Shown in pieces: positions 1 through 64,000 of a stretch of DNA of 64,000 nucleotides. The DNA is taken from positions 186,001-250,000 of the forward strand of contig CATNEN010000028.1 of the NCBI GenBank assembly GCA_950097015.1, given 5' to 3'. The notes below the pieces were generated by a model. The model was not told the origin of the DNA and ran no database searches. It saw nothing but the letters and a program-made list of their open reading frames with translations. The DNA comes from Macrostomum hystrix (Eukaryota; Animalia; Platyhelminthes). Position numbers and translations under genes: made by a program. How positions within the stretch are numbered: position 1 is the first letter of the stretch; each line of letters starts with the position of its first letter.

Positions 1-534
1 GGCAGTAGCAAATTTAGGATCATCGACGATGTTGAGTTCACGCTTGATAATGAAGTGAAAAAATCGCTGGATGCCGGCCCGAATGCAGACCAAGCTAGAT
101 GGCGAGTACGACTCTCCATTCGGTTTAGAAAGCCGAAAGTAGTAGAACCGCAGGTGCTCGTTGAGGCTACTGGGCTCCATTGTTTTGAGACTTTCAACAG
201 GATGACCCAAGTCACTCATGTAGCTGGCAAACTCTTTGCCATAAAGGAACATTTGCTCCTTGGTCGATCTTGGTAGAGAATCCACCTCGGCCTTGTCCAT
301 GACATCAGTAGCAACAGAAGCTCCATCCTCTTCACATTCCGGCAGATCGACACCAAGCAGTTCATCGTCAGATCGTGAATGATCGGTAATGAAGTTAATA
401 AAGTCCTCCAGCTGATTGTCATCTCGGTGATTGTCACTGCTCAGCTCCGCAATGAATGAGTATTCGCTGGATGAAACGCCATCGAGACTATCAACCGGCA
501 GATGAGACCAATTGATAAGATGCGTAGCGGTCAT
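1..534 (-). mobile_element. Crypton-type tyrosine recombinase (DUF3504-associated) ORF, N-terminal part, runs off the left edge
   Basis: My translation from the ATG at 534 is open to position 1: MTATHLINW...SLNEHLRFYYFRLSKPNGESYSPSSLVCIRAGIQRFFHFIIKRELNIVDDPKF. This matches the L..F...R..dG..Y.P.SL..I...I.R...I..D..F motif that precedes DUF3504 in Crypton/KCTD1/ZMYM-type proteins. It is absent from the ORF track, probably because no stop falls in the window. Confidence 0.75.
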
Positions 535-727
535 GTTTAAGGCAGGCAAGCGAAGACGGCTTAAAATGAAAAACGGAGAAGTCTTCGCTGTAACTTCGAA
601 CATTTAAGACCAAAGTTTCTGACGAATTACCATAGATGGTATCTAAATTTAGTCATGCATTATCAACCGTTTGATAATGAAAGATTATTAAACGCCTATT
701 TTGTGTAGAAATCATGAGACAATAATA

Positions 728-827
728 TTGTGTCTATGGTTTTAGGCTTTGATAATGCTCAAATGACACTCGTGGCTTCGCCACTCGTGACTTTGAGCAT
801 TATCAAAGCCTAAAACCATAGACACAA
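728..827. repeat. 100-bp palindrome: perfect 36-bp inverted repeat with a 28-bp spacer
   Basis: 728-763 TTGTGTCTATGGTTTTAGGCTTTGATAATGCTCAAA is the exact reverse complement of 792-827. The spacer contains GTGGC-TTC-GCCAC. Confidence 0.95.
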
Positions 828-1074
828 CTAACCATTATATACTGTATAACGAAGCAACAAAAAGACTTTTTTCTAGCCAAACTACAGACAATTGCTAGGA
901 TTATATGGGAAACATATTTAGTTTGTCTCAATAATAGGCAGTGCATTAAGCGTTTCACAAACTCACTTAAACTGAATTTCGATTTTAGCTCGATCAATGA
1001 TGATAGACTTGACACCGTGGTCAGTAATAGAATAGTAATCTCCAGAAGCGACAGGCTCACTTACATGCATGCCT

Positions 1075-1560
1075 GGATTAGCCTCAGCTACAGGAGACGT
1101 ACCCTGTAAAACATTAGAAGCGAATCTAGCCACCTTTGCAGACGGACCGATGTATCGTTCTATGGCAGCTGAACTGTGTCCAGTAATTTTCGCGATTTCG
1201 GGCCTGGACTTGCCCTCGTCACGCAGCGTTGTGACGCAAGTCTTTGAGCGACTGATTGCTGTACTTCCTACTTTTTGGCTCCGGCAGACTCACCGTGACG
1301 GTGCGCACAACTGAATCGATAGTGTGGCGTCCTAGTACCTGATTCTGATACCACTTCCCAGTTCGAAAAGATGCAGGATTCCGGTACCAGGCCAAAAAGA
1401 GTTGCGGCTTTGTGCATTCGGCCGGGCGGAGGCTGACGTAGCGCTTGTACAAGCAAACAAGACAGCGATTGTGTCCTGGTGTATGATACACCGTGTTCCC
1501 TTGAACGGGGCTTTGCCCCGACACTCCCGAAGGCTGCACCGCATTCGGCGCGGCTCAAGA
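1075..1560 (-). mobile_element. Degenerate Crypton tyrosine recombinase, C-terminal catalytic region (frameshifted)
   Basis: ORF 1219-1539 reads RCLVCLYKRYVSLRP...LFL...GKWYQNQVLGRHTID...YSNQSL. After a frameshift near 1245 it continues TCVTTLRDEGKSRPEIAKITGHSSAAIERY (TGH and catalytic Y). It is homologous to 30123-30617. Confidence 0.8.
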
Positions 1561-1619
1561 GAAAGCTACAAAAATAAGCAATTCGGATTTTATATAAGAT
1601 CACGGTAGTTTAATGCGCA

Positions 1620-1800
1620 TTCTATGGTAAAAAGTCCTCGGCCACACTTAATGGTCCTCGGCTCGCTTCGCATACATGCTCGCATAATTCTATACGCAGT
1701 TGCAATCGGCACTTGCAGGATGGCTGCTGCGGCATTTAGTGTTGCCCATTGCACTATAATAGCAGACACCAAGCGTTGCCTGTCGACTGAGGATATTGGT
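1620..1800 (-). mobile_element. Possible Tc1/IS630-like transposase N-terminal HTH fragment
   Basis: ISSVDRQRLVSAIIVQWATLNAAAAILQVPIATAYRIMR...GRG resembles a paired-like HTH followed by a GRPR-like motif. No catalytic domain is seen. Confidence 0.4.
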
Positions 1801-2099
1801 GGAGGGAATTTGAAAAACAGCAACAAGAAATAGCAAAGATAAGAAAGAATCGAAAGAAAACCAAACAGGCAGATCAAAGTTTAATCATTTTGGTTGTCTC
1901 TAGTCTATGGTTGAAAGGGTGAATTTTTTCTGAGTGTCTGAATTCATTCTCGCTTTGAATGCCCCTTTCTCGTTTTGGTTGTCCAAACGTCTATGTTCTC
2001 TAGCGGCGAAGTTTACTTAGAGGATAGTTAAATCCATAGACATTATCGTTTTGAATGTCTAAATTATCATTTAGATTGACATAAGCTATACAATCAACA

Positions 2100-2270
2100 A
2101 TGATAGCCGACATGGTTACATGATGACATTTTTAGCAGAAAAAAGATGCCTATATTGGTGGTTTGTGCCATCAGACACCCCGACTAGAATCGTTGAATAT
2201 CTCGACAATGCCGATGTTTTTATTCTGGAAGTTTTTTCATCGTATAAAGAGGAAATTTTTAGTCAGGACA
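2100..2270. mobile_element. Fragment of the palindromic MITE family (see 16499-17080)
   Basis: Near-collinear with 16810-16980 (GCCTATATTGGTGG...AGACACCCCGAC.AGAATCGTTGAATA.CTCGAC.ATGCCGATGTTT). Confidence 0.75.
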
Positions 2271-2539
2271 GATATGTTTGCGACCAAATGATTTGCGAGT
2301 AACCCATTTTATACTACGAGGGTATAACGCTTAGTTCAATGTTAAATGAACTATTCGAACTATTTTATTGTAAATGTAATCCTTATTTCAATAAAATCTG
2401 GCGAAACCTGAGCTTATCTTGTGATTATCAAGATGTGATGGTGTGAAAATTTAAATATGGTGTATTATAAAAGTTCTTGTTTTTAATAAGTTTTTAATAA
2501 AACTCACGTAGACTTCCTCCTCTTACCACATATAATTTC

Positions 2540-2797
2540 TAAATTCTCACACCTGTTTTGCCCTGATGATCACACCTCTATCTCCCTGATTCTCACACAT
2601 GTATTGCCCTGATTCTCACACCTGTTTTGCCCTGATGATCACACCTCTATCTCCCTGATTCTCACACCTGTATTGCCCTGATTCTAAAACCTGTATTGCG
2701 CTGATTCTCACACCTCTATCTCCCTGATTCTCACACCTGTATTGCCCTGATTCTCACACCTGTATTGCCCTGATTCTCACACCTGTATTGCCCTGAT
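2540..2797. repeat. About 23-bp minisatellite (CCCTGATTCTCACACCTGTATTG)n just upstream of RFC3
   Basis: About 11 imperfect tandem units, read directly. Confidence 0.9.
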
Positions 2798-2833
2798 TTT
2801 CATTCAAGCGCTGCCGAACAGCCAATAAGGAAC

Positions 2834-4495
2834 ATGAGCCTCTGGGTTGACAAGTACAGGCCTAAGCGACTGGACAAGCTGGATTATCACACCGAGCAGG
2901 CCAGCCGTCTCGGAGCCCTAGTTGAGTCGGGAGATTTTCCCCACCTGCTGGTGTACGGGCCGCCCGGAGCCGGCAAGAAGACTCGAATCCACGCCCTGCT
3001 CAGAGAGCTCTACGGATCGGGTGTTGAACGCCTTCGGCTTGAGCAGCAGAGCTTCACGGCGCCATCTAAACGAAAAGTGGAGATTGAAACTGTGTCCTCA
3101 AATTTTCACCTGGAAGTTAGTCCCGGAGATGCTGGCATCTACGATCGGGTTGTGGTCATGGAGCTGATTAAGCAGGTGGCCTCCGTCAATCAGTTGGATG
3201 CCAGTCAGCAGCGAGAGTTTAAAGGTAAGTTATTAGCGAAGTTTGTGATTTTCACGATTTCCTGTATTTTTTCACTTTAAAACGCGTCTCTGCATTTCTA
3301 GTCGTCGTGTTGAACGAAGTCGACCGGTTGACGAAGGACGCCCAGCACGCGCTTCGCCGCACAATGGAAAAGTACATGGCCACCTGCCGCCTCATTCTGT
3401 GCGCCAACAGCACCAGCAAGGTCATTCAGGCTATTCGCAGCCGCTGCCTGGCTGTTCGAGTGGCTGCGCCCACTGAAGACGAGGTTCGTAGGCTGGCAGT
3501 GTGTACGAGCACTGTCTTGATTGGCTGGCAATGTACACTGATAGCTGCTTCATTTGACTGGCACGGCACTCTAAGGACTGTTTTCATTGGCTGGCAGTAT
3601 TACACCAAAACATTTTTTGGCTGACAGTGTACATCAATGGGCTGTTTAATTGGCTGGCAGGGTACAAAGGGCAGTTGTTATTGGCTGGCAGTACACTAAG
3701 GACTGCTTTCATTGGCTGGCACTGTAGACTGTACACTAATAATTGTTTTCATTAGCTTGCAGAGCAAATGAAGGACTCTTTTTTGGCTGGCACTGTAGAC
3801 TGTACACTAAGGATTGTTTTCATTGGCTTGCAGAGCAAATGAAGGACTCTTTTTTGGCTGGCAGTGTACACTAAGGACTATTTTATTGGCTGCCACTGTA
3901 CACTAAGGACTGCTTTCATTGGCTGGCTGTGTGCACCAAGAACTATTTTATATCGTTTCTAAATTTAGAAAAGCGGGATTCCCCCGGTTTTTCCATCCAG
4001 ATTGTGCAAGTGCTGCACGGCGTGTGCCGCAAGGAGAGCCTCAGCATGCCGGACAGCCTGGCCCGACGCATCGCCCAGGCCTCGGAGCGCAACCTGCGTC
4101 GCGCCCTCCTAATGGCCGAGGCCTGCCGGGCCCAGCAGCAGCCGTTCGACCCGGAGCAGCCGGTCAGCCTTGGCGACTGGCAGCTGTACCTGAAGGAGAC
4201 CGCCAAGAAGGTCCTGGAAGAGCAGAGTCCCGCCCGCCTGCTGGTGGTGCGGGCTCGCCTATACGAGCTGCTCAGCCACTGCGTGCCGCCAGAACTCATC
4301 ATGCGCAGCCTGGTGACGGAGCTGATCGCCTCCTGTGACGACACGGTTAAAGCCGAGGTGCTGGCACTGGGCGCCGAGTACGAGCACCAGATGCGGCTGG
4401 GCCAGAAGGCCATCTTTCATCTGGAGGCATTCGTGGCCAGGTTCATGGCCGTCTACAAGAAGTTCCTTGATGAGGTCATGATGGCCGACTGGTGA
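2834..4495 (+). CDS. RFC3: Replication factor C subunit 3; exons 2834-3224, 3302-3483, 4001-4495 (355 aa)
   Basis: [10 protein letters not shown] start, [17 protein letters not shown] Walker A variant, [27 protein letters not shown] motif, HLEAFVA C-terminus. GT-AG junctions have consistent phases. Confidence 0.96.
3490..3930. repeat. Degenerate tandem repeat filling RFC3 intron 2
   Basis: Recurrent ATTGGCTGGCAGT.TACACTAAGGACTG.TTTC units. Confidence 0.8.
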
Positions 4496-5454
4496 TGCGG
4501 CTGCCGTTACATTATTTTAAAACCCAATGATTGTCTGCAGGATAGGCATTTGGTATCTAATATAAATTAATATTGTACTTAGTTGTACGAGTATACCGGT
4601 GAGTTTGCTATGATTCAGTTTCAGTTCAGTAATACGTATTTTCTAATTCGTTACAATGAATTAATTGTAATGTAATTGTCATTGCAATGTAATGAAATAA
4701 AAATAAATTATCGACTATTGTTTTCTCAACTACAGTTTAACAAACTGTTGCCCATTTTTTCAACTTAATTTGCTCGTTTTAAAATACCGTGTCTTGTTTA
4801 ATCTTCAATCAGTAATAAAATCTAATTTTAGTCCCAATAGTTTGAGCTTCAAGTCGTCGGGAGATCGATTCTCACCCTAAGGGAAGCAGTTTGTGTCCCT
4901 TGAAAGAATGTGAAAAACATACAAGAATCGGTGACTGTGACGCAACTGTCAGATCGCATTTGTTATTTTGTTCTTACATCAGATTGACTTGTCTGAATTC
5001 AACTGCTCCTACGTCTGCTGTCTGTGCCTAGATTGTCTTTTGACCATAGACGAAGTTTTATATAATCGGTGTACAAACTCTTTGCTGTCTACTAGTCAGT
5101 AGTTTCTAACTCATTTTAACGTCACCGCTGTAGCTATAGTCAAGCTTTTAGCCTGTCGACTTTTATTAATTAGTGATTGTTGAGCTTGGCTCATAAATCA
5201 TGGATTTGTACAAAAATACAAAAAAGCGAAAAAATGTTGTAAGATCAGTTCAGATTTAGTCCAGTCAATATTGCTAAACAACACTACTCTGATTGAGCAG
5301 CAGGTGAGACGCGCTAGTGGGATCACTGCTACCCGGTTGATTATTGTGAATCGAAGACCTCAGCATCTGAAATTTTATTCAGAAAAAAATATAATAATGC
5401 AAGAAATTTCAACACTTTTCAGTATTGAAATAATAATAATGATTGACTGAAAGC

Positions 5455-5645
5455 TGCGTACGGCTGTTCAGTCCATGGACTGAGGAACCCTCAATTCCAC
5501 ACCCAGACAATGCTGTTACCAATTTAACAGCCGGGCGAACTGAAGCAACGCAGAGTTTTTGTCTTGCTAAGGGTCACACATTTTTCCTGTGGAGTCGGGA
5601 ATCGAACCCCCGACCTTATAAGGTAGTTAGTGTGGCTACAAACCC
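5455..5645 (-). mobile_element. tRNA-derived SINE, family B
   Basis: Reverse strand has a B-box GGTTCGATTCC, a body with ...TTGCTTCAGTTCGCCC..., and the palindrome CAGTCCATGGACTG. Shares motifs with copies at about 21.0, 31.1, 56.7, 58.0 and 62.7 kb. Confidence 0.65.
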
Positions 5646-6249
5646 CGTAGTAACAATCGTAATTATTGCTATTGCACGGGCGCGACCAAATTTGTCTGCG
5701 TACAGCCGTTCAGTCCACGGACTGAGGAACTTCACATCCCGCCGATTTCTAATCTATAAAGTATTGTATTTTAAAGCACTGAGTGGGCATTTGGTTTCAC
5801 ATTGAAATTTAAATTTATCCAGACATTCAATGTCTGGAGGCCCTGTGACATTTTTAATTAGGAATTTTATTGCGAATCCAGGTACATTTTGTGTTTGTGC
5901 GCGTCTGCGCAGCCTGTGCGGGGCTTCTCACATTTTTCTCCAAAGGTATCGTCTCTGCTTTGATCAGGCGGCGGCGGTGAAATTTGCGTGAGCCCTGCTC
6001 AGCGACCAGAAAGATGAGCAAAAGACTGCAGCTACTGTATGCTCACACAGAAGCAGAGTAGCTCAAAGTTAGAAATACAGCTAGAAAGTTTTTTTAATTA
6101 AGGGGTAGGTAGGTATGGAGGCACTGAACCCTGCGGCTAACGAGATCTGCGAATTCGTCATCTCCTCCTGGCTTATTGACTGGGCTGCATCCCGGTCCAG
6201 ACTGTTTGAACTTCTACTATTAGTAGTTTACGGCTTTTTCTGCCCAGCT

Positions 6250-9200
6250 GAGCGGGAAATTCAAATCTGGCATGCAAAATCAAGGCGTGAGATATCAGCG
6301 CTCACCATCACGGTCCCGTCCACAGTACTGACTGCCCCATCTGTAGCGGGACTGCAGAAATGCTGTTGCGGGCCAGTTGGCTGATGAAACTCCTCTACAA
6401 TGAATTTAAGCCAACTGTAATAAATGTTTGACCCAGAATTTACCCGGATCTGACTTCACCATAGATTTATATGACAGATTTCAGGGTTTACTTAAGAAGT
6501 TTCGACACATATCGGGCCAATCCTAAAATCTATTTGCGTATCGATACACTTCAGAAATTTCATTACATATCGGGTCTATGCTAAATTATATTTGCATATC
6601 GATCCAATTTAAATGTTTCGATACATATCAGGTCCGTACTAAACTGTTTCAACGTCCAAGTAAAAAAATTCGACACATCGTAAAGTATCTTTACTCGTAA
6701 CTTCAACACCCATGGGGTTGAGATATATTTAACCCATTAAATCTAATTCGTAAATTTCGACACACATCGACACAATGCTTGAAATTTCAAAGCACATCTG
6801 CTGAAATCCTTAAGAAACTTTGTGATTTTTATGCATACGAGCTAGCAGGTGGCAGCTTGCTAGCCGGCTCACTGATTCTCATTGAGAACTGCTAAACTCA
6901 CCGCCGCCTTCATCGCGCCAGTTCGGCAGCCATTGGTTTTTTCCTCGACGCCGCAGCCGCAGTCGCCGCGCGCAGGCCACAGCCAGGCCAATTAGGGCGA
7001 TGCCGGTTATCAAGGCGACAACCAAGCCCGAAGTCACAGCGGCAACGGCTACCGCAAAGACTAGTCCTCGGCGTCCTTGACTGATCGAAGCCGTTTTGCC
7101 ACCAAGCAAGCGTCGACGTGCATGCAAGCTGACCGCAGTCACGAGCAGCCGGTATGTTCGAAACGTGGCTGCTTGTTTGGTCAGTCGCAGCGGCAGCAAG
7201 AAAGTTTCCGCATAGTCTTGGTCTGTCATGTCAACGCTCTGTGACTGTGGGAATCGCATACACAGCCGATCGCCTCTGGGCGGCACCAGTTCGAATTCAA
7301 CATCGGCCAGTGACGTTGATGCTCGTCGGTAATCCGGTAGGAGTAGTTCCGGCTCGCCGAAACTTGCCACGAAGTTGTCGTCCCCATTGTGCGACATGAC
7401 TTCGTAGTCCAGAGCGACGCACGTCGAATGACCTACGTCATCAAGATCGTCAGGCGTCGGTTTGCTGTCCAGAAAGTTCACAGTCAGAGGATCCGGTGGC
7501 TCGCGACAACTACTGTGGATCCCGCCGCTATCTTTCAGACACAACCTCGGTGGCGACATCGGCCGCAACGTCGGCGTCGACGGCGAAATCGTTGGCGGAT
7601 GGTCGACATCGACGACAATCTCAGCGACGGATTCTGGAGTGTCGATGATGCCGGTGGCCAGTGGCCGCACATTTTCTACGCGCACGCGGAACCGGAAGCG
7701 GCTGACTTCCTCGGCCCCGCTGAATGGCGCGGCGAGTCGAATCTCGCCGCTCTCCGGGTGAATTTCAAAGTGGCGCCTCGCTGCTTCGCCGAAATCCCGA
7801 CTGGTAATGCTGAAGCGGACTAGTCGATTCGGCAAATCGCCGTCGTCATCTTCGGCGTCGAGACGGCCAACAAGGCTGCCAGCGGCAGATTTTGACGAGA
7901 TTCGAAATCTGCGTTGACCCTGCGAAATTTTCGGCGCATTATCGTTGACGTCGACAACATCGATGTTGATTGTAGCTGTCGATGTTGACGTGGCATTAGC
8001 TCCCAAGTCGACAGCTCTAGCCAGAAAAGTGAATCGTTTGCGTCGTTCGTAGTCCAAAGCCGCCCCTAATCGAATTTTGCCGCTGCGTGAGTCGACTGTA
8101 AACATTGAAGCATCCTCGCCATCGAGCAGGTAGGCGACCTGGTTATTGGGGTAGGCGTCCCGATCTATCGCCACCAGCTGCGGTGACGGTTGAAGTTTGA
8201 CAGCGACGCCGAGGGGCGAATTTTCGTCTAGACGGCCAGTGTAGGTGAACTCGGTAAACTCAGGCAAACAGTCGTTTTCATCGGCCACAACCACCGTCAG
8301 CGTCGCTGCTGCCGCCTCGCTGTCGGCCCTGCAGGCGACTTGCACGAGATGCTCAGCGACCTGTTCCCGATCGAGAGTCACCGATGTCAGCAAGTGGAAC
8401 TCCTTGACTCCGGCGACCGCGTCTAGCACCGGCGTAGTCGGTGCTGGTTCAAGCCTAAATATAAAATTGTTTTGCTGCGAATTTTTGCGTTTAGGAGGCT
8501 TGTCACCATCAAACTTGTGCGATGCATTGAAATTAAAAATCCAACAAACCTAAAATAGCCGTCGCCCTCGCCCTTGACGACTCGGCAGCGGATTTTCCCA
8601 GCGGCGTCGCCGGTCGCGGCCAGATCTGGGTCGCGGGCCTCAACCGCTGCCACCAACAGGCCAGGCTGCCGATTCTCCGGCGCCTCGACACGCTGACGAC
8701 GCCGGCCAGCTCGCCAGAAAGCGACAGTCAGCGGATTGTCATCGATGTTGGCCACTGAGATGGAAACCGTGGCTGTGGCGGCCAGCGAAGGCCTGCCAAA
8801 GTCGCTAGCCACAATGAGGAACTCCAGACGAGGCGTCAGCTCGTAGTCCAATCCGCGCGGGGCCAGCAGCTCCCAGCGGTGCGACGAGCCGTCCGTTTGT
8901 CGAAGCTGCACCAGACGCTCCAGCGAGCCCGCATGTGCGGAAGGCAACTGCCTAAGATTGTTGAAGGTGCTGAAGACATGTAGTACCCAGTATGGACAGG
9001 CTCGGGACTTTGTAAATAATATACTACGCATTCTTGTTTGAGGATTCTCCCTAATCAAAGTTAAGGAGCTTGTAGCCCAGTGGTTGGAGCTTCGGACTCT
9101 GACCGAGAAGTTAGAGGTTAGGAGTTCGATTTTCCGTATAGGGAATCCATTTTTTTTCCTGGAGCAAGGCATTTATCTCGTGTCTGGGTGTGTAGGCCTC

Positions 9201-10428
9201 CCCAGTCCACGGACTGGGTAGCTGTAAGCAGATTTTGGATTCACTGACTGTGCATCTATTAATATTGCCGGTCACGGGTTCGAAGCCGCTTGACTTCATT
9301 TGAAAGCCTCATTAGACACTGATTGAACCGAGCCATGAAGAATGGAGCAATCCGATATGCATCCCATTCTAATGAGGAGAGTTTGTCAGATGACGTCAAC
9401 GAACGGAGCATTGTTAAATAGGAGGCTTCTAAGCTTGCAGCGGCAGGGCCAACCTCACTAGACAGCGAATCCGCCCGTTGTCGCCAGCATCCTCGTCAAG
9501 CACTTCGAAGGCAGCCAGAGACATCGGCTTGCTGCTCTCATTGACTCGAATTGTGCCCGGATCTGACTTGGCAGGCCAGACAAACCGCGGCTCTACGTCG
9601 TTGACATCCGCGATGTCCAGCACGACCGTGAGGCAGCCGGTCAGTGCGGGCTCTCCGGAATCGACGGCCGTCAGCACAAAGCCGAAGCCGTCGGGATTGG
9701 CCTCCCGGTCCAGCCCTGTCAGCAGTGTCAAGCGAGGAGCCGGGAGGTTCAAAGCACGCAGCCCGAAGTGCCTGTCGAACAGCGAGTCATTTGGCCGCTT
9801 TTCCGTCAGATAATACTCCCGAACAGCTCCGTTGGCTGCGGCATCGGCGTCTCGGGCCACTGGCAGTTCGAGCTCGAATCTGGATGGTTCGGCGTCTTCG
9901 GACAATGAATACCGACGATAGTTGCCGCCCCGGAATACTGGCGGATTGTCGTTGACGTCCAGAATGATTACCTGGTGTTATTCAGAAGGTGTTTTGTGTC
10001 TGCCTGTGCGCACAGAATAGTTAATTTTAAAGAGGACGATATGTTGCTACCAAGCTCACCTTCAGCAGGCTGTACCCCGGCAGGCCGTAGCCGGCGCTTT
10101 CCATCCGTAGCAGTCGGCAACAGACGTTCGGACAGTGCGACCTGCCCGCAGCGCCGCAAAGACTCTCCCTGTCCAGCTGACCGTTCAAGGTGAGCCAGGT
10201 GCCGGCTTCTACTGCAAACGGTCTGGCCGCGTCCGCTCTGCTGAGCGCGTAGCCGCCTTCTAAGCTCTGCGGCAGCAGGTCGGTCAGTCGCACTCGAAAG
10301 TCAGCCTCGGATGCGCCCTCGCTCACCGTCAGCGTTGCTGCCGCGGTCGGAGCGACGATGTTCGATGGAGTCGATGAAGTCAAAAGCGTTTGTGTCTGTA
10401 GGAGCCATGCGAGCTGAAGCAGCAACAT
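6250..10428 (-). CDS. Protocadherin-like protein; exons 10428-10060, 9971-9459, 8947-8550, 8454-6902, probable cytoplasmic exon from 6394
   Basis: Signal peptide, repeated cadherin motifs (LDRE, LDYE, DVNDNPP/DVNDNAP, A.D.G), a TM segment (LVFAVAVAAV...LAVAC) followed by a basic stop-transfer stretch. Splice phases are consistent. The 3' end is uncertain. Confidence 0.88.
6490..6790. repeat. Dispersed short degenerate repeats (TTTCGA(C/T)ACATATCGGG...) in the protocadherin intron
   Basis: The motif recurs about 7 times. It may be a subterminal repeat of a transposon. Confidence 0.55.
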
Positions 10429-11344
10429 TCTAGTCAGAAAATCATTCGATAGCTGAAACGTATGAATGAAGCGGCGAGAGAAAAAATAACTAGTCTAAAC
10501 ATATTTTACTTGACAGTTTCTTCGTGAAAATTATTCGAAAACAACTTTACTGGCTGGCTGGCTACCTAGGTGAGAAAAAAGCACGATGTAGAATGTCAAT
10601 ATGAGAGGCTGCATGAACTACGTGTGACACACTCTTCAAATCTTCAAATTGTTGCTTTTCTCTAATGGCCCGCGTGTGACATGTGTGACTTTCGCAGTTA
10701 AACCCAAGAACGCAGTTGCTGTCAGCAAGTCAGGAAAATTGTCAGGCCATATTGCAGCTAAGCTGTGTTACATCTGGGATAACATTTCGCACGCTTGAGA
10801 GCCAATCGCCATGCTATATGTTCATCCGTGCAGTGGGTGGGTGTTTGGTGCATTCAAGCCTGTCATGTATCTATTGGGCAAATGCGCGAAGTTTTCGAAG
10901 TTTTCGGAGTTGTGTTCGCGAGTTGAAAAAATGCTAGAACTAAAGCCGGCAAGCTCTCTGAAAGTGCCCAGTAACGAGCTTGGTTTCCGCGATATTCGCA
11001 CGCGCTAAGGAAAAGATTTCCCCCGGATTAGCAACTCGTCAATGCGAATGACTAATCAGTGATGTGCATCTTGATTCAGACCGCGGACTAATGCATGCGA
11101 CAGTAACTGCAGTATCAGATGCGAATGCTAAGAATAATAAGAGAAGCATATGCGTAAGGATATGGTGTGCTTGATCACACTTGCTCATGAGGCTCTGAAT
11201 GCATCATCTGTGTGAAAATCTGCCCGTCAAATGGCCATTTTTGGAAGCAATATCAGTGATAGTCAATTTTACTCGACTGCCGGGGCGGAACAAACAGGAG
11301 CGAGAGAGGCAGGGATGCCAGATAAGCGGCTCAGGGAGGGGGTG

Positions 11345-11500
11345 GGGGCAGAGGGGCAAAGGCGGAGGGGGGAGGACGCAGCGCACGCTCAAAGGGGGCA
11401 GAGGGGCGAAGGCGGAGGGGGGAGGACGCAGCGCACGCTCAAAGGGGGCAGAGGGGCGAAGGCGGAGGGGGGAGGACGCAGCGCACGCTAAAAGGGGGGG
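11345..11500. repeat. About 50-bp G-rich tandem repeat, 3 copies
   Basis: GGCGGAGGGGGGAGGACGCAGCGCACGCT(C/A)AAAGGGGG... repeated. Confidence 0.9.
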
Positions 11501-12352
11501 CAGAAAGGACGAGACGCGGGGGTGGCCAGCCGGTCATTAACCCCCGAAAGCGTCACACAACGTGCACGCTTACGGACCAGAAAAAAACTGTGACCTTGTG
11601 GTACAGAAAACTTTTTATTAATTGTCTGTCTTTTACAGCGAGCTGGTTTAACTTGTTGAATAAGTCACAACTCAAGAATGATGCTTTAAATTGTGAATAT
11701 AATAAAAAGGAATTTCCAGATCAAGAATTTACAAAACACAAGCATAAGTCTCTAAAAAAGCAAAAGTTTACTCACAATACGCCTGGCTGAAATCCGCTGC
11801 CGTTAGTCAACTCAGTGCATCCTTTGCGCCACTGTCTGATCATTCACTTTTCTAGCATCGATCAGCTACTTCAGCCAACCAATGATAAGTAAGCTAGCAA
11901 CAATAGGAACGCGTGAACATGTCTATGCTACATTACTATGAGTAGCAACATGATATTGTTTGTTTAACAATACTACGAGTACAAAGTAAAATTCTGACGA
12001 ACAAATGGATTAGATTTTCTCAGCAATAGAAACCGACTGTTTGCTGAACAAGGACACTAAATAACTCCCTGTCAATAGACCGAACCTTGCTGATCATAGT
12101 CTTTGATTGCCCACATGGTTATTGAGCAGTACTTTGTCTAGCTCGTATAAACTAGCAACTGCAACACCAGCTTTAGCCGCCTGGCATAATTGAATTCAAA
12201 TATTAACCATCAATCAGTTAGTTGTAGCTTTGCAACCAGTTTTCCGACCGTGACGAATAATTGAAAGCTTACTATAAATAGCATCGAGATTTCCTGTGGC
12301 ACTGGCTCTCTAAGCTTTTATTCTCATCTCATTTCAAAACCGCAATCGAAAA

Positions 12353-15300
12353 ATGATGCACCCCACAGTTATAGAAATGGAACTAGATACAACACAACTG
12401 AAGCCGGCAAACAACAGTCCACTGGGCTGCTGCTCAGATGATGGTCGAGTCGTTCTTGCTGATATTTGCAAGGTAATTTAACATGTTTTATTTGTAATTT
12501 AATAACCTGCTTAGCCTGAGGGGGTGAGTGGCAGAGCGGTTAACGCGTTTGCCTCTCGCACCAAGGTCCCTGAGCTCGATTCCGCGGCGAGGCCACATTC
12601 ATTTGGGGCCCAGCCACCGAGAGAAGGCTTGGTGGCTTGTCGTGCAATTTACGCCCTCGAGGGCCAAGCTCCAAGGCACAGTGAAATCTAACACTGACGA
12701 TGAGAAAGTCAGGGCAGATGTACACACCTGCGTGCGTGTGCGCTTAGATTTGCCTCCTCGCTGGCTGCTGGCCTACTTTCGACAAATTATATTCAATTCA
12801 TTACCCGCTTTTTGTACCATTATTATTAATATTATTATTATTATTGTTATTAGAGATTCTTTCTCTCTTTCCGCCTTCTTTCACAGCTAGTCCAGAATGG
12901 ATCAGATGACGAGGCCCTGAATTGCGCTATCAGCCAATGCGACAGCTCATTCTTCAAGACCGACGCCCTTGGCGGACGCCTCATTCACTTGGCTGCCCGC
13001 AATGGCCACTGTGAAGCTACGGCTCTGCTGGCGGATAGGGGCGCCGGTGAGTGATAGTACTGGCCAGGCATTCACAGACACTGGCAGAGCATTCACAGAC
13101 ACACTGGCACAGCATTCACAGACACACTGGCAGAGCATTCACAGACACACTGGCAGAGCATTCACAGACACACTGGCAGAGCATTCACAGACACACTGGC
13201 CAGGCATTCACAGACACACTGGCAGAGCATTCACAGACACACTGGCAGAGCATTCACAGACACACTGGCCAGGCATTCACAGACACACTGGCAGAGCATT
13301 CACAGACACACTGGCACAGCATTCACAGACACACTGGCAGAGCATTCACAGACACACTGGCAGAGCATTCACAGACACACTGGCAGAGCATTCACAGACA
13401 CACTGGCAGAGCATTCACAGACACACTGGCCAGGCATTCACAGACACACTGGCAGAGCATTCACAGACACACTGGCAGAGCATTCACAGACACACTGGCA
13501 GAGCATTCACAGACACACTGGCACAGCATTCACAGACACACTGGCAGAGCATTCACAGACACACTGGCAGAGCATTCACAGACACACTGGCAGAGCATTC
13601 ACAGACACACTGGCCAGGCATTCACAGACACACTGGCAGAGCATTCACAGACACACTGGCAGAGCATTCACAGACACACTGGCCAGGCATTCACAGACAC
13701 ACTGGCAGAGCATTCACAGACACACTGGCAGAGCATTCACAGACACACTGGCAGAGCATTCACAGACACACTGACCAATTGTTCACAGACCTTAACGGCA
13801 CAGACGAAGCCGGATGGACGCCGCTTCATCGCGCCATCGAGGGTGACAGTCCGGCTGTTGTGCGCCAGCTGCTATCGTTGGGTGCCGACTCCGGGACTCT
13901 GGCTCACCATCTGGCACCGATTCACCTGGCCAGCGAGCTCAACCGAGTCGCCTGCCTTCAAGAACTCGATGCCGCCGGCTGCCTCAGTGTGGGCCTGGCA
14001 GGTCGTCACGGTAACACGGCGGTGCACTTTGCCTGCGTTGGTGACGCTGCGGAGGCTCTGACTATGCTGGTGAGGCTATGAGCCGATGCAAAATGCATTG
14101 AAAACTATCCAACACCGAGTTTTTAAATACGAGCGTACGCTCGTAGTGAATTATTTTGCACATTCTGACATGTGCATTTTCACATGCGAAAGCTGATGCG
14201 TTCACAAACTTAGAAGATTTCCCGTACAAAACCCGCCCATTAGCTGCATCGCGGAGGTGATCCGAGCCAGCTAAACCACCTGGGCCAGCAGCCGATTCAC
14301 CTGGCTGCCATGCACGGCAGTTGGCGTTGTCTTGCCATCATAGACACCGCCGCTGGCGGCTCTGACGCCGAAGCTCCGATGCGGCGTCGCGACCGCGACA
14401 ACAATGCGCCGCTTCACCTGGCCATCGGCGCCGGCGACTACCGCACCGTCCGGCTCTGCCTGCAGCTGGGAGCCGACATTGTCGACGATGCCAATGGTCT
14501 AGCGGACTCAGGAACCCCGCTTCACTGCGTCTGTGTGCGAGGCGACCTGCCCGCTCTGCGGCTCATGCTGGAGGAGGGCCGATGCGGCGGCAAGGAAACG
14601 ACGCCACAGGAGAAAGTCGATGCCCTGGAACGCAGAGATAAGAATGGGCACTCACCGCTGCACAAGGCGGTCATGTTTAACCACGTTGAGCTGGTCAGCT
14701 ACCTGCTTGCCAGGGTGAGGGCCTGCCTAATTTGTAAAAGCGAGCCGTCATCGTTGCAGGGAGGGGCGAGTGGCAGAGCTGTCTAGCTCGTTTGCCTCAA
14801 GGACCAAGGTACCTGAGCTCGATTCCGCGGCGAGGCTACATTTATTTGGGGCGCAGCCGCGGAGAGAAGGCTTGGGGGCTTGTCCTGCAATTTACGCCCT
14901 TGAGGGCCAACCTCCAAGGCACAGTGAGAGTGTACACTGCCTGACGATGTGAAAGTCATGGCAGATGTACACACCTGTTTGAGCATGTGCCAGCGTACGG
15001 TATATTTATGTGCGTGTGTGCTCAGGAGTAAGCGAAATGGGCAGAACTGCCTCCTCGCTGGCTGCGGGTCTAGTGTCACCAAACGATGTGCCATTGCCCG
15101 CAGCCCTCCTGCAATTATTATTTTTGTTATCCTCGGAGGGAAAGCTTGGCAAGGTAATTTTCATGCACTGTTTGTGTCACAGGGCGCGGACCCGGAGCTC
15201 AGCGATAGGCAGGGAAACACGGCGCTGCTGCTGGCAGCCAAGACTGGCTCGGTGCACAGCCTGGCCGCACTCGTGACCCGCCGAGACGTCAACATCGCAG

Positions 15301-18300
15301 CCGTGGATCTGGAAGGTCGTAATGCGGCCCACCTGTGCGTGATTCGAGTTGGAGTTGCCGAGGATCGGGCCCTGCTCAGGGTGAGTTCTTGCTCGTCGCA
15401 TTAAATTTTTACTGTTAAATATTGCGGTTGTAGCCTGGTGGTTATGATGTCGAACTCACGACTTGAAGGTCGGTGGTTCGATTTTCGTCTATTTGCTCTC
15501 AGTCGGTTTGGTTCGAGGAGTAACCTCTATTAATATTATTACTGCGAGAAAAACACCATATTTGCATGTCTCGATCATCTAAAGTCACGTAAACTCAAAG
15601 CATCTCAAAACGATGCCCAGATGGGTAAACTGTGCCTATGAAACGCGTCGAAAATCTTCTGATATCACGAACATCTTCGAAGGAGCACGACTTTCACAAG
15701 AATATATCAAGACAACTTAACCAATACAAGACAGTGGGACAATAATCTTGATGCTCTCACCAGAATGTGGCCTGTACCATCTGCAAGCCTATTCTCCTTG
15801 CACGCACTAATCAACAGACCCATCCGCTTGTTTCAGACTCTGCCGATTTCATTGCTAGACCAGAAGGACCTGCACGGCTGCACGCCGCTGCACTACGCCA
15901 CCGCTTCACCATCCAGCCTGGAGCTCCTTATCAGGCGCGGCGCCGCCTGCCTCCCAGCTGATGGCAACCGCGCCACTCCGCTGCACCTAGCCGCCCGCAG
16001 CGGCTCCTTGAACGCCTGCCGGCAGCTCCTGAATGCTTGCTCGCGCCAACTGAACGCCGCAGACTCTCAGGAGAGGACGCCGCTTCATCTGGCTGCGGAG
16101 GCTGGCCACATCCGGGTGGCTCGCTTCCTGCTGGAGAGCGGCTCGGCTCTACGCAGGTACGACAATTGGACAATTGGACTTGAAAAAGCGCGAGGTGAGA
16201 AATTGTTTTCATATCACTGTACGGCCTCAATTTCTGTTCCGTACTCAGAGACTCCCTGGGCAATACCTGCTTGCACTTGGCTGCCAACAACGGGCATCTG
16301 CGCATCATCAAACTCTTGCTCGACGTCAACCGCGCACTCATCGACGCGCAGAATAATGAATTGGTGAGTACATTGCTGTAATTTTCTTAGAAGCTGAACC
16401 TAGATTGTACACTATCGCACTTTGAAGAGTATCGCGCAGTAAAAAGTGACGTCGAAAAGCTTACTGCGACTGAGTCTGCCAAGGACTAAGCCTTTATTAA
16501 CAGGAGAAAGACCAGGCTATTTTTCCATCTGGGGAAAGACAAGGGGTATTTCCCTGATAGCTCCGAAACTGAATGACCGATTTTCGTGAAAGTCCACCAT
16601 TTGGATCAACATTTTCCGCTCTTTACGAAGAACTGACTTTCAAAGCCGTCCGACGTCAGCATCGTCGAGATATTCAACGATTCTTGACGAAGAACCTGGT
16701 GACAAGAAGAAGTAACATTGCTCTGTATAAACTTCTATGACGAATCCATATTGGATCAAAAAAGAAAAAATTTACTATTTAATCGATCTACGAGTAAAAT
16801 TGTTAAACATAATAGCCGACGAGATGATTACATAATGACATTTTTTAGCAGAAAAAATTTGCCTATATTGGTGGTTTTTGCCACCAGACACCCCGACAAG
16901 AATCGTTGAATAACTCGACGATGCCGATGTTTTGTGATTCTGGGAGTTGCTTCATCGGATAGAGCGAAAAATTTTAGCCCGTGTTTTGGATTTTCATGGC
17001 GATCGGTTGAAACTTTTGGAAAATACAGAAAAAAAGAAAAATGTTGGCTTTTGAATTACCCCCATAGTCTTTCTACTGTTTGCCGCATGATTTCAGAAAA
17101 CAGCCTTGCACCTGGCTGCTGTGGCAGGAGCTGTTGATTGTGTTCGACATCTTCTATCTAGCGGCGCTCAGCTCCTGCTGGACAATGAAGGCCGCACCTT
17201 CTTCAGCTGCGCTGTTCGAGCTGGCGAAAAGGCTGTGGTGATGGCGTCCATTGATCACCGATGATCCACGGACATCCTCCTGAGCGTGTCGGTCAGCAGC
17301 TGCCCGATTAAGGAGTGCATTGAGTTCCTTCCCGACTGTGCCAGTGTGAGTGAGGCAGTGTCAGTGAGCCAGTGTGGGTGAGCCAGTGTGGGTGAGCCAG
17401 TGTGGGTGAGCCAGTGTGAGTGAGCCAGTGTGAGTGAGCCAGTGTGAGTGAGGCAGTGTGAGTGAGCCAGTGTGAGTGAACCAGTGTGAGTGAGCCAGTG
17501 TGAGTGAGCCAGTGTGAGTGAACCAGTGTGAGTGAGCCAGTGTGAGTGAGCCAGTGTGAGTGAGGCAGTGTGAGTGAGCCAGCGTGAGTGAGCCAGTGTG
17601 AGTGAGCCAGTGAGTGAGTCAGTGTGAGTGAGCCAGTGTGAGTGAGCCAGCGTGAGTGAGCCAGTGTGAGTGAGCCAGTGTGAGTGAGCCAGTGTGAGTG
17701 AGGCAGTGTGAGTGAGCCAGCGTGAGTGAGCCAGTGTGAGTGAGCCAGTGTGAGTGAGCCAGTGTGAGTGAGCCAGTGTGAGTGAGCCAGGTGAGTGAGC
17801 CAGCGTGAGTGAGCCAGCGTGAGTGAGCCAGTGTGAGTGAGGCAGTGTGAGTGAGCCAGTGTGGGTGAGCCAGTGTGAGTGAGCCAGTGTGAGTGAGGCA
17901 GTGTGAGTGAGCCAGCGTGAGTGAGCCAGCGTGAGTGAGCCAGTGTGAGTGATTCGTGGTCTAATTCAGTAAAAATGATGCTTTCAGATAATTTTGGACC
18001 GGTCCATTGTTGACAGGGGCAGCAAGGTGAGAAAGCTACTGTTCCCCTACGAATCAGCCCAGAGCCTGCAACAGAGCCTCTCGCTCATTCCAGACAGAGC
18101 ACCATTTCTACTTCCTTCAGTTTCCCGTCAGTCAGATTGACCGATACCAGGAAACCACGGGCCGAAAGTACGAATTTTTGCCCGTTATCAACGTGAGTCA
18201 ACACGCCTTTCGGTGTGCTTATTTCTATTAAAAAGCAATCCAATAACAGATTATGAAATCAGTAGTCTCTACTATCCTATTTTATTAAAAAAGTTATTTT

Positions 18301-21300
18301 TTTGCAAATTCATATAATTTCATCTTGCAGTTCATGGTGCGGCTGAACCAAGTTAACTTACTGACGCATCCGCTGTGCGAGGCCTACCTTGCCATGAAGT
18401 GGTGAGCCTGTCAGAGCCTGTCAGTCAGTCAGTCAGTCAGTCAGTCAGTCAGTCAGTCAGTCAGTCAGTCAGTCAGTCAGTCAGCAAACTACCTATCAGG
18501 TAAAGCTTAATTAGATGTATATTTCCTGAGTTTCACAAAGTGTGGATCAAAACAGGTGTGTTTCTGCTCTAGAGCAGCATGAAATTAGTTTCGGAGTAGA
18601 GCAGATATGTAAAACACATTGTAACTTGGAATTCAGTGACCCAGCAAGAAATAGCGATCTTCGATAAACATAATTAATGGTGCTAAGCTGTGCATGCTTA
18701 TCTAACTGTTAGCTAAAAGCCTAACCTCAATTTAATGGTTTAGTCGGTTCACACACTACCATGAGTAATATGAAAGGCACTTTTAGGCCATGGAGTGTCA
18801 AATCTTATGTATTTGAGCTACAGAAATTTTGCCATAAGTTTTATAGGCACGGCGTTCATTAAAAGTAGAAATAAGAGTACCACGGGGATATTTAAAAAGC
18901 AACAATTTTTTCTGTATCTCTATCAAAATATCGCCGTGAAAATGGACTATCACGTACTCACTTATCAATCAATTAATTCTGCTCTACCGCGCATTTTCAC
19001 GAATATTGAAGATAAAATAAAAAATTAACAAAACAGAAACACATCCTTGATCCAGTCTAACTATCGAACATTTATTTGTGTTGTTAGGGATGGCGGGCCC
19101 GCCTCGTAAATTGTTCTACATTGGTGAATTAAAAATGTAATGGCATGGTTATTATTGAGACTGAAATATTTTGTTTCTGGGTTAGTACGATTCGGTCCGG
19201 TCAGTGTCCAGTTCAGCAGCTGGACCTCCGCCTCCTCAGCGCTTGCCAGAGCAGCTGATGTGGCGGTAGATCCTGTAAACCCGGCGGGCGATGCGGTAAA
19301 CCCGCCTCAGCCTGATGCGGATGCGCCGCAGACGGAGCCACTTCTTCTCCAGCTCGGCGGCCTTCTCCTCCGTCATGTCCGGCTCGTCCAGCTCCGCTAG
19401 GTCCTCCAGAGCCGCCATCGAATCCGCGTCCTCCTCCTCCGGCATCTCCTGGCTGGGTCTGGCGGCTGCCAGGGCTGCGCAGAGCAGGAGTCCGAGAGCG
19501 AACTGCCACCGCATGCTTGTGCTGCTGTTTTTGCTTGATGAAGCAGGTTGAGAAGCTGATAGTCTTTGGCTTTTTCTGCTGGCTTGTCGAGTTGCTAGAA
19601 TGTGTCTCGTATTTATGCACAAAAATGGTGCGCGTGTCACGTTCTCCATGTCAAAATATTTTTTCTTGTTTTTCCTACCTCGATTAGAGAATGAAAACAT
19701 TCAGATGCATCTTCCTTTTTGAGAAGTTTTGTTTTTTTTGAGAAAATTACCTTGCACAAGTGTTTTCTCCATTGAGGTCCTTGTGTGAAGGCCAGAAAAG
19801 CTAGTTTTTCCGCTGCGCGATGGTTTCTCAATATTTATTCGCTTAGTTTTTGCACTCCACAAAATTCGGTTAACCTGAATTTCGTTCATAAAGCTTTCCA
19901 TTCAACATTTTTGGCCCACACAACTGGTTGCCGCACAATGTCACCGCCCTCGCATGGGGTGGTGGGTGCTATAGCTCCATGCTTATTGTTCGCCAAGACG
20001 ACTTGACACCTTTTGTTAATATGTTTTGGCCAATTACGAGTATAAAGAAGGATAACTTTATCCTTCGGTGGAAAAAACTGCTTTGAATTTTGATCATTTT
20101 TCCTAGAATTTGGGTTTTTCAAGCTATTTTAGGCAGCCGAGTCAAAGGAAGAAAATCGAAGTCTGACCATCGACAGCTGCTTCGTTTTTTAACCAATGGC
20201 GGTGCACTTCTGAGACTCGAAGGCTAGGTGGCGTGGTACAATGGGTTCAGGACACTGGCAGATAAGAAATGCCGGCCGGTGAACAGGACAGCACTCTCTG
20301 ACCCTGGAAAACTCACAACGCTAAGGAGTGGAGCGGCGGAAGTGAAGCGGAGCGGCGGAAGGTGGGGAGTGGCGGAAGCCAGACAGGCAGATAAGGAGCG
20401 TAGCGGGCTGGGGGGTGGGCGCTCAAACAGAAGCTTAATTTTGACCCGGCATAATTTATGCCTGGCCTTGCAATTGGCTCACGCAAATCATTTGATTTGA
20501 TTTGCAAGTTTTTTTGCTTGCAAATCAGCTGTGCATCGGTAGCTATTGTTGCCATTGTTACCTGTAAGGCTAAGACCCAAAAGCAACCAAAGAAGCAATT
20601 CAAGCGGACTATCTATATAGATACTCTGAATAAAAAACTGAAATTATCTTTTATTATGCTTAACCTCGCGTGTTGACAGCGTAAACTACTGAGCCAAGTA
20701 GGTCAGTAGATTACTTCTACGATCAGAAAATATGAAAGCTGTTCGAACCACCAGAAATTTGAAAGTGGCCAAACACCTAGATCCTAAAATACTAAATGGA
20801 TAAATAATTTAATGCCTATTAAGAGGCCAAATTTGACCCCAAAAAAATTGACACCGGAGTAAAAAAGTATAAAAGTCTGAGAAACTGGTCATAGTTTTTT
20901 ATTTTTAAAAGCAATTAGTCCAAAGCTTTAAGGGTTCTAAAAGAAAAAATTGTGTCCTAAAGCAAAATTACTTAACTCTGCGTTGCTTCATTTCACCCAT
21001 CTGTTAAATGGGTACCAGCATCATCTTGGTTAATCAAGGCTTGGTGTGGCTTCCCCCCAGTCCATGGACTGAACAAAAAGTCCATGGTTACGCAGTCTTC
21101 AGTTGCGCTGGGCGTTAGCAGCGGCTGTACACCTGGCCCAAGTAATTGGCAGGTGTAATAAAGTATTATAGTAGTTCTATTATATACGAGGGGTGTCCAA
21201 AAAGTCTTAGGACCCCACTGCAGTTAAGGAGGCATAACTTTTCAACAGTTAGTGATATTTTCAAAATTCTTTAACTGGTCATTTGTAAATAAAGCCGCTA

Positions 21301-24300
21301 TAAAATAATTTTGTTGTTGTTACTCTTGCTAGCTGTTGAAAAGAGTTATGTGAAAAAGTCCTAAGACTCTTTGGACACCCCTGGTACCTTTGTCCTGACT
21401 CCTATTTTTAGCAAATTTATTCATCTATAAATTATGTCATTTGAATGCGTAAAATCACAAACGCTTGACCAAATGTTTTAACTGCCGTGCAGCTGACCTT
21501 CATAAACTAAGAAGCTCTCTTTGAACAATGTAGGTAAGAAGCTACAACAATGATATGTTGATGTTGATAAACAAGATGAAGCAGAAAACCAGCTCGTTTG
21601 AGTGCCATATTTTGATCTTGACCCTATTTATCATGCACATTGTAGCCAAATGAAACAATGAAAAATGTAGGCACAAACAGCAGTGTTTTCGCCCTGTGTC
21701 GCCCTGCATGTAAGAAATGCATTTGAAAGCCTACACTCATTTTGATAACCGGAAAAACGTGCCCATTTAGTGTATAAATGCGAGATGTGCCGATGCCAGC
21801 TGCAAGCCATGAAGCAACACTTTCAGCTTCTTGATACCAAGGAACTGTGCAGAAACACAAACACAAGCATGCGGTGGCAGTTCGCTCTCGGACTCCTGCT
21901 CTGCGCAGCCCTGGCAGCCGCCAGACCCAGCCAGGAGATGTCGGAGGAGGACGCTGATTCGCTGGCGGCGCTGGAGGCCCTGGCTGACCTGGACGAGTCG
22001 GACATGACGGAGGAGAAGGCCGCGGAGCTGCAGAAGAAGTGGCTGCGAGTCCGCATCAGGTGGAGGCGTGTGTGGCGCATTGCTCGCAGGGTCTACAGGA
22101 TTTATCGCTCCCTGCCTATCCCTGGCAAGTAGGCTGATGCTTCTGAGCCACTGGCACCTGGAAACTGACCGGACTGACTGGGACTCTGAGCCATCAACTC
22201 TGACTCGTGTACAGTATCCCAAGCTTGGGAGGCCTACATGTATGACAGGATATAAAAAAACGACTTTGAGAACAGAGAGGGCTAATATGCGACACAATTA
22301 TGAAGCCAAATTTATAATTTAAATACATCGTTGTCAAACCTTGCGACGGAGAATCGAGTTCTGTTATGAAAGGGTACTTCAATCGCCATAAATAGTTTTT
22401 ATATAGCGCTCAAACGCAGCTACAGTGAGAATTAATGATGTAATAATAATATTTAACAATATTTGGTGACACTGGACCCGCAGCCAGCGAATGAACACTG
22501 GAACCATGAACACTGGACCTCGAATGAACAAAGGAACTCTGCCCATTTCGCTTAAACTTACACACGTACAGGGATACCGTCGCTCACGCAGGCAGTTGCT
22601 CGCACAGATGTTTTGTGTACATCTGCCCTGATTTTCTCATCGTCAGGCAGTGTACACTTTCACTGTGCCTTGGAGGTTGGCCCTCAAGGGTGCAAATTGC
22701 ACGATAAGCCCCCAAGCCTTCTCTTCGCGGCTGCGCCCCAAATGAATGTGGCATAGTGGCCTCGCCGCGGAATCGAGCTCAGGGATCTTGGTGCGAGACG
22801 CAAACGCGTTAGACTGCTCTGCCACTCACCCTGAAGTAATTATGTGCATTTGGTAGAATATAGAAAGCGAAACTCAATACATGGTGCTTGGTCACTGCAG
22901 AAGTCAAGCAATGCCAAGGAGTCCGGTAGATAATGAAGATATTAAATATCTGTTATAGTATTATCTCCGATCACAGCTTACTACTGAACCCAACATATTT
23001 AAATGGGCTACCTATCTATGGGTCTTGACCTTGATGCCAGTCTGAGATTCTATCGGCTGAACACACACGAACACACAAGGTACAATGGTACGACTCACAC
23101 AGGTGTGTACATCTGCCCTGACCCTCTCATCGTCGGGCAGTGTAACACTCACTGTGCATTTGAGGTTGGCCCTGAAGGGCGTAAATTGCGCGGCAAGCCA
23201 CGAAGCCTTCTCTCCGCGTCTGCGCCTCGCTGCAAACTCGATCTCAAGGACAATAGAGCAAAAGGCAGACGCTTTTAAAACTCTACCAAGCACCCATGAA
23301 AGCAGATTTTCGAAGCGAACACGTTCAAGCTCGTTTTTCTACCCGTGTAACAGAGGCTTACTACTTCGTTTTTTTCTCATTGAAAATGATGGACGTGCTT
23401 TTTCTACAGCAATTTTTTACAAATCGAAAGAGTGTAATTGATGCTCTTTTCTCTATAACAAATCTAGCAAAAACTCGTATTCATTGTATATTTTCGAGTT
23501 ACAGATAAAATTACGGGATTATTTTGCATGTCTTTTACGAGAAGATTGGCATTGTACTAATGATTTAGTGGCCCTCAATTTACTTGACATGTCAGCTAAC
23601 TCAAAGATTTTGTTATAAGAGTTCGCAGAGCAAAGACAAGTCGGGGGCGGAGTAATGTCCGGTTGTCCGGTGAAGGCTGGTGAAGGCGGTATCTACTTGC
23701 CAGCGACATGCTTGTAGATCCTGTAGGCGGTCTTGGCGGCGCGCAGCAGCTTCCTAATGCGGATGCGGCGCAGCCGGATGCGGAACTTCTTCTCCACCTC
23801 GGCGGCCTTCTCCTCCGACATGCCCGACTCGTCCAGGTCAGCCAGGGCCTCCAGCGCCGCCAGCGACTCCGCCTCCTCCTCCGACAGCTCCTGGCTGGGC
23901 CTGGCGACTGCCAGAGCTGCGCAGAGCAGGAGTCCGAGAGCAAACTGCCACTTCATGTTTGTTTCGCTGCTGTTGCTTGATGAAGCAGGTAGAGAAGCTG
24001 AGAGTTAGCTTTGGCTCGGAGGTACATACAGCTTTCAGAGGCCTCTGATTTATACACTCGAAAGCGGCACGTTTTTCCGGTCATCGGAATGCGGGGTAAA
24101 AAAAGCACCTTCCACACGCGTTCTCGAAAAAACGCTTCGCACTGAGTTGCTCAGATTGTATCTCGTTTGCTCTTCAGCCGCTCCGTTTGAAAGATAAATT
24201 GCCAGTTGGCCAATAAGGGTGTTGCTGAAGCACTGAGGCTGTGTAATCTGGCATTGAACCTGCAGTTATTGAAATTGCATCTTCAGATGCAATTAACTAT

Positions 24301-27300
24301 CTTCATTTGGCCAGTCTGTTCTTAAGTCCGCCCAGACCTTCGAGAGTTCAAGCTCAGCAACCCTTGTAGAGAGAACAATGGGACATTCTAACAGATTGAA
24401 TGCATTTTCGGCCAAAACTGTTTCAGAACTGCAGCTGTTGGTTTGAGAAGGCAGAGATTTTTTTCTCGCTTTATGTTTAACCCGCTTATTTAGTGCCTGA
24501 CGACATTGCACTCACCTTATGTGAAATATACTTTGCGTGAATCGAATTCAGTTAACCCGATGTTTTGAGCTGAAATCTAGTTTTTTTACTCATACGAGCT
24601 CGTATTTTGCCTATTGCAAATAGATTATTTCAAAAAGGGCTATTTTGTGATGAGCACAGTGAGCTGGTCAGATTATTGGTGCGCAGCTGGACTCTGAATT
24701 TCGTCAGACCGGCCACTCCGGGCGGAACCGCGGGTTTCTGGGTCTTGTATCTGCCTGGTGGGATAGCCTTCTTCTCTTGCCGAGCGGATGGCTTCTCTAA
24801 CTACGAACTCATCGATCAGTGGGTTGTCTGTGAATGACGGGGCTCTACAGGATGACTCTGCATGGCGTGTGTTTTAGAACGGCCAGATTTGGTGAAGCTT
24901 CGACTCCCGTGCAAGGACCACTATGAGTAGAACTTCTACTCCTAGTGGTGGTCCTTGCTCCCATGCTGGGTGGTAGGCATTGACTTCACCCGCGATTCGT
25001 GCCGCCTGCTGAGATAGGAGGTCCTTCAGGCTCTGGATATATCCAGACGGGCAGCTACTTTCAGGTGGCGCGTAGAAATGGTGCACCTGCAGCGGCGGTT
25101 GGCAATTAAGCTGCGAGAATCTGATAGGAGTGGTGGAACAGGCCGTAATAAGGGCCGCCGCCGGCGTGGTTGTTGGCGCTTCGATCCTTTCTTAGCGTGG
25201 CATAGTTGGAGAAGGCTGATTACTGATTTGCTGGTAGGGTTTCAGCTTGTTCTTGAATTGTCGCCACTTTAATTTTGTTGGCGTCTATAAAGGCTTCGGT
25301 CTGTTTGTTTCGGACACCATAGCAGTTCCATTGCAGAATAGAGAACTCCGGCACTGGCTTTGAGTCAATGTCGCCAGCTCTAATAGGAAGTATGCAGGAG
25401 AGCACGGCGGGTCGGCTTGTGCCTCTCGCAATTCAAAAACCTGACTCTGTTCCGATACTGTTCCCGATGGGAGAAATTTGTGTCTACTTGCAGCTGTTCC
25501 GGAGATCTGCTGGCACTTCCACCACGAGCAGGCGGACTCTTCAGAAGCATCAACAACAGGTATTGGTGAAACCGTTTGACGGCGAAGGCGATCGCAAGAG
25601 CCTTCTTCTCAATCTCCGAAAAGCGTCTTTGAAGCTATTCGATAGCGTCTTCGAGGTTCTCCAGAATCTTCTCAAGCTGTCTGCTGTCTCCTGCCGGCGC
25701 CTGGTTGATCTGAAAAGCGAACAGATTCGACCAGTTCAGTCGCACTTTCTCCAACCAGTTGCGACCTAGCCGGCGGCAGGAGCCCGTGAGATGTTGAGCA
25801 TGAGTCATGATGAGAGGCTTAACTTTGATTTGCAGGTACACGCTGATCTTCTTGACGTTCGCCATGATGTATGAAGTGTATTAGAAATAATTCTCCAATA
25901 GGTCGCGAATTTGGCCTCAAAGTGATGTGGAGTGTGCTGCGGGAATCGAGTGGGAGTGTGAGCCAGCATAATTTTTCAAATTTTTAAGTGTCTAATAATT
26001 GCGACCCACGTAGCAGCTGGCCGCAAACACGATCATTAATCTTAGGGCCGGGTTTGAGGCGGCGGTGAATCAAGTAGCTGTCGAATCCTCTCTCTCCGGA
26101 GTTGTCTAGACTCCCCGTAGGAATGACTGATCGCGGCCATAATGTTACTGTATGAACTAGTTTAGGTCATAATTCCCCTCCAAACCGCGATCAGATATAG
26201 GGGCTCACTCGCGCGTTATGAGTGATCATTAAATTCTTCATGTCCCCTCTTCTTTACAGTAGTCGAGCCCAGCTCGACTTTATGACCTCCCTCCTTTAGA
26301 TACATGTAAATGTCACTGTAGGCAGGTCGGCGCCTGCGCTTCCCATTGTCCCGGCGGAGTAACAATCGCTGGCTGACTGCCGACGGCTGTTCGCGCAGAA
26401 CATCTGTCGTTTCCCGCCGCCGGTTCATTGGGCAATTGGGGCGGCAATCGCCGCTTCAATTCCTCGATGACAGGCTGGCGCGAATGTGGGTTGCTTTGAT
26501 GGATGTCGGGGTTGGCGTGCTGCAAGGCCTATTTAAGCAAGCGCGCTGCGCTGCTCCCTCTTGGACCGTTTTCTCCCGCCGGCTCTTCCCCTTCTCCCCC
26601 GCCGGACTTACCTAAGCCGGGCCGGACTCCCACCGGACCCAGAGCACTATTCCCGACCACGTAGGGCTTAGACCCTTGAGCCTTGAGCTCCGAGCAGATA
26701 AGCACAGGCCAATTGCCTGTTCCCATTCCCTAAGCGCAAGCCACCTCTTAGGTGAGCTCTAAATTGAGCCTTTGAGCTCCCAGTGCGTTGGCCCCTGCCA
26801 ACTCGCAGAAGTTTCCTTCCTCTGTCTTACTGCTTTGCCCATTCCTTTCTCCCCGAGAACAACGGGACTGCAGCACGCGGCCAAACGAGACCCAGCTAAG
26901 TAATCCGCGCAGCGGTTTGTTATTGTTAATCCTAAGGGACAATTTTACTTTTAGTTTAGGCGGCATTTAGTGGGAGGGGAGTTAGGGAAGTTTTCAGCCT
27001 AATAAAACCACTTAATCTAAAGCACCTTTAACTTATTGGGCTAATTTTTAACATCAACCTAATTTTTACTATGTCTCCTTTTCACCTTTATTTTCTCATT
27101 AGACAGCCCTCTACCATGAGTGGCTAATCTATTAGGGGGATGGGCTCTGGCACAGCCGAGCTGAAAGCTGCGGCAGGAAGGCGATTGTGAGCGCGCATGA
27201 GAGTAATATGGAGCTAGGGATTTGTAAGTAAATGCGGAGGGTAGCATGTGCATTTTCCTTTCCAGGGGGTTGGGGGAATCCTTGGCCGGTTTTCCTTCTC

Positions 27301-30300
27301 CCTCTTGGGTGGGTTCAAGGTACGTGTCGAGCTCCCTTTCCAATGGAGTTTTCCCGCTGTCCCCCTTTCGCACCTGCGGCCACGGGAACGAGAGTGATGT
27401 TCAATTAATCTCACGCTTGCATAATCACTCAGCCAGTGTTCAGCTTAACCTCTCCTGCCTCTGTTTTCCTCAACTCGCACAGACTCGGATTGCTAGTTAT
27501 CTAATGTGTAGGCTGCAGTCTAATGTACCGAATGTGTCTGATGTTTCATGAGTAGGATTCTGGCTATGGATTTCTCTTTCGGGTTCGGAGTACCACCTTT
27601 CTAGACCACTGTAGCGCAAATTCAGGAATCCCCTGGTGAGGCGTGTCTCGATCCATTCTGGGGTCTTCACCCTAGTCTAAAACGGAAGTTACAGAAGGCT
27701 CTATTTTTTCGGCTTGTCTAAGATCTGTGTGACAAACTAGGAGCCGCGAGCTCCGGGGACCCAAGTTTCCAAATGTCTGCGGTGGCAACGCAGGCGCATT
27801 GGGTGGTGGCGCTACCCTAGATCATTTTCCGCTTTGCCGATAGCCTTTCCGCATTTCTAAGACAAGAGCCTAGGCCGAGTCGACCACTGCTACCAAGTTT
27901 AGGAGTCAGTTACGAACATGCTACTGATGACAGTAGGCTACCTAGCCCTGTCCTATCCGCTTGCGGGTAGTCCGACATCTATTTAGACTTTTAGCCGGTT
28001 TCGAGCACTGCTTGGGGTAGGCACGGCAGTCATGCCTGTGGCCTATGGGTTGAGTGGGACTGGCCAGCCTGAGGCCGAGAGGACCACTCCCTGCATCCAC
28101 TGTCTCTCCCTTCATCTCTGCCTTCATCCCTCTTTCCGCGGCAACTCGCGAGCCTTTGCGGTATGACTTCCGACTCTATCGCCATCCCCACACTCCTTTC
28201 CTTCACGAGGACAGATCATCGGATTGCAAACCCGCAGCTATTTCAAAAGTAGGATTTGTGGGTTTTGTTGCCCTTGTCAAATTGGTGCTTTGGCAGTTAA
28301 GCATCACTTCGATGTTGATCTTTGCACTTTAGTCGGGACGGGAAAGTATAGTTATCAATATTTACAGGGGCCAATTAACATTGTCGGGCATGAGACAACT
28401 CAGAATTAGGAAAACCACCCTCCTTTACAATGTGTAGAAGAGACACTCGAGAGAAGAAACAGGAAGCTTTAAGAAACTCTGCCCTTTTTGCTATAGCTAC
28501 TTACATTTTCGGATCATTGATTTCAAACTTCTCTACTGTGGCCAGCAGCAAACTAAAGTACCCAATTTATGCGACACTTAGTTGAAATCGATAGAAATAC
28601 ACTTCTACAGTGCACAACACCGTTCTCTAAATGTTCCGAAAGGTGGCTGCGACTGCTAGGTAATTAGCAAGGCTAAAAAACCAAGCCTTGGCAATGCTAA
28701 CTAAATGCGGGGCACAGTTTATCTCGCCCTCCAAAATACAGTGCACCGTTTTAGAGTTTTTGGACAATGGTCGAATTCGCCAACCTGAGCATTTTAAGCC
28801 CATATCTATTTTACAGTTCAATGCATTTCAATACAAAGGCCAATTTGAGCTCGCACTCACAAAGGCCAAGGGCACGTGGAAGATGCTTTTTTGTACCCCG
28901 CCATTCTGATGACCGGAAAAACGTGCAAACTTGGAATGTATAAATCAGAGGCCTCTGAAAGCTGTATGTACCTCCAAGCCAAAGCTAACTCTCAGCTTCT
29001 CTACTTGCTTCATCAAGCAACAGCAGCGAAACAAACATGAAGTGGCAGTTTGGTCTCGGACTCCTGCTCTGCGCAGCTCTGGCAGTCGCCAGGCCCAGCC
29101 AGGAGCTGTCGGAGGAGGATGCGGAGTCGCTGGCGGCGCTGGAGGCCCTGGCTGACCTGGACGAGTCGGGCATGTCGGAGGAGAAGGCCGCCGAGGTGGA
29201 GAAGAAGTTCCGCATCCGGCTGCGCCGCATCCGCATCAGGTGGAGGCACGTGTTGCGCGTCGCCAACACGGCTTTCAGGATTATCCGCAAGCTGCCTATT
29301 GGCAAGTAGGTGCTTCTCTGCAGAACCTGGCCACGGACCTGGACTCGCCCACGATGTGTTCCTATGCTATTGAGCAGAGAACTGATTGCGTGTTAAAATT
29401 TCAGCAGCAGCTGGCCGATTTGTTTAGCTTTAAAATACTCGTATGGCCGTACGTATCGGCCATGGTTTTAAATGTAAGCTCCACGCAAATAATCATTCAA
29501 ACTGAACTGTTGCGGTGGCCCGATTTTTCATAAATTGCCTGAACGACCTTGCACGGTTGGAATCAGACTGGCTATACCATTAGAATAATGAGTGAGTCGA
29601 CGGCGCAATTGTGTCTAGCAATTACACCTAGTCACCAAAAGAAGGAGGAGAGGCATTGAAACCCCTTCACTGAGGTATCAATGAGCGAAGCAATAAGAGC
29701 ATCGCCAAACATAAGCCAAGATTAGGCTGTCAGGCGCAAGTCTAGTGTAGGTGAGCAATGTTCAAATACCGATCGCATGATAATTGCCAAATTTGTCAAT
29801 AAAAGCTCATTTGATTATGGCACAATCAGTTTTGTCTTTTATGAGGATGTGAAACACTAATTTAGCGTTTCTAACGTGGCGTTTCTTTTCAGTAGGATGT
29901 CCTCATTTTGAAATTCTATGGCCAAACTTCATATAACTGGTATATAATTATACGATATAACTGGCTTCAAAACGAGGTCAATTATACGAATCATTTGTAT
30001 TTCAGCAGAATTTAACGAGAAGGAACAAGTAGTAAAACGCTGCGTAGAAGCACCAGAAAGTTTTTTAGAAGAATGCATATTGTCACGCACTCACTCCCTA
30101 AGTAGTCACTCCCATGTAATGGTCACGATGTTGCCGTTGGCAATTCGAGATGCTCGTTGGCGTCCTCAGGCTTGGCGACCATAGCCTTGGTGATGCTATG
30201 CAGCGTCCTGGAGATGTGTACATGGTCACGTGAGTCCAGGGTTATAAACTCGTATCTCTCAACAGCACTGCTGGAGTGACTCGTGATCCGTGCAATGTCA

Positions 30301-33300
30301 CTGCATTGGACACCAGCTTGGTGCATGGTGGTAGCGCAGGTCTTGCGAAGCGACTGGTTTGTGAACCTGCCCGAATCCTCATGACCAGCCGTCAGAGTCT
30401 TGACAATCCCGTCTAGTGTGTGGCGCCCCAGTGGAGCATTCTGAAACCACTTTCCTGCTTGAATTGCTTTCTCACACCGGTAGTAGCTCAGGAAAAGATA
30501 GGTCAAGCTGCATTCCTCAGGACGCTTAGCGTCATACGTCTTATACAGGCACACCAGGCAACGTTCGTGGCTGGGTGTATGGTACGAGCGAATCTCACGG
30601 GACGGGCCACGCTTCATTTTCAGTCCTCGATTGTTTGTCTTGGTGGCCCTCTGTTCCGTGAACAGTAGACATTCGCCTTGTACATCCGTGCGGAGAACGA
30701 TGTCTGTTGTGTTCTAGAGAATGTAGTTCAGATCCGCCACGAAGTGCGAAGTTCTTTGCAACGTAAAAAATGACCGTGAACACCAATTGCTTTGGTGTCG
30801 CCTGGCCAAGGACACCACTTTGCCACAACTTTACTTCAACGTCCTGGCCGATAAGCTGGCTCGCTCTCCGGCCTGGAATGTTGCCATCCCGCACAGTTTC
30901 CTTCATTGCGGCATCCAGAGCCAGCCTTGCTTCGGAGAGGGGGGTGAGTGGAAGAGCGGTTAACGCGTTTGCCTCTCGCACCACGGTCCCTAAGTTCGAT
31001 TCCACGGCGAGGCCACATTTATTTGGGGCGCAGCCGCGGAGAGAAGGCTTTGGGGCTTGTCGTGCAATTGACGCCCTACAGTTGAAGCTGGTACCCATTT
31101 AACAGCTGGGTGAACTGAAGCAATGCAGGCTTAAGTGTCTTGCTGATGGACAAAACTTGCTCCAGTGGATTTCGGGAATCGAACCCCTACTTTCGAATCG
31201 TGAGTCCGAATGGGTCTGATGCTCAAAACACTATGCTACAAGCCCTACTAAACTACTCGTACATAGGCAACCCCTGCTAGGCTACTGCACTCCCTGATTG
31301 AAGTGCACAAAATACAAGCTTAAATATTTAATTCAACGATGCTGATGGCTAGGCCACGTATGTGCTAGTACCTCTACTGAGAACTACTTTTCTGAAAAGA
31401 TTCTTTCGCATCTCACACCTGAATAGCCCCATTCATTAAAGTAATATGTGTTACAGTGGCAAGCACTGCATGAGGACTTGAACGCACCCATCTATACACT
31501 CTTGTGTGTGCTTTTGTGCTCATGCAGTGCAATGAGAGCGAATTGTGCATTGCAACTTATTCAATAAAGTAAGCACAATGCTTGCCATTCTGGTCGCAGT
31601 TAGCAAAAGGTTTACAAAGATTTAAGCAGCGAACTTGCCATATAAAATTTCATTAAGACCTACAATAGACAGCTCGAACGCCTGCGCCAGTCCGTTTAGC
31701 CTCTCTCTTGCTTGACTAGAACCGTGACTCCTAAACTGTAGCAGCAGTGACACGAGCATGCGGTGGCAGTTGGCTCTCGGACTCCTGCTCTGCGCAGCTC
31801 TGGCAGCCGCCAGACCCAGCCAGGAGATGTCGGAGGAGGATGCAGAGTCTCTGCAGGCCCTTGAGGCCCTGTCAGACCTGGACGAGTCTGACGTGGCTGT
31901 TGAGAAGGCCGCCGAGCTGGAGAAGAAGTGGCGACAGCACAAAGTTCGCCTCCGCCTTAGACGGCTCATGAGCTTGGCCGCCAGCCTCTACTGGGCGAGG
32001 GTCAAGGGCTGATGCTGCTGTTGAACACGGACCTGCATTGACTCAACTCAAACTCTCCACTGATTATCGAATAATATTTTCTCGCCTGCGTCTGAAATAT
32101 AATAACGAACACTGGCTGGAAATAGAAAATTTTAGTCCTTAGTCTTTACATAATATTTTATTATTTTAGGCGAGAAAATATATTGTAAAAGCGACTGCTA
32201 TACACAGCGAATATTCTTGTTCTCGTGCATAATTTTGCTCTTAAAGCTAGCTCACACTGCCATTGTGCGGCAAAAACACAATTCTGCATTTTTTATCGAG
32301 TTAACGATCAAACAATTGTGCACAAAACACTTTATTTCATTGCAGCTTAAGCCTTTACATTTACAGTAAAAATCCATCCAAATATCAAAACCAATCAATC
32401 AACCCTCGATAAAGCAAAGCTAATGTACGTGCAGCTCGTAATAAAATCAGAAAACTTTTATTTTTAGGTTTCGCTACGGCCGCTGGATTCACAATGCGAA
32501 CATCTGCGTTTACACATTGTTCTTAGCGGCGCTGACATCATTTGTGTGGCTGCTGTCCTCCACATTGCACATTGACGACAACAGCATCGCTGAGCTTTGC
32601 TCATTCAGGGTAGGGCTTTGAACACGCTATGTTCCCTGGGGAAAGAGCACGCTATGTTCCCTGGGGAAAGAGCACGCTATGTTCCCTGGGGAAAGACCAT
32701 GCTATGTTCCCTGGGGAAAGACCACGCCATGTTCCTTGGGGAAAGACCACGCTATTTTCCCTGGGGAAAGACCATGCTATGTTCCCTGGGGAAAGAGCAC
32801 GCTATGTTCCTTGGGGAAAGACCACGCTATGTTCCCTGGGGAAAGACCATGCTATGTTCCCTGGGGAAAGAGCACGCTATGTTCCCTGGGGAAAGAGCAC
32901 GCTATGTTCCCTGGGGAAAGAGCACGCTATGTTCCCTGGGGAAAGAGCACGCTATGTTCCCTGGGGAAAGAGCACGCTATGTTCCCTGGGGAAAGACCAC
33001 GCTATGTTCCCTGGGAAAAGACCATGCTATGTTCCCTGGGGAAAGACCACGCTATGTTCCTTGGGGAAAGACCACGCTATTTTCCCTGGGGAAAGACCAT
33101 GCTATGTTCCCTGGGGAAAGACCATGCTATGTTCCCTGGGAAAAGACCATGCTATGTTCCCTGGGGAAAGAGCACGCTATGTTCCTTGGGGAAAGACCAC
33201 GCTATGTTCCCTGGGGAAAGACCATGCTATGTTCCCTGGGGAAAGAGCATGCTATGTTCCCTGGGGAAAGACCATGCTATGTTCCCTGGGGAAAGAGCAC

Positions 33301-36300
33301 GCTATGTTCCCTGGTGAAAGACCACGCTATGTTCCCTGGGAAAAGACCATGCTATGTTCCCTGGGGAAAGACCACGCTATGTTCCTTGGGGAAAGACCAC
33401 GCTATTTTCCCTGGGGAAAGACCATGCTATGTTCCCTGGGGAAAGACCATGCTATGTTCCCTGGGGAAAGAGCACGCTATGTTCCTTGGGGAAAGACCAC
33501 GCTATGTTTCCTGGGGAAAGACCATGCTATGTTCCCTGGGGAAAGAGCACGCTATGTTCCCTGGGGAAAGAGCACGCTATGTTCCCTGGGGAAAGAGCAC
33601 GCTATGTTCCCTGGGGAAAGAGCACGCTATGTTCCCTGGGGAAAGAGCACGCTATGTTCCCTGGGAAAAGACCACGCTATGTTCCCTGGGAAAAGACCAT
33701 GCTATGTTCCCTGGGGAAAGACCACGCTATGTTCCCTGGGGAAAGACCACGCTATGTTCCCTGGGGAAAGACCACGCTATGTTCCCTGGGGAAAGACCAC
33801 GCTATGTTCCCTGGGGAAAAAGCATGCTATGTTCCCTGGGAAAAGACCACGCTATGTTCCCTGGGAAAAGACCACGCTATGTTCCCTGGGGAAAGAGCAC
33901 GCTATGTTCCCTGGGAAAAGACCACGCTATGTTCCCTGGGAAAAGACCACGCTATGTTCCCTGGGGAAAGAGCACGCTATGTTCTAAGGAAGAAAAAATG
34001 GTTGGCATTTGAAATACCCCCGTGATCTTTTTACTGTTAAATAAAGCAACCATTTTATGCAGATTACTAGGAATATTGGTCTGATAAAAAACAAACTTTT
34101 TAACCGAAAGACTGCCAAAATCCTACGTCTTGTCCTTCAGTATTACAAGCAGAGCGATCCTGTTGCCTACAACGCCAAAATGTACCTGCCTGTCGTTCTA
34201 ATTAGTGCGTTCTCCATTTTGAATCTGCTCAAAGAACTACTGCAGATTGTGCAACAGGTTTGAAATAGACATTTCCTTGTTATTTTCGGGAATGTCAGAA
34301 TGAATCCATGTGCGTAATAAACTTCAATTTCAGAGACTGCGGTACTTCAAGGATCTCATCAACTACTTGGAACTGGTTCTCTACAGCAGTTCCCTGGCAT
34401 TTGTGTTCCCTTTTTACCTGGGCCATTCGATGGACATCCAGTGGAAGTGCGGCTCGGTAGCCATTCTACTCGCGTGGATCAACTTCCTGATGTTCTTCCA
34501 ACGGTTGGTGTTGTTTGAAATTGCGCTTTATAAACTGTCCTAATTGAGCGATCTCCTATTTTAGATACAAGCTCACTGGCATCTATGTGGTGATGTTCCA
34601 GCGAATCGCCAAAACACTATTCAAGGTGATCGCTGTATTCTCACTTCTGATTGTGGGTTTCGGATTAGCCTTCTATATTCTCTTGCAGTACAATCCATCG
34701 CAATCGTTGGAACAACTAAAACACGTGAGGTTCCCAGAGTGTTACTTTTAAGAGTTTTCGTGTCGCGTACTGTTAAACTACTATCAAAACAACAATAGCC
34801 GAAATAGGACGAGAAAAGTATTTTTTTAAGCTTTCGCTTCTCACACGCCTTTGAAACTAAATTTTAGAGCAATGAATCGCAGGGCGACATTCCGAAGTTT
34901 ACAAAAATTTATTCGGTAAGGTGCGAATAGCAGTGTCTTTAATTATCCTCCAGCGCAGACAATTGCTCTTTGACGAAGACATAACAAGTTCACGTGCGGA
35001 CAAGCTCGCCGCTTAGTTCGACAATTATAAATTTCAGAATGAGCAATGGTGTAGCGGTATAATATAGTGCAAATTCTAATGGCAAACCTGTAATGGTCAA
35101 TGGGTGTGGAGTTTAAGATTAGTGTACTCTGAACTTAATATAGATTAATCATATGTATATTTCTAATTAGTCTAGTATGGTTCAACACGAAACTCGATCT
35201 AGCCTTGAGCTGATTTGGATATTTATCGTAAGCCGGTGTAACACTAGCTGTACAGGTAAGGCCGACTAGGGCAGAGAGTGTAACTAAGTCAGTACTTGTA
35301 AGCAATTTAAATCTATTTAAATTTAATTCTTAAATTTAAAGATACAAAGCTAAATAAAATCGAAAAATACTGGAATAAAGAAAAAACTACAATAAGAATA
35401 AATGTGTTTATCACAATATAGAAAATAAAACAATAAACACAATACCATTAACTACAATTTACCGTAAATAGCAAACATCTATATCATCATAGCTCTCTTC
35501 AACTATCCGTAAGGTCATGCGTGAACTCGACAAGAGTCAAATTGCGACAAGTGGCCCTGAACTGGTTGACAATGTCACCGAATACATGGCACAGTGCTTT
35601 CCAGCCAGGTACAGTTTGAAACAGCCACTGGATAGAAATGTGGCTCTTGAAGCTTGGAATGATCCGCTGCTGGCCATTGTCAAGACCAGCCTGATGATGA
35701 TTGGCGAGATCGACTATGTGGGCACCTTCCTCAGTACAATGCTGGACGGTGACACGCGGACAAATCACCACGATTGGTTCAGCCTGCTTCTGCTGCTACT
35801 GTTTGTTGCTCTGATGCCCATATTGCTCATCAATCTTATGGTGAGTAGATGGCATATCTTGTGTACAGCTGTTCAGTCCGAGGACTAGTGGCCACTATAA
35901 AACGCTCGAATTCCTACCTCACTTAATTATCAGTTAAATGCTGAGCGAACTGAATGAATCAGGAATTAAGTGTATTGCTCATGGACACTCCCTAGGATGA
36001 GATTCGAACGGATATTTACTCTCGAACCAAGGTCCCTGAGCTCAATTCCGCAATTCCGCGGCGAGGCCACATTCATTTTGGAACGCACAAGTCGAGAGAA
36101 GGCTTGGCGGCTTGTCGTGCAATTTACGCCACTGAGTGCCAACCTCCAAGGCACAGTGAGGGTGTACACTGCCTGACGATAGAAAAGTATCCGTATCCCT
36201 GCCGAATGGGCAGAATTGCATCCTCGCTGGTTGCGGTTTAACTATCGCTAAATTATGGGTCTATACTAAGCCCCAGTAAATTATTTTTTTATAATTGAGA

Positions 36301-37853
36301 AGCAACAACAACAACAACTGGGCCACAACTTCAAGTCCACTTCCTTCTTAATTCTCATACTATTTTTTTGAAGATCGGTCTCTCGGTGGGTGACATCGAG
36401 TCGGTGCAAAGGGACGCCATTCTGCAGCACATCCGGCTGCAGGTCGAGTGGCTCACCGAGCTCGAGTCTCGACTACCCCGGACACTGCTGGGCCGCTTTG
36501 ATGCAATGCAATGGACAGTTAAAAAAGGCAGCAACGCCAGCAAAGCAGATGACACAGAGGGTTGGTGCAACACCATTATCAATGTGAGGCGTAGCCAGAA
36601 GTGCATTTCAATGAAAATATGCACATTAAACTCTGCTAAACCGAAAGGCATAAATATTTCAGAGGGCCAAGCGAGCAGTTATCAAGGGTATCGAAATTTT
36701 CGGAGTAGGAAATAATTCTCAGCACGCGCAGAGCAAAGAACCGATAAAGGAGGGCAAGCACAATGCTCTGGACACGGACCGCCTTCAGCTGCATCGGATG
36801 CTGCGTCAGCACCACCAGCAGATCAAGCAACAACGAAGGAAGCGCCTGGGACAACGCGGTCGTGTGAAGTCTGACGATGGTATTGGCGTCCATTGTGAAG
36901 CTGAGGATACTCAACGAGAATTATTCGACCTAAAACATAGGTTAGTTGAAATTTCTCACGAGGAGCATGCTGGGGGTTGGTCCCCGATTGCCTGAGACCC
37001 ATTTGGAATGAGGCAACCAAATAAGGGAATCAGGTGATTTGCCGTTGATCAAAATGGCTTTTCTTGACTATTTTGTGCGCTTGTACGAGTATATAGGTTG
37101 AATTTACACAAGGCAGTTGTGAACTAACGAGGAGAGGACACGGGCTGTCAGGCTCCAGACCAAGGGCAGAGCAAACGCTCACCAGCCAATCACACCCGTA
37201 AGCCTCACCCTGGCAGCCCGGGCCAGCCAATCGTGACCCTCGCACGTGACTAAGAGAGAGGGAGAGAAACGATTGAAAAACTTTTTGCTTCGAATCTCAC
37301 TTTTTCCAGCAGTTTTTTTCTCCTGGATATCATTTGAATTAATTTATTCATTGCTTTGCGAATCAATATTTCTCGTCGATTATATTTCTCGTTTCTAGAC
37401 TTCGGAGATTGGAGGCTCAGGGCGTGTCTCAGATGAATTTTTTGAAGCTGATTCTAGCCAAATTGGATATTCCAATTTCATCTAGAGAGTTGGACCACGA
37501 AAGCGGCGAGGTAAAGTAACTCAGAGTCAATTCTTAGCTTTTTGTCTAGATTTTTTTCCTCTTTCGTTAATAACTTTAAACGTAACTGAAACTTTGCTTA
37601 CTTTTGAGAAACTTCAAATATTTAAAACTGTGGTCTGTGATCGGTAGGACGTCTCTTAAGGCTTGAAATTTTCCGATGAAAAACTTCAAAGTAGAATTTG
37701 ATTTTACTTGATTTTGATTTACTAGTTTCATGATTTTGTAACAGTCATCATGATCCCGAACTGGCGTGGGATGTTTTATATCGCCTCTACTCGTTTATTC
37801 CACAGAAAACTGAGGACGAAGAACATTTCAGTCCTGATGAGCTAACTGATTAA
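12353..37853 (+). CDS. TRPA1: TRPA1-like ankyrin-repeat cation channel with an in-frame TGA at 17262-17264 (possible pseudogene, null allele or sequence error). Exons: 12353-12472, 12887-13046, 13789-14069, 14244-14714, 15183-15380, 15837-16156, 16249-16363, 17097-17345, 17988-18026, 18094-18192, 18331-18401, 32468-32609, 34141-34257, 34334-34503, 34565-34724, 35514-35840, about 36374-36560, about 36723-36940, 37399-37510, 37806-37853
   Basis: Many ankyrin repeats (TPLH, PIHLA). Pre-S1 LLTHPLCEAYLAMKW, S1-S6, pore MMIGEIDY, post-S6 IGLSVGDIESVQRDA...QVE, and a C-terminal coiled coil, all collinear with TRPA1. Phases are consistent wherever boundaries were resolved. Confidence 0.9.
12520..12850 (+). 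mobile_element. tRNA-derived SINE, family A, in TRPA1 intron 1
   Basis: Head GGGGTGAGTGGCAGAGCGG (A box) and GAGCTCGATTCC (B-box-like), conserved body, (TTA)n tail. At least 7 copies in the window. Confidence 0.8.
13060..13775. repeat. 23-bp minisatellite (GGCAGAGCATTCACAGACACACT)n, about 31 copies, TRPA1 intron 2
   Basis: Read directly; the 23-aa periodicity of the overlying ORFs corresponds to 3 units. Confidence 0.97.
14761..15125 (+). mobile_element. SINE family A copy
   Basis: Collinear with 12520-12850. Confidence 0.8.
15424..15490 (+). mobile_element. tRNA-like SINE head fragment
   Basis: GCGGTTGTAGCCTGGTGGTTA...GGTGGTTCGATT carries A and B boxes but no complete cloverleaf. Confidence 0.45.
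16499..17080. mobile_element. Palindromic MITE (termini CAG(G/T)AGAAAGAC, often flanked by TTAA)
   Basis: The ends AACAGGAGAAAGACCA and TAGTCTTTCTACTGTT are inverted. Internal inverted segment GCATCGTCGAGATATTCAACGATTCTTG / CAAGAATCGTTGAATAACTCGACGATGC. Other copies at about 2.1, 34.0, 55.6 and 57.0 kb. Confidence 0.8.
17346..17950. repeat. 14-bp minisatellite (CCAGTGTGAGTGAG)n, about 43 copies, starting at a TRPA1 splice donor
   Basis: Read directly. Confidence 0.97.
18420..18484. repeat. (GTCA)n microsatellite
   Basis: Read directly. Confidence 0.97.
19236..19514 (-). CDS. Secreted cationic prepropeptide 1 (putative antimicrobial peptide precursor, 92 aa)
   Basis: MRWQFALGLLLCAALAA signal peptide; acidic pro-piece; KK; WLRLRRIRIRLRRVYRIARRVYRIYRHISCS; GKR. 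Paralogous to four nearby ORFs. The ATG is chosen by homology. Confidence 0.85.
   Translation of the reverse strand: MRWQFALGLLLCAALAAARPSQEMPEEEDADSMAALEDLAELDEPDMTEEKAAELEKKWLRLRRIRIRLRRVYRIARRVYRIYRHISCSGKR
19600..19645 (-). promoter_or_regulatory. Putative core promoter of prepropeptide 1 (GGAGAACGTG ... CATAAATA)
   Basis: Variant of the GGAAAAACGTG...TATAAA arrangement found upstream of paralogues 2-4. Confidence 0.5.
20975..21140 (+). mobile_element. SINE family B, 3' part
   Basis: TTGCTTCATTTCACCCATCTGTTAAATGGGTACCAGC...CAGTCCATGGACTG is shared with 31085-31255. Confidence 0.65.
21187..21384. mobile_element. Tc1/mariner-type MITE, about 198 bp, TA flanks
   Basis: TA|CGAGGGGTGTCCAAAAAGTCTTAGGAC ... 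GTCCTAAGACTCTTTGGACACCCCTGG|TA: terminal inverted repeats of about 27 bp. Confidence 0.85.
21749..21780 (+). promoter_or_regulatory. Putative core promoter of prepropeptide 2 (CCGGAAAAACGTGC ... TGTATAAA)
   Basis: The same motif and spacing occur upstream of paralogues 3 and 4. Confidence 0.6.
21869..22132 (+). CDS. Secreted cationic prepropeptide 2 (putative AMP precursor, 87 aa)
   Basis: Same signal and pro-piece; KK; WLRVRIRWRRVWRIARRVYRIYRSLPIP; GK. Confidence 0.87.
   Translation: MRWQFALGLLLCAALAAARPSQEMSEEDADSLAALEALADLDESDMTEEKAAELQKKWLRVRIRWRRVWRIARRVYRIYRSLPIPGK
22436..22832 (-). mobile_element. SINE family A copy
   Basis: Reverse complement of 12520-12850, including the head and (TTA)n tail. 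Confidence 0.8.
23095..23235 (-). mobile_element. SINE family A, internal fragment
   Basis: Contains the family hairpin region and the AAATTGCGCGGCAAGCC...GCCTTCTCTCCGCG body. Confidence 0.65.
23693..23956 (-). CDS. Secreted cationic prepropeptide 3 (putative AMP precursor, 87 aa)
   Basis: MKWQFALGLLLCAALAVA signal; acidic pro-piece; KK; FRIRLRRIRIRKLLRAAKTAYRIYKHVA; GK. Confidence 0.87.
   Translation of the reverse strand: MKWQFALGLLLCAALAVARPSQELSEEEAESLAALEALADLDESGMSEEKAAEVEKKFRIRLRRIRIRKLLRAAKTAYRIYKHVAGK
24048..24085 (-). promoter_or_regulatory. Putative core promoter of prepropeptide 3
   Basis: Reverse strand reads TGACCGGAAAAACGTGCCGCTTTCGAGTGTATAAA. Confidence 0.6.
24950..25360 (-). 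pseudogene. Degenerate non-LTR retrotransposon APE endonuclease fragment
   Basis: ILQWNC, KVATIQE, FYAPP and GEVNAYHPAW (compare GDFNAHHP.W) appear in order, with frame disruptions. Confidence 0.65.
25550..25625 (-). pseudogene. Ty3/gypsy RNase H fragment
   Basis: QRRFSEIEKKALAIAFAVKRFHQYL matches the YSQIEKEALAIVFAVKKFHQYL motif. Confidence 0.7.
28908..28945 (+). promoter_or_regulatory. Putative core promoter of prepropeptide 4
   Basis: TGACCGGAAAAACGTGCAAACTTGGAATGTATAAA. Confidence 0.6.
29037..29309 (+). CDS. Secreted cationic prepropeptide 4 (putative AMP precursor, 90 aa)
   Basis: Signal and pro-piece nearly identical to copy 3; KK; FRIRLRRIRIRWRHVLRVANTAFRIIRKLPI; GK. Confidence 0.87.
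   Translation: MKWQFGLGLLLCAALAVARPSQELSEEDAESLAALEALADLDESGMSEEKAAEVEKKFRIRLRRIRIRWRHVLRVANTAFRIIRKLPIGK
30123..30915 (-). mobile_element. Crypton-type tyrosine recombinase (DUF3504) remnant, frameshifted near 30710 and 5'-truncated by a SINE
   Basis: LWQSGVLGQATPKQLVFTVIFYVAKNFALRGGSELH / KTNNRGLK / RCLVCLYK..RP / GKWFQNAPLGRHTL / FTNQSLRKT / ITSH / ERY: the full catalytic motif order. Confidence 0.85.
30938..31085 (+). mobile_element. SINE family A, 5' half
   Basis: Head with a clean B box (AAGTTCGATTCC). It abuts an oppositely oriented SINE-B. Confidence 0.75.
31085..31256 (-). mobile_element. tRNA-derived SINE family B
   Basis: Reverse strand: GGGCTTGTAGCATAGTG...GGGGTTCGATTCCCG...GCAAGACACTTAAGCCTGCATTGCTTCAGTTCACCCAGCTGTTAAATGGGTACC, resembling the conserved central domains of CORE/Nin-type SINEs. 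Confidence 0.7.
31758..32012 (+). CDS. Secreted cationic prepropeptide 5 (putative AMP precursor, 84 aa; most divergent)
   Basis: Same signal and pro-piece; KK; WRQHKVRLRLRRLMSLAASLYWARVK; terminal G. TATAAAA at about 31641. Confidence 0.83.
   Translation: MRWQLALGLLLCAALAAARPSQEMSEEDAESLQALEALSDLDESDVAVEKAAELEKKWRQHKVRLRLRRLMSLAASLYWARVKG
32622..33985. repeat. 25-bp satellite (GGGGAAAGA(C/G)CA(C/T)GCTATGTTCCCT)n, about 54 copies, in a TRPA1 intron
   Basis: Read directly; it is followed by a MITE right end at 33990-34040. Confidence 0.97.
36020..36290 (+). mobile_element. SINE family A copy (5'-truncated)
   Basis: CCAAGGTCCCTGAGCTC...GGCCACATTCATTT...GTGTACACTGCCTGACGAT is collinear with the family. 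Confidence 0.7.
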
Positions 37854-39638
37854 TTAGGCTAAAAAAATCCGGACAGTCTAAAAGCAACTTTTTACTTTAT
37901 TTTTAATCCAACTCTGAGCGACAAGGATCGTGTTCCAGCTGCATAATTGTAACGTTGCGCAAAAATATTTTTGACAGTACACATTATATAAGTACTATCT
38001 AACTTTGTATTGGATATTAATCATCGCTGTCAAATCAATATTGTCATATATGCGATTCGTAAAATCATTAAAAAATATTTACTAAAAATCGTGTTGCATC
38101 CTACTATCTTATCAGCTCTTCTTTCAAACTGATATTGATATATTAAATGCTAAGTGCGTCTTATTACATTGCCATACTACAGTGTGGTCCTTGAGTATAT
38201 TTACACATAGACTACACTTATAATTCCTAAGTGTATGCACCAGCGCCTCAAAAATATAAAACCATGTCAACAAAGACGATGAAAGATTCGATACTTTCTA
38301 CTTACATCGCTTCCGGTTCAGGTAGATATCAGTTTCAAGTCTAATAAGCGCAATGTTTTAAATTAAAGGCAAAGATATAAAATCAGGTGTTCGCTTCATA
38401 AAAACTGATATATAGAAGGAGATAAGAAGAAGTCATGAGAATTTTCTCAACGACAGTTTTCCTTTTTCGTGCAATCGGTTTAAACGCAAAATATGCAAGA
38501 ACACATTTAAATGTTAATTTTTCCTAGAAAATATGACGTCTGGTATAATTTATAGCTACCATTTATATGGCATCGATAAGCTTTGCGACTGCCGTGCTCG
38601 ATTATATGTCGGCAAATCGTTTCGCATGCATGCATGGAGTAGTAAAAATGGTTTCTGTCTTTTAAACAAGCTTTAAATCTACCCTTTTAATTAGTTGGCA
38701 CAGTTGGTTATTAGTAAACTAACTCTTGAAAAAGCGAGCTAATTTGAGCTATAAGAGACCTCAAAAACAAAGTAGGCCTAATGTCTATATGGCCTATGGG
38801 TTATGGATTTTTGGTATCCGTAGCCATATAAGGTTACTTATTTTTCAGCTAAAGCTTTTTGAATCAATGCCAGTCCATTCAGTGTGAAATTTAGTATAGA
38901 AAATAGAGCTCTGCACTATCTTTAAAACTGAATTCAATATTTACAAAGCTTCCATTCGATTATGTTTCTATTACTATGTGTCTGAGCATCTAAAATGCAA
39001 ATTCCTGAAGCCAAAGCATATGAATGTGTGAATGTTGTGCAAAAGGCTACTACTGTTTGAATTTATTTTGGCCAAATTGACTAGTAGTCTTGCTTGATAA
39101 TTAGTTAGCTATTAAAGAATGGCAATAAAAGTCAGTAGAGTTATTAAGCTTAACATGCTTTTCTTTTTAGTTTGAAATTTTTAAAGTGATATTATTGCTT
39201 CAATCACTATTGTTTAATTTTCTATTTTTAGGGATAGGATCTCATTTTTTTAATAAAAGTTTTCACCATCCAAATAGTAAAATCAAATGACAAAGTGCTC
39301 TCTATCAAAAAAACTATTTAGCTAGATAGTTTTTGTTTAAATGCATAACACAATCAGTAGTTTTTTTTCTTAGAAAATGATTACTTTTTAGCAAGTTTCA
39401 GAATAATTTTCAAATGAACTAATATAAGCTAATATATAATATAAATAAATAAAAATGTATAATAAGGTTCTATTTACTAGCCTTATAACTTTCTGATGCT
39501 CTGTAATTGTTATGCTTTTCATAAAAAATATTTGCTTCAGCAAAAAGCATTAAAGCATTGTTGCTCAGTGCTACAGACTATTGCAAGACTTTAATTTGGT
39601 CCAGTAATCTAATAAGCTGCATTACTGAGTCAGCTGGC

Positions 39639-41230
39639 ATGGGCTGTCAAAATCGCAGTGCTGCTGAAGTGAATTTCACCAGACTGGCCCGCCGCATGGA
39701 GGAGATGGTGCGAGATCGGGCAGTTGCTGGTTGGCGATTTGGGCGCTACTTGCAGGTGAAAAAGTGGAGGAAGCCATTAATTATGTTATAGTTCAAAGAA
39801 TGTCAGTCATTTGAAAGAAATTCAAACGTTTACGTTTAACTCAACCTCTCCCTGAGGATTCATTCAAGCTCAACTCAGCCTCTCCCTGGGGATTTCATTC
39901 AGGCTCAGCTCAGCCTCTCCCTACGGATTCATTCAGGCTCAGCTCAGCCTCTCCCTGAGGATACATTCAGGCTCAGCTCAGCCTCTCCCTGGGGATTCAT
40001 TCAGCCTCAGTTCAGCCTCTTTCTCGCGTCACAACCAGGCTCTTCGCGGACGCCTAGGCGACCTGAAGCGTCTTGACGGTCCACTAAGACCCGAGGAGGC
40101 TAGACTAAAGTATTACGAAGAGCGCCTAACGATGCTGCAGTCAGTATTAGACGCTGAGCAGCGGGCAGCCAGCCTTCAGGAAAAAACAGACCTGCTGGCT
40201 TCCGTGCCAGCGCCCGTAGCCGCAGCCGCCGCCGCCACGACGTCTTCTTCATCGACGGTCGCTGGCGCGGAGGCCGGATCTAACGCAATCGGCGGTGCTT
40301 CTTTGTCAGCCGGGATGGACGAGGCGACGGTGCGAGACGTGCTGTTCTCTAGGGACGTGCTGGCCTTAAGTAAGGCGCACCTGCAGGTGAGGACAAAACT
40401 CGAAATCGTGTGTTTTTAGTTACGTTTGTTTTCATTGTTTTTAGTCACGTGATTATAGTGACTCCGCTATTTGTATCTGGTCACGTGATTGTTGTGCTCT
40501 TTGGTCACGTGATTATTCTGCTTTTGATCACGTGATCATGGGTTTTTAGCCACGTGATTATTATGCTTTTGGTTATGTGTTTATGGGGCTCTTAACTGTT
40601 CATTGGATAAACGAGTTTTAGTCACTGATTTCGGAGAATTAATTTGGCTTTAGTCACTCTCTAGCTGTTTACGATAAATGTTTTTTCTTAGAATGTCATT
40701 TGCTCGACACGTGTGCATTAATATTCGCATTGGCTTGGAAGAAGGCAATGTTGCGGGAAATCAAAATACTTCTCTCACGCATCGCATAACCTTATCTTGA
40801 AAATCTCCCGGACGTCCAACCGCAGAACGAAGCCAGGCGTGAGCTGCTCAGCTTCAGCCATCACGAGAACAAGCCGAAGCAGCTGGAGGGCCAGGCGGCC
40901 GCCGCCCCCGCAGCCGCAGAAGATGAGCGCGCGCTTCAGGACAGCGTCACCGAGAACATGCTGGAGCTGGCCAGGGCTCTGAAACAGTCGGCCAGATTGT
41001 CCGGCGACACTGTTCGGTCCGACCTGGACAAGATTCGCCAGCTGTCCGACCTGTCCGATGTGAATTACGGCCGGCTGAAGGCCGAGTCCGGCAGGCTAGA
41101 CCAACAGCTGGCCAGGCAGTGCAACTGGCTGCTCTGGTTCATGGTGGCACTGGTGGCTGTCACCTTTGTCGGCATGGTGATGTTTATGCGCCTGTTTTCT
41201 AAGAAATTTCATCCGGCCAGCACTTCGTGA
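39639..41230 (+). CDS. USE1: Vesicle transport SNARE USE1; exons 39639-39755, 40039-40386, 40826-41230
   Basis: EVNFTRLARRMEEM...WRFGRYL N-terminus, ARRELL, SNARE helix QDSVTENMLELARALKQSA...D...L..L..E..RL, and a C-terminal TM anchor ending F.RLF.KK. Confidence 0.85.
39840..40020. repeat. About 34-bp tandem repeat in USE1 intron 1
   Basis: CTCAGCTCAGCCTCTCCCT(G/A)(G/A)GGATTCATTCAGG, about 5 copies. Confidence 0.85.
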
Positions 41231-41529
41231 CACAAAATCCCTACCCATTCAAAAGCCCCACTAAATACGAGTACTAACTGATTAATAATTGAGATGGTTT
41301 GCGCTTAGTTAAAGTAGGTTGTTGAGAAAAATACGTCCGAAAATTATTATACTTACTAAATTTTCTTCCTGTAAAATTCTTGCTTATCTACATTTTAGCT
41401 TATCATGGTATTTGGTTAGGTTGTAAAAAATTAAATCAATAAAATATAATCTGCTAATTACCGACTCGCTTTCAGTTTCCTAATGTATTGTTGCAACTGG
41501 TGACTCTGAAACCAATCAGGATATGCAGT

Positions 41530-44500
41530 GACATTTGCAGCTCCATCATTTGTGATCTAGATTCAGTTAATGGGATTTGTAGCTGTCCCATTTGTGATCT
41601 AGATTCAGTTAATGGGATTTGTAGCTGTCCCATTTGTGATCTAGATTCAGTTAATGGGATTTGTAGCTGTGCCATTTGTGATCTAGATTCAGTTAATGGG
41701 ATTTGTAGCTGTCCCATTTGTGATCTAGATTCAGTTAATGGGATTTGTAGCTGTCCCATTTGTGATCTAGATTCAGTTAATGGGATTTGTAGCTGTCCCA
41801 TTTGTGATCTAGATTCAGTTAATGGGATTTGTAGCTGTCCCATTTGTGATCTAGATTCAGTTAATGGGATTTGTAGCTGTCCCGTTTGTGATCTAGATTC
41901 AGTTAATGGGATTTGTAGCTGTCCCATTTGTGATCTAGATTCAGTTAATGGGATTTGTAGCTGTGCCATTTGTGATCTAGATTCAGTTAATGGGATTTGT
42001 AGCTGTCCCATTTGTGATCTAGATTCAGTTAATGGGATTTGTAGCTGTCCCATTTGTGATCTAGATTCAGTTAATGGGATTTGTAGCTGTCCCATTTGTG
42101 ATCTAGATTCAGTTAATGGGATTTGTAGCTGTCCCATTTGTGATCTAGATTCAGTTAATGGGATTTGTAGCTGTCCCGTTTGTGATCTAGATTCAGTTAA
42201 TGGGATTTGTAGCTGTGCCATTTGTGATCTACGTTCAGTTAATGGGATTTGTAGCTGTCCCATTTGTGATCTAGATTCAGTTAATGGGATTTGTAGCTGT
42301 CCTATTTGTGATCTAGATTCAGTCAATGGGATTTGTAGCTGTCCCATTTGTGATCTAGATTCAGTTAATGGGATTTGTAGCTGTCCCATTTGTGATCTAC
42401 GTTCAGTTAATGGGATTTGTAGCTGTCCCATTTGTGATCTAGATTCAGTTAATGGGATTTGTAGCTGTCCCGTTTGTGATCTAGATTCAGTTAATGGGAT
42501 TTGTAGCTGTCCCATTTGTGATCTAGATTCAGTTAATGGGATTTGTAGCTGTCCCATTTGTGATCTAGATTCAGTTAATGGGATTTGTAGCTGTCCCATT
42601 TGTGATCTAGATTCAGTTAATGGGATTTGTAGCTGTGCCATTTGTGATCTAGATTCAGTTAATGGGATTTGTAGCTGTCCCATTTGTGATCTACGTTCAG
42701 TTAATGGGATTTGTAGCTGTCCCATTTGTGATCTAGATTCAGTTAATGGGATTTGTAGCTGTCCCATTTGTGATCTAGATTCAGTTAATGGGATTTGTAG
42801 CTGTCCCATTTGTGATCTAGATTCAGTTAATGGGATTTGTAGCTGTCCCATTTGTGATCTAGATTCAGTTAATGGGATTTGTAGCTGTCCCATTTGTGAT
42901 CTAGATTCAGTTAATGGGATTTGTAGCTGTCCCATTTGTGATCTAGATTCAGTTAATGGGATTTGTAGCTGTCCCATTTGTGATCTAGATTCAGTTAATG
43001 GGATTTGTAGCTGTGCCATTTGTGATCTAGATTCAGTTAATGGGATTTGTAGCTGTCCCATTTGTGATCTACGTTCAGTTAATGGGATTTGTAGCTGTCC
43101 CATTTGTGATCTAGATTCAGTTAATGGGATTTGTAGCTGTCCCGTTTGTGATCTAGATTCAGTTAATGGGATTTGTAGCTGTCCCATTTGTGATCTAGAT
43201 TCAGTTAATGGGATTTGTAGCTGTCCCATTTGTGATCTAGATTCAGTTAATGGGATTTGTAGCTGTCCCATTTGTGATCTAGATTCAGTTAATGGGATTT
43301 GTAGCTGTCCCATTTGTGATCTAGATTCAGTTAATGGGATTTGTAGCTGTCCCATTTGTGATCTAGATTCAGTTAATGGGATTTGTAGCTGTCCCATTTG
43401 TGATCTAGATTCAGTTAATGGGATTTGTAGCTGTCCCATTTGTGATCTAGATTCAGTTAATGGGATTTGTAGCTGTGCCATTTGTGATCTAGATTCAGTT
43501 AATGGGATTTGTAGCTGTGCCATTTGTGATCTAGATTCAGTTAATAGGATTTGTAGCTGTCCCATTTGTGATCTAGATTCAGTTAATGGGATTTGTAGCT
43601 GTCCCATTTGTGATCTAGATTCAGTTAATGGGATTTGTAGCTGTCCCATTTGTGATCTAGATTCAGTTAATGGGATTTGTAGCTGTCCCATTTGTGATCT
43701 AGATTCAGTTAATGGGATTTGTAGCTGTGCCATTTGTGATCTAGATTCAGTTAATGGGATTTGTAGCTGTCCCATTTGTGATCTAGATTCAGTTAATGGG
43801 ATTTGTAGCTGTCCCATTTGTGATCTAGATTCAGTTAATGGGATTTGTAGCTGTGCCATTTGTGATCTAGATTCAGTTAATGGGATTTGTAGCTGTCCCA
43901 TTTGTGATCTACGATTCAGTTAATGGGATTTGTAGCTGTCCCATTTGTGATCTAGATTCAGTTAATGGGATTTGTAGCTGTCCCGTTTGTGATCTAGATT
44001 CAGTTAATGGGATTTGTAGCTGTCCCATTTGTGATCTAGATTCAGTTAATGGGATTTGTAGCTGTCCCATTTGTGATCTAGATTCAGTTAATGGGATTTG
44101 TAGCTGTCCCATTTGTGATCTAGATTCAGTTAATGGGATTTGTAGCTGTGCCATTTGTGATCTAGATTCAGTTAATGGGATTTGTAGCTGTCCCATTTGT
44201 GATCTACGTTCAGTTAATGGGATTTGTAGCTGTCCCATTTGTGATCTAGATTCAGTTAATGGGATTTGTAGCTGTCCCATTTGTGATCTAGATTCAGTTA
44301 ATGGGATTTGTAGCTGTCCCATTTGTGATCTAGATTCAGTTAATGGGATTTGTAGCTGTCCCATTTGTGATCTAGATTCAGTTAATGGGATTTGTAGCTG
44401 TCCCATTTGTGATCTAGATTCAGTTAATGGGATTTGTAGCTGTCCCATTTGTGATCTAGATTCAGTTAATGGGATTTGTAGCTGTCCCATTTGTGATCTA

Positions 44501-45185
44501 GATTCAGTTAATGGGATTTGTAGCTGTGCCATTTGTGATCTAGATTCAGTTAATGGGATTTGTAGCTGTCCCATTTGTGATCTACGTTCAGTTAATGGGA
44601 TTTGTAGCTGTCCCATTTGTGATCTAGATTCAGTTAATGGGATTTGTAGCTGTCCCGTTTGTGATCTAGATTCAGTTAATGGGATTTGTAGCTGTCCCAT
44701 TTGTGATCTAGATTCAGTTAATGGGATTTGTAGCTGTCCCATTTGTGATCTAGATTCAGTTAATGGGATTTGTAGCTGTCCCATTTGTGATCTAGATTCA
44801 GTTAATGGGATTTGTAGCTGTGCCATTTGTGATCTAGATTCAGTTAATGGGATTTGTAGCTGTCCCATTTGTGATCTACGTTCAGTTAATGGGATTTGTA
44901 GCTGTCCCATTTGTGATCTAGATTCAGTTAATGGGATTTGTAGCTGTCCCGTTTGTGATCTAGATTCAGTTAATGGGATTTGTAGCTGTCCCATTTGTGA
45001 TCTAGATTCAGTTAATGGGATTTGTAGCTGTCCCATTTGTGATCTAGATTCAGTTAATGGGATTTGTAGCTGTCCCATTTGTGATCTAGATTCAGTTAAT
45101 GGGATTTGTAGCTGTCCCGTTTGTGATCTAGATTCAGTTAATGGGATTTGTAGCTGTCCCATTTGTGATCTAGATTCAGTTACTG
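41530..45185. repeat. 42-bp satellite (GTCCCATTTGTGATCTAGATTCAGTTAATGGGATTTGTAGCT)n, about 87 copies
   Basis: Read directly. Highly homogeneous, with a few recurring variant units and a 1-bp insertion near 43910. Confidence 0.98.
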
Positions 45186-45987
45186 TGATTCGCCGATGTC
45201 CAAACTCGAATTGCCCAATGATTAGCTTTCCTAGTTACTAGTTATCTGTATTATCGTTACCTGTGGAGGCTGAGACGCATCTAAATGGATTACAGAAATT
45301 TTAGCCTTGGCTAAGAAATGTTATAAATGTCTTGTCTGCATGCATGAATATGCTGCTATCTCACTTGCAGATTAGCAAATACTCGTTAGACAGATGTGTA
45401 AACAGCACAGTCCTGAAAACCTATACTTGGCGGTGTCCCCACAGGGCAGGCCTTCACAACCTTGTAGGAGTACAGCAAGATGTAGCGTGTGCGCTGATAT
45501 TAATAGCATTGCAGATTTACATTACTACTTCCGGCTAAAAATTTTGATAAGCAGGGGCACGCAGAGCAAAGTGTATTTATCGGTAATATGGTTTTAGTAA
45601 CGGTATTAGAAAATAGATCAATTGTGCTATAACTGTCTATATAGTTAACATCATTGCACTATTTATGTACGACAGTGATTCTTAAGTAGATGCCAAAGGG
45701 ATATAATAGTTGCTGTCCGTGTAGCTATAGGTATCTATCATTTACTTTACTTAATAGAGTGGCTATAAACTATAACTAACACGAAATTAATGCTTAGCTA
45801 TCGTCAGTGAAATGTTTAACTTGCAATTGTAAACAAGGAGCATTATCTGATTAAAAAGAACACTATAAAATATTGATAGTCACATAATAAATTTGTGATC
45901 ACACTTATTTCCTAAGCATAGGAAGGATAAACTCATAAAATAGGAAGTCAAATGTTTGTCTGCAGTCATGCCGATCACTGGGTTACT

Positions 45988-48900
45988 TCACTCGTTGCCA
46001 TAGATATCCATGAACATAGTCAGCAGTTGCAGTGAGTCGTTGTAGGCCTCTGTCTGCTCCTTGGTGTCAAATTGCTTCTCTTCGTCAATTTCGTCTCTCA
46101 GGATGTACCCATCTGCAGTGGGTTCAAGAGTGCGAGAGTCAGCCAGCTCACACTTGTCAGCCACTCCCAGCTCACACTTGTCAGCCACTCCCAGCTCACA
46201 CTTGTCAGCCACTTCCAGCTCACACTTGTCAGCCACTCACAGCTCACACTTGTCAGCCACTCCCAGCTCACACTTGTCAGCCACTCACAGCTCACACTTG
46301 TCAGCCACTCCCAGCTCACACTTGTCAGCCACTCACAGCTCACACTTGTCAGCCACTCCCAGCTCACACTTGTCAGCCACTCACAGCTCACACTTGTCAG
46401 CCACTCCCAGCTCACACTTGTCAGCCACTCCCAGCTCACACTTGTCAGCCACTTCCAGCTCACACTTGTCAGCCACTCCCAGCTCACACTTGTCAGCCAC
46501 TCCCAGCTCACACTTGTCAGCCACTGACAGCTCACACTTGTCAGCCACTTCCAGCTCACACTTGTCAGCCACTCCCAGCTCACACTTGTCAGCCACTCCC
46601 AGCTCACACTTGTCAGCCACTGACAGCTCACACTTGTCAGCCACTCCCAGCTCACACTTGTCAGCCACTCCCAGCTCACACTTGTCAGCCACTCCCAGCT
46701 CACACTTGTCAGCCACTCACAGCTCACACTTGTCAGCCACTCCCAGCTCACACTTGTCAGCCACTCCCAGCTCACACTTGTCAGCCACTCCCAGCTCACA
46801 CTTGTCAGCCACTGACAGCTCACACTTGTCAGCCACTCCCAGCTCACACTTGTCAGCCACTCCCAGCTCACACTTGTCAGCCACTCCCAGCTCACACTTG
46901 TCAGCCACTCCCAGCTCACACTTGTCAGCCACTCCCAGCTCACACTTGTCAGCCACTCACAGCTCACACTTGTCAGCCACTCACAGCTCACACTTGTCAG
47001 CCACTCCCAGCTCACACTTGTCAGCCACTTCCAGCTCACACTTGTCAGCCACTCACAGCTCACACTTGTCAGCCACTCCCAGCTCACACTTGTCAGCCAC
47101 TCCCAGCTCACACTTGTCAGCCACTCCCAGCTCACACTTGTCAGCCACTTCCAGCTCACACTTGTCAGCCACTCACAGCTCACACTTGTCAGCCACTCCC
47201 AGCTCACACTTGTCAGCCACTCACAGCTCACACTTGTCAGCCACTCCCAGCTCACACTTGTCAGCCACTCACAGCTCACACTTGTCAGCCACTCCCAGCT
47301 CACACTTGTCAGCCACTCACAGCTCACACTTGTCAGCCACTCCCAGCTCACACTTGTCAGCCACTCCCAGCTCACACTTGTCAGCCACTTCCAGCTCACA
47401 CTTGTCAGCCACTCCCAGCTCACACTTGTCAGCCACTCCCAGCTCACACTTGTCAGCCACTGACAGCTCACACTTGTCAGCCACTTCCAGCTCACACTTG
47501 TCAGCCACTCCCAGCTCACACTTGTCAGCCACTCCCAGCTCACACTTGTCAGCCACTGACAGCTCACACTTGTCAGCCACTCCCAGCTCACACTTGTCAG
47601 CCACTCCCAGCTCACACTTGTCAGCCACTCCCAGCTCACACTTGTCAGCCACTCACAGCTCACACTTGTCAGCCACTCCCAGCTCACACTTGTCAGCCAC
47701 TCCCAGCTCACACTTGTCAGCCACTCCCAGCTCACACTTGTCAGCCACTGACAGCTCACACTTGTCAGCCACTCCCAGCTCACACTTGTCAGCCACTCCC
47801 AGCTCACACTTGTCAGCCACTCCCAGCTCACACTTGTCAGCCACTCCCAGCTCACACTTGTCAGCCACTCCCAGCTCACACTTGTCAGCCACTCACAGCT
47901 CACACTTGTCAGCCACTCACAGCTCACACTTGTCAGCCACTCCCAGCTCACACTTGTCAGCCACTTCCAGCTCACACTTGTCAGCCACTCACAGCTCACA
48001 CTTGTCAGCCACTCCCAGCTCACACTTGTCAGCCACTCCCAGCTCACACTTGTCAGCCACTTCCAGCTCACACTTGTCAGCCACTCCCAGCTCACACTTG
48101 TCAGCCACTTCCAGCTCACACTTGTCAGCCACTGACAGCTCACACTTGTCAGCCACTTCCAGCTCACACTTGTCAGCCACTCCCAGCTCACACTTGTCAG
48201 CCACTCCCAGCTCACACTTGTCAGCCACTCCCAGCTCACACTTGTCAGCCACTTCCAGCTCACACTTGTCAGCCACTCCCAGCTCACACTTGTCAGCCAC
48301 TGACAGCTCACACTTGTCAGCCACTGACAGCTCACACTTGTCAGCCACTGACAGCTCACACTTGTCAGCCACTCCCAGCTCACACTTGTCAGCCACTCCC
48401 AGCTCACACTTGTCAGCCACTCCCAGCTCACACTTGTCAGCCACTCCCAGCTCACACTTGTCAGCCACTCCCAGCTCACACTTGTCAGCCACTGACAGCT
48501 CACACTTGTCAGCCACTTCCAGCTCACACTTGTCAGCCACTCCCAGCTCACACTTGTCAGCCACTCCCAGCTCACACTTGTCAGCCACTGACAGCTCACA
48601 CTTGTCAGCCACTCCCAGCTCACACTTGTCAGCCACTCCCAGCTCACACTTGTCAGCCACTCCCAGCTCACACTTGTCAGCCACTCCCAGCTCACACTTG
48701 TCAGCCACTTCCAGCTCACACTTGTCAGCCACTCCCAGCTCACACTTGTCAGCCACTCCCAGCTCACACTTGTCAGCCACTGACAGCTCACACTTGTCAG
48801 CCACTCCCAGCTCACACTTGTCAGCCACTCCCAGCTCACACTTGTCAGCCACTCCCAGCTCACACTTGTCAGCCACTCCCAGCTCACACTTGTCAGCCAC

Positions 48901-51900
48901 TCCCAGCTCACACTTGTCAGCCACTCCCAGCTCACACTTGTCAGCCACTCCCAGCTCACACTTGTCAGCCACCAACTCACACCTGTCAGCCACCAACTCA
49001 CACTTGTCATCCACCAACTCACACCTGTCAGCCACCAACTCACACCTGTCAGCCACCAACTCACACCTGTCAGCCACCAACTCACACCTGTCAGCCACCA
49101 ACTCACACTTGTCAGTCCCGGGCAGCCTGCCGAGCGCCCGGTTGCACTCTCCATCGCTGCTGAAGTACTCCTTCCAGATCTCCACCTGCTCCCCAGGTGA
49201 GGGGTCCAGCCAGACGGAGCGCGGCTTGCCGTCGACTGTGAAGCGCTTGTCGACGCCTTCCATCATGAGGTTTTTCTGCTTCTTCACAGCGGCTGTCCGG
49301 CCAGCATTGGACGCGTACACGGTGGTGATGAGCCGCATGTCAGACATGATCTGCATTTTGAAAGGGAGTTTGCTACACGGTGGTGATGAGCCGCATGTCA
49401 GACATGATCTGCATTTTGAAAGGGAGTTTGCTACACGGTGGTGATGAGCCGCATGTCAGACATGATCTGCATTTTGAAAGGGAGTTTGCTACACGGTGGT
49501 GATGAGCCGCATGTCAGACATGATCTGCATTTTGAAAGGGAGTTTGCTACACGGTGGTGATGAGCCGCATGTCAGACATGATCTGCATCCATCAGCGAGT
49601 CTGACTGGGTTCTCGCTTACCTCAAACAGCGCCTTGGCACTGTCGGGCAAATCTTGCGGAAAGTTAAACGCTCCCTGGCTGGGCTTTTTTTCTTTTTTCT
49701 TTCTGGTGCCGAAAATGCTTAACTTTCTGGAAATATAGGTATTTGGTTTTAGCTGTTTGTCTCATGGTCAATAATTTTATGACACAGTGCCAAGGCTCCC
49801 CCGGCTTCTCACTTGCTGACAGACGTCTTCTCTTTGGCGCCGGTGGAGCCGCAAGTACTTTCTCCGGCATCACCGGCGTCACTCTCGACTGTGTTCCGGC
49901 CAAGATCTGGCATGGGCTTCGTCATGTCGATCTCGTCGTCATCCGAGCTGCTGCTGTCTTTGTCGTTGCTTTTTTTCTGTCTGGAGTGGATTTTTATGCA
50001 GATTCTGTGTACTTTTAGGGCTCGGCTTGAATACCCCTGCTAATACTGAGCAGCACATGAGTAATGTCTCTTGATTATTTACCTTTAATGCCTGATGAAA
50101 TTCTGTGTGTACCTCTGCCCAAATACAGTATGTATCCCTACTCAAATACAGTGTATATCCCTAATTACATACAGTGTATATCCCTAATTACATACAGTGT
50201 ATATCCCTAATCACATACAGTGTATATCCCTAATTACATACAGTGTATATCCCTAATCAAATACAGTGTATATCCCTAATTACATACAGTGTATATCCCT
50301 AATCACATACAGTGTATATCCCTAATCACATACAGTGTATATCCCTACTCACATACAGTGTATATCCCTAATCACATACAGTGTATATCCCTAATCAAAT
50401 ACAGTGTATATCCCTAATCACATACAGTGTATATCCCTAATCACATACAGTGTATATCCCTAATTAAATACAATGTATATCCCTAATCAAATACAATGTA
50501 TATCCCTAATCACATACAGTGTATATCCCTAATCACATACAGTGTATATCCCTAATCACATACAGTGTATATCCCTAATCACATACAGTGTATATCCCTA
50601 ATCAAATACAATGTATATCCCTAATCACATACAGTGTATATCCCTAATCACATACAATGTATATCCCTAATCACATACAGTGTATATCCCTACTCAAATA
50701 CAGTGTATATCCCTAATCACATACAGTGTATATCCCTAATCAAATACAGTGTATATCCCTAATCAAATACAGTGTATATCCCTAATCACATACAGTGTAT
50801 ATCCCTAATCACATACAGTGTATATCCCTAATCACATACAGTGTATATCCCTAATCACATACAGTGTATATCCCTAATCACATACAGTGTATATCCCTAA
50901 TCACATACAGTGTATATCCCTAATCACATACAGTGTATATCCCTAATCACATACAGTGTATATCCCTAATCACATACAGTGTATATCCCTAATCACATAC
51001 AGTGTATATCCCTAATCACATACAGTGTATATCCCTACTCAAATACAGTGTATATCCCGATTCAAATACAGAAAAATTGGCGTACATCTTGCCAGCGGAA
51101 GGCGCCGACACTGCGATCGCGGCTGCCGCAGCGCCAGCAACGGAGTTGATTGCAGCCGTGGCCGGCATTGGTGGAGGCGGCGGCAGCGGTGGACGCTGAG
51201 CACTCGGGTCGCTTGCGCAGCCTGGCGCTGGGGGCAGCGGTCTTGGCGGAGCTACTGGGGCCGTAGACGAAGTGGCGGAAACCGAGGACTCTGCTACTGA
51301 TGGCTCTGCAGACTCTGTGATCTGCTGCTGCTGCTGCTGCTCTTGCTGCTGCTGCGGTGGCGCTGGCTTTTGGCTCTTCTTTTTCCAGGAGAAACTGCAA
51401 GTCAGATAGTTTTCCTTTTAATTTCAGATTTCAGGCGCCAGTTTTTGTGAGTTTTATTGACCTCAAAATAGCTAACAGCCACATGCAGGTTCAAAGTGAA
51501 AAAACGACGGATCTGTGCCATTGTTATACAGAAAATTACTTTAGAATATTTAACTAAAATATGTGCTGGTCTTAAATATTATTGGAACATATTGCAAGAA
51601 TATTATATAATGCTCGCTGATTTCGCTCACAAGGTTGGTTTCTGTAATGAAGAAAGATCAAAATCAATTAGTTTAGACCGTTGTGCTAGCTGGCAGATTT
51701 TCTTACATTTTAAATCTACTTAAATATTGTTACTAAAAGACTGTTACTCGCCAATTCAATGCATCTTCCTTTGTACGCATGTGCCTAACACATTTTGTGG
51801 CAAGTGAAATTAATGCTCGTAGGTTGATAAGGAAACTGGTCCAACCTTTGTCTCCTTGTTTCCGTCATCAGCATTTCGGTTGGCTGCCTGCTGCTGCTGC

Positions 51901-52142
51901 TGCATGCTGGCCTGAATGGCCGCTACATCAGCAGCAACTGGTCCGGTGTGCTTCAAATCGACGCCCGCTAGTCCGATAGTGACTCCTGGAATCTCGGTGA
52001 CCTGGATGCTGATGGCCAGGGTGATGGTGAGGTTCCTTGCACCTCCGGAGACTGGCACTTGGACATTGACGCTTTGTTGATCTGCGGCTGTTGAACTTGC
52101 TTCGTCCTTCCCGTCCGGTGCCATTTTTTTCTTATCGTCCAT
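45988..52142 (-). CDS. Unrecognised protein, paralogue X; exons 52142-51846, possible microexon 51553-51540, 51394-51086, 49980-49813, 49726-49621, 49350-49107, 46112-45988
   Basis: GT-AG junctions with consistent phases. Low-complexity middle. The C-terminal block FNFPQDLPDSAKALFE-IMSDMRLITTVYAS...KRFTVDGKPRSVWLDPSPGEQVEIWKEY...CNRALGRLPGTDK is strongly conserved with the gene starting at 60455. Confidence 0.8.
46140..49106. repeat. 24-bp satellite (CCAGCTCACACTTGTCAGCCACTC)n, about 120 copies, with 21-bp variants at the donor end; fills the last intron of gene X
   Basis: Read directly. Confidence 0.98.
49317..49590. repeat. 58-bp tandem duplication of an intron acceptor plus exon start (about 4.7 copies)
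   Basis: Units start at 49317, 49375, 49433, 49491 and 49549. Confidence 0.95.
50135..51060. repeat. 23-bp minisatellite (ATACAGTGTATATCCCTAATCAC)n, about 40 copies, in an intron of gene X
   Basis: Read directly. Confidence 0.97.
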
Positions 52143-54460
52143 GATTTACGATTTAAATCGATGGTTGGTTGCCGCAGTATCTAAATTATAAATCATACAT
52201 CTATATATAAATTTGCTCTATGAGTTAGGCCTGCAGTTAAGAAAATAGATGTTCTATGTTCACTATTATTTTTAAAAGGACGCTAAGGACCTACATGACG
52301 CACCCTAAACGGAACCTGAGAGACACTTTTCTTTTTGACAAAAACAATTATAAGCAGTGCTAACTATAAGTACTAAAAAGTCCCATGATTGTATGGAATG
52401 CTTGTATAAACGCTTATGTCGTTGGAAAAAATGAAACTCTTGTCATTAAAGCCAGAAAGAAATTAATAGTAACCAAATCGATATCGTTAACAAATTGAAT
52501 TGTTATAGATAATATCGTTAACTATATTGTTTTGTGTATTTGAGCAACTTTACCTATGAGAAGAGGAGCAAAAACGTTTGTAGAGTATTGATCTCTCACC
52601 AATTTTACTTCAAAAAGAAACACGGATCTTAATTTATAAAAGTTGACGAGCGACTTTTTCTAGCGGGTTCAAAAAAAGTCTACTTGTTAATTTTTTCTCT
52701 GGACAACATCCAAATTTTGAATTATTTCCCGATAAGAAATAAAACAAATTTTATTGTGCAGTATATTTATTTTACTACCATACTTGATACTCAATAAAAA
52801 TAAAATAATTTAAAGCTTTAAAAGCAAAAGAGGAACATTTATGAAAAAAATATTTTTTTTATAAACGCTATAAAAACCCCGCGCGCACTTTCATTCCCAA
52901 AGGCGAGGCAACTAAAAAAGTCAAATAAAAAAGAACAGGTTGAATATTTCTCTTTTTAGAAACTAAATATCACAATAAAATTTATAAAGCAACATGCCAA
53001 ACTGCTCAAATCCAAAACAAAATAAAAGTTACTTAAAATAATTGTATGGGAATTAAAATATTCATGCAACATTCTGTAACACAATAACGGATGCTATACG
53101 CTCGTATTTCACATTTGATAATTTATATCATATGCATTTGTACTTTATAAACATTCTACACAGATTGATAAAGAAAATAATGATTACCTCTAGATAACAG
53201 GAAAACACTATTTTCATGTGCTAGCCTTTAAAAGTGCTTTGCTTACTAATTCTTTGTTCTTTCTTATTAAATGGTGAAATTTTTTAATAATCATAGCATC
53301 AGATATTTTAAGCCCAGTTTTATTATTAACTTTTGACTATGATTTATTCATTTAAATCAATACGCTATACGGCGATGTGCATGTGCTCGAGAATTGACAT
53401 TGGAATATCTACGTACGAGCGAATATTTTATACACCTGACGCACATGCATGTAAACAGTGTTACCGTACTTATTGATGTGGTCTTTTTGTGAAATTACGA
53501 GCTGCATTGTAATAAAAGGCGAACACAAGCGAACACAACACGAATACAATTAGTAGCTGATTTCTCTCAATTTAATGTACATGCGTGTGATTGACCGCCA
53601 TATGGGTGCACAGCACGGGAAATATATATGAGCATTTTTCGATCACGGAGCGAGGCCAAAAAACTGCCCAGACGCACACACTCACGCCATTGATTGGTCA
53701 ATTCATCCGCGTAACGCGATGTCGGTTAAAAAGCTCGTACAATATCTGTATATTGCAGCACAATGCGCAAGCTGCAGTACCCTGCATGCACAATTTGGTG
53801 TGTGAAAATCTATTGTGCTCGTGGCAGCAGCTGGCAGCTGCTGCTCATGCTGCTCAAATAGGATATTGTATGTGTGCAGAGACAGAGATCAGTGGAGGGA
53901 CGAGAAGCTATAGATCTGTTGTCAAATTTTCCACTCCTTTTTTCGACGAAGAAAGAGGAAGGAATTAATGAGATTATTATTTTTCTTTCGTTGCTATACA
54001 ATCCAGCCAGAGACTGTACGGAGATCCTCTCCTTCAGAGAAGCCTCGGACCCTTTCAGATCTCTCTCTTGCTTGAATGAGTTTTTCTTCCCAGCTCCCAG
54101 GCTCAGTCACCCCAGCCTTCTCATTCGTACAGTGTATATCCCAGCCCAGCATGTAGAAGAGACGACGCCCCCACACAAATTTCTGAGCAAGAGTATAACT
54201 TGCGCGTTTGATTTTCTCTCTCCCAGTTGTGTTCACACTCTTGGAAACCAGCCTACGCAATTCCATGGGCAATGTCGTTTGCATAGTTTCTCTCCCTTTA
54301 ATTCCGATCGCGACTTACAACAGAAATATTTCAAATACTTGGACCAGAGACTCCACGGTAGAGCTCAACAGATCGAGTTGCTAGGGCTGAGAGCCACTTT
54401 ACAAACTTAACAAAGCGAACAGCAAAGACGCTCAACCACCGAAGAGCTGCTCAGGCGGCA

Positions 54461-57400
54461 GTGGAAGCTAAATCAGCACCGAGTGACTTCGGTCATCACC
54501 CAGTTCCTGCGTCCGGGTCCAGTGACGAAAGCGACGACTCGGACACCATCTGGGACGGCGGAAATCGAGCAGCGGCGGCGCGGTCGAGGATGTCTGGCGG
54601 TTCCGGTGGCGAGCGCTGCACCGGACCTGGCTGGAAGCGATACGCGGTGGCCTGGCTGAGTTGCCTGGGCCTCATGGTGGTGCTAGCAATGCGCTCAGAG
54701 ATGGGCATCGCCATCATTAAGATGACTAAGAAGCAGCCGGAGAAGGTGGAAATCTCTGCTAAAAATCACACCTACTACAAGACCGAGCTGGTGCAGGAGG
54801 TGGCCTGGAATCACCTGGACATCGGCATCATCGAGGCTTCGTTCTTCATTGGCTATGCCCTATTCAGCATCCCGGCTGGCTTCATGGCCTCTTACCTGGA
54901 GCCCAACCTACTATTAGGCGGCTCGGTGCTCACAACATGTCTGCTGAATGTTGTTGTGCCGTCGGCGGCTCACCTGGAGCCGCCGTCCAGCGCCTTTGGC
55001 GTCACCATCGCAGTCCGCCTGCTCCAGGGCATGGCCGAGGGCTGCCTCTACCCGTCTGTTCACGGAATTTGGCGCTACTGGGCCCCAGAGATGGAGCGGT
55101 CCAAGCTGGTTACAATATCATTCTTTGGCATGGCCCTGGGGCCCATTGTTGGCCTGCCAATGTGCGGAGCAGTCACCACAAACCTGGGCTGGCCAGTGAA
55201 TTTCTACATCTTCGGAGCGCTCGGCTGCGCCTGGTCAGTGGCCTGGTTCCTCATTGTGTACGCCCGACCGGCCACCGACCCGTACATCAGCCCGGAGGAG
55301 GTCGCCTACATCGAGAGCAACAGCGTGCCAGCCACAGCCACTGGCCAGGTGCCGTGCGCCGCCATGGCCGTATCCCTGCCCGTCTGGGCCATCGTCCTGG
55401 CCAATGTGGGACGCAACTGGAGCTTCCAGTTCAGCATGATCGGCCTTCCTGCCTACTTTTCTAAGGTGTACAATCTTAATAGCGAGGAGGTTGGCATCTA
55501 CCTGATGATCCCGTTCCTGCTCATGGCGGTGATGACACCACTTGGTACGTTTAGTTCTATTTCATAATACGAGCGTATAGTGTGACTAGCAACATATTTA
55601 AGGTACTCCAATCTATCCGGTTTTTAACTTTAAAAAGACCAAGGGGTTTTCAAATACCCGCTGCCTAATTCACGATAGCTCCCAAACCGAATGACCAATT
55701 TTAGTGAAAGTCCACTAAATCGATTAACCGTCCGACGTCAGCATCGTCGAAATATTCAGCGATTCTTGTCGAAGTCCCTATTGAATATCTCGATAGTGCC
55801 GATGTTTTGTGGTTCTGGAAGTCTTTTCATCGGATGGAGCGGAAAATTTTAGCCCATGTTCTGCATTTTCAATGCGATTTTTGGAAGATCCAGAAAAATA
55901 TAAAAATGTGGGCACTCGAACCACCCCCCCCCGCCGTGGTCTTTCTACTTTTAATGCCTTTTTAGTGCCACTTGAACTCGACGGAAAATTATTGTAAATA
56001 ATTTCAACCTTCCTGCCTCCCGATACACCGTACGTGCTCCTCCTTTCACCCCGTAAATCTCTGCACAGGTGGCACATTAGCCGACTGCATCCGACGGAAG
56101 TACCTGTCCACCACCGCCACACGACGCCTATTCAACACCACTGGCTTCGGAGTCATGGCTGCCTGCCTGGTAGCCGTTGGATTCTCGCGCAATCTCTATA
56201 CTTCGACAGCCTTCCTGACTATCGGTCTGGGCTTCACAGGGGTCGGCATGTCCGGCTACGGTGTCAACCATCTGGACATCGCGCCAAGATTCGCCGGTTT
56301 CTTAATGGGCGTCTCAAACGGCATCGGAACAGTTTCAGGTGAGAGCAGACTCGATCTATTGAATGAATGAGCACTGGGGAGATGATTTCGGCATGTTCTG
56401 TTGGCGCACTTCATGTCCCAAGTACAAACCAAGTCCTGCCCGTTGGTGGGTTTAAGCAGTTCGGCATCTTGAAGGATGCAGTTTAGTGCATTTGTACGGA
56501 TGCCGGCCTGGCCCCGTCTGAGTCGGCCCTGCAAGGTCAAGACGTCAGCCAATTGTCCAGCTGCCCCTCTATCAAGGACGTCAGAGTCGTCGTCGCGCTG
56601 TACGCTAGGAACCACCGCTTGCCAGAACCGACAGCCGAGCCCTGTGATTGAGAGGTCGGGAGTTAGAATCCTAGCTATAGCCTAAGGAAAACTATTTGTG
56701 TCCTTGGGCAAGACACATAATTTTCCATCGCTTCAGTGCACGCAGTTGTAAAATGAGTGGAACAGCCGGGCGGAGCAGACTCCCAAGTCCATGGACAGTA
56801 ACAGCACCAACTTGGGTGACAAGGACAACTAATATTGCTATGTACTCGTATAAAACTCTTTGGCGACACTAGACCCGCAGCCAATTCTGCGCATTTTGCT
56901 GACTCCTGATGATGTGCCATTGCCCGCAGCCCTCCTGCAATTATTATTATTATTATTAACGTCCATGGCAAATCCATTGGTTCACAAAAATCAAGAATTG
57001 CTCTTACTACCTAGCTGATATAGATATAAAATATGATATACAATAATAGCCGAAATTGTAGCATGATAAAATTTTATGGGCACAAAAATGATGCCTTTAT
57101 GGTGGTTTTAGCCACTAGACACCCAGGCTAGAATCGTTGAACACCCCGATGCCGATGTTTTGTGATTCTGGAGGTTGTGTCGTCGGTTAGAGAGGGAAGT
57201 TCTAGCCCGTTTTCTAAATTTTGACGCTGATTGGTTGAATATTTTTGGAGATACTGAAAAAGAAAGAAAACTGGGGTTTTAAAAATATCCGTTGTCTTTC
57301 AACTGTTAATGCAATTTTACCCCCAAATGCGTTTCACCCGCAGGTGTTTTATCCCCAATCGTGGCAAGCGCTGTCGCCCGCCATGGCACAGCGGATGAGT

Positions 57401-57603
57401 GGCAGCTGGTGTTTCTCATAGCGGCCCTCGTTCACATCGCCACCTCGCTATTCTATCTGTTCTGCTCCTCTGGCGAGCTGCAGCCCTGGGCGGATCACAG
57501 CGAGTCGACGGGTCTTCTAGAAAAGCAGCCGCCGCCAGCTGAGCAGCAGCCGCCCTCGACTTCAACAGTTGGCAACGGCGAAGCTGGCGAAAGCTCCGGC
57601 TAA
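54461..57603 (+). CDS. SLC17-family vesicular glutamate transporter-like MFS protein; exons (54461 or ATG 54590)-55544, 56069-56338, 57344-57603
   Basis: KRYAVAWLSCLG...R.EMGIAI, SFFIGY, RLLQGMAEG..YP..HGIWRYWAPEMERSKL, VWAIVLANVGRNW, NHLDIAPRFAGFLMGVSNGIGTVSG, WQLVFLIAA.VH, SGELQPWA. The start codon is uncertain. Confidence 0.88.
55625..55955. mobile_element. Internally deleted copy of the palindromic MITE, in the SLC17 intron
   Basis: Left and right arms match 16499-16700 and 16900-17080; TTAA at both ends. Confidence 0.75.
56650..56955 (+). mobile_element. Composite SINE: family B body joined to a family A 3' tail
   Basis: TTGGGCAAGACAC...GCTTCAGT...AAGTCCATGGAC, then GATGTGCCATTGCCCGCAGCCCTCCTGCAA(TTA)n, as in the SINE-A copies at about 15085 and 61860. 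Confidence 0.55.
57040..57306. mobile_element. Right half of the palindromic MITE
   Basis: Collinear with 16810-17080; ends CTTTCAACTG|TTAA. Confidence 0.7.
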
Positions 57604-60454
57604 ATCAACCTGGTGTAATTGTTTCAATCGGATTGTCATTGCAAGATGAGGTGGTGAAAATACGAGCTCGGATAATAATATTTCTTCGAGAAACCACACG
57701 CCCTCCCTCCAATAAAAAAATAGGAAAATGTGAATGAGTTTGGGTCGTCGAGGGTCTAAAATTCAAGTCGAGATTGAGCCTTTTTCTTAACTTCTACGAT
57801 TCCTTTTTACATTTCCTTGGATTTTATATTAGATTTCTTGCGACTTTGAGCTGTGGCTGAGCATTGTGTCTTCGCATAAGATTAGATGGAATGGATAGAA
57901 ATTACAGTTAGTACAATCACTGACATCAATATAGTCGTATCTATTGCGCATCGATTCCGAGGACTGCGTACAGCTGTTCAGTCCATGGACTGGGAGGCTA
58001 CCATACCTACCGAGATTTCTACCACCCAGTTGAGTTTCTACCAAACATTATAAGCGTGTGTCTTTGTCGACTGCCAGACTGAATACTAGACTTGCTAACT
58101 TCTAAAGGAAATAAAGCGAATATTTTTCACGTTTATCTGTTTACACTTTGAGCAGAAATTTGCTCATTTATCCAGTTTCGTGTTTTAAAGGCCATCAAAT
58201 ACCCTTATGTTAATCGTTTCTTCTGGACTATCGAATGTTATACCAATAGTAATCAGTGCTGTGTAATCTACAGTATGAGAGTACACACATAAATCTTAAT
58301 AACAGACATTGTTTTTACCTTGATCGTTTTTCTCCTCTTTTGGCAGGTGTTGGTAGTAGTTAGATGGAAAATTATAGTTAAACTTTTTCGCCCCTTTAAT
58401 GACCTACTTATTGACGTTTGTTAAACTAACTTAGTGAATTCCCTGTACAAGATTGGTCATTCGCTGTCTCCTTATTTTTGTTGGTTAGCCTCTCCCTGGC
58501 TGCAATTATCAATAAATTGTGGCTACGCGCTACGCGCAAATTTGGCGTGTTCACGCAAACATCACGTGCAAGATGTCCTTTGATGCTAAAAATAGCATCA
58601 TACATGCACTTTATAGCCGTATCCGTAAACCTATAATTGCTATAGATTTATCTGCTTCTCGTTTATTTGTTTTTGTCTCAACATATCGACTATTTTCTTA
58701 CACTAAGTGACTGTCAGTTAATTACTTTAACCCATTACGAGGCATCAAGATTTTATTTTTGCAATAACTGTCCACACTGAACCTTACTAAAATTAATTCT
58801 GACTAGCTGCTTATAATATCGCACCGGTTTTTTATAAAATTTTAAGATAAAGTATTCCGCAGTATAAATATATATATTTGAAATTGTTTATTTTTTTTTA
58901 ACGAGCAGTGCTGCGGAAATTGGGATCGATGTCGGATATGTCTGTTGGTATGAGGTTTCATAATTGTATTGTTGCATATATTATTTATTTTTGGACGAAT
59001 TTTGTGACCACCATATTATTATTTTCCAACAAAATATAATAGTTTTCTCGGCTGGAAAATGTCGGCCGAGTTTTTGGGCTTGAATTTCCCTCATAAAGAT
59101 AACTATATTACGTTATATTAATTTTACTATAACTCTTAATGCTTGCTTTTTAATATATGTCTGATTGAGTACTTACACAGGGTATATGTAGGTGTATTTT
59201 TTACAAGACTTTCAAAAACGAACTTAATAATACACTGCATCATGCATATGCCAGTGATGATAGTCAATAATATGGTTGGAAGTATACGCAGTACCACAGA
59301 AAGGTCTGACATGCGTTATTAATTGTACATTAATAACTGTAGAATATAGTCGTTATTTCGTTTTTGCATATATTTATACTTTAATCAAGCTAAAATGCTC
59401 TAATTAGCTTTATAAAAAAGCAATAACTCCACAAAAATTGTTTTACTTAAGAAGTTTTGCGATAAATTTATTTGAAAAAAATGAACTAAGCTGCACATAT
59501 GTTCGATAATCCACTCTAAGACGTGTCTTAGTTTAAGTACAATATTTCATTCTAGATAGAAAGCTCTAAAATGGATCTTCACTAACTTTAATACAATACA
59601 GCTATATCAGATTGAAACAATACGAAATTAGAATCTGGTAAGATTTATCTTACAAGAGGTATCTTAAATATTTAAAATCGCTTATATATATAGAAACTGA
59701 ATTCCGATTATAATGCGATACATAAATATGAACTTTAAAGCGAATATATATTTCTTTGTTAACATAAATGTCTTTCCAAGTAGTGTTTTAATTTGCCAAA
59801 GTATGTACTATGAATTATTTAATACTATTTTGAGCAATATATATTTTTTTTCACATTAAAACGGACATAGTTTTTTAATAGAAGCAAATTACCAAACATG
59901 TTGCTTCAGCGAACTTCGCGAAGCCTTTCTCTTGAAAATTTGATATTCATAATAAGTATTTTTTGCAAGGCCTCTATTAGCAAATACCGTCTACAGCTGG
60001 TCTAAGCATACAATAATAGCTTAGACCAGCTTAATGACTCACATGAATAGAGTCTACAGAGTGCTTTTAGAATGATTAGATATATATTCTAATATATTAT
60101 ATTATAAATTGATAAAGTTTTACTTGATCACTAAACAGAGAATGCAGAAAAAAAGCTTACTTCCGAATTGCTTGGTTGTATAGTGAGCTTTTTTATGCAC
60201 AGGGGGCATGTAATAAAAAGGAAAAAATAATATGAAATCGATGTTTTCACAAATAAAGCTTGACAGGAATCAATAAAGCTATAAGTAAGGAAATTAATAT
60301 GAAAATAGAACACTTTGATTTTCCAGGAAAACCTGCCTCTAAACTTTTTTCTTAGAAACATAGTCTCCCGTCCTTCCAGTCCTAGTGGTCATTGTCTCAA
60401 AGTTTTTATTGAACTGTTTAAAACTCTCAACTCTAGTCTAGCTCAGCACAGACG

Positions 60455-63400
60455 ATGGATGAGGATTGTGCTAGCGAATCGCGCTGCTCCGTGGATTCCA
60501 AGCAACGAACAGCGGCGCCAGCTGATTCGCTGCACGTGGATGGTGGCGCTGTTCCCACCAGCTTCTGCCTGATTATCAACAATCAGACGGTGCATATTCG
60601 CAGCGTCAGCATCAAGATCACTGGTCTGGAGGTCAAAAACCAGACGACGCCGGCGAAGAAGGAAGCTTCGGTCGAGATCAGTCTGAATGCGGCGACAGGG
60701 GACGTGGAATATCCGACACCGAATCCGCCAGAAGCATCGAAAATCAAGGTTAGTCGGGGCACTTTAAGTAGTCATAGACGCAGTATTGACATTCAATTAG
60801 TTTTATCCTGCAGACGGTTTAAGTCCGACTATCGCACCGATAGACTTAGCTCTCCAGAGTTCGAATCTGCGTCAAATAAATTTTAAATAAAAATGGTAAC
60901 TACAACGACATAAACGACAAAAATGACATAAAGTACGACCTAAATACCTTACTTTGAAATGAGCAAGGTATTCCCAAAGCAAAAATACCACTATAATTCT
61001 CTTTTCTTTTTTCCATTTCAGAAAATGTAAGCACACTGACCACGCAGTCAATTGGCATGGGAATGTATCAGTATAACCATCAATATTATTCACAGGCGTA
61101 GCATTAACATTTTCTCTAGGGTATATGTACCAAGTTTACATTATTTTGCCAAATCAACTTTGGTTCCAAGTGAATGAAAATGTGGCCGTAAAGTCGAGTT
61201 AAACCTTTAGAATATACGTTTATAATGATATAGCTCCTTTCAACAGCCCTTGGTTAGCAAAATAATTTTCGAACAAATGCATTAATAATTAATAAACTAA
61301 TGTGCTTGCATGACTAGGAGAATCTTGTAAACATTCGCACAACAGCACTATATCTGTTAATCTTTTATACGCACTGTTCAGAGAGCTTATAATCCAATTA
61401 ATCCATTTTTTAGTATTAAAATGCCCAAGTTTTTCAAAAAGTCCAAGTCGCCTCGACGCGAACCGTCCACCAAGTCCGAAAAGGCCGCCGCCGCAGCCAC
61501 TGGTTCGAGTGTCGATGGGCGCTCATTGATGGTGCAGCAGGATTCGTGAGTAGATTGTTTGCACAGGAGTGGGGGTGAGTGGCAGAGCGGTCTGACGCAT
61601 CCCTGAGCTCGATTCCCCAGCCAGCCATATTTATTTGTGGCGCAGCCGCGGAGAGAATGCTTGGGGGCTTGTCGTGTAATTTACACCGTTGAGGGCCAAC
61701 ATTCAAGGCACAGTTCGAGTGTACACTGCCTGACGATGAGAAAGTCAGGGCAGATCTGTGAGCGTATGTCTGCGTACAGTATCTGTGTGCGTGTCTGCTC
61801 AGGAGTCATCGAATTGGGCAGAGCTGCCTCCTCGCTGGCTGCGGGTCTAGTGTCACCAAATGATGTGCCATTGCCCACAGCCCTCCTGCAACTATTAACA
61901 TTATTTGGATAGGAGTACAGTTATTGAGTATAAATGCACGGATGTAGTATTCAGAACTATAATATTCGTTTAAATTGCACCGAGTTACTAGTACTAGCGG
62001 TATAAACTTATAGCATCACCAAATGAGTCCCACTCAAATACCAAGGAAAATTGAGGTGCATGTACTAAGCCTTAATAAAACCGTACATTTATAACTGAAC
62101 CAATAAATCACATTGTACCTATCAGAGAGCTGGCTGACAATAGTTCTGCAGTTAAAAAGCCGTCAGGAGCACCGTCAGCGGACTATCCGGAGTGTAACAG
62201 CGACCATGGTAGCTGCATTAGTGAAATTAGTGTGCCTCCGGGAGATGAAGGTAAAGCTCGGGTGGCAAACGCTCTTGCTGCTGCTGCTGCTGCGGCGGCG
62301 GCTGCGGCTACGGCTTATGCTACCTCAAATGCGTCTGCTACTGCTGCTGCTACATCTGAAGCGACCGCGACCACAGTTGAATCAGCATCGAATACAGTGG
62401 AAAGTGAGACAGCTGGAGAGAAGACACCGGCCCCTGTCTGTCCCGAGAAACTGAAGCCTAAGCCAAAGTAAGATTCCAGACGTTCTAAGCCTATACAAGA
62501 TAAAAAATTAATTTTTAATATCAACACGACGTTTTGGAAGTTGGGCATATATTTCTGCTTAATAACTGATGGTATCAATAGAATAGTAATTACGAGCTAC
62601 ACCTAGCATAATTGGCGCATAAGTTCTTCCAGGGGCCAGTAGGCTGTGTACAGCTATTAAGTCCGTGGACTAGGAAAGCGGCCATACAGGTCAAATTTCC
62701 ACTCTTACAACTGAAGAGACGGGTAATTACGTGTCTTGTTTAATGACAGATAGTCCACCTTGGCACGAGATTCGAGCTCCCGATCTCTTGCTCAGAAGTA
62801 ACCATGGGCAACAAGCTTCCCTTATGAACAATATAAATTAACAATTGACAGGAGTCTATCATCTTTTCTGAACCGCAAAAAGGACACATCGAAGGGTAGC
62901 AGAGATGAGCTGAGCTCATTCAACTTTCCGCAGGACTTGCCGGACAGTGTGAAAGCTTTGTTTGGGGTGAGTAGCTTCAAAACTTCCACAGAACTATTCA
63001 AATTTTCTATTAACGGAAGCCATAGCCCCGATCCGATTGACTTACGGTGTGAACATTAAAAGCTTTAAGAGTTTTGGTTGAAAACAAATAACCTTGTATT
63101 GCAATTGAAATCTTGAACGAAACGCCTAACAATGTTAAAACTGATTGACTGCTATAAAGGCAGAGAAAGATCTCAGAGAATGATATGCTAGAAATGGTAC
63201 CGATTCATGTGCATACTTTTGCACACAACAATCACCGCTTTGCTGCCCTATTCGAGTGGACCACGCAGTTGCTAACTCTGCATGCAGTTTACACTTAGTG
63301 ATAACTGCAGCTATCCAAATAGAAAACAAGTTAGCTGAAGAAAAGTGGTTATGTATTTGTGTTATTCCATTTACCAGAAAATACGGAAACTGTTAGCGCT

Positions 63401-63931
63401 TATCGAATTTGTGATCATGCCACGATAGTCATGGTCAGAAAAATTTTCAGGTCCACTAAATTTAACGGCTTATATTGGTGTTTGTTCAGTAAAACACTTG
63501 GCAGTGTACTGGTTGCATAGCTTGAACGTGCAGATTACATTCTTTAACGTCGGCTTCTCTGATGAGCCCACTTTGATCGGTTGGTTATAAACAATCGCCA
63601 AGGATGATTTCATAGCAAAATTATTTGATTGCTTAACCAGTCAGCCACCCTAGACCCCGCGACCGGCAAATACATTATACTCCACTGCAGATAACGTCGG
63701 ACACGCACCTCATCGCCACAGTCTACGCATCAAAAGCAAATGTCAAGAACCAAAAGAGACTGCTCATAGAGGGCTCCAAAAAACGGTTCACAGTTGACGG
63801 CAAGCAGCGCTCCGTATGGCTGGACCCATCGCCCGGAGAGCTCGTCGAGATTTGGAAGGAGTACATAGAGTACACTGGCAATGAAGGAACGTGCAACCGA
63901 GCTCTCGGAAGGCTGCCGGGTACAGAAAAGT
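60455..63931 (+). CDS. Unrecognised protein, paralogue Y (3' end outside the window); exons 60455-60748, 61022-61026, 61414-61545, 62126-62467, 62852-62966, 63691-63931
   Basis: Phases are consistent. FNFPQDLPDSVKALFG-ITSDTHLIATVYAS...KRFTVDGKQRSVWLDPSPGELVEIWKEY...CNRALGRLPGTEK matches gene X, with the same intron positions and phases. Confidence 0.8.
61570..61900 (+). mobile_element. SINE family A copy
   Basis: Collinear with the family, with a deletion in the head. Confidence 0.78.
62645..62800 (-). mobile_element. SINE family B copy (degenerate)
   Basis: Contains a GTCCGTGGAC palindrome variant, a CTGAAG body and a B-box-like GAGCTCGAATC on the reverse strand. Confidence 0.5.
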
Positions 63932-64000
63932 GTGAGTTGGCGGAGTGGCTGCCTGGACTGACAACTGTCAGTGGGCAGTGGCTGCCTGGACTGGCAAGTG

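Follow-up and report, generated by a model that had tools for sequence, protein, structure and literature searches.

A five-gene cluster in Macrostomum hystrix encoding Arg-rich, putatively amidated prepropeptides of a Macrostomum-restricted family

Introduction

Precursors of the antimicrobial peptides (AMPs) of the frog FSAP/dermaseptin group (PF03032) begin with a signal peptide and an acidic pro-piece; a dibasic site then leads to the cationic peptide, which is often amidated. The genes form multigene families whose prepro region is much better conserved than the cargo, synonymous sites included, and a single cassette carries unrelated cargos. Hydra arminins and periculins are also taxon-restricted multigene families; in these a signal precedes an anionic N-terminal region, and the C-terminal peptide is highly cationic. 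The female germline provides periculin, which protects embryos. Cathelicidins include linear Arg-rich peptides (SMAP-29, BMAP-27/28) and Pro/Arg types (PR-39, Bac5/7), whilst in the conotoxin superfamilies signal and pro regions are conserved, mature regions have diverged, synonymous sites included, and the genes are clustered and duplicated. Mollusc myticalins consist of a signal, a cationic peptide and an anionic C-terminal extension. Flatworms lack myticalins and the classical lophotrochozoan AMP families, and their antimicrobial peptide repertoire is undescribed (Irvine et al. 2023, PMC10414684).

Five genes in a 64,000 nt stretch of the Macrostomum hystrix genome (the window) resemble these systems to differing degrees. 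The frog-type architecture ascribed to them in the initial annotation holds for the layout, with KK replacing the frog KR, but not for descent. No homology was found, PF03032 giving no match even at E 10, and the Macrostomum cargo is much richer in Arg. Given the different phylum and the lack of homology, the likeness to frog precursors is convergent. Clusters of frog AMP precursors (bombinin, dermaseptin, brevinin, temporin) nevertheless come out nearest when language-model features are compared (scores of 0.71-0.74), which we treat as a lead only. Likewise, no homology to the Hydra peptides was detected, and arminin processing and amidation differ or are not established. Again as leads only, SMAP-29 and BMAP-27/28 share a length of 26-31 aa, high Arg, a predicted and possibly amphipathic helix and a C-terminal amidation Gly with the Macrostomum peptides, and PR-39 and Bac5/7 share Pro/Arg repeats with one relative, P0006. 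However, the four-Cys cathelin-like pro-domain of cathelicidins is missing (no Pfam match), and the Macrostomum pro-piece is short and acidic, with a convertase, not elastase, proposed as the releasing enzyme. Unlike conotoxins, the Macrostomum cargos are linear with 0-1 Cys, and orthologous cargos are under purifying selection. In contrast to myticalin, the anionic part precedes the cationic peptide.

Results

Gene cluster and precursor layout

Whole-window tblastn searches with each copy as query returned exactly five loci (E 1e-28 to 1e-58), the remainder being noise. These are the five ORFs first proposed for this region, on the same strands, and there is no further copy in the window (Table 1). 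In the five-copy alignment the signal core is invariant and the acidic, Cys-free pro-piece (39-40 aa) ends in KAAE(L/V)(E/Q)KK, followed by a variable basic peptide with a C-terminal G, GK or GKR. As read from the sequence, the signal peptide comprises one basic residue, a 15-residue hydrophobic core and A-x-A before R-P. The computed charge of the pro-piece is -12 in copy 1 and -9 in copies 2-5, and that of the mature part is +8 to +12 over 26-31 aa, giving precursors with equal and opposite charges. The alignment and charges thus bear out the architecture described in the initial annotation, including its estimate of a net mature charge of about +8 to +12 and its suggestion that in copy 1 the pro-piece balances the mature peptide. 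Convertase-cuttable RR and RxRR sites lie inside the cationic part, so the final products may be shorter.

Table 1. Peptide genes and promoter elements, numbered from the first nucleotide of the window.
Feature	Position	Strand	Description
Copy 1	19236..19514	-	ORF; 92 aa; mature ~31 aa, +12, one Cys near end, GKR tail
Copy 2	21869..22132	+	ORF; 87 aa; mature 28 aa, +10, GK tail
Copy 3	23515..23956	-	CDS 23693-23956, 87 aa; mature 28 aa, +11, GK tail; ~178 nt 3'UTR
Copy 4	29037..29309	+	ORF; 90 aa; mature 31 aa, +11, GK tail
Copy 5	31758..32012	+	ORF; 84 aa, most divergent copy; mature 26 aa, +8, ends directly in G
TATA-like box CATAAAT, copy 1	19611..19617	-	103 nt upstream of ATG
Promoter module, copy 2	21748..21779	+	Motif ACCGGAAAAACGTGCC, then TATAAAT 96 nt upstream of ATG
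Promoter module, copy 3	24048..24081	-	TATAAAT 98 nt upstream of ATG, plus ACCGGAAAAACGTGCC
Promoter module, copy 4	28912..28945	+	Motif with one mismatch, then TATAAAT 98 nt upstream of ATG
TATA-like box TATAAAA, copy 5	31641..31647	+	117 nt upstream of ATG

At the DNA level, signal and pro-piece are nearly identical between copies, even at synonymous sites, and the mature part has diverged, a pattern also seen in the FSAP and conotoxin superfamilies. Outside the promoter and 5'UTR, the flanks cannot be aligned. A TATA-like box lies 96-117 nt upstream of all five ATGs, and in copies 2-4 a 16-nt motif is found just upstream of it. In M. lignano L002 and L003, the 13-nt core of this motif precedes the gene by an equal distance. 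The five genes are best explained as independent, TATA-driven genes with a single-exon CDS, encoding prepropeptides of a Macrostomum-restricted family.

For the mature part, structure prediction gives one long helix (pLDDT 75-86), and its charge and hydrophobic residues are those of linear cationic amphipathic AMPs. The hydrophobic moment of copies 1 and 2 peaks at 105-110 degrees (0.68-0.71). Against shuffled sequences the helical moment was only borderline for copies 1, 2 and 4 (p values of 0.05-0.2, at best 0.05-0.09) and was not significant for copies 3 and 5. In the N-terminal half of all copies R alternates with a hydrophobic residue, and the moment there peaks at 140-180 degrees (beta-like).

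Transcription

Copies 2, 3 and 4 are transcribed. Coverage by three RNA-type runs is restricted to gene bodies and repeats, whilst a DNA run covers the window at ~80x everywhere. Copy 2 is represented by a mismatch-free RNA contig over 21977-22358 at low depth, and the RNA-type runs contain 0.27-0.58 of the words of its region (21700-22400). For copy 3, mismatch-free RNA contigs span 23515-23786 with word depths of 480 and 1314. The region of copy 4 (28950-29500) has 0.57-0.63 of its words in these runs, and a 686-nt RNA contig (depth 425) passes from the shared pro-piece into letters matching the copy 4 mature part. The transcripts that the initial annotation had named as a check were therefore found for three copies, and its description of the genes as intronless fits the contigs of copies 2 and 3, which align with the genome without interruption as they pass from coding sequence into 3'UTR. 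RNA depth for copy 1 is confined to the bin 19262-19442 in two of the three RNA runs and could be explained by words shared with paralogues. An exact-protein look-up in public assemblies had no record of copies 1, 3 and 5.

Family membership and relatives

No Pfam-A family was assigned to the five proteins by hmmscan (E up to 10) or to eight relatives (E up to 1, PF03032 included), and a PDB sequence search with the copy 1 mature part gave no match at E up to 10. A family profile searched against 1.84 billion representative proteins retrieved 11 clusters, of which all the named ones are from Macrostomum lignano and one is from a sequencing run. On these searches, which agree with the earlier claim that no named family is involved, the family is unnamed and appears confined to the genus Macrostomum. 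It was not, however, wholly unseen: members are already deposited as M. lignano 'hypothetical' or mis-modelled proteins, and one has served as an in situ probe. No description of the family was found in the full-text literature on the peptide motifs, the M. lignano gene identifiers or Macrostomum AMPs and immunity, nor do these identifiers occur in the accessible parts of the supplements of Grudniewska 2018 or Wiberg 2023.

A closer inspection of the relatives reveals a superfamily with a common signal and pro-piece and very different cargos in Macrostomum. P0006 carries an RVRLPR-type Pro/Arg-repeat cargo, and the M. lignano members P0010, P0011 and P0014 have cargos of 7-10 aa with an amidation signal. 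One non-cationic cargo was found among some members unlike classical AMPs. The architecture is kept in at least two species and ~10 subfamilies. Ends of G, GK, GKR or KKG are found in 16 of the 19 family members inspected, despite differing preceding residues. In all five copies from the window, removal of the basic residues would expose a C-terminal Gly, as expected of a substrate of peptidylglycine alpha-amidating monooxygenase (PAM).

Orthologues and selection

The mature part of the copies was described initially as hypervariable. This overstates the case: the paralogues have diverged, but the mature parts of M. lignano orthologues keep 70-83% identity at a dN/dS of 0.21-0.29, so the peptides are not hypervariable in the manner of an arms race. 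Copy 1 has its M. lignano orthologue at L001:18340-18627; of 33 aligned positions in the mature part 27 are identical, and the orthologue likewise carries one Cys and GKR. Paralogue dN/dS ranges from 0.25 to 1.08 (pooled 0.75) and exceeds 1 in one pair only, whilst that of the prepro region is well below 1. Positive selection on the cargo was considered and rejected as unproven on these paralogue and orthologue values. The orthologue constraint counts in favour of an AMP, but a dN/dS lower than a pathogen arms race would predict counts against one. The M. lignano cluster also contains two broken copies.

Site of expression

Table S11 of Brand et al. 2020 gives the probe RNA815_1838.3 the score 'gonads' and refers for it to Ramm et al. 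2019, a screen for socially sensitive genes. The primers of this probe lie exactly 364 bp apart around the M. lignano family member L001:10001-10267. This score, 'gonads' rather than epidermis, gut or an immune tissue, is the sole localisation published for the family. When RNA-seq was done by body position (Arbore et al. 2015), the probe's transcript received 93, 94, 49 and 176 reads from head-only, plus-testis, plus-ovary and whole-worm samples and the class 0,0,0, i.e. not region-specific, from which it follows that it is equally abundant in the gonad-free fragment. Grudniewska et al. 2018 tabulate germline/neoblast transcripts, and this one does not appear in the accessible part of their table. 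Cross-hybridisation is possible, moreover, for a probe that lies over the conserved prepro region.

Discussion

The best reading of the cluster, with about an even chance of being correct, is that it would encode convertase-processed, amidated, membrane-active peptides of defence or cytolysis. The signal peptide would direct the precursor into the secretory pathway, where the acidic, partly helical pro-piece may neutralise the basic cargo during transport and storage, a role suggested by the computed charge balance. A terminal G(K/R) is the established signal for amidation by PAM. A prohormone-convertase-type enzyme would be expected to cleave after KK, a carboxypeptidase to remove terminal K/R, and PAM to convert the exposed Gly to a C-terminal amide; we propose this step because G/GK/GKR ends are near-universal in the family and the enzymology is established. 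The released peptide, rich in R plus I/L/V/W/Y in a putatively amphipathic arrangement, may then bind and permeabilise anionic membranes, as its physicochemistry and the analogy with frog, Hydra and mammalian peptides suggest. Its role would be host defence or cytolysis, possibly with protection of gametes or eggs besides the body. The reported absence of classical AMP families from flatworms makes a lineage-specific family plausible.

A role in reproduction, with gonad-made secreted peptides acting on gametes, eggs or a mating partner (sperm/egg function, sexual conflict) and microbes not the primary target, is unlikely. The 'gonads' score and the position of the primers around a family member point to it, and reproductive proteins typically form lineage-restricted multigene families. 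Against this stand the equal abundance of the transcript in a gonad-free fragment, its absence from the accessible part of the germline/neoblast table, the scope for cross-hybridisation and the conservation of orthologues, which is unlike fast-evolving reproductive genes. A germline supply such as that of periculin would reconcile the gonad pattern with defence. The same precursor layout of signal peptide, dibasic cleavage and C-terminal Gly amidation is that of a prohormone, and the peptides, or shorter RR-cut pieces, could be neuropeptides or hormones signalling via receptors. The relatives with 7-10 aa amidated cargos and the purifying selection on orthologues would fit, yet this is improbable: the amidated C-terminal residues, normally receptor-binding and the most conserved, are different in each of the five copies, every precursor holds a single cargo, and +8 to +12 over 26-31 aa is atypical. 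Moreover, the M. lignano member lacks head enrichment, and with G(K/R) removed none of the five copies ends in RF, as a flatworm FLP or NPF-type RFamide would.

The equal and opposite charges within the precursor could instead mark a secretion material, in which the Arg-rich peptide would join its acidic partner in coacervates or in beta-sheet assemblies, as a component of mucus, rhabdite-type granules, eggshell or adhesive. The alternation of basic and hydrophobic residues in the N-terminal halves (140-180 degrees) and in the short cargos of relatives favours beta-sheet self-assembly, and expression extends along the whole body axis. We regard this as quite improbable, since bulk structural material seldom bears amidation signals or is processed precisely at dibasic sites. 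The peptides are also very small, whilst the adhesive proteins known from Macrostomum are reportedly large. Lastly, the two broken copies in M. lignano might suggest young lineage-specific ORFs that are transcribed but untranslated or non-functional. With five intact ORFs, an architecture kept across species and subfamilies, a conserved promoter module and a low dN/dS (well below 1) for the prepro region as for orthologous cargos, it is very improbable indeed.

Whichever reading applies to the five copies, the prepro region is common to unrelated cargos, and a single function for all members is thus not assured. Cargos of 7-10 aa, or non-cationic ones, in relatives are unlike classical AMPs and count against an antimicrobial reading. 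A wider proposal, which we consider possible but doubtful, is that the Macrostomum-specific prepro cassette superfamily might be the main peptide-effector arsenal, comprising helical Arg-rich, Pro/Arg-repeat and very short alternating amidated peptides, at least some of them deposited by the gonads, guarding gametes or eggs and socially or mating-responsive, as an independent invention of the frog-skin/Hydra strategy. Being lineage-specific, clustered and, for copies 2-4, transcribed, and with all the sequence hallmarks of cationic peptides that undergo processing and amidation, the family is a concrete candidate for the missing flatworm peptide arsenal, and its peptides are new Arg-rich templates. 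If the lead on gonads and social sensitivity is true, mating would be linked to immunity in a hermaphrodite. RNAi, transgenesis and in situ methods exist in Macrostomum, so function can be tested directly.

The prepro cassette with its diverse cargos is a new, independent case of diversification in a secreted-peptide family, marked by conservation of the 5' half, divergence of the 3' half and, probably, gene conversion. Nesting in TRPA1 was discarded as a conserved feature, no ankyrin/TRPA1 exons being detectable beside the M. lignano cluster. Synteny via the neighbouring protocadherin is weak: the two protocadherins are 41-56% identical, far below the peptide genes, and may therefore be paralogues.

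A cluster of five peptide precursor genes

An ORF listing of the window reproduced exactly the coordinates and strands of the five ORFs claimed by the initial annotation (copies 1 to 5, see table). When each product was searched against all 64 kb by tblastn, the same five loci were returned (mutual E 1e-28 to 1e-41) and no sixth family locus rose above noise. In the protein alignment of the five copies, a nearly invariant signal of 18 residues (M-R/K-W-Q, a hydrophobic core, then A-x-A preceding R-P) leads into an acidic pro-piece of 39-40 residues ending in KAAE(L/V)(E/Q)KK; the basic peptide that follows, here called the cargo, has diverged among the copies. Alignment and computed charges together bear out the precursor layout as first described, including the G, GK or GKR ends. 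The cargo also contains internal RR and RxRR sites, which could likewise be cut by convertases and are the main internal caveat on the processing proposed below. A single Cys near the C-terminus, with a GKR tail, is found in copy 1 and in its M. lignano orthologue, and could give rise to disulfide-linked dimers.

AlphaFold2, run on a shallow family alignment (mean pLDDT 66), predicted separate helices for the signal and the pro-piece, and a third, long one that starts at the pro-piece end and takes in the entire cargo (pLDDT 75-86). In copies 1 and 2 the hydrophobic moment is greatest at 105-110 degrees (0.68-0.71). In the N-terminal half of the cargo, R alternates with I/L/V/W in all five copies and the maximum lies at 140-180 degrees; the C-terminal half is helix-like in copies 1-4 (moment 0.65-0.79). 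Helical amphipathicity is only borderline when compared with shuffled sequences. Judged by sequence and predicted structure, the peptides are cationic and probably amphipathic.

Features of the peptide cluster and its surroundings in the M. hystrix window and in M. lignano (L001, L002, L003 and L005, sequences with family members)
Feature	Location	Strand	Remarks
Copy 1	19236-19514	-	GKR end; charge of pro-piece -12, of mature part +12
Copy 2	21869-22132	+	GK end; -9, +10
Copy 3	23693-23956	-	GK end; -9, +11
Copy 4	29037-29309	+	GK end; -9, +11
Copy 5	31758-32012	+	G end; -9, +8
ACCGGAAAAACGTGCC promoter motif	21748-21763, 24066-24081, 28912-28927		copies 2, 3, 4
13-nt core of ACCGGAAAAACGTGCC	L002 9868-9880; L003 3089-3101		M. 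lignano family member, equal distance upstream
Copy 1 orthologue	L001 18340-18627		single Cys and GKR tail
Broken cluster members	L001 16757-17007 and 26086-26354		one in-frame stop, one frame shift
Tandem superfamily members	L005 6907-7140 and 10001-10234		contig NIVC01000619; 7-aa His-rich cargo, predicted amidated
TRPA1-like gene	13900-17264 and 35517-36715	+	spans peptide cluster
Ankyrin-repeat exons	14310-17264	+	TRPA1-like gene; Pfam Ank
TRPA1-like exon	35517-35888	+	match to pore/S6 region of solved TRPA1 structures
DUF3504/tyrosine-recombinase (Crypton-like) ORF pair	30123-31098	-	between copies 4 and 5
ORF resembling non-LTR retrotransposon N-terminal endonuclease	25220-25405	-	by eye only; between copies 3 and 4
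Minisatellite arrays	12969-14081, 32597-34025, 41472-45241, 46032-49444		long, open in several frames
Protocadherin gene	6879-10428	-	adjoins peptide cluster
Protocadherin gene, M. lignano	L001 43442-44965		adjoins peptide cluster

Relatives and comparison with known families

Four "hypothetical proteins" of M. lignano were matched in a word-seeded search. A nine-member profile searched against 1.84 billion representative proteins matched only 11 clusters and no relatives outside Macrostomum; the named clusters are all from M. lignano, labelled "hypothetical" or, for a chimeric model, "Sushi domain-containing", and one of the 11 derives from a 2024 sequencing run. One further mis-modelled member, labelled "SERPIN domain-containing", came from a second word-seeded profile search. 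On these searches the family appears to be restricted to the genus. Its description as unrecognised holds in that neither Pfam nor the profile search yielded a named family, although M. lignano members had already been deposited as hypothetical proteins. Two of the deposited models are composites: P0001, a 139-aa protein, merges two intact copies that lie 27 kb from each other, and P0005 fuses a family member with a Sushi-domain protein. Between the window and the M. lignano assembly Mlig_3_7, coding regions are ~83% identical and flanks unalignable. A similar cluster in M. lignano, on contig NIVC01001664, has five members, three of them intact.

The initial annotation had likened the precursors to those of frog skin dermaseptins and Hydra arminins. 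They do resemble both in architecture, in forming multigene clusters and in joining a conserved prepro region (signal plus pro-piece) to diverse cargo; membership in either family is not borne out, as a Pfam search of the family proteins gave no match to the frog skin active peptide (FSAP) superfamily (PF03032) and the profile matched nothing beyond Macrostomum. The architecture is thus of an already known type, and the family itself is unnamed. Unlike cathelicidins, the Macrostomum precursors have no cathelin domain, and their domain order is the reverse of that in myticalins. By language-model features the nearest proteins are frog antimicrobial peptide (AMP) precursors, at scores (0.71-0.74) below the level of evidence. 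New AMP-like families turn up fairly often. Classical lophotrochozoan AMP families are absent from flatworms according to Irvine et al. 2023 (PMC10414684), whose main text makes no reference to Macrostomum.

Superfamily members from M. lignano and a relative join the same signal and acidic pro-piece to very different cargos: a Pro/Arg-repeat peptide (P0006), a two-Cys peptide (P0008), Arg-rich peptides of 24-27 aa (P0007, P0012), Gly-ended peptides of 7-10 aa in which a basic residue or His alternates with a hydrophobic one (P0009, P0010, P0011, P0014) and a non-cationic cargo (P0013). A G, GK, GKR or KKG end was present in 16 of the 19 members inspected despite variable preceding residues, which is strong indirect evidence for the predicted C-terminal amidation. 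Several more superfamily members lie on the 208-kb contig NIVC01000619.

Divergence and constraint

Among the five paralogues the cargo is more diverged than the prepro region at both kinds of site (pooled pS 0.44 and pN 0.33 in the mature region; 0.17 and 0.08 in the prepro region), a pattern shared with the FSAP genes of frogs and with conotoxin genes. Positive selection on the cargo is not supported by paralogue dN/dS (0.25-1.08, pooled 0.75). Copies 3 and 4 (23693-24081 on the minus strand, 28912-29309 on the plus strand) stand head to head, ~5 kb apart. They are nearly identical in promoter, 5′UTR, prepro (2 differences in 171 nt) and the first 11 cargo codons, then diverge sharply, and their 3′UTRs are unalignable, a pattern indicative of either gene conversion or partial inverted duplication.

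Across species, cargo identity to M. lignano was 27/33 for copy 1 (against L001:18340, dN/dS 0.21), 24/29 for copy 2 (against the L002 gene, 0.21) and 23/33 for copy 4 (against L001:37055, 0.29). To call the peptide hypervariable was therefore an overstatement. Since the cargo is conserved in these best pairs, every paralogue is a functional unit under constraint. Non-function of the cluster is accordingly given a very low probability.

Promoters and transcription

All five copies have a TATA-like box 96-117 nt 5′ of the ATG. In copies 2, 3 and 4 a common 16-nt motif, ACCGGAAAAACGTGCC, lies ~10 nt upstream of it; the window holds three occurrences where 0.4 would be expected, each of them at one of these promoters, and a looser form is present in a contig from another sequencing run. 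This motif may be a binding site through which tissue or induction pattern is set.

In sequencing runs from one organism, the fraction of sampled words present was 0.27-0.63 for copies 2 and 4; three of these runs were compared with one DNA run over 18900-24300. The DNA run covered the whole interval at ~80x; coverage in the other three was confined to gene bodies and repeats, and they therefore behave as RNA. Copy 3 was represented by RNA contigs without mismatch (23515-23786, word depth 480 and 1314), spanning the mature part and ~178 nt of 3′UTR, and copy 2 by a contig of low depth (21977-22358). A 686-nt contig (depth 425) runs from the shared pro-piece into letters matching the mature part of copy 4. 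The cluster is thus real and transcribed, with copy-level RNA contigs for copies 2, 3 and 4. Conserved signal and pro-piece words reached depths of 5,000-46,000 in RNA-type runs; being common to paralogues, they are a poor measure of expression and show only that the family as a whole is abundantly represented among transcripts.

Expression and candidate roles

We consider a processed, amidated, membrane-active defence or cytolytic peptide the most likely reading, at about an even chance, its activity being predicted. The precursor would be secreted with the pro-piece neutralising the charge of the cargo; a convertase would cut behind KK, and carboxypeptidase trimming would be followed by amidation. 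The freed cationic peptide would then act on membranes in defence or cytolysis, perhaps also protecting gametes or eggs.

A reproductive role is unlikely, yet the foremost of the alternatives. It is favoured by the in situ probe RNA815_1838.3, scored "gonads" in Table S11 of Brand et al. 2020, with Ramm et al. 2019 cited as source. There the source transcript (501 nt; probe 364 nt) is mapped to Mlig001477.g4, the gene of P0001. The primers map to L001:9977-10000 and 10320-10340, a span of exactly 364 bp, and flank a family member (L001:10001-10267), so one family member has already been studied, anonymously, as a socially sensitive gene. However, the probe spans the conserved prepro and may cross-hybridise with paralogues, and the same transcript is not region-specific (class 0,0,0) in Arbore et al. 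2015, with 93, 94, 49 and 176 reads in head-only, plus-testis, plus-ovary and whole-worm samples. Family transcripts were present in seven different samples. The RNA-type runs date from 2020 and the DNA runs from 2023. RNA data for M. hystrix were published in Brand et al. 2020 and the genome in Wiberg et al. 2023; the former had nine RNA libraries for each species, three apiece from adults, hatchlings and regenerants. If our RNA runs are these libraries, one or more of the gonad-free hatchling samples would hold family transcripts.

That the products are signalling peptides seems improbable; unlike flatworm neuropeptides, the family has no conserved C-terminal motif. A material or coacervate role is rated lower again.

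Genomic surroundings

The five peptide genes, which occupy both strands, are all situated in the interval between the ankyrin-repeat exons and the pore exon of the TRPA1-like gene; a search around the M. lignano peptide cluster turned up no TRPA1 exons. A protocadherin gene adjoins the cluster in both species. With an identity of only 41-56%, the two protocadherins may be paralogous and not a sign of synteny. Mobile-element remnants occur between the peptide genes. Of the minisatellite arrays, the one at 46-49 kb has a strong GC skew (-0.3 to -0.5), and that at 12969-14081 continues straight into an ankyrin-repeat exon.
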